Of a DNA stretch of 64,000 bases, positions 1 to 64,000 are shown piece by piece. The stretch is from contig CALIUG010000072.1 of NCBI GenBank assembly GCA_938048755.1, positions 3,258-67,257 of the forward strand. Reading direction: 5' to 3'. How positions within the stretch are numbered: position 1 is the first letter of the stretch; every line of letters starts with the position of its first letter. The notes below the pieces were generated by a model that did no database searches, had not been told where the DNA came from, and was given only the letters and a program-made list of their open reading frames with translations. Made by a program: the position numbers and the translations under genes. Origin of the DNA: an uncultured Alphaproteobacteria bacterium (lineage in GTDB: Bacteria; Pseudomonadota; Alphaproteobacteria; SP197).

Positions 1-267
1 GACCAGATCCTTCCAGGAGACCGGCACGCCATCCAGCGGTCCCCGGCGCAGACCGTCCTTCTGACGCTGGCGTGCGGCCTGTGCTTCGGCCCTTGTGCGG
101 TCCTCGGCCATGCGGATGAACACCCGATGTTCAGGGTCCTCTGTTGCGATACGTTCCAGGAAAAACTCGGCCAAATCGACCGGGTCGATCACGCCCTTTG
201 CGATTCCCGCACCCAGTTCCATCGCCGTCAATTCGTGCCAGGCCTTGTCCATGGTCTTCTCCCGCAT
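1..267 (-). CDS. amidase (amidase-signature family), N-terminal portion; gene runs off the window edge
   Basis: Minus-strand translation from ATG at 265-267 reads MREKTMDKAWHELTAMELGAGIAKGVIDPVDLAEFFLERIATEDPEHRVFIRMAEDRTRAEAQAARQRQKDGLRRGPLDGVPVSWKDL. GPLDGVPxxxKD is the classic amidase N-terminal motif. The ORF is absent from the supplied track because it has no stop inside the window. Confidence 0.6.
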   Translation of the reverse strand, partial: MREKTMDKAWHELTAMELGAGIAKGVIDPVDLAEFFLERIATEDPEHRVFIRMAEDRTRAEAQAARQRQKDGLRRGPLDGVPVSWKDLV

Positions 268-299
268 GTTGTCATCTTGCTAGCACCGTGCGCGTGCTG

Positions 300-880
300 C
301 GGCCAGTGGCGGCAACCCGAACGGGTGTTTCGGGCTGATGTCGCCTCTCTCCTTTGTCGTCCTCCGGCTTGACCGGAGGACCCATGCTGTTGCGTCCCGG
401 CATGTGCCCATGGCGGTGTGTGGCGTGGTGGAAAGGTGCGTGCATGGATCCCCGATCAAGTCGGGGATGACAAGGTAGGTTGAGAGAGAAGCGCAGCACG
501 ATGGGCAGGAGCGGGCGCGACCGGGTGGTTCTGGCTGACGTCGCCTCCCCCGTTTGTCGTCGCCCGGCTTGACCGGAGGACCCGCCGCAGCGTGGCGGCC
601 TTCGCCCATGACGATAATGGGGCGGTGGAGAGGTCCGTGCATGGATCCCCGATCAGGTCGGGGATGACAAGGGAGGTTGAGAGAGAAGCGCAGCACGATG
701 GGCAAGAGCGAGAGCGACCGGGTGGTTCTGGCTGACGTCTCCTCCCCCATTTGTCGTCCTCCGGCTTGACCGGAGGACCCATGCTGTTGCGATGCGGCAT
801 GCGCCCATGACGGTGTGTGGCGTGGTGGAATGGTCCGTGCATGGATTCTCCGATCAAGTCGGAGAATGACTCAATGGATA
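300..880. repeat. tandem array of about 3 copies of a roughly 198-bp unit; each unit is a MITE-like element (about 125 bp) bounded by palindromic inverted repeats plus a roughly 70-bp spacer
   Basis: The marker catggatc recurs at 443, 640 and 840. Each unit starts with ..tttgtcgtcctccggcttgaccggaggacccatgc and ends with gcatggatccccgatcaagtcggggatgacaagg. The two ends are about 80% reverse-complementary, and each is itself a stem-loop. The spacer cagcacgatgggcaggagcgggcgcgaccgggtggttctggctgacgtcgcc also repeats. Confidence 0.85.
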
Positions 881-957
881 GAAAGCCGGATGGGTGTGCC
901 GCTCCGGGTCGACAGGCTGGTCAACAGTGCTTGGCGCCGGGGCCGGACGGGTGTTGA

Positions 958-2178
958 ATGGCGACCATGACAGATCGTTGCGATATCGCCATCGTGGGTG
1001 GCGGCCTGAACGGACAGACGGCGGCGCTGGCGCTGGCCCGCGCCGGCTTTGACGTCGTGATCGTGGAACGGGGCGACCCCGCCGCGAAACTGACTGATGC
1101 CTTTGATGGCCGGGTTTCCTCCATCGCCTATTGCTCCAAGCTGGTGCTCGACGCCCTGGGTGCCTGGGACGGCATGGCCGAACACGGCGAACCGATTCTG
1201 GAGATCCGTGTCTCGGATCGCGATGTGCCGCTCTTCCTGCATTACGACCATGCCGATGTCGGTGACGAACCGCTGGGCTGGATTCTGGAAAACCGGTTCA
1301 TCCGACGCGCCCTGGATGCAACGCTGGCCGCCACGCCGGGCGTGCGTGTTCTTGCCCCTGCCGAGGTCACCGACATGACGCGCGATGGCAACGGCGCGAG
1401 CCTTGCCATGGCCGACGGCGCCAGCCTTGCCTGTTCCCTGGTCGTGGCCTGTGACGGCGCGATGTCACCCATGCGCACAAGTGCCGGCATCAGCCACTGG
1501 AACCACGCCTATCACCAGCAGGGCATCGTCTGCACGGTGCGTCACGAACGACCCCATCGCGGCATTGCCCATGAACGGTTCCTGCCGTCGGGCCCCTTTG
1601 CCATCCTGCCCATCCCCGGCAACCTGGCTTCTCTGGTCTGGACCGAGAAGGACGCCATCGCCAACCGGGTCATGACGCTGGAACGCGACGACATTCTTGA
1701 AGAGATTGCCTGGCGTTTCGGTGATTTTCTGGGTGAGCTCGAACTGGTCGGCCCGGTCTGGAACTATCCCCTGCGTCTGGTGCTGGCGGACCGTTACACC
1801 GACCATCGCTTCGCGCTGCTGGGGGATGCCGCCCATGCCATCCATCCCATCGCGGGCCAGGGCTTCAATCTGGGCATCCGCGATTGCGCCGTGCTGGCCG
1901 AAGTGCTGGCCGATGGCCGGCGCCTGGGGCTCGAGCCCGGCGATGCCAGCCTGCTCGCCAACTATGCCCGCTGGCGCCGTACCGACATGATGGCGCTGGT
2001 GGCCGTGACCGACAGCCTGAACCGGCTGTTCTCCAATGCCCTTCCGCCCGTCGCCCTGGCGCGTGATCTGGGCCTTGCCGCGGTTAACCGCGTGCCGCCG
2101 CTCAAGAAGCTCTTCATGCGCCACGCCATGGGTACTGTCGGCAAGCTGCCCCGCCTGATGCGCGGCGAGTCTCTTTAG
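958..2178 (+). CDS. FAD-dependent ubiquinone-biosynthesis hydroxylase, UbiH/UbiF/VisC/COQ6 family
   Basis: 406 aa. N-terminal DIAIVGGGLNGQTAALALA Rossmann dinucleotide motif. The whole length is typical of 2-octaprenyl-6-methoxyphenol hydroxylase-type flavin monooxygenases (GDAAHAIHPIAGQGFNLGIRD). Confidence 0.8.
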   Translation: MATMTDRCDIAIVGGGLNGQTAALALARAGFDVVIVERGDPAAKLTDAFDGRVSSIAYCSKLVLDALGAWDGMAEHGEPILEIRVSDRDVPLFLHYDHADVGDEPLGWILENRFIRRALDATLAATPGVRVLAPAEVTDMTRDGNGASLAMADGASLACSLVVACDGAMSPMRTSAGISHWNHAYHQQGIVCTVRHERPHRGIAHERFLPSGPFAILPIPGNLASLVWTEKDAIANRVMTLERDDILEEIAWRFGDFLGELELVGPVWNYPLRLVLADRYTDHRFALLGDAAHAIHPIAGQGFNLGIRDCAVLAEVLADGRRLGLEPGDASLLANYARWRRTDMMALVAVTDSLNRLFSNALPPVALARDLGLAAVNRVPPLKKLFMRHAMGTVGKLPRLMRGESL

Positions 2179-2180
2179 CC

Positions 2181-2522
2181 GTGCAGACGCTGGGCGTCGT
2201 GCCACGCCTGTTTCCCGACGTCCTGAGCGGAGCCAAGACCTCCACCATCCGCTGGCGCGAGACCCGGATTCGTCACGGCTACATGACCTATGTCTGTGAT
2301 GGTGCACCCGACCGGACCGTGGTGGTCTGGGTCACACGCTGCACGGATGTGCCGTTGCGTGATGCTGCCGCCTTTGTCGGGCGCGAGGATGACTGGCCCG
2401 ACACCGTGATGCTGGATGGCATGCGCGAACACTATCCTGCGATCACGCTAGAGGATGTCGTGCAGGTGGTGGAACACCTCACACCCGACGAAACCCGCGC
2501 GCGGCCGGACTTCCCCTGCTGA
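2181..2522 (+). CDS. ASCH (PUA-like) domain protein
   Basis: 113 aa with a GTG start. The motif SGAKTSTIRW...GY resembles ASCH domain proteins. It abuts the UbiH-family gene. Confidence 0.5.
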   Translation: MQTLGVVPRLFPDVLSGAKTSTIRWRETRIRHGYMTYVCDGAPDRTVVVWVTRCTDVPLRDAAAFVGREDDWPDTVMLDGMREHYPAITLEDVVQVVEHLTPDETRARPDFPC

Positions 2523-2528
2523 GCCAGG

Positions 2529-3809
2529 TCAATCCCGTCCCGGTTCCGGGACCGTGCGCAGGATCAGCAGGCCCAGCAGCATCAGGACAACGATGACGCC
2601 CATGCCCAGGCGCTGGCTGTCGGTGGCAAAGGCAACCAGGCCGACCAGCAGGGGTCCGGCAAAGCTGGTGAATTTGCCTGACAGGGCAAAGAACCCGAAC
2701 ATCTCGCCGGTCATATCAGGCGGCGTCATGCGCGCCATCAGCGAGCGGCTGGCCGATTGCACCGGGCCGATGAAAAGGCCCAGCACCAGACCCAGGATCC
2801 AGAACCACAGGACGTCCTCGACGATCAGGATTGCTGCGCTGACCACGATCAGACAGGACAGGGTCAGGAAGAGCGTCTTGCGTGCACCGACCCGGTCATC
2901 CATCCAGGCAAAACCGAAAGCGCCCAGCCCAGCGGAGATGTTGAGCGCGATGGCAAAGGTCAAAACGCCTTCTTCGTCCATGGCAAAGGTCGTGGCGGCG
3001 TAAACCCCGCCCAGCGCAAACAGTGTGTTGAGGCCGTCGATATAGAGCAGGCGCGCGATCAGGAAACGCACGATGTTCTTGTGGCGGCCCAGTTCGCGCG
3101 CGGTCTCGACCAGGCGGCGCATGCCGTTGCGGGTTGCAGCACCGATCGTGACACGCGACGACACGCGGTCGGGTGCCCACACGAAGAGCGGCCAGCCGAA
3201 GAAGAGGTACCAGCCTGCCACCAGCAGGGCGACCACGCGCACATGTTCGGAGTTTGCCTTGTTCAGACCGAAGGGGGCCTGGGCGGGCATGATGAAGATG
3301 AAGAGCGCGGCACACAGGCACGCGATGCCTCCAGCATACCCCAGGCCCCAGGCCCAGCCCGACAGCCGCCCGATGTTCTTGGGTTCGGCCAGGTCCGGCA
3401 GCATGGCGTTGTTGAAGACCGTGCCGGTCTCGAACCCGACATTGACCAGGGCAACCAGGATCAGCGTCGGGATGATCCAGAACGGATCGGGTGCGGCAAA
3501 CCACAGGCCCGCCGTCGCCAGGATCGTGATGGCGCTGAAGAACCCCAGCCAGGGCTTGCGCGGTCCAGAGGCATCGGCAATGGCACCGGTGATCGGCGAC
3601 AGCACGGCAATGATCAACGCCGAAGCGGCAATGCCCCAGCTCCACAGCGCCAGCCCCTCGGCCTCGTTCCCGACAATGCCGCGTGCGAAATAGGGTGCGA
3701 AGACAAAGGTGACGACCACGGTCGGCGTGGGCGAATTGGCCCAGTCGAACAGGCACCACGCGGCAATCCCCCGTTTCTTGACGGGTCGGTCGAGTTGGAC
3801 GGCGGCCAT
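2529..3809 (-). CDS. MFS transporter, UMF1 (Atg22-like) family
   Basis: The CLFDWANSPTPTVVVTFVFAPYF signature typifies the UMF1 family. About 12 predicted TM segments. Likely start MAAVQLDRPVKKRG at 3809. Confidence 0.75.
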   Translation of the reverse strand: MAAVQLDRPVKKRGIAAWCLFDWANSPTPTVVVTFVFAPYFARGIVGNEAEGLALWSWGIAASALIIAVLSPITGAIADASGPRKPWLGFFSAITILATAGLWFAAPDPFWIIPTLILVALVNVGFETGTVFNNAMLPDLAEPKNIGRLSGWAWGLGYAGGIACLCAALFIFIMPAQAPFGLNKANSEHVRVVALLVAGWYLFFGWPLFVWAPDRVSSRVTIGAATRNGMRRLVETARELGRHKNIVRFLIARLLYIDGLNTLFALGGVYAATTFAMDEEGVLTFAIALNISAGLGAFGFAWMDDRVGARKTLFLTLSCLIVVSAAILIVEDVLWFWILGLVLGLFIGPVQSASRSLMARMTPPDMTGEMFGFFALSGKFTSFAGPLLVGLVAFATDSQRLGMGVIVVLMLLGLLILRTVPEPGRD

Positions 3810-3931
3810 GGATGCTCCGGTGCTGGTGGGCACACTCTAATGCAGTTTGCGCGTGTTGCGAGCCTGCGCATGCGGGTTGGCCATGGCTGTCACATGCTCT
3901 AGGGAAACAGAGACAGTTTCAGGAGCATCCC

Positions 3932-5041
3932 ATGGCCGACCTCTTCGACCCCCTCACCCTGCGTGGTCTTACCCTGCGCAACCGCATCGGGATTTCACCG
4001 ATGTGCCAGTACGCCAGCGAGGATGGCTTTGCCGAGAACTGGCATCTCGTGCATCTGGGCAGCCGTGCGGTCGGCGGCGCCGGGCTGGTGATCGCGGAGG
4101 CCAGCGGGGTCGAGGCGCGCGGCCGTATCACGCCGGGTTGCCTGGGCATCTGGAAGGACGAACACATCCCCATGCTGGCCGCCATCACGGAGTTCTGTCG
4201 TGAACAGGGCGCGGCCACGGGCATGCAGATCGCCCATGCCGGACGCAAAGCCAACGTCAACGAACCCTGGCTGGGCGACCGCACGCTGCTGGCCGACGAA
4301 GGTCCCTGGGAAGCCATCGCGCCCATGGCTGAGGCTTTCGATGCGCCCGATGGCGCGATCACCCACACGCCGCGCGCCATGACGGAGGACGACATCACCG
4401 GGGTGATCGGAGCCTTCGGTCAGGCCGCGCGCCGCTCGGTCGAGGCGCGCTTTGATCTTGTGGAGATTCATGGTGCCCATGGCTACCTGATCAACGAATT
4501 CCTCTCGCCCTTCACCAACCGGCGCGATGACGCCTGGGGTGGCGACTTCAACAGCCGCATCCGGTTCTGCATCGAAATAGTACGTGCCTGCCGCAGGGTC
4601 ATGCCCGATGCCATGCCGCTGCTCATCCGCCTTTCCTGTGTCGAGTGGAAGGACGGCGGCTGGACCCTGGAAGACACCGTCGCCCTGGCGCGCCTGCTCA
4701 AGGCTGAGGGCGTGGACATGATCGATTGCAGCTCCGGCTTCAACGTGCCCGACGAGTCCTATCCCTCCGGCCCGCTCTGGCAGGTGCCGTTCGCCCAGCG
4801 TGTGCGCCACGAGGCCGGCATCGCCACCGCGGCGGTCGGCGCCATCATGCGCCCCGATGAAGCCAACGGGATCATCACCAATGGCGAGGCCGACCTGGCG
4901 CTGATTGCCACCGCCTCGCTGCATGATGCCTACTGGCCCTGGCACGCCGCCATGGCGCTGGGCCGCGAAGAAGCGCTCCAGATGCCGGTCTCCTATGACT
5001 ATGTCCTGCGCGGCGGCTACGACGACGAAAGCGATGCGTGA
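3932..5041 (+). CDS. NADH:flavin oxidoreductase, Old Yellow Enzyme family (NamA/YqjM-like)
   Basis: Start MADLFDPLTLRGLTLRNRIGISPMCQY with RBS aggag at 3921-3925. OYE TIM-barrel motifs are present (HGAHGYLINEFLSP, GGRxxENRxRF). Confidence 0.85.
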   Translation: MADLFDPLTLRGLTLRNRIGISPMCQYASEDGFAENWHLVHLGSRAVGGAGLVIAEASGVEARGRITPGCLGIWKDEHIPMLAAITEFCREQGAATGMQIAHAGRKANVNEPWLGDRTLLADEGPWEAIAPMAEAFDAPDGAITHTPRAMTEDDITGVIGAFGQAARRSVEARFDLVEIHGAHGYLINEFLSPFTNRRDDAWGGDFNSRIRFCIEIVRACRRVMPDAMPLLIRLSCVEWKDGGWTLEDTVALARLLKAEGVDMIDCSSGFNVPDESYPSGPLWQVPFAQRVRHEAGIATAAVGAIMRPDEANGIITNGEADLALIATASLHDAYWPWHAAMALGREEALQMPVSYDYVLRGGYDDESDA

Positions 5042-5874
5042 TGCCTTACCTCACCACCGATGACGGTGTGCGTCTCTGGTACGACGACAGCGGCCATGCC
5101 TCCGGCCCGGTCGTGGTCTTTGCCCACGAGTTCGGCGGTGACCCCAGAAGCTGGAACGATCAGGTCGCGGCCTTTGCGCCGACATCCCGCTGCATCCGTT
5201 ACGCCGCGCGCGGCTTTGCCCCCTCTGACGTACCCCCGGACAAGGCCTCCTATGGCCAGGACCGCTCCACCCGTGATCTCGAACAGCTCGCCGATCATCT
5301 GGGCCTTGACGGCTTTCATCTGGTCGGTTGTTCCATGGGCAGCTTCACCAGCCTGATGTTTGCCTGCCGTCATCCCCGCCGCTTGGCTTCGCTCACCCTC
5401 TGTGGTGTCAGTTCCGGACCCCATGATGATGCAGAACGGGCGGCCTATCACGCCGGTCTGAACCAGGAGATCGCCATGCTGGTCGATGGCGCGGGCGAAG
5501 GGTCGGCGCGCTGGTTCCGTGATGACATCGCCAATGCAACCCTGGCCGCCAAACACCCCCGGCGCTGGGACGACTACCTGGAACGCACGCTCCATCAGTC
5601 CCATCACGGCGCGCTGATGACGGTCAGAACACTCCACTGGGATCGCATTTCGCTCAGGACAATCACGGATGAACTCGCCGCCATTCAGGCCCGGGTCCTG
5701 CTGATTTACGGCGAAGCAGACCTGCCCCGCGTCGACGAAACCAGCCGCTGGCTTGCCGAAGTTCTGCCCCATAATCGCCTGTGCCCGATACCGGGAGCCA
5801 GCCATCTGGTGCAGGTCGAGGAGCCGGAGCGCTTTAACGAAGAGCTCCGACTCCTGCTCGAAGGGTCAGACTGA
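5038..5874 (+). CDS. alpha/beta-fold hydrolase
   Basis: ATGA overlap with the upstream gene. VVVFAHEFGG oxyanion region and GCSMGS nucleophile elbow (GxSxG). 278 aa. Confidence 0.75.
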   Translation: MMPYLTTDDGVRLWYDDSGHASGPVVVFAHEFGGDPRSWNDQVAAFAPTSRCIRYAARGFAPSDVPPDKASYGQDRSTRDLEQLADHLGLDGFHLVGCSMGSFTSLMFACRHPRRLASLTLCGVSSGPHDDAERAAYHAGLNQEIAMLVDGAGEGSARWFRDDIANATLAAKHPRRWDDYLERTLHQSHHGALMTVRTLHWDRISLRTITDELAAIQARVLLIYGEADLPRVDETSRWLAEVLPHNRLCPIPGASHLVQVEEPERFNEELRLLLEGSD

Positions 5875-5890
5875 GGAAGAGAAGGAGCGC

Positions 5891-7108
5891 CTAACCCTTC
5901 ACGCATACGACCTGCTTGAGCGTGTGCACCACGTCGATCAGATCCGACTGCGCCGCCATCACGGCATCGATCGACTTGTAGGCCGCGGGTGTCTCGTCGA
6001 TCACACCCTTGTCCTTGCGGCATTCCACGCCGGCGGTTGCAAGCGCGTGATCCTCCACCGTGAAGGCCTTGCGTGCCGCCGTTCGGCTCATCGCCCGCCC
6101 GGCCCCATGGGAGCAGGAGCAGAACGATGCGGCATTGCCCTTGCCACGCACGATGAACGACTTCGCGCCCATGGAGCCTGGAATGATGCCCATCTCACCC
6201 TCGCCGGCGCGCACTGCGCCCTTGCGGGTGACCCAGACATCGGCACCGTAGTGATGCTCACGAGCAACATAGTTGTGGTGGCAGTTGACGGCCGCCGCAT
6301 CGACCGTGAACGCGGGCAGGTGCTCGCGCAATGCCGCCAGGACGGCCTCCATCATGGTTTCCCGGTTGGCCCGAGCGAAATCCTGAGCCCATCCGACCGC
6401 CTCGACGTAGTCGGCGAACACAGGTTCATCATCCTCGAACCAGGCAAGGTCCTGGTCTGGTACCGCAGCTGCCCCTTCACGCTGGGCCAGCATGTTGCGC
6501 GCCTCTTCGATGAAGAGCGTGCCGATACCGTTGCCCACACCACGGCTGCCGGAATGGAGCATCACCCACACGCGGTCCTCCTCATCCAGGCAGAGCTCGA
6601 TGAAGTGGTTCCCGGTGCCCAGTGAACCCATGTGAATGACATGGTTGGCCTGGCCGATCGCGGGCCGTTTGTCGGCAATGCGTCCGAGGCGTTCGGAGAG
6701 ACCGCTTTTGACGAACTGCCTGGCGATGGGATCAGGCACACCGTTCTTCCAGCCGCCCTTGGGACCGATCCCGCCATGGGGTACGGCCTTTTCTATGCCC
6801 GACCGAATTGCGGCCAGACTGTCGGGAAGCTGGTCTGCCGTCACGCTGGTGCGCCAGGCCATCATGCCGCAACCGATATCGACACCCACGGCCGCCGGAA
6901 TGATGGCACCCCTTGTGGGAATGACCGAACCGATCGTGGCACCACGGCCCAGATGCACGTCGGGCATGACCGCGACATGGATGTGCACGAAGTGCATGGC
7001 GGCGATGTTCTTGACCTGCTAGCGCGCCCGCTCCTCGACCGGCACGCCGTCGATCCACGCCCGGATGGGTGCACCACGGGTTTCGATGATCTGCGACTTG
7101 TCTTCCAT
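5891..7108 (-). pseudogene. rtcB: RNA ligase RtcB interrupted by an in-frame TAG at 7019-7021. It could be a nonsense mutation, a sequencing error or a read-through site. The downstream 368-aa ORF (5891-6997) is intact.
   Basis: The upstream ORF (ATG at 7106-7108, RBS ggaggagg) reads MEDKSQIIETRGAPIRAWIDGVPVEERAR, then TAG, then QVKNIAA-MHFVHIHVAVMPDVHLG in the same frame. This matches the E. coli RtcB N-terminus MNYELLTTENAPVKMWTKGVPVEADARQQLINTAKMPFIFKHIAVMPDVHLG with the TAG at the position of a Gln. The rest carries RtcB motifs (GVDIGCGM, HNHAGRE-like metal ligands). Confidence 0.7.
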
Positions 7109-7144
7109 CTTCCTTTTCCTCCTCCTTCCCGGTGGCTGACACCG

Positions 7145-7187
7145 GGCAACAAAAAAACCCCTCCTGGCGGTTGCCTGAAGGGGTCTG
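7145..7187 (-). terminator. rho-independent terminator on the minus strand, 35 nt upstream of the rtcB RBS
   Basis: Minus-strand sequence gACCCCTtcaggcaaccgccaggAGGGGTTTTTTTGttg: a GC stem followed by a U7 tract. Confidence 0.55.
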
Positions 7188-7469
7188 ATTCGTCCGGATG
7201 TTCCGGTCGATGCGGTTGGGTTTACCGCATCGTTGTCAAACGCTTCTCCAGGAATACGCATGTCGGCGCGACGCCGCATGACAGTCCCGTCGGGCTGTCG
7301 GCGTCGTGCCAGCGATTATCCTGCAGGAAGCGAATCATCGGATTCATCCTTTCGACCGCACCGGCCAATCCGATGCGGGGCGCGCATATCCCACATGTCA
7401 AAGTTGTGGTCAAGTCACTTGTCCTCATGACGGATCAGGTGAACCATGAACCCGAGACAAGGAGACACC

Positions 7470-8888
7470 ATGACCACACCTGCCCAATCCCTTCAGGCCG
7501 TGCTGACGGCCAACGACCACTTGCGGGTCGATGTTGACGGTGTGCTGATGATCGAAGAGATGCGCGCGAGCGATGTCGTGGAGCGGTTCGGGTCGCCGCT
7601 GTTTGTCTTTTCCGAAGCGACGTTGCGCGGCAACTATCGCCGGGCGCGTGATGCCTTTCAGGCGGTCTGGCCGGGACCGGTCAACGTCATGTTCGCAATC
7701 AAGTGCTGTCCCAACATGGCGGTGCGCGCAGTGCTGTTCGACGAAGGCGCCGGCGGCGACTGCTTCGGCATTCCAGAGATCGAGGCAACCTTTGCCGGCG
7801 GTGCCGACCCGGCAAAGATTGCGCTCAACGGCGGCAACAAGACCGTTGAGGAACTCGACCGCGCCGCAGAACTGGGCATCACCGTCAACATGGATGCGGC
7901 AGAAGAGATCGATCTCGTGCTTGCCGCGGCCCGGCGCACGGGCAGGACCATCCCGGTCAACATCCGCCTGAAGGTGATGCCGCCGGAGTTCGAGGAGTTC
8001 ACCTCGGACGCCTTTCCGGTCTCGGGCGATTTCCGCGAGGGCCTGCGCCGCTGGAAATGGGGTGTGACTCAGGAAACCGCCATCGCCATGGTCGAACGCC
8101 TGAAGACCCTGCCGGAACTGGATTGGACCGGCTGGCATGCCCATTACGGGCGTATGTCGAATCTGCTGGAAAACTACGCCGCCTTCCATGGCGAGTACGG
8201 CCGCATGATCGGTGCGATCTACGGGGCGACCGGTGTTCCGCCCCGTGTCATCGACATGGGCGGGGGCTGGTCGCGCGAACGCGATCCCGAATCGCGCTCG
8301 ACCGAGTCTCGGGGTGCACCCATCGAGGAGCAGGCCGCCACGGCGATCGGGGCGCTGCGGGCCAGGCTTGAAGAGGTTGGTCTTGATCCCTCGGATATCG
8401 CGGTCTGGCCGGAGCCCGGCCGCTACATCGCCGGCAATGCCGCGTTGATGCTCACACGCGTCGGGCTGGTCAAACACGATGCCGGGTTCTGCTGGATCAA
8501 TGTCGAGGCGAGCGAAAACAACCTGCCTGCCATCTGCAAGGAAGGCAGCGTCAACCACGTCACAGTCGCCTCGGGCATGCACCGTGAGGCTGACAGCCAG
8601 GCCGATGTCGTGGGTCCCATCTGCATTCCCTCGGTCATCGCCGAAGGGCTGCAAGTGCCGGGCGATCTTGGCACCGGCGAGGTCATGGCCGTGCTTGATG
8701 CCGGGTTCTACGCCGAAGGCGAAGCCTCGATGATCAACTCCGTACCCCTGCCCGCCAGCGTTCTGGTCACGGGCGGGGACGCCGAATGCATCAAGCGCGC
8801 CCAGACCTGGCAGGACGTCTTTGCAACCCAGATCATCCCCGACCGACTGCGCCGCGAAGGGTTGGGCGACAACCTGTGGCGGGGCTGA
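7470..8888 (+). CDS. type III PLP-dependent decarboxylase (diaminopimelate/ornithine/arginine decarboxylase family)
   Basis: Start MTTPAQS with RBS aaggaga. The alanine-racemase-like barrel includes the conserved PLP-lysine context FAIKCCPN and a C-terminal beta-domain. 473 aa. Confidence 0.7.
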   Translation: MTTPAQSLQAVLTANDHLRVDVDGVLMIEEMRASDVVERFGSPLFVFSEATLRGNYRRARDAFQAVWPGPVNVMFAIKCCPNMAVRAVLFDEGAGGDCFGIPEIEATFAGGADPAKIALNGGNKTVEELDRAAELGITVNMDAAEEIDLVLAAARRTGRTIPVNIRLKVMPPEFEEFTSDAFPVSGDFREGLRRWKWGVTQETAIAMVERLKTLPELDWTGWHAHYGRMSNLLENYAAFHGEYGRMIGAIYGATGVPPRVIDMGGGWSRERDPESRSTESRGAPIEEQAATAIGALRARLEEVGLDPSDIAVWPEPGRYIAGNAALMLTRVGLVKHDAGFCWINVEASENNLPAICKEGSVNHVTVASGMHREADSQADVVGPICIPSVIAEGLQVPGDLGTGEVMAVLDAGFYAEGEASMINSVPLPASVLVTGGDAECIKRAQTWQDVFATQIIPDRLRREGLGDNLWRG

Positions 8889-9389
8889 TCAGCCGGCGAC
8901 AGTGACCGCACTGTCGGCCGCAAACCCGATCCACGGGCTTGCCTCGCGGCCGGGCTCGGGCGCGTGGGGCAGACCCGCGAACATGTAGAGAGTTTCCTCA
9001 TCCACCGGCATCGCGGCGCTGTGCCAGACACCGGGTGCGACCACGACGGCCTCCCCGGGCTGCAGGACAAAGGCGATGGCTTCCTCGGCGCGCGGCTGCT
9101 CGGTGGCATCGGCGAGATCGCGGCCCGGTGCGACAACCTGGATCATGGGGCCGGTGATCGGCACCAGCAGTTCGATATCGGGATGGCGTTCCATGGCGGC
9201 GACGGTGCCGTCGCCACGGCGCGCCACGACCTGACCCAGCTTCAGATCCTGTCCGGTCAGCTCGGCAACGTTGAACCAGCAGTCGAATCCGGTTCCTTGA
9301 GAGGTTGGCGAACCCGAGGGTCTGGGCACGGCACGACCGAAGGGCGCAAAAGCGTCGGCATCCAACGGTTGGCAGGCGAGCATCTGCAT
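8889..9389 (-). CDS. ureidoglycolate lyase (AllA)-like cupin protein
   Basis: 166 aa. FxxxG, ERHP and GVWHS motifs parallel AllA (ERHPLGTQAF, NVWHHP). Confidence 0.5.
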   Translation of the reverse strand: MQMLACQPLDADAFAPFGRAVPRPSGSPTSQGTGFDCWFNVAELTGQDLKLGQVVARRGDGTVAAMERHPDIELLVPITGPMIQVVAPGRDLADATEQPRAEEAIAFVLQPGEAVVVAPGVWHSAAMPVDEETLYMFAGLPHAPEPGREASPWIGFAADSAVTVAG

Positions 9390-9679
9390 GTGGTCTTCTC
9401 CTGATCCTGCCGCAGGTTAACGCCAGGCCGGCATGCGGCGCCAGCCTGGTGATGGTTTCGAATCGACCGCCGCTTCAGAGCACACAGACGTGCGGTGAAC
9501 GTCCAGAGGTTGTGCATTGTGCGTGCTTCATGAACCTATGTTACCGATTTTGTAACGGCCAGTTTACATGTCAGTGAAAATCTTTCTGAAATACGAATTT
9601 CTGTTTTTTTTCCTGATCTTGCTGGTTTCCAATTCTTCTGCGCGTATGACGTTGATGAAATGCTTGGAGAGATGCAGAC

Positions 9680-10906
9680 ATGGCTAAAGGTTCGAATCCG
9701 AACGCCGCGAACGGTCTCGTTCGTAACGGCGGCGAAAATCACGCGAACGGTATGGTCCGCAACGGCGGGGGCAATGAAAAGTCCTATGCCGCCCACGCCG
9801 ACGCGACACAACAGATGGGTGGCGGAACGGGTCTATCGCCCGCGCTTTCGCTGGCCCATGACGACAGTTTCCTGATGGATGAAGACACCGTGCTGTCGGG
9901 CGATGTGCTGGGCAACGACGACATCATGCGTGATGGCACGGTCACACTCGCCGGTGACTCTGAAAACGGCACGGTTGTGATCGATGAAGAGGGCAATTTC
10001 ACCTATACGCCCGATGCCGACTTCTTCGGTGCCGACGGCTTCAGTTATACGTTTACCGACGTCTTTGGCAACGAGACCACGGCCACGGTCGCCATCACGG
10101 TCGAGAACGTCAATGACGTGCCGGTGGTCTCGGGGCCCATTGATCTTGGCGACACCACCGATGATGCGTCGATCACCTTCTCGGCTGCCGACCTTCTGGC
10201 GAATGCCAGCGATATCGACGGCGACACGCTTGGCGTCACCAACGTCGCGCTCGCCGATCCCTCCCAGGGAACGCTGATCGACAACGGCGACGACACCTTC
10301 ACCTTCGATCCAGCCGACGGTTTTGACGGCACGGCATCGATCGGGTTCGACGTCACCGACGGTGCGGCTTCGGTCGCTTCCTCCGCGTCGATTGATGTCG
10401 AGGCCTCGGGCCCCACGGGCGCCGGCGGCGACGGCCATATCGACTTTGACAGCGGTGTCATCACGGGAGGGCAGAACTATTTGAACGGCATCATGAATCC
10501 TGAAGGATACGTCGAGGATGGCTTTGTGTTCACGCCCATTGCCGATCCCAACCCTGCGCCGCATTCCTACGACTGGGGCATTTATCATCAGGGTTTCATT
10601 TTTCCGCTTCCCGGCGAGGATGCCGACAGCGAATTGCGTTTGAACAATGGCGGGACCACCATTCGCATCGAGCTCGAAAGCGGTGATTCGTTCTCGCTTC
10701 TGAGCATGATCCGCGATCCCGGCAGCATCAGCGGCACGGCGGTTCTCACCGGCTCGAACGGCGCGTCGGTGTATGTCTCCGGCACCTGGGGCACAGGGCC
10801 GACCACGATTGACCTCTCGGTTTTTGAAGATATCGACTATCTCGACATCTCGAAGCCGACCAATGGTGGTCAGATCGTTCTCGACGACTTCATGTACATC
10901 GCCTGA
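9680..10906 (+). CDS. cadherin-like/Ig-like (VCBS or tandem-95 type) repeat protein, probable secreted adhesin
   Basis: Repeated FTYTPDADFFGADGFSYTFTD...ATVAITVENVNDVP modules and an Asp/Gly-rich composition. No N-terminal signal peptide, so possibly a T1SS-type substrate. It is preceded by an unusually AT-rich 140-bp leader. Confidence 0.6.
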   Translation: MAKGSNPNAANGLVRNGGENHANGMVRNGGGNEKSYAAHADATQQMGGGTGLSPALSLAHDDSFLMDEDTVLSGDVLGNDDIMRDGTVTLAGDSENGTVVIDEEGNFTYTPDADFFGADGFSYTFTDVFGNETTATVAITVENVNDVPVVSGPIDLGDTTDDASITFSAADLLANASDIDGDTLGVTNVALADPSQGTLIDNGDDTFTFDPADGFDGTASIGFDVTDGAASVASSASIDVEASGPTGAGGDGHIDFDSGVITGGQNYLNGIMNPEGYVEDGFVFTPIADPNPAPHSYDWGIYHQGFIFPLPGEDADSELRLNNGGTTIRIELESGDSFSLLSMIRDPGSISGTAVLTGSNGASVYVSGTWGTGPTTIDLSVFEDIDYLDISKPTNGGQIVLDDFMYIA

Positions 10907-10972
10907 CCGGCGATCACGCTGCGACCATCGCGCCCGGCAGGTTTCGGCTTGCCGGGCGTTGTCATTTCAGCA

Positions 10973-11356
10973 TCAGATCTCGACGAGACCAGCCAGATTG
11001 TGTTCCTTGCGAAAGGTCGCGGGTTCGATTTCGACGACATCCACCGCCAGCGCCAGACCCATACCAGGGTTCAGGCCGGACACGCCGTCTTTCAGGGCGG
11101 CAAACAGCGTGTCGGCGATCTGCTGTTTTACCGCATCGCTGCGACCCGCCAGGATGCGTGCTGTGACCATGGCAAAGCGATGCTCGGGATTGCCGTCGGC
11201 CACCAGAACGCGTTCACGCCGTTCGGCACGGCTGCGCAGGGCGAGCAGGTCGATGGTGGGGCAGGTGAGCGCGGCATCATGCAGGGCCCGGACCAGCACG
11301 TTGATGTCGAGATCGCTCTCCAGATTGGCGGAATGTTCCAGGATGATGTGCGGCAT
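10973..11356 (-). CDS. 5-carboxymethyl-2-hydroxymuconate isomerase (CHMI/HpcD family)
   Basis: MPHIILEHSANL start and overall similarity to E. coli HpcD (MPHFIVECSDNI...). 127 aa. Confidence 0.7.
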   Translation of the reverse strand: MPHIILEHSANLESDLDINVLVRALHDAALTCPTIDLLALRSRAERRERVLVADGNPEHRFAMVTARILAGRSDAVKQQIADTLFAALKDGVSGLNPGMGLALAVDVVEIEPATFRKEHNLAGLVEI

Positions 11357-11368
11357 GGTCGGGGCTCC

Positions 11369-12112
11369 TCAGGGCAGAGGCCACAGGATGCAGGCATCCG
11401 CGGCACAGGCATCCAGGGCAGAATTGGTTTGCGGGCCGGCAATCCCGTCGGGGGGGCCAGGATCGTATCCTGCGTCGATCAGGGCCTGCTGATACTTCGC
11501 AACGCCTTCCATGCCATGGAGTGAAAGTGCGCGTCTGAATTCGGCTGACGCCTCTTCTCTCCTGCCCAGGGCGGCCTGAATGTGCGCCAGCGTATCGACC
11601 GCGCGCACCTCATCGGGCGCCAGCCGCAACGCTTCGCGGACATCCTCCAGGGCATGCTGCGGGTCGCCGTTCAGCAGGGCAATCCAGGCGCGCGTGTTCC
11701 AGGCGGGGTGAAAGTCCGCGTCGGCCGCCAAGGCCGCATCCATCGCGCGTGTTGCTTCGTCCAGACGCCGCTGCTTCATCAGGGCGCGTCCCAGACGGTG
11801 ATGCGCCATGGCAAGCTCTCCGGCCTCAAGTCCGCCATTCTCGATGCACAGGTCATAGAGCTTTTCTGCCTGGCGCCACGCGCTCTCTTCCATCTTTGCA
11901 TGGCCCCGGTCGCACCAGGTCAGGTCGCCAGCCCGCGCAGGCATGTCGATCCAGACACCCACCGACAGGATGCCCACCATCGCCAGAAGCGTGCTGCGGG
12001 TAAGTCGTCTGATCGGGGCATGGTCCATGCCCGATCGTGCCATGAAATCAAACAGATTGCAGCGTCCAGGCTTCAGGGTGCAATCCAGGCACTGCCAAGC
12101 CGAAAATTTCAT
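11369..12112 (-). CDS. TPR-repeat protein with C-terminal peptidoglycan-binding (PG_binding_1) domain
   Basis: Internal TPR-like helices, and a C-terminal YQQALIDAGYDPGPPDGIAGPQTNSALDA motif typical of PG-binding domain 1. An N-terminal hydrophobic segment is present. The true start may be internal. Confidence 0.55.
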   Translation of the reverse strand: MKFSAWQCLDCTLKPGRCNLFDFMARSGMDHAPIRRLTRSTLLAMVGILSVGVWIDMPARAGDLTWCDRGHAKMEESAWRQAEKLYDLCIENGGLEAGELAMAHHRLGRALMKQRRLDEATRAMDAALAADADFHPAWNTRAWIALLNGDPQHALEDVREALRLAPDEVRAVDTLAHIQAALGRREEASAEFRRALSLHGMEGVAKYQQALIDAGYDPGPPDGIAGPQTNSALDACAADACILWPLP

Positions 12113-12192
12113 GGCATGGTCTGGGAACCGCGCATCCGCCGTACTGATTCACAAGGTGGATGCAGGGCTATCGACATGGGTTCGGAATCGAC

Positions 12193-15100
12193 ATGACAGA
12201 AGATGCAGCGCCGCCACAGAGGCGCCCCTGGTATGCCAGACGCCGCATTCTTTTCAGCGGTGTTCTGCTGGCCGCGTTCGTTGCTGCGGTGGTGTTTGCC
12301 GGTGCGGCCATGCTGCGCGGCCCTCTTGAAGGGGTCCTCTCATCAGAACTGGGTCGCGACGTCTCGATCAACGGCGTCATGACCCTGGGCTGGTCGGGTG
12401 GACCGACCCTGATTGCCAGCGATGTCAGCATCGCTGGCAATACCGTTGAGGAACCGGCGGTAGAGGCCGGACGTGTCGATGTGGGTCTGGCGGTCGATCC
12501 CCTGTTGCGGGGCGAGATTGTCGTTACCCACGCCCATTTTTCGGATGTCCTGATCCGCCTTGATCAAATGGATCGAGGTGCACCTCAAGAGGATGCTGCA
12601 GACATCCTGGCTGATCCGATCTCTCCGCCGACGGCCGCCGATCTTGCGATCGTGTCGGGTGATCTTGATATCACGCTCGAGAACGTCACGGTGGAATCGG
12701 GCACCGGTGATCAACTGGTGATTGACGCACTGGAACTGACGTCGAATGCCCGGGACGGCCTTGCAGCACAAGGCAGCCTGGAACTTGGTGGTCGCTCTTT
12801 CACCCTCACACTGACCGGTGGCCGACCCGGTGATCTGGCCGGTGATCAGGCGTTTCCGATTGATCTTGTGATCTCCGACGGTGAAACGCGGCTCGAAGCC
12901 CATGGTTCGGTCGTGGACGCGCTGAGCGACCTCAATGCCGTCTTCACCCTGGATGGTCAGGGGCGTGATCTCGATGGTTTGCTCAGCGCCTTTGATGTTG
13001 CGACCGGCTTCGAGGACAACTTCGACTTCCATGCCGGCCTGTCACTGGATGACGGACTTGTCCGGGTCAGCGACCTTTCCGTCGATGCCGGAGGGTTCAG
13101 CGCCCAGGGCGACCTTGCCGTGAACCTTGTGACGCAACCCATGGCCATCTCTGGTGACCTCAAGCTCAGTGTCCTCCCGGCCCGGACCACCAGCGACGAT
13201 GATGCCCCCGGGGAACCGGAATTTGATCTGGGCGCCCTGCTTGACCGGACCGTCCCCTATCATCTGCTTGAAACCCTGGACCTCGATCTCAAGCTCGCTC
13301 TGGGCCATCACGATCTCGGGCCCTTTGCGATGGACGACATCGTGCTTCCCATCGTCCTGCAGGAGGGTCATCTGGCCATCTCGCCGATTGACGTCACGCT
13401 GGATGGCCAGGCGTTTGAAGCCCATGTCGAGGTTGACCTGGAGGGGCAGGCGGTCGCGGTGCGTGTTCTGGGCGACAACATGCCGCTTTCGGAACTGCTG
13501 ATCCGCCTGCGTCCGGACCTGGGACTCAAGGGCGATGCCAACGGTCTTGTCTTCAAGGCCGACGCGCAGGGCCAGGATCTGCGCAGCCTGCTGTCCTCGC
13601 TCAAGCTTGATCTCAGCCTCGCCAGTTTCTTTGTCGAGAACACCTATGACGATGGCACCCTCGTCGTGTTCGAGGTTGATGCGTTGAAGGCCACTGCGGG
13701 CACGGGGGAAGGCTTGCGGCTTTCGGCCAACGGCAGACTGGACAACGAAACAGCTGCGATCTCCCTGGCTGGTGGTCGTTTGCGCGATCTCTTCGATAAC
13801 GAGAACCACTGGCCCATTGAACTTCACATCGGCAACAGCCAGCGCGGCATTGAACTGGCCGGGGTTCTCACGCGGCCCGATGATCTCAAGGGCCTCCATA
13901 TGGAAGGCCTCGTGAACGCCTCCGACGTGCAGCATGTCGCCGAACTGCTGGATATCAACCTGCCCTTTCAGGGTGATGTCCAGGCCTATCTCCATGTTTC
14001 GGATCTGGAAGACGGCGTGCGGTTTGACTGGATTGATCTGGAGGTCGGCAACAGTTCGCTCAACGGGACGCTGGATGTCACCTATGCCGATGATCTTGTC
14101 GGCATTACCGGTTCGCTCACGGCACCAAACCTGAAGATCGACACCGGGGAGGGCGAAGAGAATTTTGACGCGCCTCTGCTTGAACATGGCGACCTCGATG
14201 GCGTCTATGCCGACATTGCGCTGGATATCCAGAGGATTAAGGTCGCAACAGTGCGCCTGCGTTTCATCGATGCGCATCTCAACATCAAGGACGGTGTTCT
14301 CCGGATCGATGACGCGGATGCCACGGTGTTTGAAACCGTCGCCGAGGTTCACGTGCAGGTTGATGCGTTTTCCAACCCGCCCGTGCTCTCCTTCAAGGTT
14401 GCCACCGGAGAGGTCAATCCCTCCCACGTCGGCAACGATCTGGGCATGGAGGGGTTCATGACCGGTCATATCGGCAACATCGAGGTCTCGGCACGTGCAC
14501 AGGGGGTCACCCTGCGCGACCTTTCTGATGATGCCGATGTCACACTCCTGATCGAGGATGGCGCGCTTTCGATCGGTGAAGGCGCGACGTCCCTGGAGTT
14601 TGTCTCTCTCAATCTGACGGCAAAACCCGGCCAGCCGGCATCCGGGTCGGAATCCGTGGTTCTGGCCGGTATCCCGATTGATCTCGATCTCGAGTTCGTG
14701 ACGCTGACCGATCTCTTCATCGAACCCTCCCCCTGGACGCTGACCGCGAGCGGCGCCCTGCTCGGCCTCAACTTCTCCATTGCGCGTGAGATCACCCCGG
14801 CGCTGCAGGTCTATGCTCTGCCTGTCACCATGCACATGGAATCCGATGACCTGCGCACCGCTCTGGCCGAATTCGAGATCGATCTGCCCCAGGCCCTGCC
14901 GCTCAGGACACGCGGCACACTCCAGATGCTCGATGACCGCATCGCGTTTGACCTGGAGGAGACCCAGCTTGCGAATACCGACCTGCGTGGCAAGCTTGAG
15001 GTCTGGATCGAGGGCGAGCCGCCCAGGGTCCAGGCCGATTTCGATTCCACCCTGTTCACGGTGGACGATTTCGTCGAAGCCGAACCGGTCAGCGAGATCA

Positions 15101-15927
15101 CCGATTTCGATATCGTCACCTTCCTTGCCGATCCCCTGCCGGCCTGGGAGATGCCCGATGTCGATCTGAAGGTCACTCTGGATGCGCAGACGATCCACTG
15201 GGACGGGACCGACATGACCGAAGCCAGTTTGCAGATCACCACATCCAATGACGCCATCCATCTTGATGACCTCAGCGTGCGGGTGTTCAACGGCAAGGTG
15301 CTGGGAAGCCTTTCGCTCCAGCCCGTGGGTGATGCAACCCATGCCATTGCATCGCTGGATGTCGAGGAAATCGATGCCGACGATGTCTTCCGCCTGACCG
15401 GCATTGCCGAAGAAGCTGCCGGCGAACTGGAACTGCTTCTGAAAGTCGATACCTCGGGAACGTCGACGGGTGGGATGCTTGGCGCGCTGGACGGCAGCAT
15501 GCTGCTCAAGCGTGGCGAAGGCTGGATCAAGTCGGGCGCGATCGAGATCCTGAACGAGGATCTTTTCACTGCCCTGCTCAGCCCCGCCGGGCGCATTCCG
15601 GTGCGCTGTACCGTAGTCGATCTTGCCTTCCAAGCGGGCCAAGGCACGTTCGGTGAATCCTTCGTCGCACTTCAGAACGTCGTGCTGGGCATTGTCGGGT
15701 CCCTCAATCTCGACGCCATGACAATCAACGCCGAGGTGATCACCAAGTCCCTGGACGGCACCTTCATGCGTCTGCTCACCCCGGTACGCGTCAACGGCGA
15801 TCTGCTCGATCCCGACATCGGCCCGCGCACCGGCGACCTCATCTCCGGCCTGGGTGCGGCCCTGTTCGGCGCCGGCCCCACCTATGACGGCGACATCAAC
15901 GCCAAATGCGCCGCCGCGGCGGGGTGA
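12193..15927 (+). CDS. AsmA-family envelope protein (AsmA/TamB-like), about 1245 aa
   Basis: N-terminal single TM anchor (ILFSGVLLAAFVAAVVFAGAAML), then a very long Asp/Leu/Gly-rich beta-rich region typical of AsmA-like proteins. The long antisense ORF 13042-15642 is a GC artefact. Confidence 0.65.
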   Translation: MTEDAAPPQRRPWYARRRILFSGVLLAAFVAAVVFAGAAMLRGPLEGVLSSELGRDVSINGVMTLGWSGGPTLIASDVSIAGNTVEEPAVEAGRVDVGLAVDPLLRGEIVVTHAHFSDVLIRLDQMDRGAPQEDAADILADPISPPTAADLAIVSGDLDITLENVTVESGTGDQLVIDALELTSNARDGLAAQGSLELGGRSFTLTLTGGRPGDLAGDQAFPIDLVISDGETRLEAHGSVVDALSDLNAVFTLDGQGRDLDGLLSAFDVATGFEDNFDFHAGLSLDDGLVRVSDLSVDAGGFSAQGDLAVNLVTQPMAISGDLKLSVLPARTTSDDDAPGEPEFDLGALLDRTVPYHLLETLDLDLKLALGHHDLGPFAMDDIVLPIVLQEGHLAISPIDVTLDGQAFEAHVEVDLEGQAVAVRVLGDNMPLSELLIRLRPDLGLKGDANGLVFKADAQGQDLRSLLSSLKLDLSLASFFVENTYDDGTLVVFEVDALKATAGTGEGLRLSANGRLDNETAAISLAGGRLRDLFDNENHWPIELHIGNSQRGIELAGVLTRPDDLKGLHMEGLVNASDVQHVAELLDINLPFQGDVQAYLHVSDLEDGVRFDWIDLEVGNSSLNGTLDVTYADDLVGITGSLTAPNLKIDTGEGEENFDAPLLEHGDLDGVYADIALDIQRIKVATVRLRFIDAHLNIKDGVLRIDDADATVFETVAEVHVQVDAFSNPPVLSFKVATGEVNPSHVGNDLGMEGFMTGHIGNIEVSARAQGVTLRDLSDDADVTLLIEDGALSIGEGATSLEFVSLNLTAKPGQPASGSESVVLAGIPIDLDLEFVTLTDLFIEPSPWTLTASGALLGLNFSIAREITPALQVYALPVTMHMESDDLRTALAEFEIDLPQALPLRTRGTLQMLDDRIAFDLEETQLANTDLRGKLEVWIEGEPPRVQADFDSTLFTVDDFVEAEPVSEITDFDIVTFLADPLPAWEMPDVDLKVTLDAQTIHWDGTDMTEASLQITTSNDAIHLDDLSVRVFNGKVLGSLSLQPVGDATHAIASLDVEEIDADDVFRLTGIAEEAAGELELLLKVDTSGTSTGGMLGALDGSMLLKRGEGWIKSGAIEILNEDLFTALLSPAGRIPVRCTVVDLAFQAGQGTFGESFVALQNVVLGIVGSLNLDAMTINAEVITKSLDGTFMRLLTPVRVNGDLLDPDIGPRTGDLISGLGAALFGAGPTYDGDINAKCAAAAG

Positions 15928-18006
15928 TCAGGCACCGTCCACACGTTCGATCTCGGGCATTTCCCGACGGAACGGCACGGCGTCTTCGTCGATCCGGGCT
16001 TCCAGATTGCGGGCGTGTTTATGGCCGGAATAGACCGCTGCTGCGATGGTCCCCGGTGCATAGGCATCTCCCAACAGGCTCACCGTTTCCACGCCGGCAG
16101 TCTGCCAGTCGTCCTTCTTGTCCTTCAGCTCCAGATAGAGAGCGTCGTTGGGAAGCCGTGCCGTGACGGGAACAACGGTGTCGCAGGCCAGCGTCTGGCG
16201 CCGTCCCGTGAAGACACATTCAACGGTCACGGAACCACCGTTCACCGCCACGATGGTGTGGTTGACCAGAAGGGTCTCAAAGGCTTCTGCGACTGCGCGG
16301 TGAATCCGGTGCTGGTCAAGCGCCGCCGTTGACCAGGACGACACGATGCCGGCCGGTGTCACTAACGAGACCGTATTGCCTTCGCCGGCGAGCAGCTCCG
16401 CCATGACACTGGCCATGTAGTAGTGGTCATCGTCATAGATCAGGTAATGGCTGCCCCGGCGTTGACCGGCCAGAAGGTCGTCGGGCGTCAGGCCTTGATC
16501 CGACAGGCCCAGCACCGCGTGCTGATGATGGCGCGCCACCCCGTCCCGGCGCCAGGTCGAGCCCGTGGCGATCATGATGTGACGAAAGCCGAACTCTAGG
16601 GCGTCGGCGCAGCCGATCTCGCTTTCGAGATAGGTCTCGACATTGGGCATGATGCCGATCTGGTTGGTCCGGTAATCGGCGACCCGCCCCCATGTTGCCA
16701 GACCCGGCAGTCCGGCCTCATGGCGCACGCGTCCGCCCAATTCTGCATCACGTTCAGCCAGGGTGACCCCGTAACCCCGCTCACCCAGCAGGCGCGCACA
16801 TTCAAGACCGGCCGGTCCGCCACCCACGATCAGAACCGAAGAATCCGAAGTCTTTGGCGCAACGCGTTCAGGATGCCAGCCCTTGCGCCATTCCTCACCT
16901 TGGGTCGGGTTCTGCGTGCACCGGATCGGCACCGCGATCTCGTCATGGGCAACACAGATGTTGCACCCGATGCACTCGCGGATGTCGTCGATGCGCCCCT
17001 CTTCGATTTTCTTCGGCAGGAACGGATCGGCGATGGAGGGACGAGCCGCCCCGATAAAGTCGATCAGACCCCGCCTGACCTGGGACACCATGGTATCGGG
17101 TGAGGTAAACCGGCCTACCCCCACGACGGGTTTTGTCGTCAGCTTCTTGATGTTGAGGATGTAGGGCTCCTCGACTGCCTCGGGCGCGAACCGTGATGTC
17201 TGGGAGTCATTGGACCAGTCCGAAAGCGTGACGTCCCAGAGGTCGGGCAGTTCGGCCAGCATGCCGATGGCATCCTCTGCTTCGTGGAGTTCCAGCCCCT
17301 TGCCGCCGACCAGTTCATCCAGACTGATGCGCACCGCGACGGCGGCGCGGCCCGCAACTTCATCCAGCGTGTCTTCCAGGATCTCGCGCAACAGCCGCAC
17401 GCGGTTTTCCAGACTGCCGCCGTAGGCATCGTCGCGATGGTTCCAGCGCGGCGACAGGAAATGAAACAGGATGGAAAGATTGTGGGCGGCATAGACATAG
17501 ATGATGTCAAAATCCGCCTTCAGCGCCCGTCGCACCGCCTGGCGATGCCAGTGGCGCAGCCGTGCCAGGTCGTCTCCGTCCATGGCGCGGCACTGCACCG
17601 GATCGGGCCTGGATGTCTGAACCGGCAGGTGACTGGGGGCCAGTGGAATCTCGCGCGTATACATGCTCGACATGGCATAGGCGTTGTAGGCCAGCTCGAC
17701 GCCGGCCAGAGCGCCGTGTTCATGTACCTTTGCGGCCATCAGTTCGAGCGTGGGCAGGTCACGATCGTCCCACAGCCGCATCTCGACCAGGGGAGAGCTG
17801 TCGGCGGAGGGATGGAACTCACACTGTTCGGTGTTGACGACGGCCCACCCGCCTTCGGCCTTGATCCCCCGCATGGTTGCCATGGCAGAGGGATGCAGAT
17901 GCCCCAGGCCATTGCAGTGGGGCACCTGATAGAAGCGGTTGCGCACCGTCCTGGGTCCGATGGCGACGGGCTCGAACAGGATGTCGTAGCGTGGGTCTCT
18001 CGGCAT
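15928..18006 (-). CDS. FMN/FAD/[4Fe-4S] flavoprotein of the trimethylamine/dimethylamine/histamine dehydrogenase, 2,4-dienoyl-CoA reductase or N-methylproline demethylase family
   Basis: 692 aa. N-terminal OYE-like TIM barrel. CIGCNICV Cys cluster (Cx2Cx2C...C) for the 4Fe-4S. C-terminal Rossmann ADP-binding domain (VLIVGGGPAGLE). Confidence 0.7.
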   Translation of the reverse strand: MPRDPRYDILFEPVAIGPRTVRNRFYQVPHCNGLGHLHPSAMATMRGIKAEGGWAVVNTEQCEFHPSADSSPLVEMRLWDDRDLPTLELMAAKVHEHGALAGVELAYNAYAMSSMYTREIPLAPSHLPVQTSRPDPVQCRAMDGDDLARLRHWHRQAVRRALKADFDIIYVYAAHNLSILFHFLSPRWNHRDDAYGGSLENRVRLLREILEDTLDEVAGRAAVAVRISLDELVGGKGLELHEAEDAIGMLAELPDLWDVTLSDWSNDSQTSRFAPEAVEEPYILNIKKLTTKPVVGVGRFTSPDTMVSQVRRGLIDFIGAARPSIADPFLPKKIEEGRIDDIRECIGCNICVAHDEIAVPIRCTQNPTQGEEWRKGWHPERVAPKTSDSSVLIVGGGPAGLECARLLGERGYGVTLAERDAELGGRVRHEAGLPGLATWGRVADYRTNQIGIMPNVETYLESEIGCADALEFGFRHIMIATGSTWRRDGVARHHQHAVLGLSDQGLTPDDLLAGQRRGSHYLIYDDDHYYMASVMAELLAGEGNTVSLVTPAGIVSSWSTAALDQHRIHRAVAEAFETLLVNHTIVAVNGGSVTVECVFTGRRQTLACDTVVPVTARLPNDALYLELKDKKDDWQTAGVETVSLLGDAYAPGTIAAAVYSGHKHARNLEARIDEDAVPFRREMPEIERVDGA

Positions 18007-18183
18007 GGTGTCTGGGCCCGGAGCGGAAGACGTTGAAGTCAGCGTGAACGGTTATCGTGGCCGCAGCAAAGCATGGATTGCAATGCTGAAGCATAGGGCT
18101 TCACTTTGATCACGATCAAAGAAAGTGGGTCACGACGCGGCTTCTTCAGCGCCATCACAGATGTCATGAACAATCCCGACAAA

Positions 18184-19047
18184 TCACTCCATGGCGGTCG
18201 ATTCCCGGCTGGCGCGTTTGGTTATCAAGTGGTGTTGGGAATCATAACCCATGTCGGCTCTCGCGATCCGGGACAATTCACCGCTCTCGACCCATGGCCG
18301 GGCAAAGTGCGCCGGTAGATAGCCGATGTACCCGCCCGAGAGCAGCAGGGTCAGCATGGCTTCCATGGTCACGACTGATGCAGCCTCGCGCACGACCTTC
18401 AGCCGGGCGTTGTCGAAGTCGGCGTGATACATCCGGATGACGGCAGGATAGGTCGACAAGTCGGCGCGGGTCATGGCCCGGCGAGGTGCGTTGAACAGTG
18501 CGTGCCCCGCACCGCAGTAGAGTTCGTGGCGTTCCCGGAACAGCGGCGTGAAGGCAAGACCGGTGATCTCGCGCACGAACGGGCCGATGGCGGCGTGCAG
18601 CACGCCTTCGACCACGTCATGCTCCAGGCTCTGGCGCGATGCGACACGCAACTCGATCTGCACGTCGTTGTCGCTCTGGTTGAAGCGCCGCACGGCCTGG
18701 GCGAGTGGAAACCGGGGATGAGTCACCAGACCATCGACCATGCCGATGGCCAGCCGCCCGGCAATCAGACTCTTGGCGCCGGCCAGAACACCGGCATAGT
18801 CGTCCAGAGTTTTCAGGACCTGCCGTGTTTCCTGATAGACGACCTGGCCACGCTCGGTGAGGCGAAAGCCGCTGCGACCGCGCGAGCAGAGCCGTATGCC
18901 CAGGCGCTTTTCCAGGTTCGACATGTGAATACTGATGGTCGAAGTGGAAATGTTGAGCTGCGACTCGGCAGCCGCAAAACCGCCCGCTTCGGTCACGGCA
19001 ACAAAGATGCGCAGCATGCGCAGATCAAGATCGGAAACACGATTCAT
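18184..19047 (-). CDS. LysR-family transcriptional regulator
   Basis: N-terminal wHTH (LRIFVAVTEAGGFAAAESQLNISTSTISIHMSNLEKRLG) and a LysR substrate-binding domain. Divergent from the M24 hydrolase gene. Confidence 0.85.
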   Translation of the reverse strand: MNRVSDLDLRMLRIFVAVTEAGGFAAAESQLNISTSTISIHMSNLEKRLGIRLCSRGRSGFRLTERGQVVYQETRQVLKTLDDYAGVLAGAKSLIAGRLAIGMVDGLVTHPRFPLAQAVRRFNQSDNDVQIELRVASRQSLEHDVVEGVLHAAIGPFVREITGLAFTPLFRERHELYCGAGHALFNAPRRAMTRADLSTYPAVIRMYHADFDNARLKVVREAASVVTMEAMLTLLLSGGYIGYLPAHFARPWVESGELSRIARADMGYDSQHHLITKRASRESTAME

Positions 19048-19184
19048 GGCAATGGTTCTCCGGCGCAAAGGCACAATCGACAATTTGAGGAACCTAAAGG
19101 TCAGCTTGGAAAATTGCTAAACGTACTCAAAGCAAACAGACCTGACGATCAGGCGACAGTCACCGGTTTGCAGAGGATAGGACC

Positions 19185-20453
19185 ATGGCGCTGGATCAGG
19201 ATCGCGAAGTTTTTGACGTTGCAGCCCATACCGAACATGTCACCTTTCAGAAAACGACGCGTCGGACCGAGAACGGCTATGACCTCCCGATGATCGTGCA
19301 CGACCGGCTTGCCTATTCGCCCGAGGAATATGTGCGCCGCTACGACAACATCCAGCGTTCCATGGCCGAACGGGAGCTTGATGTCCTGCTGGTGCGCGGC
19401 CCTGAGAACATCAGCTACTTCAGCGGTTATGAATCGCCAGGCTACTACAAGTATCACTGCGTCATCGTGCCGAAAGACGGTGAGCCGGTCTTTCTGGTGC
19501 GTGATTTCGAATGGATCAATTCGCCGGAATTTGCCTGGAGCACGCGCATTGCCAAGGTCTACGACTGGGACCATCCCCCCAGCGTGACGGCCAATGTGCT
19601 GGCGCAGCTGGGCTTTGCTTCGGGCAGTCGTGTGGGCGTCGAAAAACAGGCGTTTTTTTATACGGTCGACGAGCATGAAACGCTTGTGGAGCAGCTTCCG
19701 GACAACACCTACCACGATGCGACGCAGATTCTCTGGGACAGCCGCATGATCAAGTCCGATGAGGAAATCGCCGTCATGCGCAAGTCCGCAGCCCTCGTGG
19801 ATCTGGCCATGCAGGCGGGCTGGGACGCGACACGGCCTGGCGCCAGCGCCGACGAGATCAACGCCGTGGTCAACGAGGTCCTGTTGAGGAACGGCGGTGA
19901 ATACATGGGCCTGCCGCCCTTCGTGCTCGCTGGCGAGCGCAGCTGCCTGCCGCACCAGACCGGCGGCGCCAACCGCCTGGCCGACAACGACCTCATGTAT
20001 TTCGAGATTTCCGCGTCGCAACACCGCTACACCGCGGCCCTCATGCGCACCATCTTTGTCGGCCAGCCCAAGGATGAATGGGTGCGTGCCGCCGAAGCCT
20101 GCATCGGTGCGGTCGAGGCCGCGCTTGAAACCATCAAACCCGGTGCGACCCCGCATGAGGCCGATACCGCCGCGCGTGCGGTCACCCAGAAGGCAGGGTT
20201 CGGTGACTATCACCGCAATCGCCTTGGTTACTCGATCGGCGTGAGTTATCCGCCTGACTGGGGCGAGGGTGAACTTATCTCCCTGCGCCAGGACGAACAC
20301 CGGCCCCTGCGCGCGGGCATGACGTTTCACATGCCGCCGCTCTGCCTCAAATACCGCGAGTTCGGCATCGGCTTTTCTGAATCCATCGTCGTCACCCCGA
20401 CCGGCTGCGAACGCTTCTCGACCCTCCCGCGCGAGGTCATCATCAAGGCTTGA
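19185..20453 (+). CDS. M24-family metallohydrolase (creatinase, Xaa-Pro peptidase or ectoine-hydrolase-like)
   Basis: 422 aa. Creatinase-type N-domain plus pita-bread C-domain, with metal-ligand contexts (HRNRLGYSIGVSY, GMTFHMPP). Confidence 0.65.
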   Translation: MALDQDREVFDVAAHTEHVTFQKTTRRTENGYDLPMIVHDRLAYSPEEYVRRYDNIQRSMAERELDVLLVRGPENISYFSGYESPGYYKYHCVIVPKDGEPVFLVRDFEWINSPEFAWSTRIAKVYDWDHPPSVTANVLAQLGFASGSRVGVEKQAFFYTVDEHETLVEQLPDNTYHDATQILWDSRMIKSDEEIAVMRKSAALVDLAMQAGWDATRPGASADEINAVVNEVLLRNGGEYMGLPPFVLAGERSCLPHQTGGANRLADNDLMYFEISASQHRYTAALMRTIFVGQPKDEWVRAAEACIGAVEAALETIKPGATPHEADTAARAVTQKAGFGDYHRNRLGYSIGVSYPPDWGEGELISLRQDEHRPLRAGMTFHMPPLCLKYREFGIGFSESIVVTPTGCERFSTLPREVIIKA

Positions 20454-20479
20454 TGGACGGCGCGCCTCGTTATGGGCGC

Positions 20480-21493
20480 TCAGTCCACCGCCGGTGCGGT
20501 GATCATCGACCAGAGGCGGTCGAGGCCCTCTGCGGTGTCGCCGCGATGGGTGTGATAGGTGGCATGTTCGTCGGGGTCCGCTGTGTCTGAAATGCCGATG
20601 GACCACAGGCCTTCGATTTCGTTGGGGATCATGGAATAGCGCATGTCGATGATGCGCTCGGGCATCACCGGGTCCTGGGCCAGGAAACCGTCACTGAAGA
20701 TATCGAAGCGATCAATGTCGCGGCGTTGTTGCGAGCCTGGGTCGAGGTCGGGGAAGTCCCGCGCCACGTTCAGCTTCTGCACGGATTCTCCGGTAAAGAT
20801 GCGCGGCGCAAGGGTGGGGCGCACGGCATCGACATGGAAACGGCCATCGGCCTCGTAGATCGTCTTCCAGATCAGGATGTTGGCAAAGCCGGGCTTGGCA
20901 TCCAGGCGCACCGGCGTGTGACCGCGCGCTTCTGCAAGGGCCGCACCCATCTCAAGTGCCGCTTCCCGCTGCAGCACACCCGCCCCGAGATAGAGGCTCG
21001 CCCATAGCAATGCCGTGATCGCGAACCACCGCTGTCTGCGCACCATGGCAAGGATGACCAGCACCAGCACGGGCAGCGTGAACAGCGGGTCGACCACCGA
21101 GACCGCGCTCAAGGCCACCCGTTCCGAACTGAAAGGCCACCACAGCAGGGTGCCGTAGGAGGTAAAGGCGTCGAGCAGGCCGTGGGTGCCGTAACCCAGG
21201 GTGCAGAACAGCCAGGTCGCCTTGAATGGTAGCCCGCTTCGGCGTCCGAACAGGAGATGGAAGGGGACTGCGCAGATCAGGCCGCCCAGGGGAATGAGGA
21301 GAAGGGCGTGGGTGAAGTGGCGATGGTATTCGAGATAGAGCAGCGGATCGTCCGACGAGCGGATCAACACGTCGAGATCGGGCACCAGCCCGGCCACAAA
21401 TCCGAAACATCCGGCCCAGAACAGGGCCCGGCGGTTCCTGGCAAGCGCCTGGGGCAGGCTCGCGCCGATCAGTCCTTGTGTCAGGGGGTCCAT
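20480..21493 (-). CDS. membrane-bound metal-dependent hydrolase (YdjM/DUF457-like) with C-terminal extension
   Basis: Start MDPLTQGLIGASL. Multiple TM helices with the HxH, YGTHGLLD and His-rich motifs of YdjM-type proteins. Confidence 0.5.
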   Translation of the reverse strand: MDPLTQGLIGASLPQALARNRRALFWAGCFGFVAGLVPDLDVLIRSSDDPLLYLEYHRHFTHALLLIPLGGLICAVPFHLLFGRRSGLPFKATWLFCTLGYGTHGLLDAFTSYGTLLWWPFSSERVALSAVSVVDPLFTLPVLVLVILAMVRRQRWFAITALLWASLYLGAGVLQREAALEMGAALAEARGHTPVRLDAKPGFANILIWKTIYEADGRFHVDAVRPTLAPRIFTGESVQKLNVARDFPDLDPGSQQRRDIDRFDIFSDGFLAQDPVMPERIIDMRYSMIPNEIEGLWSIGISDTADPDEHATYHTHRGDTAEGLDRLWSMITAPAVD

Positions 21494-21640
21494 CGTGGTG
21501 CGCCAGGATACGGAGGGGATTGCCCGTAAGAACGCCGGGCGGGTTTGATGGTATCGGCCCGTCGGGTCAAATGCGAGCGCAACACGAAATCGCGCCGCGA
21601 TCAGACCGACGCGCAAGAGCTGCCATGACTTCAGAAAAAA

Positions 21641-21715
21641 TGGAGCGGGCGATGAGATTCGAACTCACGACCCCAACCTTGGCAAGGTTGTGCTCTACCC
21701 CTGAGCTACGCCCGC
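21641..21715 (-). tRNA. tRNA-Gly (anticodon GCC), CCA encoded
   Basis: Reverse complement GCGGGCGTAGCTCAGGGGTAGAGCACAACCTTGCCAAGGTTGGGGTCGTGAGTTCGAATCTCATCGCCCGCTCCA. It forms a cloverleaf with anticodon loop CUUGCCAAG. Confidence 0.9.
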
Positions 21716-21871
21716 TCATGCGTCCGGACTTGAGGTACATCTGCCCGGAGCGAACGGCTCTATAGCAGATCAGGCGCGCGGTGCAAGAGGCTTGCGTGGC
21801 GCGCCGCGGCTTGTGGCGGCGGGGTGGCCTGCGCCATGATGCGGTTTCACTTGCGGGCAGGGAACCAGGTC

Positions 21872-22735
21872 ATGACGGCAGGCAGCGATTCGGCACGGGC
21901 GCGGCGCAGTTTCATCTTTCTTCCCGGCTTGAAGCCCGAGATGTTCCCCAAGGCCGTGGCCTCGGGCGCCGACATCGTGTGCGTCGACCTCGAGGATGCC
22001 ATTCACCCCAACGACAAGGCCGCCGCGCTGGAACGCACGCTGGCCCTGATGGCCGACCTGCCCGATGCGGGCGAGGCCGAGGTCGTGGTGCGCATCAATT
22101 CCCTGCGCACGCCCCCGGGGCTGACCGATCTTGCCGCGGTACTGGCTGCCGGCGCTGACGGTCCGCGCTCGCTCATGCTGCCCAAGGTCGGTTCAGCCGA
22201 CGAGGTCGCGCTGATCGCGGGCCAGCTTGACGATGCCGGTCTCGATACCACGCTCCATGTCATCATCGAATCCGCCGCGGGCCTGGAACATGCCTGGGAG
22301 ATCGCGCAGTCGAGCAACCGCCTGCAGGCGCTCTTCTTCGGCGCGGTTGATCTTTCGTCGGATATCGGCTGCGAGAACTCCTGGGAGACCATGCTTTATG
22401 CGCGCAGCCGTGTGGTCGCTGCCGCGGCTGGCGCGGGTCTTGATGCCATCGACGTGCCCTGGCTTGATCTTGAGGACATGGAGGGCATGGCAGAGGAGGC
22501 GCGGAATTCGCGACGCCTGGGTTTCGTCGGCAAGGGTTCGATCCACCCCAAGCAGATTGCCACGCTGCATGAGATCTTCTCTCCCTCCCAGGCCGAGCTG
22601 GACCATGCCCGGCGTATCGTTGCTGCCTTCGAGGAAGCCGCCACGGGTCTTGTCGTGATCGACGGCAAGCTCATCGAGAAACCGGTTCTGCGCGCCATGG
22701 AACGCACGCTCGAGCGTGCGCGCCGCATGGGTTAA
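21872..22735 (+). CDS. HpcH/HpaI aldolase or citrate lyase beta-subunit (CitE)-like lyase (citryl-CoA or malyl-CoA lyase family)
   Basis: SFIFLPGLKPEMFPKAVASGADIVCVDLEDA N-terminal signature of CitE-like proteins. Start choice between 21824 and 21872 is uncertain. Confidence 0.7.
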   Translation: MTAGSDSARARRSFIFLPGLKPEMFPKAVASGADIVCVDLEDAIHPNDKAAALERTLALMADLPDAGEAEVVVRINSLRTPPGLTDLAAVLAAGADGPRSLMLPKVGSADEVALIAGQLDDAGLDTTLHVIIESAAGLEHAWEIAQSSNRLQALFFGAVDLSSDIGCENSWETMLYARSRVVAAAAGAGLDAIDVPWLDLEDMEGMAEEARNSRRLGFVGKGSIHPKQIATLHEIFSPSQAELDHARRIVAAFEEAATGLVVIDGKLIEKPVLRAMERTLERARRMG

Positions 22736-22741
22736 CCCGCC

Positions 22742-22936
22742 GTGACGACACAGACCGATCCGGAACGCGAGACTTCGGTAGCCGGACCGCATCAGCGCAA
22801 GGCCGAGCTGGTGCTGGTCTGCGCGCTTGCCGGGCTCGCCCTGTTGCTGGTCGGTTCGGCGCTGGGTCTGATGCTGGCGCCGAAGGACGATTCGACCCTG
22901 GGCGTCATGCGTGCCCTGGTGTTCCGCTGCCACTGA
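22742..22936 (+). CDS. hypothetical small membrane protein (64 aa)
   Basis: ORF with one hydrophobic helix (LVLVCALAGLALLLVGSALGLML), located between the citE-like gene and csoR. Weak evidence. Confidence 0.25.
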   Translation: MTTQTDPERETSVAGPHQRKAELVLVCALAGLALLLVGSALGLMLAPKDDSTLGVMRALVFRCH

Positions 22937-22989
22937 AACGCTGACTCTGCCGGGAGCGCTTGACTCCTGAGGACGAATCACTATCTGAT

Positions 22990-23020
22990 GGATACCCCTC
23001 CCCCAGGGGGGTGGAATTCG
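22990..23020. promoter_or_regulatory. candidate CsoR operator (GC-rich pseudo-palindrome) 10-40 bp upstream of csoR
   Basis: ATACCCCTCCCCCAGGGGGTGGAAT resembles known CsoR operators such as the M. tuberculosis TAGCCCACCCCCAGTGGGGTGGGATA. Confidence 0.45.
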
Positions 23021-23030
23021 TTCAGATGGA

Positions 23031-23378
23031 GTGTTTGGCATGGCTGCGACAACAACAACCGCGCGGAAGAAGAAGGCAACGGCAAAGGCGGATGCAGGTC
23101 ATGCCTGCCTGCATCTTGATGCCGATGCGCGCAAGGACGCCAGGTTGCGCCTGCTTTCGGTACGCGGCCATGTCGAGGGCATTCTGCGCATGCTCGAAGA
23201 CGACAGCGTCTATTGCGTCGATGTCCTCAAGCAGATCAAGGCCGTCGATGGCGCGCTCGACAAGGTCGGCAACCTGATCCTGAAAGCCCATCTGCACGAC
23301 CATGTTGTCACGGCCGCCAAGCGCGGCGATGAGGAGGCGATCGTCGCCGAACTCATGGAAGTTCTGAAGTACCGATGA
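23031..23378 (+). CDS. csoR: copper-sensing transcriptional repressor, CsoR/RcnR/FrmR family
   Basis: 115 aa all-helical protein. The [38 protein letters not shown] core carries the Cys/His metal-site positions. ATGA-overlapped with copA. Confidence 0.8.
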
Positions 23379-25822
23379 CCCGGCATCTCGACTTCACGGT
23401 CGACGGCATGACCTGCGGCGGCTGTGTCGCCAAGGTCGAACGCACGCTGGCCAGGGTCGACGGCGTCGACAAGGCCGAGGTCAACCTTGCCACCCATCGC
23501 GCAACGGTGACGGCAGAGATCCTGCCCGACACCGCAGCCCTGCGTGCCACGATCGACAGTCTTGGATACAAAACGCCCACGGTCGAACGCGACTACACCA
23601 TCGATGGCATGACCTGCGGTGCCTGTGTCACGCGTGTTGAAACAGCGTTGCTGGCGGTGCCGGGCGTCACCCTGGCGGAAGTCAATCTTGCCACCCATCG
23701 CGCCCGGGTCACCGCACTTGCCGGTTCGCTCAGTGACGCCGCGATCATCGAAGCGGTCTCTGGAACCGGCTACGCCGCCCAGCCCGTCGGACAGACCGGG
23801 GATGAAGAAGACGATGGCGAAGCACGCCGTCAGGCCGCCCTGGCTGCTTTGCGCCGGCGTGTCGTGGTTGCAGCGGTTTTCACGGTTCCCCTCGTCATCC
23901 TCGCCATGGGGCGTCATATCGGTCCCATCGAGGCCTGGACCGCGGGGATCATGAGTCATCGCGGCTGGATGACCGTGGAACTTTTTCTGGCGCTTCCCGT
24001 GCAGATCTTTGCTGCGGGCCTGTTCTATCGTCTGGCCTGGCGCGAACTGCGTCATCTCGCGCCGGGCATGAACAGCCTGGTCGCGATCGGCACCACGGCC
24101 GCCTTCGGCTATTCACTGCTCGCCCTTTTGGCCCCTGATCTCTTTCCGGACGGCACGGCAAACTCCTATTTCGAGGCTGCCGCCGTCATCGTCACGCTCA
24201 TCCTGCTGGGCCGCCTGATGGAGGGTGCCGCCAAGGGCCGGACATCCGCAGCCATCCGCAAGCTGATGCAGCTCGCCCCACCCACGGCACGGGTGCGTCG
24301 TGACGGGGAAGACATCGAGGTTCCGGTCGCTGAAATCGTCGTGGGCGACGTGGTCGTTGTGCGTCCCGGTGAGCGGTTGCCGGTTGATGGCGACGTGCTG
24401 GAAGGCGCCAGCCATATCGACGAAGCTATGATCACCGGTGAGCCCATCCCCGTGGAGAAGGCCATGGGCGATGCCGTCACCGGCGGCACAGCCAACGGCA
24501 CCGGTGCATTGCTGGTCCGTGCGACGCGCGTGGGCGCAGATACCGTGCTTGCCCAGATCGTTGCCATGGTCGAGGAAGCCCAGGGCTCCAAACCGCCGAT
24601 CCAGCATATGGCCGACCGCATTGCCGGGGTCTTTGTGCCCATCGTCATGGTGCTGGCGGTCCTGACCTTTGCCGTTTGGATTGTCTTCGGGCCGCAACCG
24701 TCGCTTTCCTATGCCTTCGTCACGGCGGTTTCGGTCCTGCTTGTCGCCTGCCCCTGCGCCATGGGCCTTGCCACGCCCACAGCCGTCATGGTTGCCACGG
24801 GACGGGGTGCAGGCGCCGGAGTCCTGATCCGCCAGGGTGCGACGCTGGAACGCCTTGCAAAGGTCGACATGGCCGTGTTCGACAAAACAGGAACCCTGAC
24901 CCAGGGACGGCCCACGCTGACGGCCATAGAGACCGTCGCCGGTGGTGATGAACACCGGGCCCTGGCGCTCGCCGCTGCCCTGGAACGCCAGAGCGAACAC
25001 CCCATCGCGCTCGCCATTGTCGAAGCGGCGGGCGAACGCGGCCTGACGCTTGCCCAGGCACGCGACTTCGGCACCGAATCCGGCATGGGCGCGACCGCTG
25101 TGGTTGATGGCCACAGCGTCATGATCGGGGCCGGTCGTTACATGGCCGCCCACGGCATTGATACGTCGGAACTCGCCGCCGCCGCCGCCGACCATGCCGG
25201 ACGCGGCGCGACGCCGGTGTTCCTGGCTGTTGACGGCGAACTCTCGGCCTTCCTTGCGGTCTCAGATGCGGTCAAACCCGGCAGCGCCGCCGCGCTGGCC
25301 AGACTGGCAAAGATGGGTGTGAAAACCGCCATGCTGACCGGCGACAACACACGCACCGCACAGGCCGTTGCCACCGATCTCGGCATCGACCATGTGCTGG
25401 CCGAGGTTATGCCTGGGGACAAGGCTTCAGAAATCGCGCGCCTGCAGGCCGAGGGCGCCACGGTTGCCTTTGTCGGCGACGGGATCAACGATGCGCCCGC
25501 CCTTGCCGGTGCGGATGTCGGCATTGCCATCGGCACCGGCACCGATGTCGCGATCGAGGCCGGCGATGTCGTGCTTATGTCTGGCGATCCCGCCGGTGTG
25601 GCCAACGCGATTGCGCTTGGCCGTCGCACACTGACCACGATCAAGCAGAACTTTCTGTGGGCCTATCTCTATAACGTGTTGTTGATCCCCGTTGCCGCCG
25701 GTCTGCTCTACCCCTTCGCGGGCGTCCTGATGCACCCCATCTTTGCGGCGCTCGCCATGAGCATCTCCAGCGTCTTTGTCGTCACCAACTCCCTGCGCCT
25801 CAACCGCTTCCGCTTGGGCTGA
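23375..25822 (+). CDS. copA: copper-translocating P1B-type ATPase
   Basis: Two N-terminal HMA domains (GMTCGGC, GMTCGAC). CPC motif ([10 protein letters not shown]), [15 protein letters not shown]. 815 aa. Confidence 0.95.
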
Positions 25823-25869
25823 GGTGCCGGTGCCGAACGCGACGCCGCATGACGCCGATCTGCCCTGTT

Positions 25870-26090
25870 TGTCACGCAGAGACGCAGAGACGCAGAGAAA
25901 CAAACAAACTAACAAGAGTGGGCACACAGAGACACAGGGTCGGTTGATGCTTGATGGGATTGGTTCGATGAGCTTGTCTCAGTTGGGCCGCTGCGCGGCC
26001 CATTAATCTGTCCTAGTTCGAGGCCGCCATGACGCCCATTGGATATTGCTGGTCCTCTGTGGCTCTGTGGCTCTGTGTGACAAACCTTGT
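25870..26090. repeat. MITE-like element: about 30-bp terminal inverted repeats, each containing 3 tandem heptamers (cagagac/g), flanking about 150 bp with a strong internal hairpin
   Basis: Left end tgtcacgcagagacgcagagacgcagaga. Right end cctctgtggctctgtggctctgtgtgaca, which is its reverse complement with 3 mismatches. Internal gggccgctgcgcggccc hairpin followed by attaat, which may also terminate copA transcription. Confidence 0.7.
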
Positions 26091-26137
26091 TTCCTGGCAT
26101 GGGTGACACCCTGATTGCCGCGCGTTAAAACGCCGCC

Positions 26138-26638
26138 ATGCACGCGACAGAACACGACCTCATGGCCCGGCTCGATGCGCTGGGTATCGAGACCACCACC
26201 CATCGCCATCCCGCCGTCTTCACGGTGGAGGAGGCGCGCGCTCATTGCAGCCATCTGCCGGGCTGCCATTGCAAGAACCTGTTTCTCAAAGACAAGAAGG
26301 GTGCGTTGTGGCTGGTCGTGGCGCGGGACGATGCGCCGATTTCCATGAAACATCTCGACAAGCAGATCGGCTCGGCACGCCTTTCCTTCGGCAAGCCCGA
26401 TCTTCTGCTGGAGGTGCTGGGGGTCATTCCCGGCGCTGTCACGCCCTTTGCACTCATCAACGATGCCGAACAGCGCGTCAACGTGGTGCTGGATGCACAA
26501 ATGATGGCGGCGGATCTCGTCAACTACCATCCGCTCACCAACGAGGCGACGGTGGCGCTGACGCCCGATGCCCTGGTGACCTTCATCCGTGCCTGTGGCC
26601 ACGAGCCTGCAATTCTCGAGGTTGACGCTCCCGAATAG
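26138..26638 (+). CDS. YbaK/ProX-type aminoacyl-tRNA deacylase (prolyl-tRNA editing domain family)
   Basis: 166 aa with the YbaK/ProRS-associated domain pattern (HPAVFTVEE...CKNLFLKDKKG...GAVTPFALIN). Confidence 0.7.
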   Translation: MHATEHDLMARLDALGIETTTHRHPAVFTVEEARAHCSHLPGCHCKNLFLKDKKGALWLVVARDDAPISMKHLDKQIGSARLSFGKPDLLLEVLGVIPGAVTPFALINDAEQRVNVVLDAQMMAADLVNYHPLTNEATVALTPDALVTFIRACGHEPAILEVDAPE

Positions 26639-26752
26639 GTTCGCAGCCGTTGCGAACGGCCTGTGCCGACGCCATTTATCGGGTAGAAGCAAAACAAAGA
26701 ATGACTATGCTCGCCCGTCCGTCAGGGACGAGGACAAGGAAAGGTAACGACC

Positions 26753-27661
26753 ATGGCTATGATCATCGGTGAAGGCGGCGGCGATACGCCGGATGCAGCG
26801 TTTTCCGTCAAGGATGTCACGACAGAGGGATTCCAGGCCGACGTGCTTGAGGATTCAGTCAACCAGCCGATCGTTGTCGATCTCTGGGCGCCCTGGTGCG
26901 AGCCCTGCAAGCAGCTCGGCCCGCTCCTGGAAAAGGTCGTCAAGGCGACCAGAGGCGCGGTCAAGATGGTCAAGATCAACATCGATGACGAACCCCAGAT
27001 CGCGCAGGCCCTGCGCGTGCAGTCGATTCCTGCCGTGTTCGCCTTCGACAAGGGGCAGCCGGTTGACGGCTTTGTCGGGGTCCAGCCCGAAAGCCAGATC
27101 AAGGCCTTTGTCGAGCGACTTGCCGGCGAGATCGGCCCCAGCCCGGTCGAGCAGGCGCTCGAGCAGGCCGACGCTGCCCTGGAAGCCGAGGACTTCGCCC
27201 AGGCTGCGGGGATCTATCAGCAGGTCATGGGTCATGAGAACGACAACATCGACGCCATCGCCGGCCTCTGCCGCGCGCTGATCGGTCTTGGCCAGATCGA
27301 AGACGTCACGCAGTTGCTCGATGCGCTGAACGAAGACATCAGCAAGGATGACCGCATCCAGGGCGTGCGCGCCCAGCTCGAACTGTTGGAAGCAGGCGGC
27401 GGTGACACGGCCGAACTGGAAGCAAAGGTCGCTGCCAACGGCAACGACCTCGAGGCCCGGTTCGAACTGGCGCAGGCCTATGCCGCGGGGAACAAACGCG
27501 ACGAAGCGGTCGATCAGCTCATCGCCATCATCGCGGTCAAACGTGACTGGAACGAGGATGCCGCGCGCCAGGAACTGCTGAAATTCTTCGAAGCCTTCGG
27601 CCCGACCGATCCGGCAACCGTCGAGGGACGTAAGAAGCTGTCATCGGTCTGGTTCAGTTAG
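26753..27661 (+). CDS. thioredoxin-domain plus TPR co-chaperone (YbbN/CnoX-like)
   Basis: Thioredoxin fold with the WCEPC active-site variant, followed by a C-terminal TPR-like helical domain. 302 aa. Confidence 0.8.
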   Translation: MAMIIGEGGGDTPDAAFSVKDVTTEGFQADVLEDSVNQPIVVDLWAPWCEPCKQLGPLLEKVVKATRGAVKMVKINIDDEPQIAQALRVQSIPAVFAFDKGQPVDGFVGVQPESQIKAFVERLAGEIGPSPVEQALEQADAALEAEDFAQAAGIYQQVMGHENDNIDAIAGLCRALIGLGQIEDVTQLLDALNEDISKDDRIQGVRAQLELLEAGGGDTAELEAKVAANGNDLEARFELAQAYAAGNKRDEAVDQLIAIIAVKRDWNEDAARQELLKFFEAFGPTDPATVEGRKKLSSVWFS

Positions 27662-27746
27662 TGTCCCGATCGCAACGTTCGCACAGTCGAACCTTGCGTG
27701 AATTGGCACACCAGCAATAGGAGTGCGCTTTGCGCGAGCAGGTTTC

Positions 27747-28412
27747 ATGACGGGCATGCCCTATTATCACGCGGTCGGCGAACTGCCGTGCACCATGGCG
27801 ATCTTTCCCCTGCCAGGTGCGTTGCTGCTTCCGCGCGGCACGCTGCCGCTCAATATCTTCGAGCCGCGTTATCTCACCATGATCGAGGATGCGCTGAAGT
27901 CCGAACGCCTGATCGGCATGATCCAGCCCGATGAAGAAGCGGCCGATGTCGGCGCCGCCCATTGTTTCGAGGTCGGTTGTGCCGGTCGCATAACCCAGTT
28001 CACCGAAACCGATGATGGCCGTTTCCTGATCACCCTGACCGGGGTGGCCCGCTTCCGCATCGCTCGGGAGCTCCCCGTGATGGATGGCGGATACCGTCTG
28101 ATCGAACCGGACTTTTCCGGATTTGATGCGGATCTTCGCCCCCAGGGTGGCAGTGGCGCGATTGATCGCGATGCGCTTGCCGAGCACCTCAAGGCGTTTT
28201 TTGTGAAAAAGCAGATCGAGGCCAACTGGGAAGCCATCGAACAGGCCGATGACGAAAGCCTGGTTACCGCACTTGCCATGGTCTGCCCGTTCCAGCCGCC
28301 GGAGAAGCAGGCGCTTCTGGAAGCTGCCGATTTTGTCGCGCGCGCCGAAACGCTCATCGCCCTGCTGCAGATGGGCGGTGACGGTGATGAAGACGATGCC
28401 GTGCGGCAATAG
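27747..28412 (+). CDS. LON N-terminal (substrate-binding) domain protein
   Basis: MAIFPLPGALLLPRGTLPLNIFEPRY is the Lon N-domain signature. No ATPase or protease domains follow. Confidence 0.65.
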   Translation: MTGMPYYHAVGELPCTMAIFPLPGALLLPRGTLPLNIFEPRYLTMIEDALKSERLIGMIQPDEEAADVGAAHCFEVGCAGRITQFTETDDGRFLITLTGVARFRIARELPVMDGGYRLIEPDFSGFDADLRPQGGSGAIDRDALAEHLKAFFVKKQIEANWEAIEQADDESLVTALAMVCPFQPPEKQALLEAADFVARAETLIALLQMGGDGDEDDAVRQ

Positions 28413-28475
28413 GCCTTTTGGGTTATCCTTCGCTCCAGGGCCCAGACGGGCCGTCGCCCAACGCAGAGAGAACCC

Positions 28476-28661
28476 ATGACGCAAGCAGGCGTTGATCCCA
28501 AGTTGCTCGAAATTCTGGTGTGTCCCCTGACCAAGGGACCGCTTGCCTATGATCGCGAAGCCCAGGAACTGGTCAGCAAGGAAGCTGGCCTTGCCTATCC
28601 CGTGCGCGACGGCATTCCCATCATGCTGGTCGATGAAGCGCGCAAGCTGGACGAGGCATGA
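28476..28661 (+). CDS. Trm112 family protein (YcaR/DUF343)
   Basis: 61 aa. [14 protein letters not shown]...DGIPIML is the Trm112 zinc-ribbon-like signature. Confidence 0.8.
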
Positions 28662-29035
28662 AGTCCGACGCCGAACCCACCCGTCATATGCCCACGGAAA
28701 TCCGCCTGAAATCAGCCGAGAAGATTCTTGAGGTCGATTTTGATGACGGCTTCCAGGCCGCCCTGCCGGCCGAACTCCTGCGGGTTGAAAGTCCGTCCGC
28801 AGAGGTTCAGGGCCATGGCTCGGGCCAGAAGAAGACTCTGCCTGGACGCCGCCATGTCGGCATCATGAATGTCGAGCCGGTCGGCAACTACGCCATCAAG
28901 ATCAGCTTTGATGACATGCACGACACCGGGATCTTCTCCTGGAACTACCTCTATGAGCTGGCGCGGGATCAGGAAACGGTCTGGCAGGATTATCTGGACC
29001 GTCTTGAAGAGCAGGGACTCAGCCGCGATCCCTGA
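28658..29035 (+). CDS. DUF971 family protein
   Basis: ATGA overlap with trm112. The pattern ([10 protein letters not shown]...[12 protein letters not shown]...[26 protein letters not shown]) matches DUF971 / gamma-butyrobetaine-hydroxylase-like N-domain proteins. Confidence 0.7.
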
Positions 29036-29059
29036 ATGAAGGAGTGGGAAGGTTCGTTC

Positions 29060-29783
29060 ATGACATCCTCACCGCGCAAGGTACGGGCAGGCATCGCCTC
29101 GGGCTTTCTTTGTGGTGTAATCGGCCTGTTTTCACCGACGGCCGGCCTCTCCGACGATACGGGATTTTATGGCGGGATCACCGGCCAGGCCGTTTCGGTC
29201 GAAAAGATCGGCCATGGTGGCTCAGCTGGTCTGGGCGGTCTGCCCGGGCTGATCATCACGACAGAGTATGACCTTGGATACGGCGTGCTGGCCTCGCTGG
29301 GCTATGACTTTCCCGGCGGCTTTCGTGCAGAGCTCGAGGGCGGCTATCGAAGAAGCGAGGTCGACCATGTCGTGATCTCGTCGGATGGTGGTCTTGGCAA
29401 TGCCATCGGTGTCGGTTCGCTCGATGGCCTTTCGATAGAGGGCAATGGCAATGCCGAGGCTCTCTCGGGCATGGTGAACGTCTACTACGATCATGATATG
29501 GGCGGAGGCTTTGCGCCCTATCTCATGGGCGGGGCAGGTTTTGCCCGGATATCGAACAAGATGGCCATTTTTGGCACCATCCTGGTCGACGACCATGACG
29601 TTGTCCCGGCATGGCAGTTTGGTCTTGGGGGCCGGGTATGCCCTGACCGATCGGGTGACCGTTTCGGGCGGTTACCGTTACTTCGCGGCAACCGAAACCG
29701 AAATCCAGGATGCTGCCGGCAATGCTATCAACGGCGAATATGTCAGCCACAGCTTTGAATTCGGCATCCGCGTTTCGTTCTGA
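29060..29783 (+). pseudogene. outer-membrane beta-barrel protein (OmpA-like porin family) with a +1 frameshift at a G5 run near 29634
   Basis: Signal peptide, alternating beta-strand pattern and C-terminal ...YVSHSFEFGIRVSF ending in Phe. The frame switches between ..VVPAWQFGLGG (frame of 29036) and AGYALTDRVTVSGGYRYF (frame of 29493). Deleting one g from cttgggggccggg restores a continuous porin. Confidence 0.65.
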
Positions 29784-29923
29784 ACGTCATGGAAATCTTG
29801 CTGTTACGCCTGTTTGGCTTTAAGAGAACAAAACAGGAATATCAGGTGTTTCACTGCCCAGGAGAATGTTTGGGGTGCATGGGGTTGAATTCGCGCTTTT
29901 TGAAATGCCCCTTCCGGGAAACC

Positions 29924-30913
29924 TCAGTCGCGGTTGAACAGGCGTCCCAGAAGGCCCCTGCGGCGCGGTTCGTCCTCGTCTTCAGGCATGGACGGCGGCT
30001 GCAGTGCCGACTGGCGGATCTGTGCTGCAACCTCTTCGGCGCGCGGGTCGGTATGACGCGGCGTTGCCTGCATCTGGCGCGGTTTGATCGTGCCGCCGAT
30101 CTGCTGGGGCTGGGAAGCAGGCTGTGCCGCTGGCTCTTGCGGCGTGAACGTGTTGAAGGCCTCGGTCTTCACGATCGGTTCGGGCTGTTCCGAAGCAGGT
30201 TGTGCCGGCTGCGCTGCAACGGGTTCGGGCTCTGTGGGCGCAACGGGTGCGGGTTCCGGCTCCGGTTCCGACTGAGGCGTGTCGACCTTGGTCGCCAGCA
30301 TGGTCAGGGCTTCGGCGATCGCACCCATTTGTTCCTGGCGGCGGCCTTCAGCCGAGGCCATGGCCGCCATCTGCTCGGCCAGGCGCGCCTGTTCCTCGGC
30401 AATGGCCTGCGCGCGATGGTCGATCTCGACCGGCTTTGCGGCATTGCGTTCGACGGTCTGCATGACGCCATACATGGCCGCGGCGATCTGCTCCATGCGG
30501 CCGGTCAGCACGGCTTCCGTGCGGTCGATCCGTGTGGCAAGGGCGCCCTCGTTACCGCCTTTTTCCAGATGCTGCACCAACGCGCCCAGGGCGCCGGCCA
30601 GTTCGGGCGTGCGGTCGGTGGTGGCGGGAAGGTTGGCCTGGTTTGTATCGGTCTCGGCTTCGCCGAGATCCCGGTCGGCGGCGCGAATCACCGTTTCGGT
30701 CAGCCACTCGCCGATGGTCATGTGCCGACGGTGGGCCGCACGCGCAGCCTTGGCACGGGCTTCGCGCGCAACACCGCGCACGGACCAGGGTTGCCTGTCC
30801 TTCACCGTCCCAACTTTCGTGTCGATTTCACCATCGCCCCATGGTGCGTGAAGACGAGTCGCGATTCCAGCGGTTTCGAGCAGGGAGTTGCACCATTCCG
30901 GGCAGAAGGTCAC
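29924..30913 (-). CDS. PodJ-like N-terminal-motif protein with coiled-coil and Pro/Glu-rich linker (possible polar-localization factor)
   Basis: KDRQPWSVRGVAREARAKAARAAHRRHMTIGEWLTETV matches the conserved alphaproteobacterial PWSVKGIxxxAREIAKxxARRSGMTLGEWLN motif (Caulobacter PodJ N-terminus). A Gln/Ala coiled-coil and a PEPEPAP tract follow. The start may be the GTG just before KDRQPWSV. Confidence 0.5.
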   Translation of the reverse strand: MTFCPEWCNSLLETAGIATRLHAPWGDGEIDTKVGTVKDRQPWSVRGVAREARAKAARAAHRRHMTIGEWLTETVIRAADRDLGEAETDTNQANLPATTDRTPELAGALGALVQHLEKGGNEGALATRIDRTEAVLTGRMEQIAAAMYGVMQTVERNAAKPVEIDHRAQAIAEEQARLAEQMAAMASAEGRRQEQMGAIAEALTMLATKVDTPQSEPEPEPAPVAPTEPEPVAAQPAQPASEQPEPIVKTEAFNTFTPQEPAAQPASQPQQIGGTIKPRQMQATPRHTDPRAEEVAAQIRQSALQPPSMPEDEDEPRRRGLLGRLFNRD

Positions 30914-31072
30914 CGATCAAAGGATGGCAAGCCCGGCTTGGCGTCCTTTGAAGAGCCGCGACTGCGGCCCCGCGCCGCATGGCGCGTGAGCCAAGGGATA
31001 CGGATGTATCCCGCCCGGCGCCTGAGGGCTCCCAAAGACGAACCTTCAGGTTCGGCTTTGGGAATACGAACA

Positions 31073-32680
31073 TCAATAACCCAGGGCGATACCGTCTTTT
31101 CGGGGTTCGGTGCCGCCGGCCAAGGTGCCCTGATCCCAGTCGATCCAGATGGCCTGTCCGCCGCCGAAGGCTTCGGGCGTGATGGCGACCCGGTGACCCC
31201 TGCGGGCGAGGTCGTGCATGACGTGCGGCGGTACCGAGGGTTCGACATAAACCGCGCCGCGTTCATGACAGAAGCGCGGCAGGTCCAGAGCCTGCTGCGG
31301 GTCCATGCCATAGAGCAGCATGTTCTGTAGGACATGGGTGTGGCCCCAGGGCTGGTAGTCGCCGCCCATCACGCCGAACGGCATGATCGCGCGTTCGCCC
31401 CGGGTCAGCATCGCCGGGATGATGGTGTGCATGGGCCGCTTGCCGGGCTCGATGTTGTTGCGATGGCCTGGCTCGATGACAAAGCCGCAGCCGCGGTTCT
31501 GCAGCACGACGCCGGACTTCGGTGCAACCCGCGCCGAACCGAAGGAGAAGTAGGTCGAGTTGATGAAGCTGGCCGCATTGCGGTCCTTGTCGACCACGGT
31601 CAGGTAGACGGTGTTGGGTGTGCTGGGCAGGCTGGGGCCCGGCACGTTTTTCATGGCGCGATGCGGGTCGATATCGGCGCGCAGCATGTCGGCATAGTGA
31701 TCCGACAGCAGGGTATCGACGGGAATGTCGGCCATGGCCGGATCGGCGACATATTCGGCACGGTCGCGGAAGGCCAGGCGTCCGGCCTCGATCGTGAGGT
31801 GCAGGCGATCGGCCGAAAGCGGGTCCATCGATCCGATGTCGTAACCTTTCAGGATGTTCATCATGATCAGCGCCACGATGCCCTGGCCGTTGGGCGGGCA
31901 TTCATGGACGCGATAGCCGTTCATCTCGGTCGAGATGGGATCGACATATTCGCCGGCTGCTGCGGCAAAATCGTCAAGCGTATGCAGGCCACCCAACTCG
32001 TTGAGGTAGCCGACAATGTCTTCGGCAACCCAACCCGTGTAGAACCCGTCGCGTCCCTTGGCCGCGACCGCTTCCATGGTCTTGGCGAGCAGCGGTTGCG
32101 TGTGTTTGGAACCCAGGCTGGGTGCATGTCCGCCGACCAGCAGGATGTTCTTGGCGTTGGCGTCGCCGGAAAGGCGTTCCTCGGCATCGACCCAGGATTC
32201 ATGGACGACCGGGGCAATGGTGTAACCCTCAGCAGCGTGATGGATCGCCAGGCGCAGCACCTCGCCGATCTCCATATTGCCGTGGTCCTCGACCAGGCGG
32301 CACCAGGCATCAATGGTGCCCGGCACCGTGACCGCATGGGGGCTTTCGGTCTCGAACGACGTGATGCCGTTTTCCAGAAACCATTCGGCTTTGGCGGCAC
32401 CCGGTGCACGGCCCGAGCCGTTATAGGCAATGACGTTGGATGTCCCCTTGGGTGCGTAGAGACAGAAGACATCGCCTCCCACACCGGTCGACATCGGTTC
32501 GACCACGGCCAGCGTCGCGGCGGCGGCAACCGCGGCATCCATGGCATTGCCGCCTGCGCGCAGAATATCGATGGCGGTCATCGACGCAGCAGGATGCGAC
32601 GTGCAGGCCATGCCGTGTTCGGCATAGGCGGTGGAACGGGGCGGGGAATAGCTGTTGCGCATCGGTCTGGATCTCGCCAT
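31073..32680 (-). CDS. ggt: gamma-glutamyltransferase
   Basis: GGT family throughout (TSHPAAS...GGNAMDAAVAAAATLAVVEP, catalytic Thr context TTHxS). Start taken at MARSRPMRN (32680). The first 49 codons of the track ORF translate a repeat element. Confidence 0.85.
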   Translation of the reverse strand: MARSRPMRNSYSPPRSTAYAEHGMACTSHPAASMTAIDILRAGGNAMDAAVAAAATLAVVEPMSTGVGGDVFCLYAPKGTSNVIAYNGSGRAPGAAKAEWFLENGITSFETESPHAVTVPGTIDAWCRLVEDHGNMEIGEVLRLAIHHAAEGYTIAPVVHESWVDAEERLSGDANAKNILLVGGHAPSLGSKHTQPLLAKTMEAVAAKGRDGFYTGWVAEDIVGYLNELGGLHTLDDFAAAAGEYVDPISTEMNGYRVHECPPNGQGIVALIMMNILKGYDIGSMDPLSADRLHLTIEAGRLAFRDRAEYVADPAMADIPVDTLLSDHYADMLRADIDPHRAMKNVPGPSLPSTPNTVYLTVVDKDRNAASFINSTYFSFGSARVAPKSGVVLQNRGCGFVIEPGHRNNIEPGKRPMHTIIPAMLTRGERAIMPFGVMGGDYQPWGHTHVLQNMLLYGMDPQQALDLPRFCHERGAVYVEPSVPPHVMHDLARRGHRVAITPEAFGGGQAIWIDWDQGTLAGGTEPRKDGIALGY

Positions 32681-32794
32681 GGAAATGAAGCCTTCGAGGA
32701 TGAATGGGCAGCATACAACATGACAAGAGACCGAAGCGCCACCCTCGAAATCGATTGCCGCGTGTGCGCTGCACGGAGCCGCGCAAGAATGTTG

Positions 32795-32978
32795 TTCACG
32801 CGGAGACGCGGAGAACGCGGAGTTCATGGCATGATCACAGCAGGATCGTGTTGCCTGGCATTTCTGCCGCGTTCACGCGGCATCCAGAACACGGCCAGAT
32901 CGACTGCAACGATGCCGGGAAGTTCGGTAGCCTTTCGGAACGCTCACACCTCCGCGCCCTCCGCGTCTCCGCGTGAGA
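32795..32978. repeat. second copy of the MITE-like element family whose terminal inverted repeats contain triple heptamers
   Basis: gttcacgcggagacgcggagaacgcggag at 32797-32825. Its inverse ctccgcgccctccgcgtctccgcgtga at 32948-32975. Same architecture as 25870-26090 (TCACGCrGAGACGCrGAGAaCGCrGAG). Confidence 0.65.
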
Positions 32979-33077
32979 AATCCTGTTCCTTCGCGCGCTC
33001 CGCTGATGGAGGACTGCGTTACTTGACGCTGAACCACCCGCAGCCCCAAGCTGGCGGTTCTTCAAGGAGTAGAGCCT

Positions 33078-34214
33078 ATGTCCGAGGGATTGGCGCGTGT
33101 GCGCGCGGCGTTGACGTCTGCCGAACAAAGCAGTCATGACGCGGGCTGGACCATGCCGTCGGCGTTTTACACCGACCCCGACTTTCATGCGCTCGAGCTT
33201 GAGCACTTGTTTGCCCGGGAGTGGCATTGTGTCGGGCGTGTCGAGGAAATCGCCAAACCCGGCCAGTGGTTTCCCTATCGTTTGCTCAACGAGCCGCTTG
33301 TCATCACCCATGCTCCCGATGGGACGATCCGCGCGTTGTCCAATGTCTGCCGCCATCGCGGCACGCTGATCGCGACCGACAAGGGCAAGGGCCGGCGTCT
33401 GCTCTGCCCCTATCATCACTGGGCCTATGACCTGACCGGCCAGCTGAAGGCAGCACCCAAGATCGAGGAGCGTCCGGGCTTCACGGTCAAGGACTGCAAG
33501 CTGCCAAGCTTCCCCTGCGAGGTCTGGTTGGGGTTCATCTATGTGAGCCTTGATCAGCAGGCCAAACCCTTTGCGCCCCAGGTTGCCGATCTCGAAGCCA
33601 TGATCGGGCCCTATCACATGGAGGACATGTGGCTGGGTTACACCGGCGAGGCGGTCTGGGAGACCAACTGGAAATCCATGATCGAGAATTACATGGAGGG
33701 TTATCACTTGAGCCCGCTCCACAAGACCGGTCTTGCCAATCTCAACCCGACCGACATGTGTGAACATCTCGAGCCCCAGGAGAACTGGTTCGGTTACTCC
33801 GTCGGCTTCCCCGAAGATCTGCCGCGTGTGACGTCGGGCGATCCCAGTCTCACGAAACACCAGTCCAATACCTGCATCATGGCCATGATCCATCCCGGCA
33901 ATGGCATCGGGCTTGCGGCCGATTACAGCTCCTATCTCTGCATCCAGCCCGAAGGCACCGACAAGGTGCGTTACAAGGCAGGCATCCTGTTCTGGGGTGA
34001 TGACTGGCCGCAATCGGTGGTCGACCGCGCGGTTGAGCTGTTCCATCAAACCATGGAGGAGGACCGCTCGGTGCTGGAACCCATGATGATGGGTTACCAG
34101 TCGGCGCACCACGCGCCTGGTCCCATCGCGCCGCCACCTCTGGAAGGCACGATCCTCGATCTTGCCAAGTATGCTGCGCGCCGCCTGGGCCCCGTGATCG
34201 ACGCAACGGCCTGA
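33078..34214 (+). CDS. Rieske [2Fe-2S] non-heme-iron oxygenase, alpha-subunit-like (GbcA, CntA or Stc2-type oxygenase/demethylase)
   Basis: Rieske motif CRHRG...CPYHHW. C-terminal mononuclear-iron domain (EGYHLSPLH). 378 aa. Confidence 0.8.
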   Translation: MSEGLARVRAALTSAEQSSHDAGWTMPSAFYTDPDFHALELEHLFAREWHCVGRVEEIAKPGQWFPYRLLNEPLVITHAPDGTIRALSNVCRHRGTLIATDKGKGRRLLCPYHHWAYDLTGQLKAAPKIEERPGFTVKDCKLPSFPCEVWLGFIYVSLDQQAKPFAPQVADLEAMIGPYHMEDMWLGYTGEAVWETNWKSMIENYMEGYHLSPLHKTGLANLNPTDMCEHLEPQENWFGYSVGFPEDLPRVTSGDPSLTKHQSNTCIMAMIHPGNGIGLAADYSSYLCIQPEGTDKVRYKAGILFWGDDWPQSVVDRAVELFHQTMEEDRSVLEPMMMGYQSAHHAPGPIAPPPLEGTILDLAKYAARRLGPVIDATA

Positions 34215-34233
34215 ACGCCGAAGGGATGCTTGT

Positions 34234-34833
34234 GTGAGTGACAAACGTTACGAGGTGCTGCGAAAGGAAGAACTCTACGACGGCTACTTTCGCGCCGACC
34301 GCTGGCATGTCCGCTACAGGCGCCACGACGGAACCTGGTTGGACGAACACGGTCTCGAGGTGTTCGACCGCGGCCATGCCGTTTCCGTCCTGCCCTATGA
34401 CGCCAAGGCCGATGCCGTGGTGCTGGTCGAACAGTTCCGTGTTGCCGCCGCGCCGACCACCGATCCGCCCTGGCTGATGGAGGCGGTTGCCGGTGCGACC
34501 AAGCCGGGCGAAGTGCCCGAAGAGGTCGCACGCCGCGAAGCCCTGGAAGAGGCCGGTCTGGAACTGGGCGATCTGAAACGCCTGCCGCGCTTCCTGCCCA
34601 GTCCCGGGGCGGTCACCGAAGAACTCCACGTCTTTATCGGCCAGGCCGACAGCACAAAGGCAGGCGGCCTGCACGGCCTTGCTGACGAACATGAAGACAT
34701 CCAGGTCCATGTCGTTGCCTTCGACGAAGTACTCGCCATGGTCGAAGACGGCCGCATCGTCGCCGCCAACACCGTCATCCCCGTGCTCTGGCTTGCCCTC
34801 CATAAGGAGGAGATGCAGGAGGCCTGGGGTTAG
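34234..34833 (+). CDS. NUDIX hydrolase (ADP-ribose pyrophosphatase-like)
   Basis: GTG start. Nudix box GEVPEEVARREALEEAGLEL. 199 aa. Confidence 0.8.
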   Translation: MSDKRYEVLRKEELYDGYFRADRWHVRYRRHDGTWLDEHGLEVFDRGHAVSVLPYDAKADAVVLVEQFRVAAAPTTDPPWLMEAVAGATKPGEVPEEVARREALEEAGLELGDLKRLPRFLPSPGAVTEELHVFIGQADSTKAGGLHGLADEHEDIQVHVVAFDEVLAMVEDGRIVAANTVIPVLWLALHKEEMQEAWG

Positions 34834-34871
34834 CTCAGCCGGACGTGTTCGGGTTATCTCTGGGAGTTGTG

Positions 34872-35645
34872 ATGAACGAAGGTATCGACTGCGTCACGTT
34901 TGATGAAGGACAGGGCAGGCCGCTTGTCTTTGTCCACGGGAACGTTTCCACCCATGCGGTCTGGAACGGTGTGGTTGCACCGCTCAGGGATGATTTCCGC
35001 TGCATCTCCTATGATCTCAGGGGCCATGGGGCCACACCGCTGCCCGATGAGCGTTTCGAACTCGATGATCTCGTTGCCGATCTCGAACGGTTGAGAAGCA
35101 GGCTGGAGCTTGAACGGATCGATCTTGTTGCGCATTCGCTGGGCGGCATCATCACGACCGCCTATGCCCGGCAGTTTCCCGAACGCGTGCGCAGCCTTTC
35201 ACTTCTGGCGACACCGGCCTTCCGGACAACGCAAGCGATGGAAGGATCAGCAGCGCTGGTCGAAAAGGTGCGCCGGGAAGGTCTGGTGCCTGCATTACAG
35301 GATATGGCATCGACCTGGTATCGCGAGGAATTCTCCTCAAAACATCCAGATGCTCATGAGCGCAGGCTGGGCGAGATCATGATGCTTGATGAGAAAACCG
35401 TTCTCAAAAGCATGGAGCTCACGGCCGCGAGCGAAATTGGGCCGTGGCTCGAATCTCTCGAACTGCCCGTGCTCATTCTCACCGGCGAGTTTGCCGTGGG
35501 CTGCGATGCCGGCACCGCCCGCCTGATGCACGAGCGGGTCGCGGGATCGAAGCTGATTGTGCTCGAAGGATTCAAGAACGGCATCCTGACCGAAATCCCG
35601 CATGTGGTTGCCGAAAAAATACGAGGTTTTGTTACGGCGACCTGA
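34872..35645 (+). CDS. alpha/beta-fold hydrolase
   Basis: LVFVHGNVSTH...VAHSLGG (GxSxG). 257 aa from MNEGIDC. Confidence 0.75.
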   Translation: MNEGIDCVTFDEGQGRPLVFVHGNVSTHAVWNGVVAPLRDDFRCISYDLRGHGATPLPDERFELDDLVADLERLRSRLELERIDLVAHSLGGIITTAYARQFPERVRSLSLLATPAFRTTQAMEGSAALVEKVRREGLVPALQDMASTWYREEFSSKHPDAHERRLGEIMMLDEKTVLKSMELTAASEIGPWLESLELPVLILTGEFAVGCDAGTARLMHERVAGSKLIVLEGFKNGILTEIPHVVAEKIRGFVTAT

Positions 35646-35668
35646 CGTGGTTGATGCAGCCGCCAGGT

Positions 35669-36724
35669 TCAGGCCACACCGGCCTTGCGCAGCATGTCGT
35701 GGAGCAGGGCGACACCTTCCTCGTGGCGCGGGCTGAGCGGGCCGCCGGGGAAGACGCCGCTGGCGAGGTTGGCGTGCACGGCTTCGCTGATCGCCATGTC
35801 CTCGCTTACCAGGTCCTTCACGCCTTCTGATGTCGCGGCCTTCTGTTCCTCGCTGAGCCCGGCGTCCGGATCGACGAAGATGTCAAAATGGACGCGGGTC
35901 TTTTCAGGCGAGAGCGGACAGATGCGCGAGACGTCATACCCGCCGGGGAACGTGACCAGCGTGAAGGCAGGCCAGGTCCAGGTCCACAGGCCTTCGTAGA
36001 GTCCGCCGGCCTTGGCGGTCGCACGCATGGTGACGGTGTTGGTATGGGCGCGGGTCACGAAGGTGCCTGTTTCCAGTTCGGCATCGAAAGCGGGATGGAC
36101 CGAGGGCACGTGATAACCCTCGACATAGTTCTCCAGGTAGACCTTCCAGTTGGCGTCAAAATCGACATACCAGGAATCATAGAGATCGCAGCGCTCCAGC
36201 GGCCTCTCGCCGATCAGGCCGGGCAGATCGGTCAGTGCGTCTTCCAGCGGTTCGGGGTCTTCGCCCAGATGCACGAAGACATGGCCGCGCCAGTCCTGGA
36301 CATGGACCGGCAACAGGCCGTGATCTTCGCAGCGGAAGCCCGCAACTTCGCCGAATTCCGGTGTCGTGCGCAGTCCGCCGTCCAGCCCATAGGCCCAGCG
36401 ATGGTATGGGCAGGTCAGCACGGCGGAGCGTGCATACCCGTCGGCTTCGATGATCGGTGCAGCGCGATGGCGGCAGATGTTGTGGAAACCCTTCAGGCTG
36501 CCATCGCTCTGGCGCACCACCAGAACACGGTAGCCTGCGAAACTCGCCGCCAGATGATCGCCCGTGCGAACAAGGCTGCGGGCATCGCCGACATACTGCC
36601 AGCTGGCCGCAAAGACCTGCCTGCGGTCGGCCTGCCAGGTCTCCTGGCTGGTGTAGATCGCAGGGTCCGGGCTCATGGTCAGCGTGCGTGACAGGCGGGT
36701 GCCGTAACCTTCGGGCATATTCAT
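35669..36724 (-). CDS. Rieske [2Fe-2S] non-heme-iron oxygenase, alpha-subunit-like
   Basis: CRHRAAP...CPYHRWAY Rieske motif. RBS ggagag precedes ATG 36724. 351 aa. Confidence 0.8.
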   Translation of the reverse strand: MNMPEGYGTRLSRTLTMSPDPAIYTSQETWQADRRQVFAASWQYVGDARSLVRTGDHLAASFAGYRVLVVRQSDGSLKGFHNICRHRAAPIIEADGYARSAVLTCPYHRWAYGLDGGLRTTPEFGEVAGFRCEDHGLLPVHVQDWRGHVFVHLGEDPEPLEDALTDLPGLIGERPLERCDLYDSWYVDFDANWKVYLENYVEGYHVPSVHPAFDAELETGTFVTRAHTNTVTMRATAKAGGLYEGLWTWTWPAFTLVTFPGGYDVSRICPLSPEKTRVHFDIFVDPDAGLSEEQKAATSEGVKDLVSEDMAISEAVHANLASGVFPGGPLSPRHEEGVALLHDMLRKAGVA

Positions 36725-36783
36725 CGGTAGCTCTCCAAGGGATCACGTCGTGATTAAACGCCTGCAGGCGCTGCAGCGCAATC

Positions 36784-38001
36784 TCAACCCAACAGGCGCG
36801 CGCCTTCACCAGCGAGCACTGCGATGCTGAAGAGTGCGGCGACCCAGGGCCACCAGCCCGGCACCGTGAAGCGGGGAGCAGGAAGGTCAGCGCGACGTTT
36901 GATGGCGATGAGCGCGATGTTGACGGTGGCGAAGGTCGTCAGCGTGAGGACCGCACCCAGTTGGGCAAGGATACCGATCGGCATGGCAAGGGCGCAGGTC
37001 AGCACGAACCCAGCCGCAGCCAGGGTGGCCGGCACGGGCGTTCCCGTCACCGACCAGACATGGCCCAGGAATCGGGGAAGCGAACGCTGGGACGCCAGAC
37101 CGTACAGGACCCGCGAGCCCATGATGATCAGCACCAGTGCACCGTTGATGGTCGCGAAGGCTGCGACCACGGCAAAGGGTGCCGAGGACCAGCCCGTTGC
37201 CCTTTCGAAGACCAGAGCCAGGGGTGCCTCGCTTGCTGCAAGATCCTCGACCCCGGTGACGGCAGCGGAGACCCAGGCAAGGGCGACATAGAGCACGGTG
37301 GTCAAAAGGAGGGTCGCCACAATGGCGCGCGGCATGGTGCGTTCGGGTTCGCGCACCTCCTCGGCGACATTGACCATGTCTTCAAAGCCGATGAAGGCAA
37401 AAAAGGCGATGACCACGGCACCCATGAAGCCGCTGCCGGTCACCGCCATCTCGGTTACGGGCGCACTCTCGATCACGGCTACGGGGGTGGCGACGATCAG
37501 TATGACCAGCAGACCGGCAAGTTCGACCAGCGTCACGACAGCGATGATGGTCACCGATTCGGCGATACCCCAGATGGCGAGCGCAGTCAGCAGAACGATC
37601 AGGAACACTGCGATGAACCATGGCGGAAGTGCGATGAGCGAGGCGATGTAGCCCGAGGATCCGACCACCACGGCACCTGCGGATACAAGCCCGGCGACCG
37701 CGACCATGAACCCCACGACCAGGGCAAAGCTGGCGCTGCCGAATCCCTCGCGCACATAGATCGCTTCGCCGGCACTGCGCGGAAAACGCGCCGAGAGTTC
37801 GGCAAAGGACATGGCCGACATGCCGGCAACCAGTGCCGCGGTGAGAAAGGCCAGGGGAGCCAGAGGTCCGGCATGACCGGCGACCTTGCCAACCAGAACG
37901 TAGATGCCCGCACCCACGGTGACGCCGACGCCGTAAAGCGTCAGGCTGATGACACCCAGGCGGCGTCGCAAGACGTTGGAAGGCGAATCGCTCGTTTTCA
38001 T
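36784..38001 (-). CDS. APC-family amino acid/amine permease
   Basis: 12 TM segments. N-terminal LRRRLGVISLTLYGVGVTVGAGIYVLVG signature of the APC superfamily. Same strand as, and immediately upstream of, the Rieske oxygenase. Confidence 0.8.
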   Translation of the reverse strand: MKTSDSPSNVLRRRLGVISLTLYGVGVTVGAGIYVLVGKVAGHAGPLAPLAFLTAALVAGMSAMSFAELSARFPRSAGEAIYVREGFGSASFALVVGFMVAVAGLVSAGAVVVGSSGYIASLIALPPWFIAVFLIVLLTALAIWGIAESVTIIAVVTLVELAGLLVILIVATPVAVIESAPVTEMAVTGSGFMGAVVIAFFAFIGFEDMVNVAEEVREPERTMPRAIVATLLLTTVLYVALAWVSAAVTGVEDLAASEAPLALVFERATGWSSAPFAVVAAFATINGALVLIIMGSRVLYGLASQRSLPRFLGHVWSVTGTPVPATLAAAGFVLTCALAMPIGILAQLGAVLTLTTFATVNIALIAIKRRADLPAPRFTVPGWWPWVAALFSIAVLAGEGARLLG

Positions 38002-38053
38002 GCCCCATGATCGCCGCGTGACCGCGTTGCTGCTTTGACCCAGCGCAATCCCT

Positions 38054-38482
38054 TCAGACCGCAGGATCCGTCCACTCCCGCAGGCGCCGGGCAGCCAGCA
38101 GGGCAAAACGCAGGGTCTGGGCTTTCCGGCGAGCGGTGTTCATGGGCGCTTCCGCGGATGGGCGCAGGATCGTGGCATCGAACCGATCGGCCACGATCAG
38201 GCCATGGTCCTCGGGCAGGACCTCCTGGGGAAAATCTTCCGGCACGGCAAAGAAGTAGAAGTCACAGAATTCCAGGTATTCCGGCCACTTGGTGTCGGAC
38301 CGGAAGTCGGCCAGTGAGGTCTTGATCTCGACAATCGTGAAGCGGCCTTTCTGGTCCAGCGCGATGACATCGGCGCGCCTCCCGTTCTTGACCGTGAACT
38401 CTGCGAGGCTTGCCTGACCGGCATCCTCGAAGTGGCGGGCAATGCCGCGCGCCAGGCCGATGGCACGGCGTTCGTCCGCGCC
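38054..38482 (-). CDS. MmcB-family PD-(D/E)xK nuclease-like DNA repair protein
   Basis: RADVIALDQKGRFTIVEIKTSLADF core typical of MmcB. Probable GTG start overlapping the cobT stop. Confidence 0.55.
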   Translation of the reverse strand, partial: GADERRAIGLARGIARHFEDAGQASLAEFTVKNGRRADVIALDQKGRFTIVEIKTSLADFRSDTKWPEYLEFCDFYFFAVPEDFPQEVLPEDHGLIVADRFDATILRPSAEAPMNTARRKAQTLRFALLAARRLREWTDPAV

Positions 38483-38490
38483 CACTTCGC

Positions 38491-39516
38491 TCAGCCTTCC
38501 TTGTCTGCGACACCAGCTTCGGCAAAGGTCGCCATGCCGGTATGGGTTGCCACAGCGGCCTTGATCAGCAGGGCGGCGGTCGCCGCACCGGAAGCTTCGC
38601 CCAGACGCATGTCGAGATCGAACAGGGGTTCGAGACCACGGTCGAAGTCCATCTTGCCCAGCAATCTCCCCGCCGCAGGTTCGGCGCTGCGATGGCCGGC
38701 ATGGCAATGGTCGAGCGCGCCGGGGTCCATGCAGGAGAGCACAGCCGCGGCCGCGCAGTTCACGTAGCCGTCCAGCAACACGGGAACGCGCTTCATGCGG
38801 CAGGCCAGAATGGCACCGGCCATGGCGGCAATCTCGCGTCCGCCAAGGCGTGCCAGAACCTCCAGGGGGTCGCTCAGATGTTCGCGGTGGAGCGCCAGGG
38901 CGCGGTCAATGACTTCGGCCTTGCGGTTGATGCCTTCGATATCGAGACCTGTGCCCGGTCCCGCCCAGTCCTCCCCCGTGCCACCATAGAGCGCTGCGGC
39001 AAGGGCCGCGGCGACGGTCGTGTTGCCGATCCCCATCTCGCCGATGCAGGCGAGGTCGGACTTGTTGATGGCCTGATATCCGACCGCAAAGGCCTCGCAG
39101 GTTTCGGCCTCGCTCATGGCGGGCTCGGTGGTGAAATCGGCTGTCGGCTGGTCCAGCGCGAGCGGGATCACATGGAGATCGGCATCGGCCAGCCGGGCAA
39201 GCTGATTGATCGCCGCGCCGCCTGACTCGAAGTTGGCAACCATCTGATGGGTGACTTCGGCCGGGAAGGCCGAGATGCCCTGTGCCGTGACGCCGTGATT
39301 CCCGGCAAAGACATAGAACGCGAGCTTGTCGGCACGTGGGGGATGCCCGCCCTGCCAGGCCGACAGCCAGATCGCCAGTTGCTCGAGCTTGCCAAGGGAT
39401 CCCGGTGGCTTGGTGAGCTGTGCATCCCTGGCTTGTGCGGCGTGGATTGCATCAACGTCGGCCTGGGGCATGTCGGCAACCAGGTCGCGGATGTCGGCAA
39501 AGTGGGTGATCTGCAT
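38491..39516 (-). CDS. cobT: nicotinate-nucleotide--dimethylbenzimidazole phosphoribosyltransferase
   Basis: MQITHFADIRDL start. CobT signatures (FAGNHGV, GEMGIGNTT). Confidence 0.9.
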   Translation of the reverse strand: MQITHFADIRDLVADMPQADVDAIHAAQARDAQLTKPPGSLGKLEQLAIWLSAWQGGHPPRADKLAFYVFAGNHGVTAQGISAFPAEVTHQMVANFESGGAAINQLARLADADLHVIPLALDQPTADFTTEPAMSEAETCEAFAVGYQAINKSDLACIGEMGIGNTTVAAALAAALYGGTGEDWAGPGTGLDIEGINRKAEVIDRALALHREHLSDPLEVLARLGGREIAAMAGAILACRMKRVPVLLDGYVNCAAAAVLSCMDPGALDHCHAGHRSAEPAAGRLLGKMDFDRGLEPLFDLDMRLGEASGAATAALLIKAAVATHTGMATFAEAGVADKEG

Positions 39517-39619
39517 GGCGTCGGACCTTGTCTGTCGGGCAGGTGACGCTATGCCATGAACGCTTGGGTTGCCATGTCCATCGGCGTCAGGAAGCCGGTG
39601 GAAGGAGACAAATTCGAGT

Positions 39620-40444
39620 GTGGATGCAGATGGATCAGGCCAGCTTGACCCCATGGCGAAGCCGGTCGATAACCCGGTCATGGCTCAGGATAACCTCACG
39701 AAACCAGACTGGATCGAGAGTCTGCGCATTGCAGCGTCGTTCCTGACGCGCATCCCCGTGGGGCAGACCGACGACGTGCCTCTGGCGCGCGCCACGCCGG
39801 TCTTTCCCCTGATTGGCGCGGTGGTCGGGCTGATTGGTGGCCTGGCTTATCTGGTTGCCCATTGGATTGGACTTGGCCCCTGGCTTTCGGCTGTGCTTGC
39901 CCTGCTGGTAGTGATGGTTGTGACAGGCGCGCTGCATGATGACGGTCTGGCCGACGTTGCCGACGGACTGGGCGTTCACGCTGAACGCGACCGCAGGCTG
40001 GAGGCCATGCGGGACAGCAGGATAGGTGCGTTTGGTGTCATTGCGCTGGTGCTCGCGTTGAGTGCGCGGATTGGTGCCCTGGCCGCCATCGGCGAGCCCG
40101 GTCTGGCGCTTCTGGCACTGGTCGCCGCGGGCGCGTTGTCGCGCGGCCTGATCGTGATTGCCATGCGCATGATGCCGCCCGCCCGACAGGATGGCCTGGG
40201 CGCACGTGCCGGCACGCCGGACTTTGCCGAAGCCTTGGTCGCGCTGGTGATCGGCGTTGCCATCACGATCGCCATGCTGTTTCCCTGGGTATGGATCCCG
40301 GCCCTTGTATTTGCAGGCGTTGCCGCAGCACTGATGGCCCTGGTCGCCCGGCGGGCGTTTGGCGGTCAGACCGGAGATGTGTTGGGTGCGATCCAGATTG
40401 TCGCAGAAATCGGCGTTCTTGCTGCGGTGGTGGCCGCATATTGA
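39620..40444 (+). CDS. cobS: adenosylcobinamide-GDP ribazoletransferase (cobalamin synthase)
   Basis: SFLTRIPV...GALHDDGLADVADG CobS signatures. Polytopic membrane protein. Start is ambiguous: GTG 39620 with RBS aaggaga, ATG 39653 or ATG 39680. Confidence 0.85.
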   Translation: MDADGSGQLDPMAKPVDNPVMAQDNLTKPDWIESLRIAASFLTRIPVGQTDDVPLARATPVFPLIGAVVGLIGGLAYLVAHWIGLGPWLSAVLALLVVMVVTGALHDDGLADVADGLGVHAERDRRLEAMRDSRIGAFGVIALVLALSARIGALAAIGEPGLALLALVAAGALSRGLIVIAMRMMPPARQDGLGARAGTPDFAEALVALVIGVAITIAMLFPWVWIPALVFAGVAAALMALVARRAFGGQTGDVLGAIQIVAEIGVLAAVVAAY

Positions 40445-40487
40445 GTCGCTGTATCACGCAGCTTACAGAGGAAACAAGGAACCAATC

Positions 40488-41117
40488 ATGACCCAGACAC
40501 GATGGTGGTGGGTGCGCCATGCACCGGTGACCGAAACCAACGGTCGGGTCTATGGCTCGACCGACCCCAATTGCGACACCGACAACCTTCCGGCCTATCA
40601 GGCACTCCACGCCATTCTGCCCGAGGATGCGCACTGGGTGACAAGTCACCTCAGGCGCACCAAGCAGACGGCTGCCGCCATTGCTGCGGCCGGCGGACGC
40701 AACATCGATCCGGCCGAGGAGCCGGGTCTGGGCGAACAGGATTTCGGCGACTGGCACGGCATGACCTATGACGAGATCTATGCCCTGCCGACGGCACGCC
40801 GCTTCTGGCTGGCACCCGCGACCATGCCGGCGCCCAATGGGGAGAGCTTTGCCGATCTGTGTGTGCGTGTCACCCGCGTGATTCACCGGCTGACGGCCGA
40901 ATGGGCAGGACGCGACATCGTTGCGGTTGCCCATGGCGGCACGATTCGCGCGGCACTGGCCCTGGCGCTCGATCTTGATCCCGAGACCGGCCTGCGATTC
41001 CAGACCGACAACATCTCGGTCACCCGGATCGACCATTTCGACGGTGATGACGGCCATGCCGAGAGCTGGCGCGTCACCTATATGAACCGCCAGCCGCATA
41101 TGCCGCCGAAGGAGTAG
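40488..41117 (+). CDS. cobC: alpha-ribazole-phosphate phosphatase (histidine phosphatase family)
   Basis: WWVRHAPV (RHG motif variant), and later AHGGTIRAAL. Positioned between cobS and cobU. RBS aaggaacc. Confidence 0.8.
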   Translation: MTQTRWWWVRHAPVTETNGRVYGSTDPNCDTDNLPAYQALHAILPEDAHWVTSHLRRTKQTAAAIAAAGGRNIDPAEEPGLGEQDFGDWHGMTYDEIYALPTARRFWLAPATMPAPNGESFADLCVRVTRVIHRLTAEWAGRDIVAVAHGGTIRAALALALDLDPETGLRFQTDNISVTRIDHFDGDDGHAESWRVTYMNRQPHMPPKE

Positions 41118-41124
41118 TTTCGCG

Positions 41125-41286
41125 CGTAGCGGCGCTCGCGACTCTCTGCTAAGAACGCTGGAAGTAGGAACGAGACGAGGGAAGCCGGTGTGATGCCGGT
41201 GCTGCCCCCGCAACTGTAACGGTGAGATCCGAAGCGTTGACCCACTGGCAAAGCCCCAAAAGAGGGCAAAGCCGGGAAGGGGCTTC
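41125..41286 (+). promoter_or_regulatory. cobalamin (AdoCbl) riboswitch in the leader of cobU-cobW-cobN-cobO-...
   Basis: AGGGAAGCCGGTGTGATGCCGGTGCTGCCCCCGCAACTGTAACGG is the B12-box/core region. ACCCACTGG is a variant of the GCCACTG element, and GCCGGGAAGGGGC is a variant of the GGGAAGGC element. Spacing and order are correct. cobU RBS GGAGGGAGG follows. Confidence 0.75.
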
Positions 41287-41361
41287 ATGGGATCGTCGAG
41301 CCGAAGCCAGGAAACCTCCCCCGTTCCGCCCTGGACCACGCGCGCCTCGGAGGGAGGTCGG

Positions 41362-41940
41362 ATGTCCGTGAGAGATGCCCAAGATGCGCCCGGAGCGCAG
41401 CCCGACAGGACCACAGGCGGAAATCCGTTCGTGAGTCTGGTGCTGGGTGGCGCCCGTTCGGGCAAGAGCAGCTTTGCCGAGGCCGAGGTTCTGGCGCACG
41501 GCCTGGACTGTCTCTACCTCGCGACCAGCGAAGCCTTCGACAACGAAATGGAAGTGCGTATCGCGCGCCATCGCGAACGCCGTGGTCCCGAATGGACGAC
41601 CATCGAGGAGCCCCTGGCGCTTGCCGACGTGCTGGCGGCGGAATCGGACCCCAAACGGGCGATTCTGGTCGACTGCCTGACCCTCTGGCTCGCCAATCTG
41701 CTGGGCGCAGAACGTGATCTCCCTGCCGAATTCGAACGTCTGGTGCGTGTTCTCGCTGGTGTTGCAGGGCCGGTGGTTCTGGTCTCTAACGAGGTTGGCC
41801 AGGGCATCGTTCCAGACAACGCGCTGGCCCGTCGTTTCCGCGACGAGGCCGGACGTCTTCATCAACAGATCGCTGCGGTGGCCGGCCGCGTGGTTTTTGT
41901 TACCGCCGGCCTGCCTCAAACCCTGAAGGATAAACGATGA
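41362..41940 (+). CDS. cobU: bifunctional adenosylcobinamide kinase / adenosylcobinamide-phosphate guanylyltransferase
   Basis: P-loop LVLGGARSGKSSFAE and the CobU/CobP family signatures. Start MSVRDAQ with RBS ggagggagg. Confidence 0.85.
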   Translation: MSVRDAQDAPGAQPDRTTGGNPFVSLVLGGARSGKSSFAEAEVLAHGLDCLYLATSEAFDNEMEVRIARHRERRGPEWTTIEEPLALADVLAAESDPKRAILVDCLTLWLANLLGAERDLPAEFERLVRVLAGVAGPVVLVSNEVGQGIVPDNALARRFRDEAGRLHQQIAAVAGRVVFVTAGLPQTLKDKR

Positions 41941-42983
41941 GCATGGCTTCCAAGATTCCCGCAACGGTGGTGACCGGCTTTCTGGGCGCGGGCAAGACAA
42001 CCCTGATCCGCAGTCTGATTGAAAACGCCGGTGGCCGCCGGTTTGCCTTCATCATCAACGAATTCGGTGATCTGGGCGTGGACCGTGAGCTGATCCAGGG
42101 CTGTGGTTACGAGGATTGCAAGGACGAGGACATCGTGGAGCTGGCCAATGGCTGCATCTGCTGCACCGTGGCGGATGATTTCCTGCCCACGATCCAGGCC
42201 CTGATCGACCGCGAGGATCCGCCCGAGAACATCATCATCGAGACCTCCGGCCTGGCCCTGCCCAAGCCGCTGATCAAGGCCTTCAACTGGCCGGAAGTGA
42301 AAACCCGCGTCACGGTTGATGGCGTGGTCGCAGTGATCGACGGCCGTGCGGTTGCCGACGGACGGTTCGCCGATGATCCCGACGCGGTCGCGGCACAGCG
42401 CGAGGAAGACCCCAATCTCGACCATGAGAACCCGCTTGAAGAGGTCTTCGAAGAGCAGGTTCTGGCCGCCGACATGATCGTGCTCAACAAGTCCGATCTG
42501 ATGGATGATGCGACCATGGCCAAGGCGCGCGGCATCGTGGATGCCAACAAGCGGGACGCGACCAAGGTCGTACTCGCCTCCGGCGGCAAGGTTGATCCTC
42601 TGGCCCTGCTGGGCATTGGTGCCGCGGCAGAGGATGATCTCGATGCCCGACCTTCGCACCATGACGGGGTCGACGGTGACCATGACCACGATGACTTCGA
42701 TACGTTCACCCTGGCCTTTGACGCCGTGGACGACCCCGATGCGCTGGAGGCCAAACTCAAGGCCATGGTGACCGAGCATGATGTGCTGCGCGTGAAGGGT
42801 TTCCTGGAAGTGCCAGGCAAACCCATGCGCCATGTCGTTCAGGGTGTGGGCGGGCGGTTCGACCGATACTTCGACCGTCCCTGGCGCGAGGGAGAAACCC
42901 GGCGCAGCGAGCTGGTGGTGATCGGCCTGAAGGGCCTTGATGCCGCTGCGATTGCCAGTGCCATGGATGCACGGATCCTCTGA
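41937..42983 (+). CDS. cobW: cobalamin biosynthesis GTPase CobW (COG0523)
   Basis: GFLGAGKTTL Walker A, CICCTV metal motif, His-rich stretch (HHDGVDGDHDHDDFD) and a C-terminal CobW_C domain. Confidence 0.9.
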   Translation: MSMASKIPATVVTGFLGAGKTTLIRSLIENAGGRRFAFIINEFGDLGVDRELIQGCGYEDCKDEDIVELANGCICCTVADDFLPTIQALIDREDPPENIIIETSGLALPKPLIKAFNWPEVKTRVTVDGVVAVIDGRAVADGRFADDPDAVAAQREEDPNLDHENPLEEVFEEQVLAADMIVLNKSDLMDDATMAKARGIVDANKRDATKVVLASGGKVDPLALLGIGAAAEDDLDARPSHHDGVDGDHDHDDFDTFTLAFDAVDDPDALEAKLKAMVTEHDVLRVKGFLEVPGKPMRHVVQGVGGRFDRYFDRPWREGETRRSELVVIGLKGLDAAAIASAMDARIL

Positions 42984-45900
42984 TGCATCTTCTGGCAGCA
43001 CAGCCCGGCACCGTCAGTGACGGGACCGAAGCGATCGATCTGGGCCAGACGCCCGGTGAGATCGTTGTGCTATCTGCTGCCGATACGGAACTTGCCCTGT
43101 TGTCGGATGCTGCTGCGCTTCAGGGCGAGGATGCGCCGAGCCTGCGCCTGGCCAGCACCATGGCGCTGTCACATAACCTTTCGGTCGATACCTATGTCGA
43201 GGCGATGGTCGCGACGGCACGGGTCGTGGTGGTGCGTCTGCTGGGTGGCGCGGCCTATTGGCGTTACGGGACCGATGAAGTCGCTGCCGCGGCCCGTGCG
43301 AACGGCGTTCACCTGGCGCTTCTGCCCGGTGATGACAAGGAAGACGGCGAACTGCGGCGTCTCTCGACGGTCGGGGATGACGACTATGATCGTCTCTGGG
43401 CCTATCTGATCCACGGTGGGGCGAGAAACGCCGGAAACTTCCTGCGGCACGCCGCCTGTCTTGCCGGTCGGCCGGACGAAGCCGATCTGCCTGAAACCCT
43501 GCCCAGGGCCGGGTGTTACTGGCCGGGCCGCGGCGATGTGGCGCTGGACGAGATTGCGACACTGTGGAAGCCGGATCGTCCCGTTGCAGCCATTGTGTTC
43601 TATCGTGCGCTGGTCCAGGCCAGTGATGTCGCGCCGATTGATGCCCTGGTCGCAGCCCTTGATGAACAGGGCCTCAATGCGCTGCCGCTCTACAGCCAGA
43701 GTCTGAAGGAACAGGCCGGCGCCGCCTTTGTCGAGGAGGCGCTGGGTCTCCATGGACCCGCGGTCATCGTCAACTGCACCGGTTTTGCCCTGGCGAGCCC
43801 CGGTGCCGAGCGTGGACCCACGCCGTTCGATGGTGCGGATTGCCCGATCCTGCAGGCCGTTCTGTCGGGCGGTACGCACGATGCCTGGAACGAGGGGATG
43901 CGTGGCATGGCGCCGCGCGACATCGCCATGAACGTCGCTCTGCCCGAAGTCGACGGGCGCATTCTGACCCGCGCGATTTCCTTCAAGTCGGCACGTAAGT
44001 GGGACGAACGCACCCAGACCAACGTGGTGCGGCATGAGCCGGTGGCGGATCGGGTCATGTGGACTGCCAGGCTGGCGGCAGCCTGGGCGCGGCTCCGCAA
44101 CACGGCGGTATCGGAGCGGCGTGTTGCGCTGGTGATGGCCAACTATCCCAACAAGGATGCGCGGATCGGGAACGGTGTGGGGCTTGATACCCCGGCTTCG
44201 GCGGCCCGGATCCTCCATACTCTGGATTCTGCGGGATACGATGTCTCCGGCGTACCGAAGAATGGTACGGACCTGATTGCCACGCTGCTGGCAGGCCCGA
44301 CCAACGATCTGACACAGCGTGCCTGGAAGCGCTCTGACGTGACGTTGTCCCTGGATCTCTATCACGAACGTTTTGCCGCGCTGCCTGAGGCCGTGCGCGA
44401 GGCCATGACCGAGCGCTGGGGCGCGCCCGAGACGGACCCGCATGTGGCCGAGGGTGCGTTTCAGCTTGCTGTCCACCGCTGGGGAAACGTCGCGATCGGT
44501 GTCCAGCCCGCCCGCGGCTACAACATCGATCCCAAGGCGACCTATCACGACCCCGATCTGGTGCCGCCGCACGGCTACCTTGCCTTCTACATGTGGCTCC
44601 AAAGGGATTTCGGCAGCCATGCGCTTGTCCATCTGGGCAAGCACGGCAATCTCGAATGGCTGCCGGGCAAGGCTCTGGCCCTTTCGGAGGCCTGTTTCCC
44701 TGAAGTCGCCTTTGCCCCGCTGCCCCATCTCTATCCCTTCATCGTGAACGATCCCGGCGAAGGCACACAGGCCAAGCGGCGCACGGCTGCGGTGATCGTG
44801 GATCATCTGACCCCGCCCCTGGCGCGTGCCGAAACCTATGGTGACCTGCGGGATCTCGAAGCCCTGGTCGATGAGTACTTTGAAGCCAGCCACACCGATC
44901 CGCGCCGTCTGCCGATCCTTTCGCGCGACATTCTGGAACTCTGTGCCAGCACCGGTCTTGATCAGGATTGCGGCATCGGCGCCGGTGATGACGAGAACGA
45001 GAAACTCTCAAAGCTCGACGGCTACCTGTGCGAGCTCAAGGAGATGCAGATCCGCGACGGTCTGCATGTCTTCGGTGAGGCGCCGGTGCGTGGGCTGGAA
45101 ACCTCCCTGCTGGTTGCCCTGACGCGGGTGCCGCGCGGTGACGGTTCCGGTGGCGATGCCTCGATCACGCGTGCCCTTGCTGCCGATCTGGGCCTCGATG
45201 TCGATCCGCTTGATGCCGAGATGGCCAAGCCCTGGACAGGTGCGCGCCCAGACGTTCTGGCCGGTCTGTCGGACGATCCCTGGCGCACGGCGGGCGATAC
45301 GGTCGAGCGGATCGAGCTGCTGGCCAGCGCGTTGATGGACGGTTCGCTCGACTGTGACCCCGGCTGGACGGCGACGCAGGCTGTTCTGGATGCGGTCTCA
45401 GGCCATCTGCGTCCCGCCGTGTCGGCCTGTGGTGCACATGAACTTGCCGGGCTGCTCACCGGCCTCGATGGACGCTTTCTCGAACCCGGCCCCTCCGGTG
45501 CGCCGTCGCGTGGCAGGCCCGATGTGTTGCCCACCGGCCGCAACTTCTATTCCGTCGATACCCGTTCGGTCCCGACACCAGCGGCCTGGCGCCTTGGATG
45601 GACCTCGGCCAGCCGTCTGGTGGAGCGTCATGCCCAGGACCATGGCGACTGGCCCAAGGCCGTGGCTCTGTCGGCCTGGGGCACGGCGAACATGCGCACC
45701 GGCGGTGACGACATAGCCCAGGCGCTCGCCCTGATGGGTGTGCAGCCGACCTGGGAGCCACGCAGCGGACGGGTCACCGGTTTTGAAGTCATGCCTTCGG
45801 GTGTGCTGGGGCGTCCCCGGGTTGATGTGACGCTTCGGGTTTCCGGCTTCTTCCGTGACGCCTTCCCCGGCCTGATCGATCTCGTCGACAGCGCGACACG

Positions 45901-46741
45901 CGCCGTGGCGGCGCTGGATGAAGATGACGCCATAAATCCGCTGGCCGCGCGGGTGCGTGGTGAGGCTGCGCGCGCCGCCGATGCGGGTGAGGACAGTGCA
46001 GAGGCCGCCCGACGTGCCGCCACCCGTGTCTTCGGCTCCAAACCCGGCGCCTATGGCGCGGGCCTGCAGGCCCTGATCGATGAAGGCGGCTGGGATCATG
46101 CCGATGATCTGGGCCGGGCCTATGTCGCCTGGAGCGGGTATGCCTATGGCGCAGGCACCGAAGGCAGGGCTGCCCATGACCTGTTCGAGACCCGTCTCTC
46201 CAAGATCGACGCGGTGGTCCACAACCAGGACAACCGCGAACACGACCTGCTCGACTCAGATGACTATTACCAGTTCGAGGGCGGCATCACGGCAGCGGTC
46301 AGGAAGGCGTCAGGCAAGCAGCCGGCGGTCTATCACAACGATCATTCCCGCCCCGACAACCCGACCGTGCGCACGCTGACCGAAGAGATTGCCCGGGTCG
46401 TGCGTGCGCGTGTGGTGAACCCCAAGTGGATCGCCGGTGTCATGCGCCACGGCTACAAAGGCGCGTTCGAGATGGCGGCCACGGTCGATTACCTGTTCGG
46501 CTTTGCCGCCTCGGCACGGTGTGTGGCCAACCATCATTTCGATGCGGTGTTCGATGCCTATCTGGGCGACCCGGAAGTCCGGGCGTTCCTGGAAGAGAGC
46601 AACCCGCATGCCTTACAGGACATTGCTGCCCGCCTGGCAGAGGCGCAGGCGCGGGGTTTGTGGAATCCCAGGCGCAACAGCACAGCGCCCTTGCTGGAAC
46701 AGCTGATTCGAAGAGAACCAAACGAGGAGAAGGTGGCATGA
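42983..46741 (+). CDS. cobN: cobaltochelatase subunit CobN
   Basis: 1252 aa with CobN/Mg-chelatase H-type architecture. Lies between cobW and cobO. Confidence 0.9.
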   Translation: MHLLAAQPGTVSDGTEAIDLGQTPGEIVVLSAADTELALLSDAAALQGEDAPSLRLASTMALSHNLSVDTYVEAMVATARVVVVRLLGGAAYWRYGTDEVAAAARANGVHLALLPGDDKEDGELRRLSTVGDDDYDRLWAYLIHGGARNAGNFLRHAACLAGRPDEADLPETLPRAGCYWPGRGDVALDEIATLWKPDRPVAAIVFYRALVQASDVAPIDALVAALDEQGLNALPLYSQSLKEQAGAAFVEEALGLHGPAVIVNCTGFALASPGAERGPTPFDGADCPILQAVLSGGTHDAWNEGMRGMAPRDIAMNVALPEVDGRILTRAISFKSARKWDERTQTNVVRHEPVADRVMWTARLAAAWARLRNTAVSERRVALVMANYPNKDARIGNGVGLDTPASAARILHTLDSAGYDVSGVPKNGTDLIATLLAGPTNDLTQRAWKRSDVTLSLDLYHERFAALPEAVREAMTERWGAPETDPHVAEGAFQLAVHRWGNVAIGVQPARGYNIDPKATYHDPDLVPPHGYLAFYMWLQRDFGSHALVHLGKHGNLEWLPGKALALSEACFPEVAFAPLPHLYPFIVNDPGEGTQAKRRTAAVIVDHLTPPLARAETYGDLRDLEALVDEYFEASHTDPRRLPILSRDILELCASTGLDQDCGIGAGDDENEKLSKLDGYLCELKEMQIRDGLHVFGEAPVRGLETSLLVALTRVPRGDGSGGDASITRALAADLGLDVDPLDAEMAKPWTGARPDVLAGLSDDPWRTAGDTVERIELLASALMDGSLDCDPGWTATQAVLDAVSGHLRPAVSACGAHELAGLLTGLDGRFLEPGPSGAPSRGRPDVLPTGRNFYSVDTRSVPTPAAWRLGWTSASRLVERHAQDHGDWPKAVALSAWGTANMRTGGDDIAQALALMGVQPTWEPRSGRVTGFEVMPSGVLGRPRVDVTLRVSGFFRDAFPGLIDLVDSATRAVAALDEDDAINPLAARVRGEAARAADAGEDSAEAARRAATRVFGSKPGAYGAGLQALIDEGGWDHADDLGRAYVAWSGYAYGAGTEGRAAHDLFETRLSKIDAVVHNQDNREHDLLDSDDYYQFEGGITAAVRKASGKQPAVYHNDHSRPDNPTVRTLTEEIARVVRARVVNPKWIAGVMRHGYKGAFEMAATVDYLFGFAASARCVANHHFDAVFDAYLGDPEVRAFLEESNPHALQDIAARLAEAQARGLWNPRRNSTAPLLEQLIRREPNEEKVA

Positions 46742-47364
46742 GCGAGAACGAAAATGACGCACCGGTCGAGGTGAACGAGCGCCACCGCGAGAAGATGAAA
46801 AAGCGCAAGGCCGCGCGCGACAAGATGATGGCGGCCAAGACCGAAGAGCGCGGTCTCATCATCGTGCATACGGGCAAGGGCAAGGGTAAATCCTCGGCCG
46901 CCTGGGGCATGGCGCTGCGCTGCATCGGCCACGGTTTCAAGATCGGTGTCGTCCAGTTCATCAAGGGCCGCAGTGAGACCGGTGAGACCAAGCTGTTTGC
47001 CAAGTTCCCCGATCAGGTCACCCACAAGATCATGGGCGAAGGGTTCACCTGGGAAACCCAGGACCGTGAGCGCGACATCGCTGCGGCGACGGCTGCCTGG
47101 GAAGAGTCCAAGGCGCTGATGGCCGATCCCGAGATCCACATGGTGATCCTGGACGAACTCAACATCGCGCTGCGCTACGATTATGTCGATCTCGACGATG
47201 TACTCGACACCTTGTCGACCAAACGGGCGGATCTGCATGTCGTGATCACGGGACGCAATGCCAAGCCCGAGCTCATCGAGTTCGCCGATCTCGTGACCGA
47301 AATGACGCTGATCAAGCACCCGTTCCGTGAGGGCGTGCGCGGCCAGATCGGCGTGGAGTTCTGA
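46738..47364 (+). CDS. cobO: cob(I)yrinic acid a,c-diamide adenosyltransferase
   Basis: GLIIVHTGKGKGKSSAAWGMALR P-loop and family signature. ATGA overlap with cobN. Confidence 0.9.
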   Translation: MSENENDAPVEVNERHREKMKKRKAARDKMMAAKTEERGLIIVHTGKGKGKSSAAWGMALRCIGHGFKIGVVQFIKGRSETGETKLFAKFPDQVTHKIMGEGFTWETQDRERDIAAATAAWEESKALMADPEIHMVILDELNIALRYDYVDLDDVLDTLSTKRADLHVVITGRNAKPELIEFADLVTEMTLIKHPFREGVRGQIGVEF

Positions 47365-47366
47365 TC

Positions 47367-48050
47367 ATGAAAGCCGCGCATGGGGTGATCGCACTTCTGG
47401 TTGTTGTCCTCTGGCAGGCTCCCTCGGGTCCCGCCTTTGCTGATGGTGAGCAGGCTGTGGTCGAGGATGCGCATGTCACGGTTGCCGAACTTCTGGCTGA
47501 TCCCGATTTCTCCAACCTGCATGGCCTTCTGGCGCGCGCGCACGGTGTGGTGATCGTCCCGCAGCTCTTCAAGGCAGGCTTCATCATCGGTGGAGAAGCA
47601 GGACGCGCCGTCATTCTGGCGCGTGACCCCAGCAGCGGCGCTTGGAGCCATCCTGCCTTCATGGATATGGCGTCGGCCAGCATCGGTCTGCAGATCGGTG
47701 CTGCCGAAACCCAGCTGGTGCTGGTGATCATGACCCAGGCCGGTATGGAAGCCATGCTCTCGGACAAGATCGAAGTCGGTGCGGATGCTTCGGTTGCCGC
47801 GGGCCCGGTGGGTGCCGCAGCCAAGGCGGCGACGACCTCGACCGAGTTCAACGAGGACATCTATGCCTATGGTACCAGCGAAGGACTGTTCGCCGGGATC
47901 TCCGTAGAGGGTGCGATCCTGATTCCCGATGAGGATGCCAACCACAGCTATTACGGCGAGCCCGTCACGACCCGTGAAATCCTGCAGGGCGATGCCGTCT
48001 GGAACGCCCGGGCAGACGGCTTGCGGGAACTGCTGGAAAGCGTGATCTGA
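47367..48050 (+). CDS. SYLF (DUF500/Ysc84-like) lipid-binding domain protein with signal peptide
   Basis: Signal peptide and the [26 protein letters not shown] core. Embedded between cobO and cobQ on the same strand. Confidence 0.7.
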
Positions 48051-48054
48051 GCCG

Positions 48055-49530
48055 ATGGCAGCACCCGCGATCATGCTTCAGGGTACGGGTTCGGACGTCG
48101 GCAAGTCTTTGCTGGTGGCCGGTCTGGCGCGCGCGTGTACGCGGCGGGGGCTGAAGGTGCGCCCGTTCAAGCCCCAGAACATGTCGAACAATGCCGGTGT
48201 CACCTCCGACGGCGGCGAGATCGGGCGTGCACAGATGCTGCAGGCCCGTGCCTGTCATGTGGTGCCCAGCGTTCATATGAACCCGGTGCTGCTGAAGCCC
48301 CAATCGGAGAAGGGCGCCCAGGTTGTCGTCCAGGGCAAGGTGTTCGGCCAGTCCCAGGCGCGCGATTATCACAAGCTCAAGCCCCAGCTTCTGGCAAAGG
48401 TTCTGGAGAGTTTCGAGCTGCTTTCAAAGGAGGCCGATCTCGTCATCGTGGAGGGTGCGGGGTCCCCGGCAGAGGTCAATCTGCGGTCGGGCGACATCGC
48501 CAATATGGGGTTTGCTGAAGCGGCCGATCTGCCGGTTGTTCTGGTCGGTGACATCGATCGTGGCGGCGTCATCGCCAGCATCGTCGGGACCATGGCGCTG
48601 CTGGAGGAAGCAGAGCGCGCGCGTGTCTGCGCCTATGCCATCAACAAGTTTCGTGGCGATGTTTCGCTGTTCGACAGTGCCATCGACATTCTCAAAGATC
48701 GCACCGGCCTCGACTGCCTCGGCGTTGTGCCGCACATGGCTGCAGCGCGGCGTCTGCCTGCCGAAGACGCTGTCGCGCTGGACAGCCATGCTGCCATGGG
48801 GGGAGGCGGTGACGGCGCGATCCGTATCGCGGTGCCGCGGTTTGACCGCATTTCCAACTTCGATGACCTCGATCCCCTGGTGGCTGAGCCCGATGTTTCC
48901 GTCACCCTGGTTTCTCCGGGCGACCCGTTGCCCGGCAATGCTGATCTGATCGTGCTTCCCGGCAGCAAGAGCACCATGGGAGACCTGCGTGCCGTGAAAG
49001 CCAATGGCTGGGATATCGATCTTGCCGCCCATGTGCGTCGTGGCGGTTGGGTCCTTGGTCTGTGTGGCGGATACCAGATGCTGGGCAGGGAAGTCGCCGA
49101 CCCTGATGGCATCGAAGGACCTGCCGGCACCGAACCGGGGTTGGGTCTTTTGGACGTGGCGACCACGTTGGCGGGCGACAAGTCGCTGGTTTCGGTCAGC
49201 GGAACGGATCGGGCGACGGGTGCTGATGTTGCCGGCTATGAAATGCATATCGGTGTGACCCAGGGGCCGGATCGTGAACGTGCGATGATTGACCTGCCCG
49301 GTGGCCCCGATGGCGCGGTCAGTGCCGATGGCCGAGTCATGGGGAGTTACCTCCACGGCATCTTTGCCGCCGATGATTTCCGCCACCGCTTTCTCTCGCG
49401 CCTGCGGCAGCGTCAGTCCAGCGGCCTTGCCTTCGAGGCCGAGATCGAACGCGCCCTCGACGAAATTGCCGAGGGCCTGGAAATCTGTTTCGCGGTCGAT
49501 CGTTTCCTGGAGATTGCCCGTGAACGTTGA
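48055..49530 (+). CDS. cobQ: cobyric acid synthase
   Basis: N-terminal DTB-synthetase-like domain ([13 protein letters not shown]) plus a glutamine amidotransferase domain ([10 protein letters not shown]). 491 aa. Confidence 0.9.
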
Positions 49531-49663
49531 TGCACTTGAATTCTACTGCGTGTCATCCCGGCCGACCGCAGGGAGAGCCGGGGCCTCGACAGGGTGGTGC
49601 CGAACTCTCGAGGCCTCGGGTCAGCGCAGCCGTTGGCTGCTTGTCCGGGGTGACACCGAGATA

Positions 49664-50632
49664 TCAGCCAGCCCAGTTCAGGGCCAGGACCGAAAACACG
49701 CCCCAGATCACACAGGCGATGACATAAAGCTTCAGCGTGTTTTCGATATCACGCGGCGTGCAGCGGGCGCGTCCGTTGCCCATCCAGGCGTCGGTGATCA
49801 TCTCGCCGTGGTAGCTGCGCGGGCCGGCAATGGCGATGCCAAGCGCGCCGGCAAAGGCAGCTTCAGGCCAGCCGGCATTGGGCGATTTGTGGTTGCGCGC
49901 ATCGCGCAGCATCGCCTGCAAGGCACCCTTGGCATCCGCACCATTCATGGCGAGCGCAGCGGCGGTGACGACCAGCCCGCTCAGACGCGCCGGAATCAGA
50001 TTGAGCAGATCGTCGAAACGCGCCGAAGCCCAGCCGAAGGCAAGGTAACGTTCCGTCTTGTGGCCAATCATGCTGTCGAGGGTATTGACGGTCTTGTAGA
50101 TCAGCAGGCCCGGGAAACCAGCGACCAGATACCAGAAGATCGGCGCGACGACGCCGTCAGCGAAGTTCTCGGCGCAGCTTTCGATTGCCGCGCGGCAGAT
50201 GCCGTGTTCGTCCAGCGCATCGGGGTCGCGCCCCACGATCATGGAAACCGCGCGTCGCCCGCCTTCGATGCCATCCTGACGCAGGGCGACGGCAACCCGC
50301 TTGACGTGATCGAAGAGGTCGCGCTGGGCAACCAGCGAAAACACCAGGGCAGCTTCCAGAAGCCAGCCCCAGGTCGTCGCCTGGGTCAGCCAGGTCACCA
50401 GCGAACCAAAGGCGCCAGCCCCGGCGACCATCACGATCAGCAGCACGACGCCACGCCAGCGCCGGTTGGCCTGGTCGCGCTGGTTCGCGCGCCGATCCGC
50501 CCAGCCGATACACGCTCCCAAGATGGCAACTGGATGGGGAATCCGCGCCCAGAGCCAGCGTGGATCACCGATCAGCCCGTCCAGAATCAGGGCGGCGGCC
50601 AGGACGACCGCAGGAGCAATATCGAAAAGCAT
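49664..50632 (-). CDS. cbiB: adenosylcobinamide-phosphate synthase
   Basis: LIGDPRWLW...HP N-terminal signature of CbiB/CobD. Polytopic membrane protein. Start MLFDIAP. Confidence 0.85.
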   Translation of the reverse strand: MLFDIAPAVVLAAALILDGLIGDPRWLWARIPHPVAILGACIGWADRRANQRDQANRRWRGVVLLIVMVAGAGAFGSLVTWLTQATTWGWLLEAALVFSLVAQRDLFDHVKRVAVALRQDGIEGGRRAVSMIVGRDPDALDEHGICRAAIESCAENFADGVVAPIFWYLVAGFPGLLIYKTVNTLDSMIGHKTERYLAFGWASARFDDLLNLIPARLSGLVVTAAALAMNGADAKGALQAMLRDARNHKSPNAGWPEAAFAGALGIAIAGPRSYHGEMITDAWMGNGRARCTPRDIENTLKLYVIACVIWGVFSVLALNWAG

Positions 50633-50703
50633 GCGCAGAAGGTGGGGCCGCGCCACCCGAGCGTCAATCACGAACCCATGACCCATCAAGAAGGACAAGA
50701 ACA

Positions 50704-51738
50704 ATGAGCAAACTCGCCGTCATGTTGTGTGGCCACGGAAGCCGCGACGAAGGTGCGATCACCGAGTTCGGTGCCATCGCCGAAACCCTCAAGGGCCGGT
50801 TCGACTGGCCCATGGAGTACGGCTTCCTGGAATTTGCCACGCCGATCATCCGTGACGGCCTCGACAAGCTGCGTGACGGTGGTGCGACACAGATCCTGGC
50901 CGTGCCAGGCATGCTGTTTGCGGCAGGCCACGTGAAGAACGACGTGCCGAGCGTTCTCAACACCTATGCCGCGCAAAACGGAGTCGAGATCAAGTTCGGC
51001 AGGGATCTGGGCATCGATACCCGCATGGTGCGCGCGGCCGGTGAACGGGTGAAGGAAGCCATGGCGGCGGCCGATGCCGAACATGGTGTGGTGCCTCCCC
51101 ACGAGACCCTGCTGGTGACCGTGGGGCGCGGTGCATCGGATCCCGACGCAAACTCCAACGTCGCCAAGGTCTCGCGCATGTTGTGGGAAGGCCTGGGCTT
51201 CGGCTGGGGCGAAACGGCCTATTCCGGTGTGACGTTCCCGCTGGTCAAGCCTGCCCTGGAGCATGTCGTCAAGCTTGGCTTCAAGCGTGTGCTGGTGTTT
51301 CCGTACTTCCTGTTCACCGGGATTCTGGTGCGCCGGATCTATGATGCTACCGACGAAGTGGCCGCACAGCATCCCGACATCCAGTTCGTCAAGGCGGGTT
51401 ACCTCAACGATCATCCTCTGGTGGTCGATACCTTTGTCGACCGGGTGCACGAGATTCTCGAAGGCACGGGAAACATGAACTGCCAGGCCTGCAAGTACCG
51501 CGACCAGGTGCTGGGTTTCGAGGCGGAAGTCGGCCTGAAGCAGGAAAGCCATCATCACCATGTCGAGGGTATTGGCACCGGTGAGGGACACAGCCACGAT
51601 CATGATCACGAGCACGCCCATGACCATGCCCACGGGCACAGCCATGATCACGGGCACGGCCGCGACCATGCCGATGGCCACGGTCATCATCCCTACCCCC
51701 ATGCCGACCATCCGCTTGGTCCCAAGACGTTGAAGTAG
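50704..51738 (+). CDS. cbiX: sirohydrochlorin cobaltochelatase, long form (CbiXL) with [4Fe-4S] MxCxxC and a His-rich C-terminal tail
   Basis: Duplicated CbiX domains (LCGHGSRDEGA, TVGRGASDPDANS), NCQACKYR cluster and a C-terminal HDHDHEHAHDHAHGHSHDHGHGRDHADGHGHH tract. Confidence 0.8.
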   Translation: MSKLAVMLCGHGSRDEGAITEFGAIAETLKGRFDWPMEYGFLEFATPIIRDGLDKLRDGGATQILAVPGMLFAAGHVKNDVPSVLNTYAAQNGVEIKFGRDLGIDTRMVRAAGERVKEAMAAADAEHGVVPPHETLLVTVGRGASDPDANSNVAKVSRMLWEGLGFGWGETAYSGVTFPLVKPALEHVVKLGFKRVLVFPYFLFTGILVRRIYDATDEVAAQHPDIQFVKAGYLNDHPLVVDTFVDRVHEILEGTGNMNCQACKYRDQVLGFEAEVGLKQESHHHHVEGIGTGEGHSHDHDHEHAHDHAHGHSHDHGHGRDHADGHGHHPYPHADHPLGPKTLK

Positions 51739-51751
51739 GAGACCCCGGCGC

Positions 51752-53320
51752 GTGCCTCTCTTTGACGCTTACCTGATGGTCGACTGGAGTTCGGAGACGA
51801 AACCCAAGACCGGCAAGGATTCGATCTGGCTGGCGCTTGCTGAGCGCACGCCGGCCGGTCTGCGTCTGCATGCGCTGGAGAATCCCGCGACCCGTGCTGA
51901 GGCACGGGAACGTCTGGCAGACATGCTGGATGGCCTGATCCGGCGCAGGCGGCGGGTCCTGGTCGGTTTTGACTTTCCGTTTGGTTACTCCAGCGGCACG
52001 GCTTCTGCGCTGGGCCTCAAAGGTGCGCCGTGGCGCGCGACGTGGTCCGCGCTGTCGCAGGCCGTGGAAGATCGCCCGGACAATGCCAACAACCGATTCG
52101 AGGCAGCAGACGTTCTGAACCGCCGCATGGGGTTCCGCGAGGGGCCATTCTGGGGCCATCCGGTCGGGCGCAGCTATGCAAATCTGGAGATGACGCGGCC
52201 CGTCTATGACGGCGGCCTGGATGAAAAACGGGTCTGTGAAACCGTGATCTCCGGGCCCCAGTCGATCTGGAAACTGGCCGGTGTCGGTTCGGTAGGCGGC
52301 CAGGTGCTCACGGGTCTGCCGGTCGTCCATGCCCTGCGCCGTGACGCCAGACTGAAAAGCCATGCGCGGGTATGGCCGTTCGAAACCGGTCTGAAGCCCA
52401 TGACATCCGGTGCTCTCAAACAGCATCCGGTTGTGCTGGCCGAGATCTATCCCTCGCTGGTGTCACCGCGTTCGGCGAGCGGGCAGGTCAAGGATACACT
52501 GCAGGTCCAGGCCATCGCCGCATTCATGGCCAAGGCTGATGAGAACAGAACGCTGGGCCGGATGTTCGCGGGCATGAAGGGGTTGTCGGGCGACCAGAAG
52601 CGACGAATCGAGCGTGAAGAGGCCTGGATTCTGGGCGTCACTGAACCTGATACCCGGGCGGGCAAGATCGACATTGATGTCGACGCGGCGTTTCCCGGGC
52701 ATGGCCTTGCCTATCTCAACGACGGTCCAGCAATCTATGCTGAATCACGCCGCCTGATTGAGGCAAAGACCGACCTGTCGCGTCTGACGGACGATGAACG
52801 GGCTCTTGCCGTGCGTCTGATCCATACCTGCGGCATGACCGATATCGCCGATGATCTTGAGGTTTCCGGGGGTGCCGTCGCCAGGGGCCGCGAGGCTCTG
52901 ATCGCAGGCGCGCCGATTCTTTGTGATGTCGAGATGGTGGCTAAGGGCATCATCAAGCGCCGTCTGCCGGCATCCAATGCCATCGTCGCCAAGGTGGCCT
53001 CAAAGGCAGCGGTGGCACGGGCTGCGCGGCATCACACGACCCGGTCCTCGGCAGCGGTTGATCTGTGGGGTGACGCCATGGAGGGTGCCGTTGTCGCGGT
53101 CGGCAATGCGCCCACGGCCTTGTTCCGGGTTCTGGAAATCGTTGCAGCCGGTGGCCCGCGCCCGGCGCTTGTCATCGGCATGCCGGTGGGGTTTGTCGGA
53201 GCAGCGGAATCGAAACGCGCGCTCGCGAAGAGCGGACTCGACTTCGTGACCGTGCACGGGCGACGGGGCGGCAGCGCCATGGCTGCTGCTGGCGTCAACG
53301 CGCTGATGGGAGGAATCTGA
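51752..53320 (+). CDS. cobH: fusion protein: N-terminal roughly 300-aa uncharacterized domain (possibly DUF429/RNase-H-like) plus C-terminal precorrin-8X methylmutase
   Basis: The C-terminal approx 210 aa (from about 52680) match CobH/CbiC (LIHTCGMTD, ILCDVEMVA, GNAPTAL). The N-terminal MPLFDAYLMVDWSSETKPKTGKDSIWLA...VLVGFDFPFGY matches no cob enzyme known to me. Confidence 0.7.
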   Translation: MPLFDAYLMVDWSSETKPKTGKDSIWLALAERTPAGLRLHALENPATRAEARERLADMLDGLIRRRRRVLVGFDFPFGYSSGTASALGLKGAPWRATWSALSQAVEDRPDNANNRFEAADVLNRRMGFREGPFWGHPVGRSYANLEMTRPVYDGGLDEKRVCETVISGPQSIWKLAGVGSVGGQVLTGLPVVHALRRDARLKSHARVWPFETGLKPMTSGALKQHPVVLAEIYPSLVSPRSASGQVKDTLQVQAIAAFMAKADENRTLGRMFAGMKGLSGDQKRRIEREEAWILGVTEPDTRAGKIDIDVDAAFPGHGLAYLNDGPAIYAESRRLIEAKTDLSRLTDDERALAVRLIHTCGMTDIADDLEVSGGAVARGREALIAGAPILCDVEMVAKGIIKRRLPASNAIVAKVASKAAVARAARHHTTRSSAAVDLWGDAMEGAVVAVGNAPTALFRVLEIVAAGGPRPALVIGMPVGFVGAAESKRALAKSGLDFVTVHGRRGGSAMAAAGVNALMGGI

Positions 53321-54525
53321 TGACACCCTGGCTGTCTCTTGTGGGCCTTGGCGAGGATGGACTGGAAGGACTCTCCCCGGCTGCGCGCGAACTGGTTGAT
53401 CAGGCCGAGGTCGTGGTCGGTGGCACGCGCCATCTGGAACTGCTGGGCGAGACCCGGGCGCAGACACTGACCTGGGAAAGCCCGCTCAAGAAAACGGTCG
53501 AGCGCCTGGCTGAACTTCAGGGGCAGAAGGTCTGCGTGCTCGCCACCGGCGACCCCATGGCCTATGGCATCGGTGTCACCCTGATGCGCCGGTTCGGGCG
53601 CGAGGCCGTTTTTGTCCTTCCGGGAATCTCGGCCTTCACCCTGGCCTGTGCCCGGCTGGGCTGGCCGCTTGCCGAGACCGTGCAGCTCACGCTTCATGGT
53701 CGGCCGCTGGACCTGCTGAACGCCCATCTGATGCCGGGTCTGCGCCTGCTGATCCTGTCCGAAGATGCAACAACACCAGCCAAGGTCGCGATGCGGCTCA
53801 AGGAGGCCGGTTTCGGGCCAAGCGTGATGCATGTCCTGTGTCACATGGGTGGTCCCCGCGAACGCTGCCTCAGTGGAACGGCAGCGGAGGGAGTCGAGGG
53901 CGACGTGGACGATCTCAATACCCTGGCGATTGAACTGGTTACCGAGCCCGGCGCTGCCGTGCACGCGCGCACGCCAGGCCTGCCCGATGATGCCTTTGAG
54001 CACGATGGGCAGATGACCAAACGCGAGGTGCGCGCCGCAACCCTGGCAGCCCTTGCGCCGATGCCCGGTCAGTTGCTCTGGGATGTCGGCTCGGGCTGTG
54101 GTTCCGTCGCGATCGAATGGATGCGCGCGGCAGACCGGGCCTGCGCCATGGCCATCGAACGTCATGAAGGCCGGCGGGCCATGACCGCGCGCAATGCGGC
54201 AAACCTGGGTGTACCAACCCTGAAGCTTGTTGCCGGCAGCGCACCGGAAGCCCTGGAAGGCCTGGCCACGCCGGATGCGGTTTTTGTCGGCGGCGGCGTC
54301 GCCGGCGACGGTGTCGCACAGACCTGCTGGGATACCCTTGCGCCGGGCGGACGTCTGGTTGCCAATGCGGTCACGCTGGAAAGCGAGCATGCTCTTTTCC
54401 ATCTCCATGAACGTCTGGGCGGTGAACTTGTGCGTCTCTCGGTTGTACGGGCCGCACCGGTCGGCGGCCTGACGGGATGGCGCCCTCTCATGCCGGTAAC
54501 ACAATGGCGGATCATCAAATCATGA
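53320..54525 (+). CDS. cobL: precorrin-6Y C5,15-methyltransferase (decarboxylating), CbiE+CbiT fusion type
   Basis: N-terminal tetrapyrrole methylase domain and C-terminal class I SAM-methyltransferase domain (VGSGCGSVAIE). Confidence 0.85.
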   Translation: MTPWLSLVGLGEDGLEGLSPAARELVDQAEVVVGGTRHLELLGETRAQTLTWESPLKKTVERLAELQGQKVCVLATGDPMAYGIGVTLMRRFGREAVFVLPGISAFTLACARLGWPLAETVQLTLHGRPLDLLNAHLMPGLRLLILSEDATTPAKVAMRLKEAGFGPSVMHVLCHMGGPRERCLSGTAAEGVEGDVDDLNTLAIELVTEPGAAVHARTPGLPDDAFEHDGQMTKREVRAATLAALAPMPGQLLWDVGSGCGSVAIEWMRAADRACAMAIERHEGRRAMTARNAANLGVPTLKLVAGSAPEALEGLATPDAVFVGGGVAGDGVAQTCWDTLAPGGRLVANAVTLESEHALFHLHERLGGELVRLSVVRAAPVGGLTGWRPLMPVTQWRIIKS

Positions 54526-55229
54526 CCAAAGGAACCCTTTATGGTCTGGGTGTCGGTCCCGGCGATCCCGAGCTCATCACGCTGAAGGCCCATCGACTGC
54601 TGACCCATGCTCCCGTGCTTGCCTATCCGGCACCGGAACATGGTGACAGTCTGGCGCGGAGCATCGTGGCGTCGCATCTGAGCGGCGAGCAGACCGAGAT
54701 TGCGATCCGCATGCCGCTGGACCTGAACCGGTTTCCGGTCGAGGCCGTTTATGATCAGGCAGCGATCGACATTGCCGAACATCTGGATGCCGGACGGGAT
54801 GTTGCTGCGATCTGTGAAGGTGACCCGTTTTTCTATGGCAGCTTCATGTATCTCTTCGGCCGGCTGGCCGACCGGCATGAGGTCGTCGTGGTCCCCGGCG
54901 TCTCGTCACTCATGGCCTGCCCGGCCGCTGCCGGCGCGCCCCTTGCCGCGCGCGACGATGCCCTGCTGATTTGTCCGGGCATCATGGACGAAGCGGTCAT
55001 GCGCGAGCGTCTGGCGAATGTGGAAGCCGCTGTCGTCATCAAGGTCGGCCGTCACCTCGACAAGGTGCGCCGCGTGCTCACGGCGTTGGATCTTGTGGAG
55101 CATGCCCATTATGTCGAGCACGCCACCATGGCCGATCAGGTCGTATTGCCCTTTTCCGAAATCGATGCGGCAAAGGCGCCCTATTTTTCGATGGTGCTGA
55201 TCCATCGGCGTGGAGAGGCATGGCGATGA
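54525..55229 (+). CDS. cobI: precorrin-2 C20-methyltransferase
   Basis: LYGLGVGPGDPELITLKA signature. ATGA overlap with cobL. An alternative start at 54504 is possible. Confidence 0.85.
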   Translation, partial: TKGTLYGLGVGPGDPELITLKAHRLLTHAPVLAYPAPEHGDSLARSIVASHLSGEQTEIAIRMPLDLNRFPVEAVYDQAAIDIAEHLDAGRDVAAICEGDPFFYGSFMYLFGRLADRHEVVVVPGVSSLMACPAAAGAPLAARDDALLICPGIMDEAVMRERLANVEAAVVIKVGRHLDKVRRVLTALDLVEHAHYVEHATMADQVVLPFSEIDAAKAPYFSMVLIHRRGEAWR

Positions 55230-57037
55230 ATGTTCCAACAGGTGCTGCGGTTCTGTGTCTTGGTCCTTCGGGACTAGCTGCTGCGAACCGTCTGGTTGCT
55301 GCCCTGCCTGATGCCAGTCTTCATGGCTATGGGTCACGGGTGGAGGGCACCGATGTGGTGTTCGAGAACACCATGGACCATGTCGCAACGCTGTTTGCGG
55401 CAGGCATTCCGGTCGTGGGCGTTTGTGCCGCCGGCATTCTGATTCGTGCCGTGGCGCCCCTTCTTTCCGACAAGACGCGCGAAAGTGCCGTGGTCGCGGT
55501 GGCCGAGGATGGTGCCAGCGCCGTTCCGCTGCTGGGCGGTCATCATGGCGCCAACGCACTGGCCCGCGCCTGTGCCGGCGTGTTCGAGGGGCATGTCGCG
55601 GTCACGACCGCGGGTGACGTGCGCTTTGATGGCGCGCTGGATGACCCGCCGCCGGGCTGGCGCATCGCCAATCCTGAGATGGCAAAACCGGTGATGGCCG
55701 ATCTGCTGGCAGAAAAGCCGGTTGCGCTTTGCATAGAGGCTGGTGAAGCGGACTGGCTGCGCAACTCCGGCATGGCGTTTGGAGAAACGGGCGATCATGC
55801 CGTTGCGGTGACCGACCGTGCCCTGCGGCCCGATGGCCGGACGCTGGTCATGCATCCGCCGGTCCTGGCCCTGGGCGTGGGATGTGAACGTGACTGTGAG
55901 CCCGGTGAGCTGATCGCCCTGGTGCGCGAAACGCTCAAATCAGAGCGCCTTGCCGAAGGCGCGATTGCCTGTGTCGCCAGCATTGACCTGAAGGGTGATG
56001 AACCAGCCGTGCTGGCCGTTGCCAACATGCTGGGTGTTTCCCTGGTCCTATTCGATGCGCCAAGGCTGGAGGCCGAAGCGCCGCGCCTTGCCAATCCTTC
56101 CGATGTGGTGTTTGCCGAAGTCGGGTGCCATGGCGTCAGTGAGGGGTCCGCGTTGGCCGCGGCGGGCCAGGAGGGTTCGCTGGTCGTGCCCAAGAAGAAG
56201 TCACGGCGTGCCACATGTGCCGTTGCGCGCGCTGCCAAGGATATCGACGTCTCAACGACTGGCCGACGGCGTGGCCATCTTTCGCTGGTCGGTCTGGGTC
56301 CGGGCGATGCAGCCCTGCGCACGCCTGAAGCAAGCCGTGCCATTGCCGCGGCCAGCGATGTCGTGGGTTATGGTTATTATCTCGACCTTGCCGGTCCGTT
56401 GATGCGCGGCAAGGAACGTCATGATTTCGGCCTGGGCCAGGAGACGGAGCGATGCCGTTTCGCACTCGATCTGGCGGGTCAGGGCAGACAGGTGGCGTTG
56501 CTCTGTTCCGGCGATCCCGGCATCTATGCCATGGCCAGCCTGGTCTATGAGCTTCTTGATCTCGAGGACGCACAGCCCTGGCGCAGCGTCGGGATCGACG
56601 TCGTGCCGGGCGTTTCGGCCCTGCAGGTTGCTTCGGCGCGGGCCGGTGCGCCGTTCGGCCATGACTTCTGCGCCATCTCGCTTTCGGACCTGCTGACCCC
56701 ACGCGAGGTCATCATGCGCCGCGTGCGTGCAGCCGGTGAAGGCGACTTTGCCATTGCCTTCTACAATCCTGTCTCCATGCGCAGGCGCGATCAGCTGGCT
56801 GAGGCACGGACCATCCTGCTGGAACACCGGCCCGGCGATACGCCTGTCATGATCGGCCGCCTGTTGGGTCGTGAAGGCGAAGCCATGGCGCATACCACGC
56901 TTGCCGAGCTGGAAGTCGACGATGTCGACATGATGAGCGTGGTGCTGATCGGCTCCAGCACATCCCGGCGGATCAACCATCTCGGCCAGCCCAATGTTTA
57001 CACCCCGCGTGGTTACGCGAAGAAAAGAGAGACCTGA
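55226..57037 (+). CDS. cobJ: fusion: CbiG (N- and C-terminal/CobE-like domains) plus precorrin-3B C17-methyltransferase CobJ
   Basis: aa 1-340 carry CbiG_N (VVGVCAAGILIRAVAPLLSDK...LLGGHHGANALA) and a CobE-like module (LALGVGCER...ASIDLKGDEPAVLAVANMLGVSLVLF). From about 56265 the tetrapyrrole methylase GHLSLVGLGPGD...CSGDPGIY follows. ATGA overlap with cobI. Confidence 0.85.
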   Translation: MNVPTGAAVLCLGPSGLAAANRLVAALPDASLHGYGSRVEGTDVVFENTMDHVATLFAAGIPVVGVCAAGILIRAVAPLLSDKTRESAVVAVAEDGASAVPLLGGHHGANALARACAGVFEGHVAVTTAGDVRFDGALDDPPPGWRIANPEMAKPVMADLLAEKPVALCIEAGEADWLRNSGMAFGETGDHAVAVTDRALRPDGRTLVMHPPVLALGVGCERDCEPGELIALVRETLKSERLAEGAIACVASIDLKGDEPAVLAVANMLGVSLVLFDAPRLEAEAPRLANPSDVVFAEVGCHGVSEGSALAAAGQEGSLVVPKKKSRRATCAVARAAKDIDVSTTGRRRGHLSLVGLGPGDAALRTPEASRAIAAASDVVGYGYYLDLAGPLMRGKERHDFGLGQETERCRFALDLAGQGRQVALLCSGDPGIYAMASLVYELLDLEDAQPWRSVGIDVVPGVSALQVASARAGAPFGHDFCAISLSDLLTPREVIMRRVRAAGEGDFAIAFYNPVSMRRRDQLAEARTILLEHRPGDTPVMIGRLLGREGEAMAHTTLAELEVDDVDMMSVVLIGSSTSRRINHLGQPNVYTPRGYAKKRET

Positions 57038-57038
57038 C

Positions 57039-57809
57039 ATGACGGTTCATTTCATCGGAGCAGGGCCCGGCGCGCCCGACCTCATTACCGTGCGTGCGCT
57101 CAACCTGATCAAGGCCTGCCCGATCGTGCTGTATGCCGGCTCCCTGGTGCCCGAAGGCGTCATTGAACAGGCCGACCCCGCAGCGACGGTGATCGATACG
57201 GCACCGCTCCATCTCGACGAGATCATCGAGCTGATGCGTGAGGCCCACGAACGCGGACAGAATGTGGCGCGCGTCCATTCCGGCGACCCTTCGCTTTATG
57301 GCGCCATTGCCGAACAGATCCGCCGTCTGGACGACCTTGAAATCGACTATGACGTGACGCCGGGCGTGCCGGCCTTTGCCGCTGCGGCTGCTGCCCTGCA
57401 GACCGAGCTGACGCTGCCCGATGTCAGCCAGACCGTGATCCTGACGCGCACGGCCGTGCGTGCGACGGCGATGCCCGAAGGCGAAGACCTCACGACCCTG
57501 GGCAAGTCGGGCGCGACCCTGGCGATCCATCTCTCGGTCAACAACCTGGCCCGCGTCGTGCGCGAACTGGTCCCGCTTTATGGCGAGGATTGCCCCGTGG
57601 TCGTGGCCTATCGCGTGAGCTGGCCCGACCAGGCCTTCATCTCCGGCACGCTGGGCGATATCCGGTCCAAGGTGAAGGCTGCCGGGTTCACACGCACGGC
57701 ACTGATCCTGGTCGGTGAGGTCCTGGGCAATGCGAGTTTCCGTGACAGCCGCCTTTATGACGAGGCCCATCACCACGTCCTGCGGCCACGCAAGGTTGCC
57801 AGTGCCTGA
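57039..57809 (+). CDS. cobM: precorrin-4 C11-methyltransferase
   Basis: MTVHFIGAGPGAPDLITVRA and VHSGDPSLYGA signatures. Confidence 0.9.
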   Translation: MTVHFIGAGPGAPDLITVRALNLIKACPIVLYAGSLVPEGVIEQADPAATVIDTAPLHLDEIIELMREAHERGQNVARVHSGDPSLYGAIAEQIRRLDDLEIDYDVTPGVPAFAAAAAALQTELTLPDVSQTVILTRTAVRATAMPEGEDLTTLGKSGATLAIHLSVNNLARVVRELVPLYGEDCPVVVAYRVSWPDQAFISGTLGDIRSKVKAAGFTRTALILVGEVLGNASFRDSRLYDEAHHHVLRPRKVASA

Positions 57810-58124
57810 TCAGCCCTTGATCTGAACCATGCCGTCCAGGGTCCGGCATTCAAAAACCCTGATCGGGCGCGTCGCCGGTTTGCCGCAGGCCCGCCCGTCA
57901 CGGATGTCGAAACAGCCCTGGTGCAGCGGGCATTCGATGATGAAACCGTCGAAGTAGCCATCGACAAGGCTGGCGCCACCATGGCTGCAGCGTGCCGAGG
58001 TGACGCGGATACCGTCGGGGCCGTCATAGACGGCGAGCGGCTGACCCTTGTGCTGCGCTGGCGTGACGTCGCCGGGTTCAAGGTCGCCGACGGAGACCAG
58101 ATCAATCCACGCGCTCTCAGGCAT
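57810..58124 (-). CDS. Rieske-type [2Fe-2S] ferredoxin
   Basis: 104 aa. CSHGGASL...CPLHQGCF (CxH...CxxH). Overlaps the upstream desaturase gene by 8 nt on the same strand. Confidence 0.8.
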   Translation of the reverse strand: MPESAWIDLVSVGDLEPGDVTPAQHKGQPLAVYDGPDGIRVTSARCSHGGASLVDGYFDGFIIECPLHQGCFDIRDGRACGKPATRPIRVFECRTLDGMVQIKG

Positions 58125-59088
58125 CGGCGTTCACATGGGCGCCCAGGCGTTCGCGTGAACCCCGGATCTGTCCCAGCATGTCGCGATGGGCGGCAAGGTA
58201 GCCCCCGGGTTCGGCGTAGAGCTGGCCCTTCAGGCGTTCATGCAGCTTGGGCAGGGCATGGAAGGGAACAGAAGCGGCAAAGTGATGCTCGGCATGAAAG
58301 GACATGTTCCAGCAGAGATTGCGCCAGGGCCATGAGACCAGGCTGGTTCTGGTGTTGACGGTCATGTCCTTGGTATTGGGACGTCCGACATGTTCGGTCA
58401 TGCGGATGAACCGCATCACCGGCTCGCCCATGAACACAGGAAGGATCCAGAACCAGAGCGGCGCCCACCAGTTGAAGACGGGCATGGCAAGGGCCACGGC
58501 GATGTAAAGGGCCAGAAAGATGCGTGCTTCCAGGATCACCGCACCACGTTCTTCCTTCGGGATGAACCGTTTCTCGGTCGCGTTCAGACGTCCCAAGGCG
58601 TGAGCCACCAGTCCGGAGATCATCCCGCGCCAATAGGGTAGCGAGGTGATGTAGAGCAGGTGCCCGCCCACGGTGTCGGCGAGGGGAATGAGCTCGGGGT
58701 CGCGCCCCATGATCTGGGTGTGGGTATGGTGGTCGCAATGTTCCCAGCGGAAGTAGCGCGGCGGCACGGCAATCCAGAACCCGCACCATGTGGCAACAAC
58801 ATCATTCAGCCAGCGCGTACGAAAGGCGGTGAAGTGGATGCACTCATGCTGCAGGGAAAAATGGTGCACCATGATGATGCCGTGCAGGAACATGGCCGGG
58901 ATCAGCCACCAGGTGCCCAGGGCCAGCCAGACCAGCACGCCGGTTGTCGCTAGGGTGCCATACCACAGGGGCAGACGCATCAGGGCCGGCACATTGGAGC
59001 GGCGCATCAGCGCCTTGAGCTCGCGCCGGGTGATCGGCGCGTCAGCCCCCATGGCCTGACTTTGTGGTGTGAGAACCGTCTCGTTCAT
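58117..59088 (-). CDS. membrane fatty-acid-desaturase-family di-iron oxygenase
   Basis: Three His boxes (HECIH, HCDHHTH, HAEHH) and 4 predicted TM helices. 323 aa. Confidence 0.8.
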   Translation of the reverse strand: MNETVLTPQSQAMGADAPITRRELKALMRRSNVPALMRLPLWYGTLATTGVLVWLALGTWWLIPAMFLHGIIMVHHFSLQHECIHFTAFRTRWLNDVVATWCGFWIAVPPRYFRWEHCDHHTHTQIMGRDPELIPLADTVGGHLLYITSLPYWRGMISGLVAHALGRLNATEKRFIPKEERGAVILEARIFLALYIAVALAMPVFNWWAPLWFWILPVFMGEPVMRFIRMTEHVGRPNTKDMTVNTRTSLVSWPWRNLCWNMSFHAEHHFAASVPFHALPKLHERLKGQLYAEPGGYLAAHRDMLGQIRGSRERLGAHVNADA

Positions 59089-59179
59089 GGGGCAACCCTA
59101 GTCTCAAAATCAGAGGAGCGGAATATGCTCCGGCCCGATCTCGGGCTAGGGTGCCGACCTCACATCACACGAGAGCATC

Positions 59180-59638
59180 ATGACCGCAGAAGCGATCTAT
59201 TCCGTCGAAGTTCCAGAGAGCTGGACCGATCACTACGGCCACATGAACGAGGGCTACTACGTGGTTGCCGCCAGCGACGCTTCCTGGGCGTTTCAGGCAC
59301 TGCTGGGGATCGGCACCGACTATTACGATGCGACCGGGTTCGCCATGGTGACGGTGGAATCCCATGTCCGGTACCTCGATGAGGTGAACCGGGGTGAGGC
59401 CCTGACCTTTGACAGCCTGGTCCTGGGGCACGATGCCCGGAAGGTGCATATCGGCCACGTCATGCGTGTCGGCGACAAGGTCTGTGGCACCGTCGAATGC
59501 CTGTGGCTCCATCTCAATCACAAGGAAGGCGGGTTGGGCACCATGTCCGAAGCCGTGCAGGCCAAGCTGGCCGAGCACCTGGCCGATCCCGTTCCGGACT
59601 GGGCCAGCCGCCAGGTCGCCCTGAAGAAAAAGGCCTGA
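59180..59638 (+). CDS. acyl-CoA thioesterase (4HBT/YbgC hot-dog fold)
   Basis: WTDHYGHMNEGYYV N-terminal signature of the 4HBT family. Confidence 0.7.
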   Translation: MTAEAIYSVEVPESWTDHYGHMNEGYYVVAASDASWAFQALLGIGTDYYDATGFAMVTVESHVRYLDEVNRGEALTFDSLVLGHDARKVHIGHVMRVGDKVCGTVECLWLHLNHKEGGLGTMSEAVQAKLAEHLADPVPDWASRQVALKKKA

Positions 59639-59642
59639 TGTC

Positions 59643-60884
59643 ATGGCAAGAGCGAGCGACTTCATCGATCAGCAACGCCTGTGGGATCGTCACATGGCGA
59701 TTGCCAGGTTCGGCGAAACCGGCAACGGCGGCGTCAACCGTCAGGCACTGACGCCAGAAGACGGCATGGCGCGGGCAGCCCTGGCCGGATGGGCCGGGGA
59801 ACGCGGGTTTCGCCTGATCGCCGATGAAGCCGGGAATCTGTTCGTGCGCCGTGACGGCACCGATCACGATGCACCTGCCATACTTTCGGGCTCCCATCTC
59901 GATACCCAGCCGGCCGGCGGCAACTTTGATGGCATCTATGGCGTGCTGTCGGCGTTTGAAGTGCTCGAAGCGCTCGAGGATGGGGGGCTGGAGCACCGCC
60001 ACCCCATCGAGGCGGTTGTCTGGACCAACGAGGAAGGGTGCCGTTTCGCACCGGGTTGCACCGGCAGCCTGGTTTTTTCGGGCCAACACGAGATCGAGGA
60101 GTTTCTCGATGGTACCGCGCCAGACGGTGCGGTGCTGCGCGACGAGCTGGAACGCACGCTTGCCGCCACACCCGATGCCGAGCAGCGCAGGGGCGGCATT
60201 CCCATGGCCGGCTACATCGAAACCCATATCGAGCAGGGGCCCAGGCTGGAAAGCGAGGGGCTCACGATCGGCGCCGTCACGGGCATCCAGGGTGGCAGTT
60301 CGTTCGAGGTCACCGTCACCGGGATCGACGGTCATGCCGGAACCGTGCCGCTGTTGCAGCGGCGCGACGCCTTCCGCTCGGCCCATCAGATCATCGATGC
60401 GCTTCACCGGGATCTGGCAGACCCCACCGACACGGTGCGGTTTACGGTGGGCCGGTTTGAGACCTATCCGGGGTCGCCCAACACGATTCCGGGCAAGGTC
60501 ATTTTCACGATCGATTTCCGCCACCCAGATCAGGCGTTCTTCCGCGAAAAGGTCGACGGCATGGCTGCGTTCATTGCCGCCCATGCCGGCCCCTGTGATG
60601 TTGTGGTGCAGAAACGCCATGCCGGCGACCCGGCTGACTTCGACGAAAACGTGATTGCCCGCATCGAGCGCATCGCGGGCGAACTCGCGATTCCCGCCAT
60701 GCGTATGCCCTCGGGCGCCGATCACGACGCCAAGTACATGGTGCCGCTGGCCCCGACCGGCATGATCTTCGTGCCGTGCCTGAGCGGCATCAGCCACAAC
60801 GAAGACGAACGCGCGACCCCTGAGGACCTCGCCGCCGGCGCCCGCGTGCTGGCAGACGCCCTGCTGGAAATGGCGCGGGGCTGA
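59643..60884 (+). CDS. M20-family Zn amidohydrolase (N-carbamoyl-amino-acid hydrolase, allantoate amidohydrolase or beta-ureidopropionase type)
   Basis: SGSHLDTQPAGGNFDGIYGVLSAFEV and C-terminal HNEDE motifs of the AllC/carbamoylase clade. 413 aa. Confidence 0.8.
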   Translation: MARASDFIDQQRLWDRHMAIARFGETGNGGVNRQALTPEDGMARAALAGWAGERGFRLIADEAGNLFVRRDGTDHDAPAILSGSHLDTQPAGGNFDGIYGVLSAFEVLEALEDGGLEHRHPIEAVVWTNEEGCRFAPGCTGSLVFSGQHEIEEFLDGTAPDGAVLRDELERTLAATPDAEQRRGGIPMAGYIETHIEQGPRLESEGLTIGAVTGIQGGSSFEVTVTGIDGHAGTVPLLQRRDAFRSAHQIIDALHRDLADPTDTVRFTVGRFETYPGSPNTIPGKVIFTIDFRHPDQAFFREKVDGMAAFIAAHAGPCDVVVQKRHAGDPADFDENVIARIERIAGELAIPAMRMPSGADHDAKYMVPLAPTGMIFVPCLSGISHNEDERATPEDLAAGARVLADALLEMARG

Positions 60885-60907
60885 CACCCGGGAGCAAAAC
60901 AAAAGAA

Positions 60908-61116
60908 CTGTCGTCCTCCGGCTTGACCGGAGGACCCATGCACCGAACGAAGCCACACCCACGGTTCTGCGATTTGCCGCTATACAAGCCGGTCATAGAG
61001 ATCGTCCCAATCAGGATTGTTCTCTTCGACCGGCTGGTGCAGCGCCACCAAACATGACGTGGCGCTGTTGCCTGCAACACAGCATGGATCCTCCGGTCAA
61101 GCCGGAGGATGACAAG
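60908..61116. mobile_element. internally deleted, inverted copy of the GIY-YIG cassette: two 34-bp palindromic TIRs flanking only the last about 50 nt of a GIY-YIG ORF (minus strand)
   Basis: TIR ctgtcgtcctccggcttgaccggaggacccatgc at 60908-60941 and its inverse gcatggatcctccggtcaagccggaggatgacaag at 61082-61116. The internal minus-strand ...VEENNPDWDDLYDRLV* equals the C-terminus of the intact gene at 61422-61706. Confidence 0.75.
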
Positions 61117-61137
61117 TTGGGGGTGGGTCGCGGTGGC

Positions 61138-61305
61138 TCAACGCATACCTTCCTGCATCGCGGAGCCACTGTTGGTGGTCCAGGTCTGGTGGGTGGTGAA
61201 GGAACCTTCCTTGCCAGCTAGGGCTAAGACGATGGTGGCGATTTCGTCGGGCTGGGCGATACCCTGACGGAAATGATGCGGGGCCGATGCCTTAGGACAC
61301 CCTAT
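61138..61305 (-). pseudogene. 3' fragment of a second SDR gene (last about 50 codons with its own TGA stop)
   Basis: Minus-strand ...PDEIATIVLALAGKEGSFTTHQTWTTNSGSAMQEGMR* is about 70% nt-identical to the 3' end of the SDR at 61789-62532 (PDEIAAVALALAGKAGAFTTGQVWSVNGGSAMP*). Truncated at the TIR at 61311. Confidence 0.7.
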
Positions 61306-61310
61306 CAAAA

Positions 61311-61779
61311 CTGTCGTCCTCCGGCTTGACCGGAGGACCCATGCTGTATCCTCGAAGCCGTTTCACGCCACTCTGACAAGCTGGACCGGCACACCGGCAA
61401 GCGGCAGATTGTGCGTTAGCCATGGCCTACTTCGTCTACATTCTGGCCAGCCAGAAACGCGGAACACTCTATGTCGGCGTGACGAACGATATAGCCCGTC
61501 GCGCATGGGAACATCGCGAGGGAACTGTGTCGGGCTTCACCAGGCAGTATGGCGTGAAACGGCTTGTGATGGTGGAGACCTATGACGATGTGCGCGATGC
61601 GATCCAGCGCGAGAAACGCCTGAAACACTGGAACAGAGAATGGAAAATCGCACTGATCGAAGAGAACAATCCTGACTGGGATGACCTCTACGACCGTTTG
61701 GTTTAGCGCCATTGAACAAGGTGGGGTGCTGTTGCCAGCGATACAGCATGGGTCCTCCGGTCAAGCCGGAGGACGACAA
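61311..61779 (+). mobile_element. 469-bp cassette: small GIY-YIG nuclease gene bounded by 34-bp self-palindromic terminal inverted repeats (intact copy)
   Basis: TIR-L 61311-61344 (ctgtcgtcctccggcttgaccggaggacccatgc), TIR-R 61746-61779 (gcatgggtcctccggtcaagccggaggacgacaa). The same TIR recurs 7 times in the window. Confidence 0.7.
61422..61706 (+). CDS. GIY-YIG nuclease family protein (UPF0213/YhbQ-like), 94 aa
   Basis: MAYFVYILASQKRGTLYVGVTNDIARRAWEHREG: GIY...YVG motifs, and the conserved R and E of the GIY-YIG fold. Confidence 0.85.
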   Translation: MAYFVYILASQKRGTLYVGVTNDIARRAWEHREGTVSGFTRQYGVKRLVMVETYDDVRDAIQREKRLKHWNREWKIALIEENNPDWDDLYDRLV

Positions 61780-61788
61780 AGTGTGAGC

Positions 61789-62532
61789 TCACGGCATTGC
61801 CGAGCCGCCGTTGACGCTCCAGACCTGGCCGGTGGTGAAGGCACCGGCCTTGCCGGCGAGCGCCAGGGCGACGGCTGCGATTTCGTCGGGCTGGCCGACG
61901 CGGCCCAGAGGGATGTCGGTTTCGCGCGCCATGATCTCGGGCGTGATGCCGTCCAGAAGTAGGGGCGTTTCGACCGGGCCGGGGCAGACGGCGTTGACCA
62001 GAATGTCGGGGCCGAACTCCCTGGCCCAGACGCGGGTGAGGCCAAGGATGCCGGCTTTCGAGGCGCAATAGGCTGAACGTTCCTTCCAGCCGAAGAAGGC
62101 ATGGTCGGATGCAATGTTGATGACCCGTCCGCCTCGTCCGTGGGCTGTCATGGCACGGATGGCTTCGCGCCCGGTCAGAAAGACGCCGGTGAGGTTGACG
62201 CCGATCACCCGGTTCCAGTCGGCAAGCGAGGTTTCGGTGAGCAGGCCGTCATCGGCGATACCTGCGCTGGCAACGCTGAGGTCAAGGCCGCCCATCCGCG
62301 CGACAGCTTCCGCCACGCCTTCGGTCATGGCGGCTTCGGCGGTGACATCCAGCTGCAATCCGAAGGATTCGCCACCCGCCGCAGTGATGTGGTCCTGTGT
62401 GGCCGAGGTGTCGGCCTGATCGATCAGGGCGATCTGCGCACCCTCTTCAGCAAAGGCCCGGGCGATGGCCGCACCGATGCCGCTGGCCGCACCGGTGACC
62501 AGAGCCGCCTTGCCGTCGAGAAATCCGCCCAT
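61789..62532 (-). CDS. SDR-family oxidoreductase (3-oxoacyl-ACP-reductase-like)
   Basis: TGAASGIG cofactor motif, NNAG-like, and the catalytic S...YxxxK (YCASKAG). 247 aa. Confidence 0.85.
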   Translation of the reverse strand: MGGFLDGKAALVTGAASGIGAAIARAFAEEGAQIALIDQADTSATQDHITAAGGESFGLQLDVTAEAAMTEGVAEAVARMGGLDLSVASAGIADDGLLTETSLADWNRVIGVNLTGVFLTGREAIRAMTAHGRGGRVINIASDHAFFGWKERSAYCASKAGILGLTRVWAREFGPDILVNAVCPGPVETPLLLDGITPEIMARETDIPLGRVGQPDEIAAVALALAGKAGAFTTGQVWSVNGGSAMP

Positions 62533-62619
62533 GGGTTCTTGCCTTCAAGGTTGTGCTGGACGCGCGAAGCGTATCGGGATCATTCTAGACGAGATTGAAA
62601 CGGCTTGAAGGCTGCTGCC

Positions 62620-63549
62620 ATGACCCCAGAAGCAATCCTTGCGTTTCCTGCCCGCGTGCTGACCCAGAAACAGCGCGAGGCCTATTTCGAAACCGGTTAT
62701 GCCCTGGTGGAGAGTCTGATCCCTGAAGACGTGATCGACCACCTGAATGACGTGACCCAGTCCTTCATCGAGAAGAGCCGGTCCATGACCAAGAGCGACC
62801 GCGAACTCGATATCGGGCCCGGCCACACGCCGGAAAAACCTGTGGTGCGTCGCCTGACCGCGCCCGACCGGATGCACGATGCCTATTGGGAGTTCGCCAA
62901 CGGTATCATCGCCGATGCCACGGCCGATCTACTGGGCCCGGATGTGACGTTCAACCACTCCAAGCTCAACTTCAAATGGTCGGACGGACGCGACCAGGTG
63001 AAGTGGCACCAGGACATCCCGTTCTATCCCCACACCAACTACAACGTGCTGGCTGTGGGCTGTTACCTCAGCGATGTCAGCGAAGACGACGGACCCATCG
63101 GCGTTCTTCCCGGCAGCCACAAGGGACCGATCTTCGAGCATTTCGACGACAACGGTGTTTGGACGGGCGCCATCCGGGATGATGACATGGCGCGCTTTGA
63201 CACCGATGATGCGGTTTACCTGCCGGGACCCAAGGGCTCGATCACGATCCATCACAGCCGTGCGGTCCATGGCTCCAGGCCCACGACCCGGGCCAACGGA
63301 CGTCCCCTGCTGATCAATGCCTATGCTGCAGCCGACGCCTTCCCCTACACCAGCCCCAAGGCCTCGACCTCGTATCACTACCGCGACCTGGTGCGTGGCA
63401 ACCGTGCGACCTGGGCCCATCTCGACCCCGAACCCTGCCCGGTTCCGCCCGACTGGGGCGACGGCTACACCTCGCTCTACGCCTTCCAGGGCGGCGAAAA
63501 CGCGGAAGCCACCCCACGCGATCCCGGGTTCCGGGTCGCGGCGGAGTAG
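62620..63549 (+). CDS. phytanoyl-CoA dioxygenase (PhyH) family Fe(II)/2-oxoglutarate oxygenase
   Basis: HQD...H iron triad (WHQDIPFYP, HSRAVHGS) and length typical of PhyH or ectoine-hydroxylase-like enzymes. Confidence 0.75.
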   Translation: MTPEAILAFPARVLTQKQREAYFETGYALVESLIPEDVIDHLNDVTQSFIEKSRSMTKSDRELDIGPGHTPEKPVVRRLTAPDRMHDAYWEFANGIIADATADLLGPDVTFNHSKLNFKWSDGRDQVKWHQDIPFYPHTNYNVLAVGCYLSDVSEDDGPIGVLPGSHKGPIFEHFDDNGVWTGAIRDDDMARFDTDDAVYLPGPKGSITIHHSRAVHGSRPTTRANGRPLLINAYAAADAFPYTSPKASTSYHYRDLVRGNRATWAHLDPEPCPVPPDWGDGYTSLYAFQGGENAEATPRDPGFRVAAE

Positions 63550-63650
63550 AGAGCGCTTATGTTTGATCGCTGAGACGCCAGCTAGATCGAATAATTGACA
63601 ACTGATGATTTTTTGACATCTTCAGTGATCTACCTGACCGATAGGTCGAT

Positions 63651-64000
63651 ATGGAATCACTTCTCGAAATACTCGTGCCTATTTTTGCTGCGATTGCCGG
63701 TGCTATGGCTGGCCGAGCCACTTTCCCTTCTTTAAGTTTTCCGAGGCGACGTCTTCCAAACAATTTTGTAATTGTAATTAATGGCGCAAATTCAGTTGGA
63801 AAATCCACATACGCTCTGATGTTACAGAGGAGGTTTTCAAACATAGAAAAGGTTTCTCTCGACTGGATACGCCAGGGAATGAGAGATAATGACAGCGAGT
63901 CTGTAATAAATACTGCATCGTTCAATCCATTGCCTAAAATGGGAGTTCAGGAACATTTCATAAAGCAGTGTCAGATTCTTATGTCAGCAGTCTCCAATGT
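63651..64000 (+). CDS. P-loop NTPase (Walker A GANSVGKST), 5' part; continues beyond window; in a low-GC segment
   Basis: Open frame from ATG 63651 to the window end with no stop: MESLLEILVPIFAAIAGAMAGRATFPSLSFPRRRLPNNFVIVINGANSVGKSTYALMLQRRFSNIEKVSLDWIRQG... It is absent from the track because there is no stop. Local GC is about 40% versus about 65% upstream. Confidence 0.5.
   Translation, partial: MESLLEILVPIFAAIAGAMAGRATFPSLSFPRRRLPNNFVIVINGANSVGKSTYALMLQRRFSNIEKVSLDWIRQGMRDNDSESVINTASFNPLPKMGVQEHFIKQCQILMSAVSN

Follow-up and report, generated by a model that had tools for sequence, protein, structure and literature searches.

The tandem array between the amidase and ubiH genes of an uncultured alphaproteobacterium most probably consists of three inverted pairs of the hairpin repeat described as the CGTC-tagged REP or SRM. 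The hairpins are putative sites of the Ssn homologue encoded at 61422-61706 of the same 64-kb window (the whole stretch of DNA analysed here), and the array grew by local tandem duplication; judged from sequence comparisons, we place the probability of this reading at about 0.8. The array and the ssn cassette together are an instance of a system that has already been described, as CGTC REPs in 2013 and as Ssn/SRM in 2025, and not a new kind of element. The initial annotation, which presented the array as MITE-like units related to a GIY-YIG cassette, missed that the elements belong to this described family.

The CGTC-tagged REP was defined by Di Nocera in 2013 as an unpaired CGTC or TGTC tag followed by an 8-9 bp stem, a 4-5 nt loop and a CCA tail. 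Such REPs predominate in Alphaproteobacteria, are mostly paired with their tags outward ('HH dimers') at distances of 20-100 bp, and form clusters in which the dimers are reiterated in tandem along with flanking DNA (PMC3733652). The SRM, in turn, is the ssDNA binding and cleavage site of the Ssn GIY-YIG nucleases (Chenal 2025, Nat Commun 16:2388; PMC11893778), and is captured by the degenerate search sequence HGTCWY N0-2 YYVSBRH N0-5 WNVSBRG N0-2 RNCYNB (PMC11893778). In N. meningitidis the SRM is the NTS, CGTCATTCCCGCGMAVGCGGGAATCYRG, which contains the classical dRS3 repeat as its core (PMC11893778), and dRS3 is the CGTC-1 family of the 2013 classification (PMC3733652).

To define the array we relied on self-comparison of the window, which returned a single strong array with a period of 197 and 2.8 copies (Tandem Repeats Finder, 83% matches, score 797; Table 1) and thereby upheld the tandem repeat first noticed at 300-880. 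Direct-repeat families gave the same spacing of 197-199 bp, and the aligned units have a mean column identity of 88%. An independent JGI assembly (contig L003) carries an array identical to that of the window. The amidase and ubiH genes are divergent and separated by a spacer of 705 bp, with the array lying upstream of both. The two hairpins of each unit are inverted relative to each other; they are stable and GC-rich stem-loops with perfect stems in all cases except L2. In the hairpin scans the left members start at 356, 556 and 753 (plus strand), and the right members span 448-471, 645-668 and 845-870 (minus strand). Read from the tag, the hairpins have the layout (T/A)GTC, a stem of 8-9 bp, the loop CTTGA (CCTGA in R2), the complementary stem and CCA. 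The head is TGTC in nine of the 10 hairpins of the window and AGTC in R3, and the tail is CCA in the nine intact hairpins and CCC in the degenerate L2. Within the array the left stems, GTCCTCCGG (9 bp), differ from the right stems, ATCCCCGA or ATTCTCCGA (8 bp), but the differences are compensatory and fall on both arms, so that each hairpin stays perfect. Thus the earlier statement that each unit end is an individual hairpin is borne out, all of them being perfect except L2 with its two stem mismatches. The accompanying statement that the two ends are mutually reverse-complementary is correct for the head, loop and tail that they have in common, but not for their stems.

Table 1. Positions of the array, the ssn cassette and the associated features in the 64-kb window
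Feature	Position	Strand	Description or basis
Amidase gene, 5' end	1..252	-	Pfam PF01425; divergent from ubiH
Tandem array	318..870	.	2.8 copies of a 197-bp unit: left flank + inverted hairpin pair + right flank
SRM / CGTC-REP L1	355..385	+	TGTC-GTCCTCCGG-CTTGA-CCGGAGGAC-CCA
SRM R1	444..472	-	TGTC-ATCCCCGA-CTTGA-TCGGGGAT-CCA; matches the published SRM search sequence
Inter-pair spacer 1	473..554	.	this locus only
SRM L2, degenerate	555..585	+	stem GTCGCCCGG / CCGGAGGAC, 2 mismatches
SRM R2	641..669	-	stem ATCCCCGA, loop CCTGA; matches the published SRM search sequence
Inter-pair spacer 2	670..751	.	94% identity to spacer 1
SRM L3	752..782	+	stem GTCCTCCGG
SRM R3	841..871	-	stem ATTCTCCGA; matches the published SRM search sequence
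UbiH/FAD-monooxygenase gene (ubiH)	958..2178	+	Pfam PF01494
E60k: SRM pair around two inverted, decayed copies of the cassette right end	60909..61114	.	blastn
SDR 3'-end pseudogene fragment	61138..61262	-	77% identity to 61794-61898
M20 peptidase gene 3'-end remnant	61250..61302	+	homology; marks the duplication junction
SRM upstream of ssn, head distal to gene	61312..61342	+	hairpin and pattern scans
ssn homologue, 94-aa single-domain GIY-YIG nuclease (predicted)	61422..61706	+	Pfam PF01541, 1.4e-15
SRM downstream of ssn, head distal to gene	61748..61778	-	hairpin and pattern scans

The intact hairpins of the window all display the tag (as AGTC in R3), the 8-9 bp stem, the 4-5 nt loop (5 nt here) and the CCA tail of the CGTC REPs. 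They likewise share with that superfamily the arrangement in heterodimeric 'HH' pairs, here with an 88-nt spacer that falls in the 20-100 bp range, and the reiteration of the dimers in tandem with their flanking DNA. They differ from it in being linked to an enzyme, whereas the 2013 work judged CGTC REPs to be without a dedicated enzyme and called grouped elements rare (PMC3733652). The published SRM pattern matches four of the 10 hairpins (R1, R2, R3 and the right hairpin of E60k), against 0.64 expected from shuffles. Five further hairpins, all intact and with the stem GTCCTCCGG, miss it at one position only, the first stem pair, which is G-C and not A/T (355-385, 752-782, 60909-60939, 61312-61342 and 61748-61778); these include both repeats that bracket ssn, and the tenth hairpin outside the pattern is the degenerate L2. 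The stem accordingly begins with GT in the L-type and both gene-flanking hairpins and with AT in the R-type. For comparison, the first and second stem positions of CGTC REPs were found to be 'almost invariably' A-T and T-A (PMC3733652), and stems starting with GT make up 5 of the 194 hairpins among the 80 homologue loci described below. The G-C-closing variant therefore escapes the published search pattern, yet it flanks an intact ssn gene that appears to be under selection. The variant may accordingly mark an Ssn with another specificity, a possibility of interest given that Ssn enzymes have been proposed as tools for work with ssDNA.

Hairpins of this type occur at only two places in the 64-kb window, namely the array and the segment 60909-61778. 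Both repeats bracketing the GIY-YIG ORF recur with 100% identity, over 36-39 nt, at the left ends of units 1 and 3, a kinship that had been correctly recognized at the outset. The dispersal of the repeat hence comprises two loci in 64 kb and perhaps one more context in a JGI contig (L002 1-260), where the place of the array beside the R3 hairpin and ubiH is taken by the 3' end of a typA/bipA-like gene. Such a junction reflects either a chimeric assembly at the repeat or a further genomic copy of the ATTCTCCGA hairpin.

The protein encoded between the two bracketing repeats shows properties of the Ssn family, which comprises single-domain GIY-YIG proteins of about 94 aa (CDD cd10448; PMC11893778). 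The PF01541 domain spans residues 3-75 of its 94 residues, and the protein is shorter than 150 aa with no extra DNA-binding domain. Y6, Y17 and E64 are invariant in an alignment of 28 sequences, and the alanine substitutions Y6A, Y17A and E64A abolish cleavage by SsnA (PMC11893778). NCBIfam contained no model specific to the 94-aa protein, and the nearest solved structures, 1ZG2 and 1YWL, are uncharacterised UPF0213 proteins. SsnA binds the NTS as ssDNA only; its cut in the bound strand lies a few nucleotides upstream of the NTS, and the reverse strand, dsDNA and RNA stay uncut. Its cleavage relies mainly on the three nucleotides before the palindrome and its binding most on the C just after it, and in vivo it restricts incoming transforming ssDNA that carries the NTS (PMC11893778). 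The ssn gene of the window is found at the same locus in a relative, from whose orthologue it differs by 5 nonsynonymous codon changes (221 sites) and 11 synonymous ones (61 sites), and these counts indicate that it is under purifying selection. The shared locus, together with a synonymous divergence of about 0.2 per site, implies that ssn has been vertically inherited. Homologues at 57-64% identity are flanked by the exact NTS consensus; for instance, at L036, which encodes a 64% identical homologue, sequences fitting the exact N. meningitidis consensus are present on both sides of the gene.

We surveyed 80 loci from named genomes that encode homologues of the window protein at 56-74% identity, drawn from Alpha- and Betaproteobacteria, Planctomycetes, Omnitrophota, Chloroflexi, Bacteroidetes, Terriglobia and others, with a detector defined by GTC, a perfect stem of 8-9 bp and a loop of 4-5 nt, the tail being left out. 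Hairpin density within 150 bp of the gene was 4.83/kb as against 0.075/kb in the far flanks, a 64-fold difference. On shuffled DNA the detector gave 5 matches in 824 kb, compared with 170 in the near and far zones of the 80 loci. At least one side of the gene carried a hairpin in 59 of the 80 loci (74%) and both sides did in 37 (46%), values close to the 71% and 42% published for SRMs beside ssn homologues (PMC11893778). The head was distal to the gene in 39 of 43 upstream and 44 of 53 downstream hairpins. The CCA tail, although not asked for by the detector, was present in 174 of 194 hairpins. The 115 gene-flanking hairpins represented 53 distinct stems: upstream and downstream stems matched in 27 of 37 loci, compared with 11% across loci, and far hairpins matched the hairpin of their own gene in 24 of 50 cases, compared with 9%. 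Further, when hairpins of the CTTGA- and CTTGT-loop classes were chosen by head, loop and tail alone, 84-100% paired at each stem position, against 54-66% with permuted arms, with 1-3 Watson-Crick pair types per position. Judged by these pairing frequencies, the stems covary across loci. The survey is an independent replication, with a purely structural detector and across many phyla, of the association between Ssn and these hairpins.

Two sets of loci show other layouts. In a marine Rhodospirillaceae MAG (L019 5827-6369, also L014-L017) an outward-tagged pair lies upstream of the gene and a lone downstream hairpin has its tag toward the gene, unlike the usual layout. The WBZN01 metagenome contigs (L100-L154) contain at least 30 distinct compact ATCCTCCGG hairpin pairs, about 52 bp from start to start. 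Most of these are nested in a longer repeated element with the inverted ends TCATTCCAATTAAA.../...TTAATTGGAATGA, found in both orientations, and other hairpin families, ATTCCGGC and ATCCCGGC, coexist in the same contigs.

Comparison of orthologous amidase-ubiH spacers upheld the suggested amplification in tandem, as relatives carry 0, 1, 2 or 3 units, counts that derive from short-read metagenome assemblies in which tandem repeats can collapse. In L157 and L158 (UbiH 87% identical) the spacer is about 100 bp long and has no hairpins. In L151, which shares its metagenome with contigs bearing a 95%-identical ssn orthologue, it holds one pair that is 100% identical to unit 3 (L3 to R3) including the interior. 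In L156 (UbiH 98% identical) there are two pairs, and three are found in the window, its source contig L001 and the independent JGI contig. The 82-bp inter-pair spacers combine copies of both flanks, that of the right flank being the more diverged; in spacer 1, the left flank of unit 1 has its homologue in the right part, and the left part shows weak homology to the right flank of unit 3. BLAST against all loci collected recovered no copies of the spacers and unit interiors outside the orthologous locus, and hence the 197-bp unit is not a dispersed element. Taken together, the series of 0, 1, 2 and 3 units and the origin of the spacers as flank copies identify local tandem duplication, as opposed to repeated insertion, as the way in which the array grew: one hairpin pair sat in the amidase-ubiH spacer, and the left flank, pair and right flank (197 bp) were then duplicated in tandem. 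The units differ from one another by 8-17%, which exceeds the divergence between strains at the same locus, and strains share an identical unit 3. Simple recent duplication by itself therefore does not account for the array, and gene conversion or homogenisation, or an older duplication followed by loss, must also have taken part. A comparison of L156 (1031-1300) with the window (290-750) additionally found the copies of the left flank to be more alike within a genome than to their orthologues, which suggests concerted evolution or independent duplications.

A second tandem duplication is apparent at the ssn locus. In the relatives whose SDR is 81-89% identical (L160-L166) the SDR gene and the M20-peptidase gene converge; their stop codons lie 4 nt apart where the SDR identity is 87-89%, and the genes are called as overlapping where it is 81%. 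Since the two genes abut there, the whole of 60885-61788 (904 bp), which separates these convergent genes in the window, is an insertion. It contains, in order, E60k, the SDR 3' fragment, the M20 3' remnant and the intact SRM-ssn-SRM cassette. This order is the one expected if some 700 bp, comprising the cassette and the ends of both genes, had been duplicated in tandem and the first copy had since decayed. E60k matches the right end of the cassette at 77-81% over 94-124 nt (blastn), including the last ~45 nt of the ssn ORF, and folds as a long hairpin with arms of about 100 bp (z = -11.5). It looks like the product of a template switch between inverted repeats. The match indicates that E60k (206 bp) is derived from the cassette, and that a non-coding hairpin pair can in this way descend from one. 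At both loci of the window, then, an SRM-bounded element has been duplicated in tandem with 40-170 bp of flank. All four hairpins of the ssn locus are kept in the relative, and the DNA between them has undergone substitutions and deletions.

The initial annotation's label of MITEs for the units, taken literally, would imply that they stem from the GIY-YIG cassette and that the GIY-YIG protein served as the transposase for their excision and reinsertion. The units do resemble MITEs in being small and non-coding and in having terminal inverted repeats in common with a gene-bearing element, those 36-39 nt of complete identity being the ends of the cassette itself. The element is also absent from the same spacer in L157/L158, E60k with its ssn coding remnants is a true deletion or rearrangement derivative, and the same hairpin recurs, in pairs, in at least 30 genomic contexts in another metagenomic organism, which implies that the repeats spread somehow. 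Moreover, the authors of the Ssn study note that NTS-ssnA-NTS resembles an IS (PMC11893778). Against this, units 1-3 show no similarity to the cassette beyond the hairpin ends and no ssn remnant, so that only these ends are common to both, and the spacers are copies of the local flank. The derivation of the units from the cassette is thus not sustained. That the tandem copies include local flank speaks for duplication and not insertion. Comparison with the empty sites of L157 and L160 yielded no convincing target-site duplication at the borders of the array or of the ssn locus, and a DDE-type transposase, as expected of MITEs, is lacking. Additionally, GIY-YIG enzymes are hydrolytic nucleases that act without a covalent intermediate, and we know of no strand-transfer activity among them. 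The characterised homologue is a site-specific ssDNA endonuclease and not a transposase (PMC11893778). As SsnA cuts only one ssDNA orientation, an inverted pair would be cut once per strand and not at both ends, and the vertical inheritance of ssn at one locus is likewise at odds with a mobile cassette. We hence abandon the label of MITE and regard transposition of this kind as unlikely. We are similarly doubtful of a bolder reading, in which ssn and its SRMs form, or formed until recently, a truly mobile or self-amplifying element that works by a mechanism of a new class and gives rise to hairpin pairs from ssn cassettes. If it were, E60k would be a fossil made of two inverted right ends with ssn codons, and nicking by Ssn just outside the hairpins would trigger template switching and local amplification.

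Another reading is a role in RNA or transcription, with the hairpins serving between the two genes as terminators or insulators, as raised initially, or as mRNA-stabilising stem-loops; the stability and GC-richness of the stem-loops agree with it. REPs of other bacteria have been put forward as mRNA stabilisers or transcription terminators (PMC3733652). The amidase and ubiH genes are, however, divergent with the array upstream of both, and a scan of the array found no T-run after any hairpin and no sigma-70-like promoter; on these grounds the terminator or insulator idea is not supported. Rfam gave no match to the array at either the gathering or the E-value thresholds, relatives do without the array, and features typical of recognition by a protein are present, namely a head and a tail that are unpaired and conserved and an orientation specific to one strand. 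SsnA, for its part, does not bind RNA (PMC11893778). The array is probably not a transcription signal, and we consider an action at the RNA level highly improbable. A less readily dismissed alternative is an array without function, produced neutrally by slipped replication or by unequal crossing-over between inverted or direct repeats, and still present only because it has yet to be deleted. The copy number is polymorphic, the L2 hairpin has already decayed, and the unit interiors drift fast, being 77-100% identical between orthologues. Conversely, nine of the 10 hairpins have retained their stems, heads and tails while the non-coding DNA nearby has gained substitutions and deletions, and the greater likeness of the flank copies within a genome than to their orthologues argues for ongoing homogenisation. 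We view a functionless array as a real but lesser possibility. The array itself may be selectively neutral, and such neutrality concerns only its benefit to the host and is compatible with the hairpins being Ssn sites.

On the present analysis a cluster of Ssn sites appears to be the best-supported functional reading of the array. The cleavage mechanism has been demonstrated for four homologues of Ssn (PMC11893778), and by extension to the window the Ssn protein would bind a hairpin with a GTC head and a C tail when the DNA is single-stranded, and would cut the bound strand a few nucleotides 5' of the head, sparing dsDNA, RNA and the opposite strand. Given the alternating hairpins, each strand of the array would offer three potential cut sites, about 197 nt apart and just outside the pairs. 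The array would then be a local hot-spot for Ssn cutting of ssDNA, the likely substrates being incoming transforming or conjugative DNA, or intermediates of replication or repair. It would also be expected to favour repeat-mediated recombination.

Among known systems, the Ssn/SRM system is matched in the 94-aa single-domain GIY-YIG protein with Y6, Y17 and E64, in the bracketing of the gene by inverted hairpins with a (C/T)GTC head and a C tail, and in the presence of further scattered and clustered repeats whose stems covary between lineages. The window departs from it in the first stem pair of the gene-flanking repeats, in a loop of 5 nt (CTTGA) in place of 4 nt, and in its host, an uncultured alphaproteobacterium. 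The neisserial dRS3 repeats and intergenic mosaic clusters are similar in forming intergenic arrays with units bounded by an SRM-type inverted repeat, but they have another stem sequence and a 4-nt loop, and their arrays interleave several unrelated repeat families. Like the REPIN/RAYT elements and BIMEs of gamma-proteobacteria, the present repeats form inverted doublets that fold into long hairpins, occur in tandem mosaic clusters, and accompany a vertically inherited, usually single-copy gene flanked by its own REPs. REPIN/RAYT elements have a GTAG tag and an HUH tyrosine transposase related to those of IS200/IS605, whereas a CGTC/TGTC tag and a GIY-YIG hydrolase are found here, which sets the present elements outside that system. 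For specialists, this is in the main one more SRM/CGTC-REP cluster beside one more Ssn homologue. What goes beyond the literature is confined to three points: the series of copy numbers and the pair of tandem duplications, both of which bear on how such repeats multiply, and the hairpin variant closed by G-C.

The relatives of the window also differ downstream of ubiH. A BrnT/BrnA toxin-antitoxin pair is located just upstream of the MFS transporter gene in L156 (3140-3653) and L159 (2777-3273), following the ASCH gene in the former and lying directly after ubiH in the latter; the window is without it, its ASCH gene (2181-2522) being followed directly by the MFS gene. Elsewhere in the window, and unrelated to the array, are a tRNA gene (21644-21715, minus strand) and a cobalamin riboswitch (41115-41337, plus strand, 78 bits). 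Finally, short tandem repeats of 18/24 nt at 51589-51661 (CACAGCCATGATCATGACCACGGG) abound in CAT/CAC codons and may encode a His-rich repeat.

Follow-up and report, generated by a model that had tools for sequence, protein, structure and literature searches.

The closest described counterpart of the gene considered here is rtcB of E. coli, which encodes a 3'-phosphate/5'-hydroxyl RNA ligase and lies in the rtcR-rtcBA locus, adjoining rtcA and rtcR, the gene for a sigma-54 activator. Six residues of the E. coli protein (C78, N167, H168, H185, H281 and H337) are taken here, from the mutagenesis work of the Shuman laboratory, to have metal-binding and guanylylation roles. In-frame rtcB deletions of E. 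coli in the Keio collection are viable (PMC5175333), and the N-terminal region of the protein is not mentioned in a review of RtcB (PMC10630183).

The rtcB gene in the window (the whole 64-kb stretch of DNA that was analysed) encodes a protein that resembles E. coli RtcB over its full length, with 59% amino-acid identity, and the two share the N-terminal strands and helix, the aligned catalytic residues and a C-terminal VCVKG. They differ in two respects. In E. coli the gene is unbroken, with Gln at the aligned codon (CAG in E. coli LF82, which bears out what an earlier note on this DNA had said of the E. coli residue), whereas the window gene has a premature TAG. The E. coli gene also has rtcA and rtcR as neighbors, whereas the window gene is solitary and has no sigma-54 promoter. 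A second point of comparison is the ordinary nonsense pseudogene, with which the window gene shares a single point mutation, intact sister alleles, no further decay as yet, and an automated annotation that calls the longest remaining ORF (P0121, 368 aa). Nothing substantive separates the window gene from this class; what is notable is the occurrence of several rtcB alleles, apparently damaged independently, in one population. The window rtcB is likely to be a young pseudogene, i.e. a real and recent E30-to-stop allele carried by part of a natural population of an uncultured alphaproteobacterium in which the gene is probably dispensable.

The interrupted reading frame and its surroundings

The features of the locus are collected in Table 1. 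Ahead of the amber codon are 29 RtcB-like sense codons, MEDKSQIIETRGAPIRAWIDGVPVEERAR, and the codons that follow it in the same frame read QVKNIAA and then the ATG of Met-38, which the earlier note had numbered 39. That note had described an RtcB N-terminus with its own ribosome-binding site, in frame with the rest of the gene and split from it by a single TAG, and direct reading of the sequence, Pfam and tblastn all confirm this arrangement. When the stop is replaced by Gln, the read-through product matches the Pfam RtcB family (PF01139) with E = 3.9e-122 over model positions 1-426 of 426. Using P0125, the protein of an intact relative, as a tblastn query, residues 1-405 align across the TAG at 98.8% identity, and the resemblance of the codons before the TAG to RtcB is therefore not due to chance.

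The full-length frame is interrupted at codon 30, but the 368 codons after the TAG are otherwise intact, an observation that fits a very young pseudogene and equally a product in use. The RtcB family residues aligned to the six E. coli positions listed above are all present, and are invariant in an alignment of 89 sequences. The 368-aa ORF is represented in a public collection as P0121. No second rtcB was detected by tblastn within the 64-kb window.

Table 1. Positions of the features of the rtcB locus in the window.
Feature	Position	Strand	Description and basis
Terminator-like hairpin followed by seven T's	7151..7185	(-)	About 30 nt upstream of the rtcB RBS, within a strongly folding leader
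Shine-Dalgarno-like AGGAGG	7118..7123	(-)	9 nt upstream of the ATG at 7108; sequence read directly
rtcB start codon, ATG	7108-7106	(-)	Sequence read directly
Whole rtcB frame	5891..7108	(-)	405 codons plus terminal TAG, interrupted at codon 30; translation, Pfam, tblastn
N-terminal fragment	7019..7108	(-)	29 sense codons plus TAG; spans two strands (6-8, 15-17) and the first turn of the helix at 26-36, as predicted by AlphaFold2 for P0001
In-frame amber TAG, codon 30	7019..7021	(-)	Relatives have GAG (L003, L004, L005, L007), AAG (L001) or TAG (L002)
Internal ATG, Met-38	6995..6997	(-)	21 nt (7 codons) past the TAG; first codon of the 368-aa ORF
368-aa ORF	5891..6997	(-)	All catalytic and metal-binding residues kept; ends with TAG at 5893-5891 after the family's conserved C-terminal VCVKG
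Codon 43, ATC (Ile)	6980..6982	(-)	S43I, G to T at 6981; TAG haplotype only (window, L002); Ile in 0 of 85 homologs
Codon 219, CAG (Gln)	6452..6454	(-)	R219Q; window only; the 85 homologs have R, K or M only

The earlier description of rtcB as solitary is also supported. Neither a Pfam search of the approximately 40 largest window ORFs picked nor the gene tables of the relatives contain RtcA, RtcR, archease or PrfH. There is no adjacent rtcA, and E. coli RtcA has no tblastn match in the window; similarly, RtcR has no match, the GAFTGA motif occurs nowhere in the window, and no sigma-54 promoter (TGGCAY-N5-TTGC) is found upstream of rtcB. When 80 genome loci were inspected together with as much as 6 kb of flank per side, rtcA was nearby in 24 and an rtcR-like gene in 31. 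The loci with such neighbors are mostly gamma-, beta- and deltaproteobacterial, and because the closest alphaproteobacterial loci mostly have neither gene, the solitary state of rtcB is its native state, common to the intact alleles.

Two further features of the window and its relatives lie outside the rtcB gene. In L001, a BrnT/BrnA toxin-antitoxin pair (6416-6929) is situated between MFS transporter and ASCH genes, with a junction corresponding to a point near window position 2517. Neither the window nor L004 has the pair, a ribonuclease toxin cassette that varies between strains and lies about 3.4 kb from rtcB. At window positions 41115-41337 on the plus strand, upstream of cobW and cobN, there is a cobalamin riboswitch (78 bits), which is the expected arrangement and is unrelated to the TAG in rtcB.

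Codon 30 in near-identical genomes

Relatives were found by a protein search that led to P0001, which is 405 aa long and shares 99% identity with the read-through product. Its 90% cluster has seven members, and the contigs encoding them were aligned with the window. Over the stretch of rtcB that each covers, these seven public assemblies share 98.6-99.9% nucleotide identity with the window, and six of them cover codon 30, with L006 stopping short of the site. Four assemblies have GAG (Glu) at this codon, L001 has AAG (Lys), and only two of the sequences that cover the site, the window and L002, have TAG. L002, a contig of 1,645 bp that Logan assembled from run ERR9287632, reads GAGGAGCGGGCGCGCTAGCAGGTC.

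The window and L002 also share S43I and a synonymous C to A change at 6794 (codon 105), both absent from the other assemblies. They are not identical sequences, as they differ at codon 219, where R219Q is confined to the window. It is nevertheless the case that the two might be separate assemblies of the same reads; even so, the presence of the TAG in both rules out an error specific to one assembler. On the evidence of these sequences, the TAG belongs to a real haplotype, seen in two assemblies.

Intact orthologous alleles at the same locus are present in near-identical genomes, and encode P0125 (L004 and L005), P0126 (L003) and P0001 (L001). Like the window, these population alleles have the gene order Orn/DAP decarboxylase, rtcB, alpha/beta hydrolase and OYE reductase, which is kept in all relatives with enough flank. 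Their leader and RBS region is that of the window except for a few single-base differences and one 1-nt difference in the length of a T-run. Unlike the window, they encode the full 405-aa protein, with GAG or AAG as codon 30 and Ser as residue 43. A recent nonsense mutation, one of the possibilities raised in the earlier note, is consequently the best reading of the locus, given that relatives at 98.6-99.9% identity carry the intact gene in the same neighborhood. The route proposed there, from CAG to TAG, is not borne out. Because the nearest intact relatives carry GAG, the mutation was almost certainly a G-to-T transversion from GAG to TAG.

Searches of genome and metagenome collections did not add to this set of close relatives. 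An exact scan of these collections with the 26-mer CAGGTCAAGAACATCGCCGCCATGCA gave no match, and protein-guided scans of both returned only relatives at 70% identity or less. The species is therefore not represented in them.

The N-terminus and the decoding of the stop

Codon 30 had been described in the earlier note as a conserved Gln, but the position varies. Of 85 homologs that are 65-75% identical, 54 have R, 11 have Q, seven M, five L and three A; when 160 orthologous loci of the genome and metagenome collections are compared, the residues include E (39), Q (33), A (24), R (22) and K (20), and a stop is found in 0 of 160. The invariant Gln is instead that of codon 31, with Q31 present in 160 of 160 loci. 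The N-terminus as a whole does matter. W18, G21, V22, A28, Q31 and A36 are invariant in 89 sequences, none of the 160 loci has an alignment that starts later than query residue 14, and the lengths of the homologs lie in the range 396-439 aa. When the intact allele P0001 is modelled with AlphaFold2 (mean pLDDT 82, pTM 0.86), residues 1-40 have a pLDDT of 80-91, with strands predicted at residues 6-8 and 15-17 and a helix at residues 26-36. The TAG falls inside this predicted helix and Met-38 just past it.

These data bear on the possibility that ribosomes reinitiate at Met-38 and produce an active 368-residue RtcB without the N-terminus, in which case the allele would be a functional variant and not a pseudogene. 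Bacteria are well known to reinitiate translation past early nonsense codons, as in lacI and T4 rIIB. Here, the ATG is only seven codons past the stop, the ORF that it opens is intact, with the equivalents of all six catalytic residues kept, and S43I arose on the same haplotype, near what would be the new N-terminus. Such a product would keep the catalytic residues; however, judging from the alignment and the model, it would lose two strands, one helix and the six invariant residues, and the three structural elements are confidently predicted. The position of Met-38 is Leu in 81 of 85 homologs and is not a start in any of the 160 loci, so that the orthologs naturally starting at the internal Met which the earlier note had envisaged were not found when the comparison was run. 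Coupled with a lack of any Shine-Dalgarno sequence at a usable distance from Met-38 and the absence of the TAG allele from most close relatives, this makes reinitiation improbable, though it is the foremost of the alternatives. Somewhat less probable again is a low level of read-through at the TAG, whether through a near-cognate tRNA or through a suppressor tRNA whose gene lies elsewhere, that would supply a small and possibly regulated amount of full-length RtcB. The variability of position 30 suggests that any inserted amino acid would give an active enzyme, and the stop stands in the context UAG-C, at which bacterial termination is generally weak. At background level, however, read-through usually falls well below 1%, and a conserved stop is not observed, as five of the seven sequences at the site, window included, have the sense codons GAG or AAG. 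Folding of the 100 nt that surround and follow the TAG is no more stable than that of shuffled sequence (z = +0.74), which provides no sign of a stimulatory RNA structure. Rfam likewise detects nothing near rtcB, either at the gathering threshold over the whole window or at an E-value threshold over 6900-7500. The sole tRNA in the window is a tRNA-Gly (GCC), and no tRNA with a CUA anticodon, and hence no suppressor of this kind, is found within its 64 kb.

The use of TAG as an ordinary terminator stands against read-through and against decoding of the codon as an amino acid, whether pyrrolysine or through a reassigned code. A scan for split ORFs, based on same-frame ORF pairs and third-position GC content, gave too many false positives to be usable, and a tally of stop codons over provisional genes was used in its place. 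TAG ends rtcB itself, at the conserved VCVKG, and 8 of 43 provisional genes in the window. Near-identical strains have Glu or Lys at codon 30, and no pyl genes are present among the ORFs scanned by Pfam. Apart from the in-frame TAG, nothing points towards such decoding, which is effectively refuted and is by far the least probable of the four alternatives. Programmed read-through, pyrrolysine and code reassignment are all without support, because TAG is a normal terminator here, because no suppressor tRNA within the window, nearby Rfam match or stable structure goes with it, and because most members of the population lack the stop. It could also be argued that the TAG is an artefact of sequencing, assembly or consensus calling and that the true codon is GAG. 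The contig is metagenome-derived, the window and L002 could share source reads, and G-to-T changes are a known oxidative-damage artefact of library preparation. Errors arising from such damage are, however, of low frequency and do not reach the consensus, and a second assembly, built separately (Logan, ERR9287632), has the TAG as well, along with both of the other haplotype-specific substitutions, which are linked to it within 230 nt. The sequencing error entertained in the earlier note is accordingly unlikely, and an artefact of any of these kinds is given about the same low probability as read-through. Ordered by probability, then, reinitiation at Met-38 precedes read-through and artefact, and recoding of the TAG comes last.

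A young pseudogene remains the preferred reading. A single G-to-T transversion would have converted codon 30 from GAG (Glu) to TAG in a solitary and previously functional rtcB. Ribosomes would begin at the ATG at 7108 and terminate after a 29-residue peptide, and at most trace amounts of protein would be made via near-cognate read-through or reinitiation at Met-38, neither of which is likely to have been selected for. Cells would tolerate the loss, given that RtcB in bacteria is an RNA-repair ligase linked to stress without which they survive. The TAG, its sense-codon alleles in near-identical relatives, the variability of codon 30, the conserved N-terminus and the ordinary use of TAG as a terminator are observations; loss of function, and with it the dispensability of the gene in this organism, is what we infer from the allele. 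The locus is best regarded as an ordinary young pseudogene rather than a case of programmed recoding.

Selection, other damaged alleles and the leader

On the branch leading to L001, rtcB has 12 synonymous and three nonsynonymous changes, and the gene was therefore under purifying selection in the lineage before the nonsense mutation. A comparison of the window with L004 over 17.1 kb (1-17114) gives 99.76% identity, with about 24 nonsynonymous, seven synonymous and four intergenic differences. This excess of nonsynonymous changes among very close strains is not specific to rtcB, and because the whole 17-kb neighborhood shows it, it provides no independent sign of decay in rtcB. It is usual in very recently diverged strains, in which mildly deleterious changes have yet to be purged. 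In the same comparison, 10 of the 35 substitutions are G:C to T:A transversions, and there is a single 6-nt in-frame indel, in a cadherin-like gene at window positions 10430-10435.

Within the gene, S43I of the TAG haplotype and R219Q of the window introduce residues unseen in the 85 homologs, but as a sign of relaxed constraint these few changes are to be set against the nonsynonymous excess of the surrounding 17 kb. Deviations at sites conserved across the family were considered as evidence of decay, and number six in the window lineage versus 0-5 in other sequences. They were rejected for this purpose, being mostly conservative and common to intact alleles.

Other rtcB alleles in the population are also damaged. 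L006 and L007 (JGI 3300050182 and 3300052689) both have P110T and F231C, at sites that are invariant in the 85 homologs. L007 has in addition a frameshifting deletion of 79 nt that removes the HSGSRGVGN region, although its contig is only 1,048 bp long and is possibly misassembled. As read from these contigs, the two alleles are damaged independently of the TAG in the same population. Eight near-identical assemblies thus contain three independent kinds of damage: the change of E30 to a stop, the pair P110T and F231C, and the 79-nt frameshifting deletion. Separately, a distant rtcB with 62% identity (L111; Ga0114947_10150142, 1,487 bp) has an in-frame TGA in its MPDVH-x-G motif, which is the only other in-frame stop among the 160 orthologous loci.

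The leader of rtcB (7109-7300, minus strand) folds into a row of hairpins with a predicted energy of -86.9 kcal/mol (z = -4.79 versus shuffled sequence). The hairpin and T-run listed in Table 1 look like an attenuator, and as there is no room for a promoter between the hairpin and the RBS, transcription of rtcB must pass through them. A promoter and terminator scan found no sigma-70-like promoter upstream of rtcB. The leader is not matched by any Rfam family, is not repeated elsewhere in the window and is not conserved in 80 distant rtcB loci. Upstream of it is a 68-aa ORF (7428-7222) with no Pfam match.

Divergence from L001 is uneven across this region. Between window positions of about 5937 and 7736 there are 0-8 mismatches per 200 nt, whereas the flanking genes mostly have 8-26 per 200 nt, and an upstream stretch of about 320 nt is identical in the two. 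This low-divergence island, which comprises rtcB and its leader, is suggestive of recent recombination between lineages with an overall identity of about 95%.

With several damaged alleles in one population, it may be asked whether the loss of RtcB is selected for there rather than tolerated, or whether the TAG allele is kept as a low-expression state; both are considered improbable. Were loss to be selected, religation of RNA could be harmful, for example by undoing the cell's own toxin-mediated or anti-phage cleavage of RNA. If the damaged alleles do reflect selection against RtcB, which these data do not show, they would be informative about the cost of RNA repair in nature.

For annotation, the value of the finding is that the entry for P0121 (368 aa) should mark it as what is left, at the tail end, of a disrupted gene. 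For the organism, the allele probably represents a loss-of-function polymorphism in an accessory RNA-repair gene that has been caught young, and as such it is of little biological weight.

Follow-up and report, generated by a model that had tools for sequence, protein, structure and literature searches.

Inverted octamer arrays between genes as gene-less members of a repeat class associated with GxxExxY proteins

Two intergenic elements in a 64-kb window (the whole stretch of alphaproteobacterial DNA that was analysed) are well supported as gene-less members of a class of octamer arrays that is associated with genes for GxxExxY proteins. In both loci the module is an inverted pair of arms whose TCA ends point outward, each arm being made of TCA followed by three CRCNRAG-N units. 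Our best reading, to which we give an even chance, is that the two loci are non-autonomous, REPIN-like palindromic DNA partnered with a GxxExxY nuclease, with binding, cleavage and mobilisation as the steps that we infer from the analysis.

Results

Anatomy of the two elements

Locus 1 lies between copA (23375-25822, + strand) and ybaK (26138-26638, + strand; YbaK-type tRNA-editing) and starts 47 nt after the copA stop. Its left arm A1 (25870-25898, + strand) is TG-TCA followed by three CGCAGAG units with the spacer A and a period of 8, which can be written as TGTC(ACGCAGAG)x3. The right arm A3 (26054-26082, - strand) reads CCTCTGTGG CTCTGTGG CTCTGTGTGACA; its reverse complement, TGTC ACACAGAG CCACAGAG CCACAGAG, is again TG-TCA with three units, now CACAGAG, separated by C and closed by a G. 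The ends of the locus begin TG...CA, and the extended inverted repeat covers 36 nt on each side (25867-25902 and 26050-26085), is 81% complementary and leaves 147 nt between its halves. The arm pairs quoted in the original prediction are present in the sequence here and at locus 2, as is the perfect GC hairpin inside locus 1 (GGGCCGC and GCGGCCC around TGC; 25985-26001, no strand assigned), which is directly followed by ATTAAT (ATTAATCTG) without a T-run. A third array, A2 (25923-25939, + strand), had been missed; it consists of CA and two units, CACAGAG and CACAGGG, separated by A. A2 has the orientation of A1 and the CACAGAG flavour of A3, and the AACAAG that flanks it is the complement of the CTTGTT on the right side of A3. 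From this common flavour and the complementary flanks, locus 1 may be a CACAGAG pair (A2/A3) plus an additional CGCAGAG arm (A1). Immediately after the left arm there is an (AAAC)3 run, GAAACAAACAAACTAAC, at 25899-25913.

The surroundings of locus 1 contain degenerate copies of the neighbouring genes. The final 21 nt of copA, together with its stop codon, recur as a degenerate copy (AACCTTGTTTCCTGGCATGGGTGA; 26083-26106, + strand) that abuts A3 and was equalled in 0 of 2000 shuffles, the functional copy being 25802-25822. A motif resembling the start of ybaK (CGACGCCGCATGACGCCGAT; 25840-25859, + strand) is found twice more, at 26019-26039 and where ybaK truly starts (26127-26145). Homologues of the YbaK protein come from MAGs labelled Rhodospirillaceae or Rhodospirillales, which makes an uncultured member of this order the most likely source of the window.

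The neighbours of locus 2 are a gamma-glutamyltranspeptidase (GGT) gene on the - strand and a Rieske oxygenase gene (33078-34214, + strand). Comparison with a relative puts the true start of the GGT gene at 32680, which together with the divergent Rieske gene places the element in a divergent promoter region. The left arm (32795-32822, + strand) is T-TCA with three CGCGGAG units separated by A and AA; the right arm (32950-32976, - strand) has as its reverse complement TCA with three CGCGGAG units separated by A and GG. Both arms are thus of the CGCGGAG flavour, and over 27 nt (32796-32822 and 32950-32976, with 127 nt between) they are 93% complementary, so that the second copy of the architecture that had been predicted here is real. 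The interior (32823-32949, no strand assigned) is unique sequence without a protein-family match. A possible degenerate extra arm (CCTTCGCGCGCTCCGCTGA; 32988-33006, - strand) is found 12 nt right of the right arm. Both elements fold as long hairpins on either strand, with z-scores of -3.2 and -2.7 for locus 1 and of -6.2 and -6.4 for locus 2.

The arms had been described as tandem heptamers. Tandem Repeats Finder gave a period of 8 (one of 9) with about three copies for all four arms, which makes the units octamers, and all four follow TC(A) plus about three units C-R-Y-N-R-A-G at a period of 8-9. A degenerate arm pattern, TCACRCRGAGMCRCRGAG, searched with up to two mismatches, has six matches in the window vs 0.19 expected, and 0 of 100 shuffles reached six. 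This bears out the earlier view of a repeat family that is conserved in pattern rather than in sequence. The interiors of the two loci could not be aligned (scores 15 and 17 vs a shuffle mean of 15), and no resemblance was found between them and the rest of the window or the intergenic DNA of relatives. Neither had a protein-family match or, by tblastn with five GxxExxY proteins even at E = 10, a gene remnant; the same search found no GxxExxY homologue anywhere in the 64-kb window. In Rfam searches of the window and 16 GxxExxY loci, all matches stayed below the gathering thresholds and were miRNA-precursor look-alikes only. Elsewhere in the window, 318-870 is a tandem repeat with a 197-bp unit (2.8 copies, 83% matches), presumably the first MITE-like family of the original prediction.

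Presence, absence and insertion signature

A syntenic relative is represented by two contigs, L221 and L222 (YbaK identity 88%). L221 (16.9 kb) extends from copA-ybaK through the GGT and Rieske genes with the gene order of the window, and L222 (2.3 kb) covers copA-ybaK only. The copA-ybaK gap is 31 nt in both contigs vs 315 nt in the window, the GGT-Rieske gap is 144 nt in L221 vs 397 nt in the window, and there were no arrays at the sites covered by these contigs. As the elements are absent at the same sites in the relative, they were recently gained here or lost there. Other relatives (L211 and L212-L219) have phyH (PF05721) between copA and ybaK, either intact or as a decaying relic, and no arrays there; phyH has been lost from the window lineage and from L221. 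The internal GC hairpin had been thought to double as the copA terminator. This proposal did not hold up: no T-run follows the hairpin, a terminator scan of 25700-26300 was empty and the whole element is absent after copA in the syntenic relatives. In two near-identical sequences from two other samples (L001/L002) the locus 1 element is present, and its array A2 has four units vs two in the window. The difference is a 16-bp indel, which we read as unit slippage.

The original prediction had called for a check of target-site duplications. Over 98 elements no short duplication (3-6 bp, at any offset) was found beyond expectation, and the inverted repeat fades 1-2 nt outside the TCA. The two flanks of locus 1, 25802-25866 on the left and 26083-26150 on the right, are similar to each other (z 4.7; 3 of 3000 shuffles). 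This flank duplication of about 65 nt covers the copA 3' end, the intergenic spacer and the ybaK start, with a third ybaK-start motif inside the element at 26019-26039. Insertion at this site would thus have been accompanied by a long, degenerate target duplication of 21-24 nt, possibly of about 65 nt. As a general signature of the class a long flanking duplication was rejected, since only one of 52 elements lay above the 99th percentile of the control. Apparent insertions in L237 turned out to be scaffold N-gaps.

Distribution of the arrays across phyla

The family had been thought old, and a pattern search for further copies had been suggested. The search was fruitful and gave a module found in many phyla instead of an old family specific to one lineage: the exact 18-mer TCACGCRGAGACGCRGAG matches at least 120 stretches in one-genome-per-species contigs, from about ten phyla by record title, as well as 79 viral contigs. 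Among the matches listed, the titles name Acidobacteriota, Gemmatimonadota, Cyanobacteria (with Nostoc and Anabaena genomes among the carriers), Planctomycetota, Verrucomicrobiota, Chloroflexota, Armatimonadota and Spirochaetes, and several proteobacterial orders. Other unit flavours of the same design occur beside the 18-mer arrays, such as CGCAAAG, CGCCAAG, CACAGAGG and CGCGAAG. Among the listed loci an array is very often accompanied by its own reverse complement 10-250 nt away. Over the whole class the arms lie between about 10 and about 450 nt apart, and the spacing falls into a short-loop class, a class of about 75-175 nt and a gene-bearing class of about 375-450 nt; Sphingomonadales copies have interiors of 100-230 nt, similar to those in the window. 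Paired arms co-vary, with an identity at variable positions of 0.70 vs 0.46 when the arms were re-paired (best of 2000 shuffles 0.565). Arms are also found head-to-head, tail-to-tail and in tandem. The original prediction had foreseen independent simple-sequence expansions if the two loci could not be aligned beyond the repeats and had no further copies; the interiors are indeed unalignable beyond the arms, but further copies are many.

Two likenesses were considered and rejected as identities. The resemblance to a half parS site (GTTTCAC...GTGAAAC) we regard as a coincidence, the TTT being present in a minority of copies only, and CGTC-tagged REPs differ in architecture. In two genomes of Sphingomonadales type (L117 and L121) an array or hairpin stands directly upstream of a gene starting MI(V/I)LGLDPGLG, which from its N-terminus we take to be ruvC; the site may be orthologous in the two or a preferred one.

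Association with GxxExxY genes

To find genes that recur beside the arrays, the open reading frames of the roughly 120 listed 18-mer loci were clustered all-against-all. The sole cluster abutting arrays was a protein of about 125 aa, at five loci: by record title, two in Verrucomicrobia (L025, L058) and one each in Acidobacteria (L051) and Cyanobacteria (L067), the title of the fifth (L113) not being displayed. HMM scans identified the L051 and L025 proteins as TIGR04256 'GxxExxY protein' (E = 2e-43 and 1.9e-44), and the L051 protein also as PF13366 PDDEXK_3 (E = 4e-41); for L058, L067 and L113 the assignment to the family comes from BLAST clustering and multiple alignment. No other recurrent cargo genes were found between arm pairs, and no transposase gene recurred beside the arrays at the roughly 120 listed loci, where no DDE transposase partner was seen. 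Gene-bearing cases are about 5 among about 138 arms; gene-less elements are in excess by about 20:1, many with loops of 10-30 nt. In 774 kb of viral contigs we counted 322 arrays and no GxxExxY gene.

A second sample was drawn independently of the arrays: the best 80 of 595 metagenomic GxxExxY relatives, which are the closest relatives of one query rather than a family-wide set. Among these best 80 of 595, an array lies within 150 nt of the gene in 75 and on both sides in 50, and close to the gene there are 7.09 arrays per kb vs 0.23 per kb at distances above 300 nt, a 31-fold difference. The 193 arrays beside metagenomic GxxExxY genes, none of them selected through a TCAC pattern, follow the rules of the window arms. 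Exactly three units are present in 72% and the unit spacing is 8 in 83% of the spacings; among the 186 of the 193 with 8 nt of upstream sequence, the first unit comes after TC in 87% and after TCA in 56%. Around the gene (G) the arrays are arranged as +G- (11 cases), -G+ (6), +-G+- (4) and in other ways, from which the basic unit is a '+ -' hairpin; the gene lies either within the hairpin loop or flanked by two hairpins. Arms flanking a gene usually lie 5-45 nt from the open reading frame, and in +G- cases they provide its upstream sequence.

The association extends to plasmids, for which tblastn gave eight GxxExxY records, four to five of them with like flanks. In Bacteroides finegoldii, where the gene sits between radA and the next gene, TTCAC-CACAGAGG-ACGCAGAGG-ACACGGAGG and the inverse of this sequence enclose it. 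The Sphingomonas parapaucimobilis gene has fabD and fabG as neighbours, and TCACGCGAAGGCGCGAGGACGCGAAG directly adjoins its ATG. The GxxExxY genes of Gemmatirosa and Bernardetia have the same array design. More distant GxxExxY genes (36-40% identity; Treponema, Fusobacteria, Prevotella) are flanked by a single-unit inverted repeat or by direct repeats of about 50 nt. GxxExxY open reading frames often continue into the downstream array, as in L124 (392-820), L113 and L025, and the spurious C-terminal tail ...ASSRLRVN, for example, is the translation of GCGTCTTCGCGCCTTCGCGTGAAC and an annotation artefact.

One cassette is itself part of a larger repeat. A unit of 2,262 bp (L225 704-2965; also L223-L232) recurs with at least 99.9% identity on ten short contigs, which come from different metagenomes and all differ in their flanks, and a homologous unit of this 2.26-kb repeat occurs in L233-L242. 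It holds a 538-aa open reading frame, for which no significant Pfam or NCBIfam match was found (HTH_12 sub-threshold, E 0.007), and then an array-flanked GxxExxY gene, and has YTAG at either end. The unit has the look of an IS-like element whose target duplication is 4 bp long and which has the cassette in its interior.

The GxxExxY protein

The 125-aa protein has a conserved D...ExK, with D65, E75 and K77 invariant in the multiple alignment. A sequence search of the PDB with GxxExxY found no relative. An AF2 model (pLDDT 75.6) gave weak Foldseek matches, the best at E = 0.03, the top ones being mostly restriction-endonuclease-like, Cas4, exonuclease, splicing-endonuclease or Hjc folds. The protein has a predicted PD-(D/E)XK nuclease fold. 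The family comprises 29,089 clusters at 50% identity (E <= 0.001); the literature entries found list its function as unknown and record multiple copies and multiple horizontal transfers. Several representatives (P0241, P0246-P0248 and others) are 265-295 aa long with two full profile matches, and are tandem-duplicated or fused.

Discussion

The original prediction had suggested that the repeats are possibly bound by a repeat-recognising protein. This is a reasonable idea, for which the GxxExxY nuclease, whose genes are bracketed by like arrays, is now a candidate. The GxxExxY cassettes share their arms with the gene-less elements, the protein being a candidate partner and not a demonstrated transposase. 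In the reading that we prefer, the arms of the window loci would be sites recognised by a GxxExxY nuclease whose gene lies in another part of the genome. The nuclease would cut at or near the TCA tag, and the hairpin-forming DNA would be mobilised or maintained in trans without short target duplications, much as has been proposed for the movement of REPINs by RAYTs.

The REP/REPIN-RAYT systems are similar in that the repeats are short, intergenic and mostly inverted hairpin doublets (Bertels & Rainey 2011, PMC3116915; Di Nocera 2013, PMC3733652). They likewise have many gene-less copies per gene, a small nuclease gene that is flanked by the repeats and no target-site duplication (PMC3116915, PMC3733652). 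That nearly every sampled GxxExxY gene has arrays and most arrays have no gene is the REPIN/RAYT pattern and favours mobilisation or maintenance in trans; the inverted doublets, the lack of target duplication, the occurrence in any type of intergenic position and the presence/absence in relatives fit the same pattern. The differences lie in the parts. REPs are palindromes of 20-40 bp with a GTAG or CGTC tag, and RAYT is an HUH tyrosine transposase (PMC3733652), whereas the arm here is three tandem octamers after a TCA tag, with no GTAG/CGTC-tagged palindrome, and the recurrent neighbour is a PD-(D/E)XK protein. Moreover GxxExxY genes, unlike those of the REP/REPIN-RAYT systems, are multi-copy and recorded as horizontally transferred, and near-identical arms occur across phyla. 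Some observations count against the preferred reading. No GxxExxY gene was found in the 64-kb window, and the flanks of the more distant GxxExxY genes are of other kinds. The mixed topology around the gene is unlike the simple terminal inverted repeats of a transposon, the presence/absence at the window loci could come from loss in the relative, and the cassette inside the YTAG-bounded 2.26-kb repeat implies that spread there need not depend on the arrays.

It is rather unlikely that the array hairpins are independent, selfish or host-made, and that the GxxExxY genes home into or beside them as secondary passengers. The many arrays without a nearby GxxExxY gene would agree with this, as would the finding of the gene within a hairpin (+G-) in some cases and with a complete hairpin on either side (+-G+-) in others, and PD-(D/E)XK proteins include homing-type nucleases (Steczkiewicz 2012). 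However, the agent that copies the hairpins would be left unexplained, and arms that sit so tightly on the open reading frame and supply its upstream sequence look co-inherited with the gene. There is a smaller chance that the window elements are scars of GxxExxY cassettes from which the gene was deleted between the arms. Gene-bearing cassettes obey exactly the same arm rules and the inter-arm spacing falls into classes, but neither interior retains a GxxExxY remnant, and the excess of gene-less elements, many with very short loops, also counts against this origin.

A classical MITE, that is a deletion derivative of an IS with a DDE transposase and with subterminal tandem binding sites in its terminal inverted repeats, is very improbable. 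Like MITEs such as Correia elements and Nezha, the elements are small, non-coding and intergenic with terminal inverted repeats, locus 1 even having TG...CA ends, and to this extent the original label of MITE-like stands; the rest of the label is not supported, as in contrast to MITEs no target duplication, conserved interior or DDE partner was found, and the same arms recur head-to-head, tail-to-tail and in tandem. Equally remote is a purely local origin, whether by independent simple-sequence expansions or as a locus-specific palindrome that would regulate copA and the GGT/Rieske pair or terminate their transcripts: the unit number is unstable and locus 1 follows copA closely, but the TCA and three-unit rules and the exact 18-mers recur in many phyla, the elements are absent at the orthologous sites of relatives, no terminator-like site was found and at locus 2, between divergent genes, a terminator would be senseless.

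Two further kinds of sequence deserve comparison. The short tandemly repeated repetitive (STRR) sequences of cyanobacteria, reportedly described by Mazel and colleagues in 1990, are heptamers. As here, very short units are repeated in tandem between genes, and Nostoc and Anabaena carry the present arrays too. STRR sequences have a period of 7, other sequences and no fixed count of three units, and to our knowledge they lack a TCA tag, a pairing of inverted arms and an association with a gene. Intervening sequences of 23S rRNA that contain an open reading frame have it as a small frame in the loop of a long inverted-repeat stem. The window elements, in contrast, lie outside rRNA, and with G-U-type mismatches that have no strand bias (9 vs 6; 13 vs 14; low power) there is no sign of stem selection at the RNA level.

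The reading of the window loci as non-autonomous partners of a GxxExxY nuclease can be widened to the family. GxxExxY proteins could be the dedicated nucleases of a new cross-phylum class of mobile DNA, TCA + 3 x CRCNRAG-N palindromes that work like REPIN/RAYT on a PD-(D/E)XK fold, with the window elements as non-autonomous members; this we propose tentatively, as less likely than not. In the literature covered, which is incomplete so that a prior description is possible, neither the arm sequences nor the association of arrays with GxxExxY was found described. The kind of element, dispersed palindromic repeats with a dedicated nuclease gene, is known; what appears to be new is the design of the arm and the family to which the nuclease belongs.

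The fixed design of three units of 8 nt suggests a specific mode of protein-DNA recognition. For annotation, the array module is better regarded as a marker of recent intergenic gain or loss than as a terminator or operator. If our proposal were correct, a common and puzzling intergenic repeat would be explained, along with the spurious C-terminal extensions of GxxExxY open reading frames such as those in L124, L113 and L025. A new type of nuclease would join the few enzymes known to propagate palindromic repeats, and the very large GxxExxY family would gain its first testable function together with a defined nucleic-acid substrate.

What the first reader, a model, noticed from the sequence alone, without database searches (positions are those of the whole stretch)
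51752..52680. Unknown roughly 300-aa domain fused in-frame to precorrin-8X methylmutase CobH
CobH/CbiC is normally a stand-alone protein of about 210 aa. Here it is the C-terminal third of a 522-aa protein. The N-terminal part (MPLFDAYLMVDWSSETKPKTGKDSIWLA...VLVGFDFPFGYSSGTA...SIWKLAGVGSVGGQVLTGLPVVHAL...) resembles no cobalamin enzyme I know. The start MVDWS and the FDFPFG pattern are reminiscent of DUF429/RNase-H-like proteins that are occasionally seen in cob clusters. The cluster lacks recognisable cobG/cobZ, cobF/cbiD and cobK in this window. The domain is therefore a candidate for one of the missing or undefined steps in the oxygen-independent-like variants of the late-cobalt pathway.
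Basis: partly seen in the sequence, partly recalled or inferred. Interest (0 to 1): 0.65.

Follow-up and report, generated by a model that had tools for sequence, protein, structure and literature searches.

The report
Unknown RNase-H-like domain fused to CobH
A vitamin B12 enzyme (CobH) here carries a real, conserved extra N-terminal domain from a large uncharacterised nuclease-like family found in both B12 and molybdenum-cofactor operons; it is very unlikely to be one of the 'missing' corrin-ring enzymes.

Summary
ORF 51752-53320 (+) encodes 522 aa, and only aa 328-519 match CobH/CbiC (Pfam E=9e-66). Residues 1-~303 match no Pfam family.

The fusion is genuine. Fused homologues of 498-533 aa occur down to 49% identity, with a linker of variable length. 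In other genomes the same domain ("X") is a separate gene overlapping cobH, in the same cluster order CbiX-X-CobH-CobL-CobI.

X belongs to a large family (2,855 clusters at 50% identity). AlphaFold gives a confident model (pLDDT 95.5) with no significant solved relative. The weak fold hits are all RNase-H-like (RuvC, terminase nuclease, Ppx). Invariant D11/D74/E231/D248 sit where RNase-H-fold enzymes hold catalytic metals. No Cys or His is conserved.

X is also fused to CobL, CbiG_C, MoeA and MobB. In cultured Roseobacteraceae it sits in mobA-mobB-X-moeA operons. It also occurs as an orphan.

Related clusters carry CbiD and CbiJ next to CbiX and CbiG-CbiH, so there is little left for X to replace.

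Best reading: a metal-dependent phosphoesterase or nuclease-type accessory of cofactor operons, with unknown substrate. This is interesting as an unassigned cofactor-linked family, not as a CobG/F/K substitute.

The parts
51752..53320 (+). Whole fused gene (522 aa + stop): N-terminal X domain, linker, C-terminal CobH
   Evidence: ORF list. Fused homologues of 498-533 aa occur at 49-91% identity. 25 of 35 cob-type loci in other species have the same fusion.
51737..51742 (+). Ribosome-binding site (AGGAGA) overlapping the CbiX stop codon, 10 nt upstream of the GTG start
   Evidence: Sequence read directly. That this spacing means translational coupling to CbiX is an inference.
51752..52660 (+). 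X domain (aa 1-303): uncharacterised family with a predicted RNase-H-like fold. Invariant D11 (51782-84), D74 (51971-73), E231 (52442-44), D248 (52493-95), E290 (52619-21).
   Evidence: No Pfam hit. NCBIfam PRK14495 'unknown domain' part matches at E=1e-44. AF2 pLDDT 95.5, pTM 0.94. The only fold hits are weak and RNase-H-like.
52661..52732 (+). Inter-domain linker (aa ~304-327), variable in length and sequence
   Evidence: Indels in this region among 30 fused homologues. pLDDT is 66-69 here and the full-length pTM is only 0.70. In split versions the stop codon of X and the start of cobH fall here.
52733..53308 (+). CobH/CbiC precorrin-8X methylmutase domain (aa 328-519)
   Evidence: Pfam PF02570 E=9.3e-66, covering profile positions 2-194 of 196. 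NCBIfam NF006136 scores 273.4 bits against a cut-off of 276. The conserved RLIHTCGM histidine (H358) is invariant among fused homologues.
50704..51738 (+). Upstream neighbour: long-form CbiX chelatase with a CxxC motif and a His-rich tail. This is the conserved left-hand partner of X.
   Evidence: Pfam CbiX E=1.6e-47 with two matched stretches; translation. CbiX lies immediately upstream of X in 45 of 80 related loci.
53320..54525 (+). Downstream neighbour cobL (CbiE/CbiT-type methylase/decarboxylase). Its start overlaps the stop codon of the fused gene.
   Evidence: Pfam TP_methylase plus a methyltransferase domain; conserved gene order. X is fused directly to a full CobL in P0255.
54477..57809 (+). 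Rest of the operon: cobI/cbiL (54477-55229), CbiG-CobJ/CbiH fusion (ORF listed 54971-57037; the query from nt 55229 (602 aa) matches the CbiG-CobJ genes of related loci), cobM/cbiF (56994-57809)
   Evidence: Pfam; same gene order in relatives.
41115..41337 (+). Cobalamin riboswitch at the head of the cobU-cobW-cobN-cobO-Ysc84-cobQ operon of the same supercluster
   Evidence: Rfam RF00174, 78 bits, E=1.6e-17.

Best explanation
The gene encodes a genuine two-domain protein. The C-terminal domain is an ordinary, apparently intact CobH/CbiC methylmutase.

The N-terminal ~300 residues ("X") belong to a large bacterial family that Pfam does not cover. Its predicted fold is a single RNase-H-like core (beta1-beta2-beta3-alpha-beta4 ... 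beta5-alpha) with a ~150-residue insertion. It keeps an invariant acidic set: D11 on beta1, D74 after beta4, E231 at the end of beta5, D248 on the next helix, plus E290. It also has a Gly-rich GSVGxQ loop at a helix N-terminus, several invariant Arg and Trp residues, a basic pI, and no conserved Cys or His.

I infer that X is a Mg2+/Mn2+-dependent phosphoryl-transfer enzyme (a phosphodiesterase or nuclease-type hydrolase) distantly related to DUF429-type RNase-H-fold proteins.

X is a recurrent accessory gene of late metal-cofactor assembly operons. In B12 clusters it lies between CbiX and CobH, either as a separate, translationally coupled gene or fused to CobH, CobL or a CbiG_C/CobE-like domain. 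In Roseobacteraceae it lies between mobB and moeA, free or fused to either.

The fusion to CobH is most simply the loss of a stop codon between overlapping operon neighbours. No fixed inter-domain interface is predicted.

X is not a substitute for CobG/CobZ, CobF/CbiD or CobK.

Shown: the ORF, the fusion, the family, the synteny, the fusion partners and the conserved residues. Inferred: the fold class, the catalytic metal centre and the accessory role. Unknown: the actual substrate, which could be a nucleotide-linked cofactor intermediate or a nucleic acid.
For: - ORF and domain limits.
- The fusion is conserved in 29 homologues at 49-91% identity, with an indel-rich linker. 25 fused versus 9 split among 35 cob-type loci.
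- Split versions overlap cobH by 8-14 nt in the identical cluster order.
- Among the 80 closest GTDB species loci, 41 are CbiX-X-CobH. Six more are the same arrangement truncated by a contig end or lacking CbiX, and 7 lie next to cobD, cobQ or cobU.
- Other fusion partners are CbiG_C, a full CobL, MoeA and Aldolase_II.
- Moco operons: the metagenomic locus L090 has mobA-mobB-[X-MoeA]. Alloyangia pacifica has fdhD-mobA-mobB-[X-Glp]. Ruegeria sp. TM1040 has mobA-mobB-X-glp. That clade is widespread in Roseobacteraceae isolates. NCBIfam PRK14495 is a MobB-X fusion.
- Structure: pLDDT 95.5, pTM 0.94. All weak Foldseek hits are RNase-H-fold proteins: HSV/HCMV terminase nuclease, RuvC, RuvX, Argonaute PIWI, Ppx/GppA.
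- D11, D74, E231, D248 and E290 are invariant across cob-linked, Moco-linked, orphan and one 26%-identical member.
- Median pI is 8.8 and there is no conserved Cys/His.
- Literature: DUF429 is placed in the RuvC/terminase clade of RNase-H-like proteins, with conserved acidic residues in strands 1 and 4 and fusions to NUDIX or RelA/SpoT (PMC3985635). A DUF429 domain has reported RNase HII activity, and Rv2228c is an RNase HI-CobC fusion (PMC4429107).
Against: - No statistically significant structural or sequence match to any characterised protein. The best Foldseek E-value is 0.015, and PDB profile searches found nothing.
- The DUF429 link rests on 2 faint Pfam hits among 103 members scanned.
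- Catalysis is inferred only from residue conservation.
- 26 of 80 close relatives have no cob gene within 10 kb. Some orphans sit among toxin-antitoxin or defence-like genes. The operon association could therefore be partly hitch-hiking.
- The full-length model gives no confident domain-domain contact (pTM 0.70), so nothing shows functional coupling to CobH.
- The 80 loci are the ones most similar to the query and are not a random sample of the family.
Confidence: 0.5

Rival explanations
1. One reading: X is the enzyme for a missing corrin-ring step, a non-orthologous replacement of CobG/CobZ (ring-contraction oxidation), CobF/CbiD (C1 methylation/deacylation) or CobK (reduction).
For: X is a conserved member of the ring-synthesis operon, sitting between CbiX and CobH/CobL. 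It is fused to the ring-stage proteins CobH, CobL and CbiG_C. No CobG/CobZ-like gene is conserved within 10 kb in 35 related clusters. The window itself lacks cbiD and cbiJ.
Against: - Relatives with the same cluster carry CbiD and CbiJ adjacent to it (14 loci). CbiX plus CbiG-CbiH plus CbiF/L/ET/C then forms a complete O2-independent-type set, which by established pathway knowledge needs neither CobG/CobZ nor CobF.
- X has no conserved Cys/His for Fe-S or haem, and no Pfam redox or methylase family matches it.
- The predicted fold and acidic centre are those of phosphoryl-transfer enzymes.
- The same family, at 37-58% identity, is found in Moco operons and as orphans in loci with no cob gene nearby.
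Confidence: 0.06
2. X is a true nucleic-acid enzyme (an RNase H, R-loop or RNA-processing nuclease) whose presence in cofactor operons is an evolutionary hitch-hike or a regulatory coupling. This would parallel the mycobacterial RNase HI-CobC fusion Rv2228c and the DUF429-RelA/SpoT protein MS_RHII-RSD. It would have no direct role in corrin chemistry.
For: The predicted fold is RNase-H-like with a D-D-E-D pattern and the pI is basic. Orphan members carry Zn-ribbon-like tails and sit among ParE, Gp49 and RloB/AAA_21 genes. Orphan and cob-linked members interleave in the tree. There are precedents for RNase H domains fused to B12 or nucleotide enzymes (PMC4429107 and PMC3985635).
Against: X associates with cob genes in several different arrangements (before cobH, cobL or a CobE-like domain, next to cobU, after cobD). 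It associates separately with mobB/moeA, including fusions on both sides. This is more than expected for a housekeeping nuclease. X matches no known defence or nuclease family (PADLOC and Pfam).
Confidence: 0.22
3. X is a largely non-catalytic adaptor, carrier or metal-insertion accessory. It would dock onto the insertase or chelatase (CbiX, MoeA) and onto product-binding proteins (CobH, CobE-like, MobB) to hand labile anionic cofactor intermediates along a metabolon.
For: In both pathways the immediate neighbour is often the metal-inserting enzyme: CbiX-X and X-MoeA. The fusion partners are CobH and CbiG_C; from my own knowledge these are intermediate-binding proteins. Many Trp and Arg residues are invariant and the net charge is positive, which suits large polyanionic ligands.
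Against: An invariant acidic tetrad in catalytic positions of the fold is not expected for a passive carrier. AF2 predicts no confident interface with CobH. In some loci X occurs without CbiX or CobH nearby. No binding data exist.
Confidence: 0.17
4. The 522-aa ORF is an artefact: a sequencing or assembly frameshift joined two separate genes.
For: Split versions (X followed by an overlapping cobH) exist in related genomes. PGAP sometimes annotates only a 248-252-aa CobH within the same protein cluster.
Against: Identical 522-aa architecture is seen in 8 sequences of the 96% cluster from independent sources (NCBI, JGI, ENA, Logan). It is also seen in homologues down to 49% identity from many assemblies, and in 25 of 35 species-level loci. 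The linker aligns in frame with the C-terminal tail of split X proteins.
Confidence: 0.01

Closest known systems
DUF429 (Pfam PF04250; COG2410/COG4328/COG4923), including the RNase HII domain of M. smegmatis MS_RHII-RSD (MSMEG_5849)
   Same: Predicted RNase-H-like fold of the RuvC/terminase type. Conserved acidic residues at the ends of strand 1 (hhhDWS) and strand 4 (hhGFDFPFG). Mostly single-domain proteins with a habit of fusing to small-molecule or nucleotide enzymes (NUDIX and RelA/SpoT for DUF429; CobH, MoeA and MobB here). Sources: PMC3985635, PMC4429107.
   Different: The PF04250 profile does not recognise it: the window sequence gives no hit, and 2 of 103 relatives give E~2e-3 to 5e-3, below the gathering score. 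X has a ~150-aa insertion between beta4 and beta5 carrying its own invariant motifs (NNRF, PFWG, GSVGxQ, WPFETG). No nuclease activity has been shown. Its genomic association is with B12 and Moco operons.
NCBIfam NF011066 / PRK14495 'putative MobB/unknown domain fusion protein', and Roseobacteraceae proteins named 'molybdopterin guanine dinucleotide synthesis'
   Same: The 'unknown domain' of that model (positions 167-443) is the same domain as X (E=1e-44). The Ruegeria and Alloyangia members are 37-39% identical to the window's domain and keep all the invariant residues.
   Different: Those proteins sit between mobB and moeA and are fused to MobB or MoeA. Here the partner is CobH and there is no MobB part (153 bits against a cut-off of 596). 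Neither group has been characterised; the names come from genomic context only.
Rv2228c of M. tuberculosis (RNase HI fused to the CobC alpha-ribazole phosphatase)
   Same: An RNase-H-superfamily domain fused in frame to a cobalamin-pathway enzyme, with no obvious chemical reason for the fusion (PMC4429107).
   Different: That protein has a canonical type-I RNase H domain with demonstrated activity, fused to a nucleotide-loop enzyme. Here a very divergent RuvC/DUF429-like domain is fused to a ring-stage enzyme, and the domain is operon-linked across many genomes.
CbiR of Akkermansia muciniphila (AP endonuclease 2 superfamily cobamide phosphodiesterase)
   Same: A precedent for a metal-dependent enzyme from a 'nuclease' superfamily that is encoded next to cob genes and acts on a phosphodiester of the cofactor itself rather than on DNA (PMC7733943). 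This illustrates the mechanism proposed for X.
   Different: Unrelated fold (TIM barrel), and His/Asp/Glu metal ligands. CbiR has a demonstrated substrate (the AdoCbl nucleotide loop). X has no demonstrated substrate and usually sits among ring-synthesis genes.
Stand-alone CobH/CbiC and the archaeal CbiX-CbiC fusion (NCBIfam NF004449 / PRK05782)
   Same: The C-terminal domain is a full-length CbiC (196-position profile, invariant His). The chelatase-CbiC neighbourhood is an old one: CbiX directly precedes this gene, and a CbiX-CbiC fusion family exists.
   Different: Here a ~300-aa unrelated domain lies between CbiX and CbiC, and it is this domain, not CbiX, that is fused to CbiC.

Membership tests
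CobH/CbiC precorrin-8X methylmutase (PF02570) | Full-length match to the family profile above the curated cut-off | tested here: met
   PF02570 scores 221.7 bits (cut-off 22.5) over profile positions 2-194 of 196, at aa 328-519. The NCBIfam equivalog NF006136 scores 273.4 bits against a cut-off of 276, just below.
CobH/CbiC precorrin-8X methylmutase (PF02570) | Conserved active-site histidine (His43 in the P. denitrificans enzyme, cited from my own knowledge of the literature) | tested here: met
   H358 in the motif RLIHTCGM is invariant in all 30 fused homologues. That it is equivalent to the catalytic His is inferred from motif position, not from a structural superposition.
DUF429 (PF04250) | Match to the Pfam profile at or above the gathering score (23 bits) | tested here: not met
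   The window domain gives no hit even at E<=10. Only 2 of 103 family members scanned give hits (E=0.0054 and E=0.0023, 18.1 bits), both below the cut-off.
DUF429 (PF04250) | RNase-H-like core with conserved acidic residues in the first and fourth strands (Majorek et al. 2014) | tested here: met
   D11 lies at the end of strand E6-11 and D74 just after strand E69-73. Both are invariant across all clades.
RNase-H-like superfamily (RuvC/terminase-nuclease clade) | Significant structural similarity to solved members | tested here: inconclusive
RNase-H-like superfamily (RuvC/terminase-nuclease clade) | Metal-dependent nuclease activity | not testable with these tools
   Needs biochemistry. Only the conserved D-D-E-D(-E) pattern is seen.
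ASKHA phosphotransferases (Ppx/GppA, sugar kinases, Hsp70/actin) | Two tandem RNase-H-like subdomains | tested here: not met
   The model has one five-stranded core (strands 6-11, 26-33, 36-43, 69-73, 227-232) plus a mainly helical/coil insertion and no second beta-beta-beta-alpha-beta unit. ASKHA hits in Foldseek cover about 100-160 columns at rmsd 8-12 A. The ASKHA PHOSPHATE/ADENOSINE sequence motifs were not checked.
NF011066 / PRK14495 MobB-unknown-domain fusion | Unknown domain plus an N-terminal MobB P-loop domain, scoring above the cut-off of 596 bits | tested here: not met
   Only the unknown-domain part matches (profile positions 167-443, 153 bits, E=1e-44). There is no MobB part. The domain is shared but the architecture differs.
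CobG / CobZ / CobF / CbiD / CobK(CbiJ) (the 'missing' ring enzymes) | Sequence-profile match to the corresponding families | tested here: not met
   Pfam and NCBIfam scans of aa 1-316 return none of these. CbiD and CbiJ queries taken from relatives do not hit the window.
CobG / CobZ / CobF / CbiD / CobK(CbiJ) (the 'missing' ring enzymes) | Cofactor-binding features: Fe-S/sirohaem or flavin site, SAM-binding fold, NADPH Rossmann fold | tested here: not met
   No Cys or His column is conserved; the highest is Cys162 at 59%, and no other Cys or His column exceeds 56%. No Pfam redox, methyltransferase or nucleotide-binding family matches.
Known anti-phage defence proteins (PADLOC-DB) | Match to a defence-system model | tested here: not met
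   No meaningful hit for the window domain or for five orphan or extended members. The single hit is Cas1 at E=0.0085, 13 bits, which is noise.

The most novel reading that the evidence does not exclude
X is a previously unrecognised enzyme shared by the vitamin B12 and molybdenum-cofactor pathways. It would be an RNase-H-fold phosphoryl or nucleotidyl transferase or hydrolase acting on a nucleotide-linked or polyanionic cofactor intermediate. Possible roles include assisting or proofreading metal insertion and hand-off at CbiX/CobH and at MobB/MoeA. That would add a new, unassigned step or quality-control activity to two textbook pathways.
Probability: 0.2. Interest if true: 0.85.

Novelty: new variant of a known kind. 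Interest (0 to 1): 0.6.

Why it matters
The B12 and Moco pathways are regarded as essentially fully assigned. Even so, a family of about 2,900 sequence clusters with a confident predicted structure sits inside both kinds of operon and has no Pfam family, no solved structure and no function. It is repeatedly fused to pathway proteins: CobH, CobL, a CobE-like domain, MoeA and MobB.

Public annotations currently hide it under misleading names such as 'CbiG', 'precorrin-8X methylmutase' and 'molybdopterin guanine dinucleotide synthesis'.

Defining its activity would either reveal an accessory or quality-control step common to two metal-cofactor assembly lines, or give a second, much broader example (after Rv2228c) of RNase-H-type domains coupled to cofactor metabolism. 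It also matters for B12 pathway engineering with alphaproteobacterial genes and for scoring pathway completeness in metagenomes.

Cultured Roseobacteraceae (Ruegeria sp. TM1040, Phaeobacter, Alloyangia) carry the Moco-linked form as a separate gene, so the question can be tested genetically.

Tried and rejected
- Frameshift artefact: rejected, because the fusion is conserved across many independent assemblies and species.
- Known cobalamin enzyme in disguise: Pfam, NCBIfam and PDB sequence-profile searches were negative.
- Defence protein: PADLOC was negative.
- ASKHA kinase or Ppx-like enzyme: only one RNase-H-like core is present.
- B12-riboswitch control of orphan copies: none was found in 7 orphan loci.
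- Fixed CobH-X interface or substrate channel: the full-length AF2 model gives pTM 0.70 with a low-confidence linker, so there is no support.
- Separate 'cob-type' and 'orphan-type' subfamilies: the NJ tree interleaves them, apart from one orphan clade whose titled members are Caulobacterales.
- Bridging to DUF429 through a distant Azospirillum homologue and nine other divergent members: no PF04250 hit.
- Literature: searches for DUF429 with cobalamin, CobH fusions, mobB/moeA hypothetical proteins, and RNase H-like with cofactor terms found no description of this family.
- Neighbours of X in the cobD- or cobU-adjacent loci could not be annotated further.
Full report
**1. Observation**

The window contains an ORF at 51752..53320 (+) with a GTG start, encoding 522 aa. 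A GGAG Shine-Dalgarno sequence lies 10 nt upstream and overlaps the stop codon of the preceding CbiX gene. The deduced N-terminus (MPLFDAYLMVDWS) coincides with the N-termini of homologues.

Pfam recognises only CbiC/PF02570, at aa 328-519 (E=9.3e-66, profile 2-194 of 196). Residues 1-316 match no Pfam family even at E<=10. Its end coordinate (52680, aa 310) falls in the inter-domain linker.

The only library hit for the N-terminal part is NCBIfam NF011066/PRK14495, 'putative MobB/unknown domain fusion protein'. The match is to the 'unknown domain' half, positions 167-443, at E=1e-44.

**2. The fusion is real**

A search with aa 1-309 finds more than 3,745 proteins. They include 498-533-aa proteins carrying PF02570 at 49-96% identity and many ~300-aa stand-alone proteins. 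The closest cluster (96% identity) has eight 522-aa members from independent NCBI, JGI, ENA and Logan sources.

In an alignment of 30 fused proteins both domains are well conserved. The segment between them (aa ~304-327) varies in length and sequence, as expected for a linker.

In L004 and L006 the domain is a separate 316-321-aa gene whose end overlaps the start of a 207-211-aa cobH by 8-14 nt. The gene order there is identical: cobN-cobO-(Ysc84)-cobQ-cobD(-)-CbiX-X-cobH-cobL-cobI-cbiG/cobJ-cobM. Among 35 cob-type loci from different species, 25 have the fusion and 9 the split form. A frameshift artefact is excluded. The fusion is best seen as loss of a stop codon between overlapping operon neighbours.

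**3. Genomic setting in the window**

Positions 38.5-57.8 kb form one cob supercluster:
- cobT(-), cobS and a His-phosphatase
- a cobalamin riboswitch (41115-41337, 78 bits)
- cobU, cobW, cobN, cobO, a Ysc84-domain gene, cobQ, cobD(-)
- long-form CbiX with a CxxC motif and a His-rich tail
- X-CobH, cobL, cobI, a CbiG-CobJ/CbiH fusion, cobM

tblastn with CbiD and CbiJ from relatives finds nothing in the window. No CobG- or CobZ-like domains were seen in the other large ORFs.

However, 14 related loci carry CbiD and CbiJ within 10 kb; in L004 they lie on the opposite strand downstream of cobM, and the two query genes were confirmed by Pfam. With CbiX, CbiL, CbiG-CbiH, CbiF, CbiD, CbiJ, CbiET and CbiC, those clusters encode an essentially complete oxygen-independent-type ring pathway. 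From established pathway knowledge, that route needs no CobG/CobZ or CobF. Little is left for X to replace. In this genome cbiD and cbiJ presumably lie elsewhere.

**4. What the domain is**

An AlphaFold2 model built on 73 homologues is very confident (pLDDT 95.5, pTM 0.94). Its elements are:
- strands 6-11, 26-33 and 36-43, helix 48-64, strand 69-73
- a ~150-residue, mostly helical or coil insertion
- strand 227-232 and helix 247-264

This is the beta1-beta2-beta3-alpha-beta4...beta5-alpha order of the RNase-H-like fold.

Foldseek against PDB and BFVD gives no significant match; the best E-value is 0.015. Every weak hit of any consistency is an RNase-H-fold protein: herpesvirus and phage terminase nuclease domains, RuvC, RuvX, Argonaute PIWI, RNase HI, and the ASKHA proteins Ppx/GppA and hexokinase. 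PDB sequence-profile searches return nothing.

The following residues are invariant across cob-linked, Moco-linked, orphan and one 26%-identical member:
- D11-W12-S13 at the end of beta1
- G72-x-D74 after beta4
- E231 at the end of beta5
- D248 at the start of the next helix
- E290-x-W292
- R48, R160, W134, and G182 and G188 of a GSVGxQ loop at a helix N-terminus

The D/D/E/D positions are those used for two-metal-ion catalysis in RuvC-like enzymes. No Cys or His is conserved. The family is basic, with a median pI of 8.8; the window's domain has pI 9.6.

Majorek et al. place DUF429 in the RuvC/terminase clade, with conserved acidic residues in strands 1 and 4 and with fusions to NUDIX or RelA/SpoT domains (PMC3985635). 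A DUF429 domain in M. smegmatis MSMEG_5849 is reported to have RNase HII activity (PMC4429107).

PF04250 itself does not recognise this family. Only 2 of 103 members scanned give sub-threshold hits, at E 2e-3 to 5e-3. I therefore do not file X as a DUF429 member. It is a separate, very divergent RNase-H-fold family.

**5. Where else the family occurs**

An exhaustive profile search finds 2,855 representatives (50% clusters) at E<=1e-3 and 1,028 at E<=1e-30.

Among the 80 GTDB species loci most similar to the query (a biased sample):
- 41 show CbiX-X-CobH
- 6 show the same arrangement truncated by a contig end or lacking CbiX
- 7 have X next to other cob genes (after cobD/cobQ, or directly beside cobU)
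- 26 have no cob gene within 10 kb

The largest conserved neighbourhood among these orphans covers 11 loci, mostly titled Caulobacterales, Caulobacteraceae, Hyphomonadaceae or Hyphomonas. There X lies between an NADP-dependent oxidoreductase and a MatE transporter. No B12 riboswitch was found in 7 orphan loci.

Other orphans carry a C-terminal Zn-ribbon-like tail or an N-terminal helical extension. They sit among ParE, Gp49 and RloB/AAA_21 genes, but they match no PADLOC model.

Besides CobH, the fusion partners are a CbiG_C/CobE-like domain (P0182, P0218), a complete CobL (P0255), MoeA (P0263) and a class II aldolase (P0234).

The MoeA fusion is not an oddity:
- The metagenomic locus L090 reads mobA-mobB-[X-MoeA].
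- The Alloyangia pacifica plasmid reads fdhD-mobA-mobB-[X-Glp/MoeA].
- The Ruegeria sp. TM1040 megaplasmid reads mobA-mobB-X-glp, with X a separate 270-aa 'hypothetical protein'.
- This clade is widespread in cultured Roseobacteraceae, where NCBI names it 'molybdopterin guanine dinucleotide synthesis' or 'MobB/unknown domain fusion'.

In an NJ tree the cob-linked and orphan members interleave at 45-58% identity. This argues for a single shared biochemistry across contexts.

**6. Relation to CobH within the protein**

The full-length model keeps both domains confident (mean pLDDT 90.8). The linker drops to pLDDT 66-69 and pTM falls to 0.70. No fixed inter-domain geometry is predicted, so nothing indicates a shared active site or a channel. 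The CobH domain keeps the invariant RLIHTCGM histidine and looks functional.

**7. Interpretation**

Best-supported reading (confidence about 0.5 overall): X is an RNase-H-fold, Mg2+/Mn2+-dependent phosphoryl-transfer enzyme of unknown substrate that has become a recurrent accessory gene of late metal-cofactor assembly operons.

My estimates for the separate steps are:
- fold class: about 0.8
- genuine functional link to cofactor biosynthesis: about 0.6
- catalytic phosphoesterase or nuclease chemistry: about 0.45

The functional link rests on multiple different arrangements and fusion partners in two pathways. The proposed chemistry rests only on conserved residues.

Two substrate classes remain open. 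One is nucleotide-linked or polyanionic cofactor intermediates. CbiR is a precedent: a nuclease-superfamily enzyme that hydrolyses the cobamide nucleotide loop (PMC7733943). The other is nucleic acid (RNase H or R-loop type), with Rv2228c (RNase HI-CobC) and MS_RHII-RSD as precedents for unexplained fusions. A mainly non-catalytic adaptor or carrier role beside the metal insertases CbiX and MoeA is a third possibility.

- the fold and residue chemistry are wrong for oxidation, methylation or hydride transfer
- sister clusters already encode CbiD and CbiJ
- the same family serves in Moco operons
- the family occurs in loci with no cob gene nearby

**8. Novelty and value**

I found no paper describing this family. 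Databases know it only as an 'unknown domain' or under names borrowed from neighbouring genes.

It is not a new fold class. It is an unrecognised, large and well-defined family tied to two supposedly completed cofactor pathways, and it can be tested genetically in cultured Roseobacteraceae.

I rate interest at 0.6 and novelty as a new variant of a known kind: an RNase-H-like domain in a new, cofactor-operon context.

**9. Limits**

- The 80 loci are the closest relatives, not a random sample of the family.
- Whole-genome pathway content of organisms with orphan X could not be examined.
- No activity or binding can be established computationally.

Noticed in passing
window 50704-51738 together with 41937-46741: The same supercluster encodes a long-form CbiX chelatase (CxxC motif and His-rich C-terminal tail, normally the early cobalt-insertion route). 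It also encodes CobW and CobN (the late, ATP-dependent cobalt-insertion route). This mixed gene set is conserved in dozens of related alphaproteobacterial clusters. Which chelatase feeds the pathway is unclear.
   Followed up: partly
window 47367-48050 (also L004 3028-4404, two copies): A Ysc84/SYLF-domain protein (Pfam PF04366, 'Las17-binding actin regulator') is encoded inside the cob operon between cobO and cobQ. It recurs at the same place in many related clusters. It has no known role in B12 synthesis.
   Followed up: partly
window 41115-41337 (+): A cobalamin riboswitch (RF00174, 78 bits) lies upstream of cobU. The mechanically listed cobU ORF (from 41287) overlaps it, and the Pfam CobU match begins at aa 51 of that ORF, so the true cobU start probably lies downstream of 41287. 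No riboswitch reached threshold in front of the CbiX-X-CobH operon.
   Followed up: partly
window 54971-57037 (+): CbiG (N, mid and C domains) is fused to a CobJ/CbiH-type methyltransferase in one ORF. The same fusion is present in relatives (606-619 aa in L004 and L006). CbiG is a hallmark of the oxygen-independent route.
   Followed up: partly
L018 12881-14611 and 11 other loci (those checked are titled Stellaceae or unclassified Alphaproteobacteria): A 576-aa PMT-like (dolichyl-phosphate-mannose protein mannosyltransferase family) membrane protein is inserted between cobL and cobI in these cob clusters. This is an unexpected passenger gene.
   Followed up: partly
P0014, P0108, P0062-P0067, P0294 onward (public protein records): Stand-alone members of the X family are publicly named 'cobalamin biosynthesis protein CbiG', 'precorrin-8X/cobalt-precorrin-8 methylmutase' or 'molybdopterin guanine dinucleotide synthesis'. 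These names appear to be transferred from fusion partners or neighbours and are misleading.
   Followed up: partly
P0128, P0131 (same 90% clusters as P0005 and P0007): In some MAGs NCBI annotates only a 248-252-aa 'precorrin-8X methylmutase'; these sit in the same 90%-identity protein clusters as the 522-aa fused proteins, presumably called from an internal start. The X domain would then be invisible in those records.
   Followed up: no
L087 8001-9179, L089 8001-9395, L001 10001-10903: Orphan X genes carry extra tails: a CxxC...CPxC Zn-ribbon-like C-terminus or a ~100-aa helical N-terminus. They lie among ParE and Gp49 toxin genes, RloB/AAA_21 and AbiEii genes, which looks like variable or defence-type islands. 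None matches a PADLOC model.
   Followed up: partly
L030, L039, L048, L057 and 7 other loci (11 in all, mostly Caulobacterales/Hyphomonadaceae), around position 10000: In these 11 loci X is always flanked by an NADP-dependent enone-type oxidoreductase (ADH_N_2/ADH_zinc_N) upstream and a MatE efflux transporter downstream. No cob or Moco gene and no B12 riboswitch is nearby.
   Followed up: partly
window 5894-6997 (-): An RtcB RNA ligase gene (Pfam E=1.9e-119) is present far upstream of the cob supercluster. It is unrelated to the finding.
   Followed up: no
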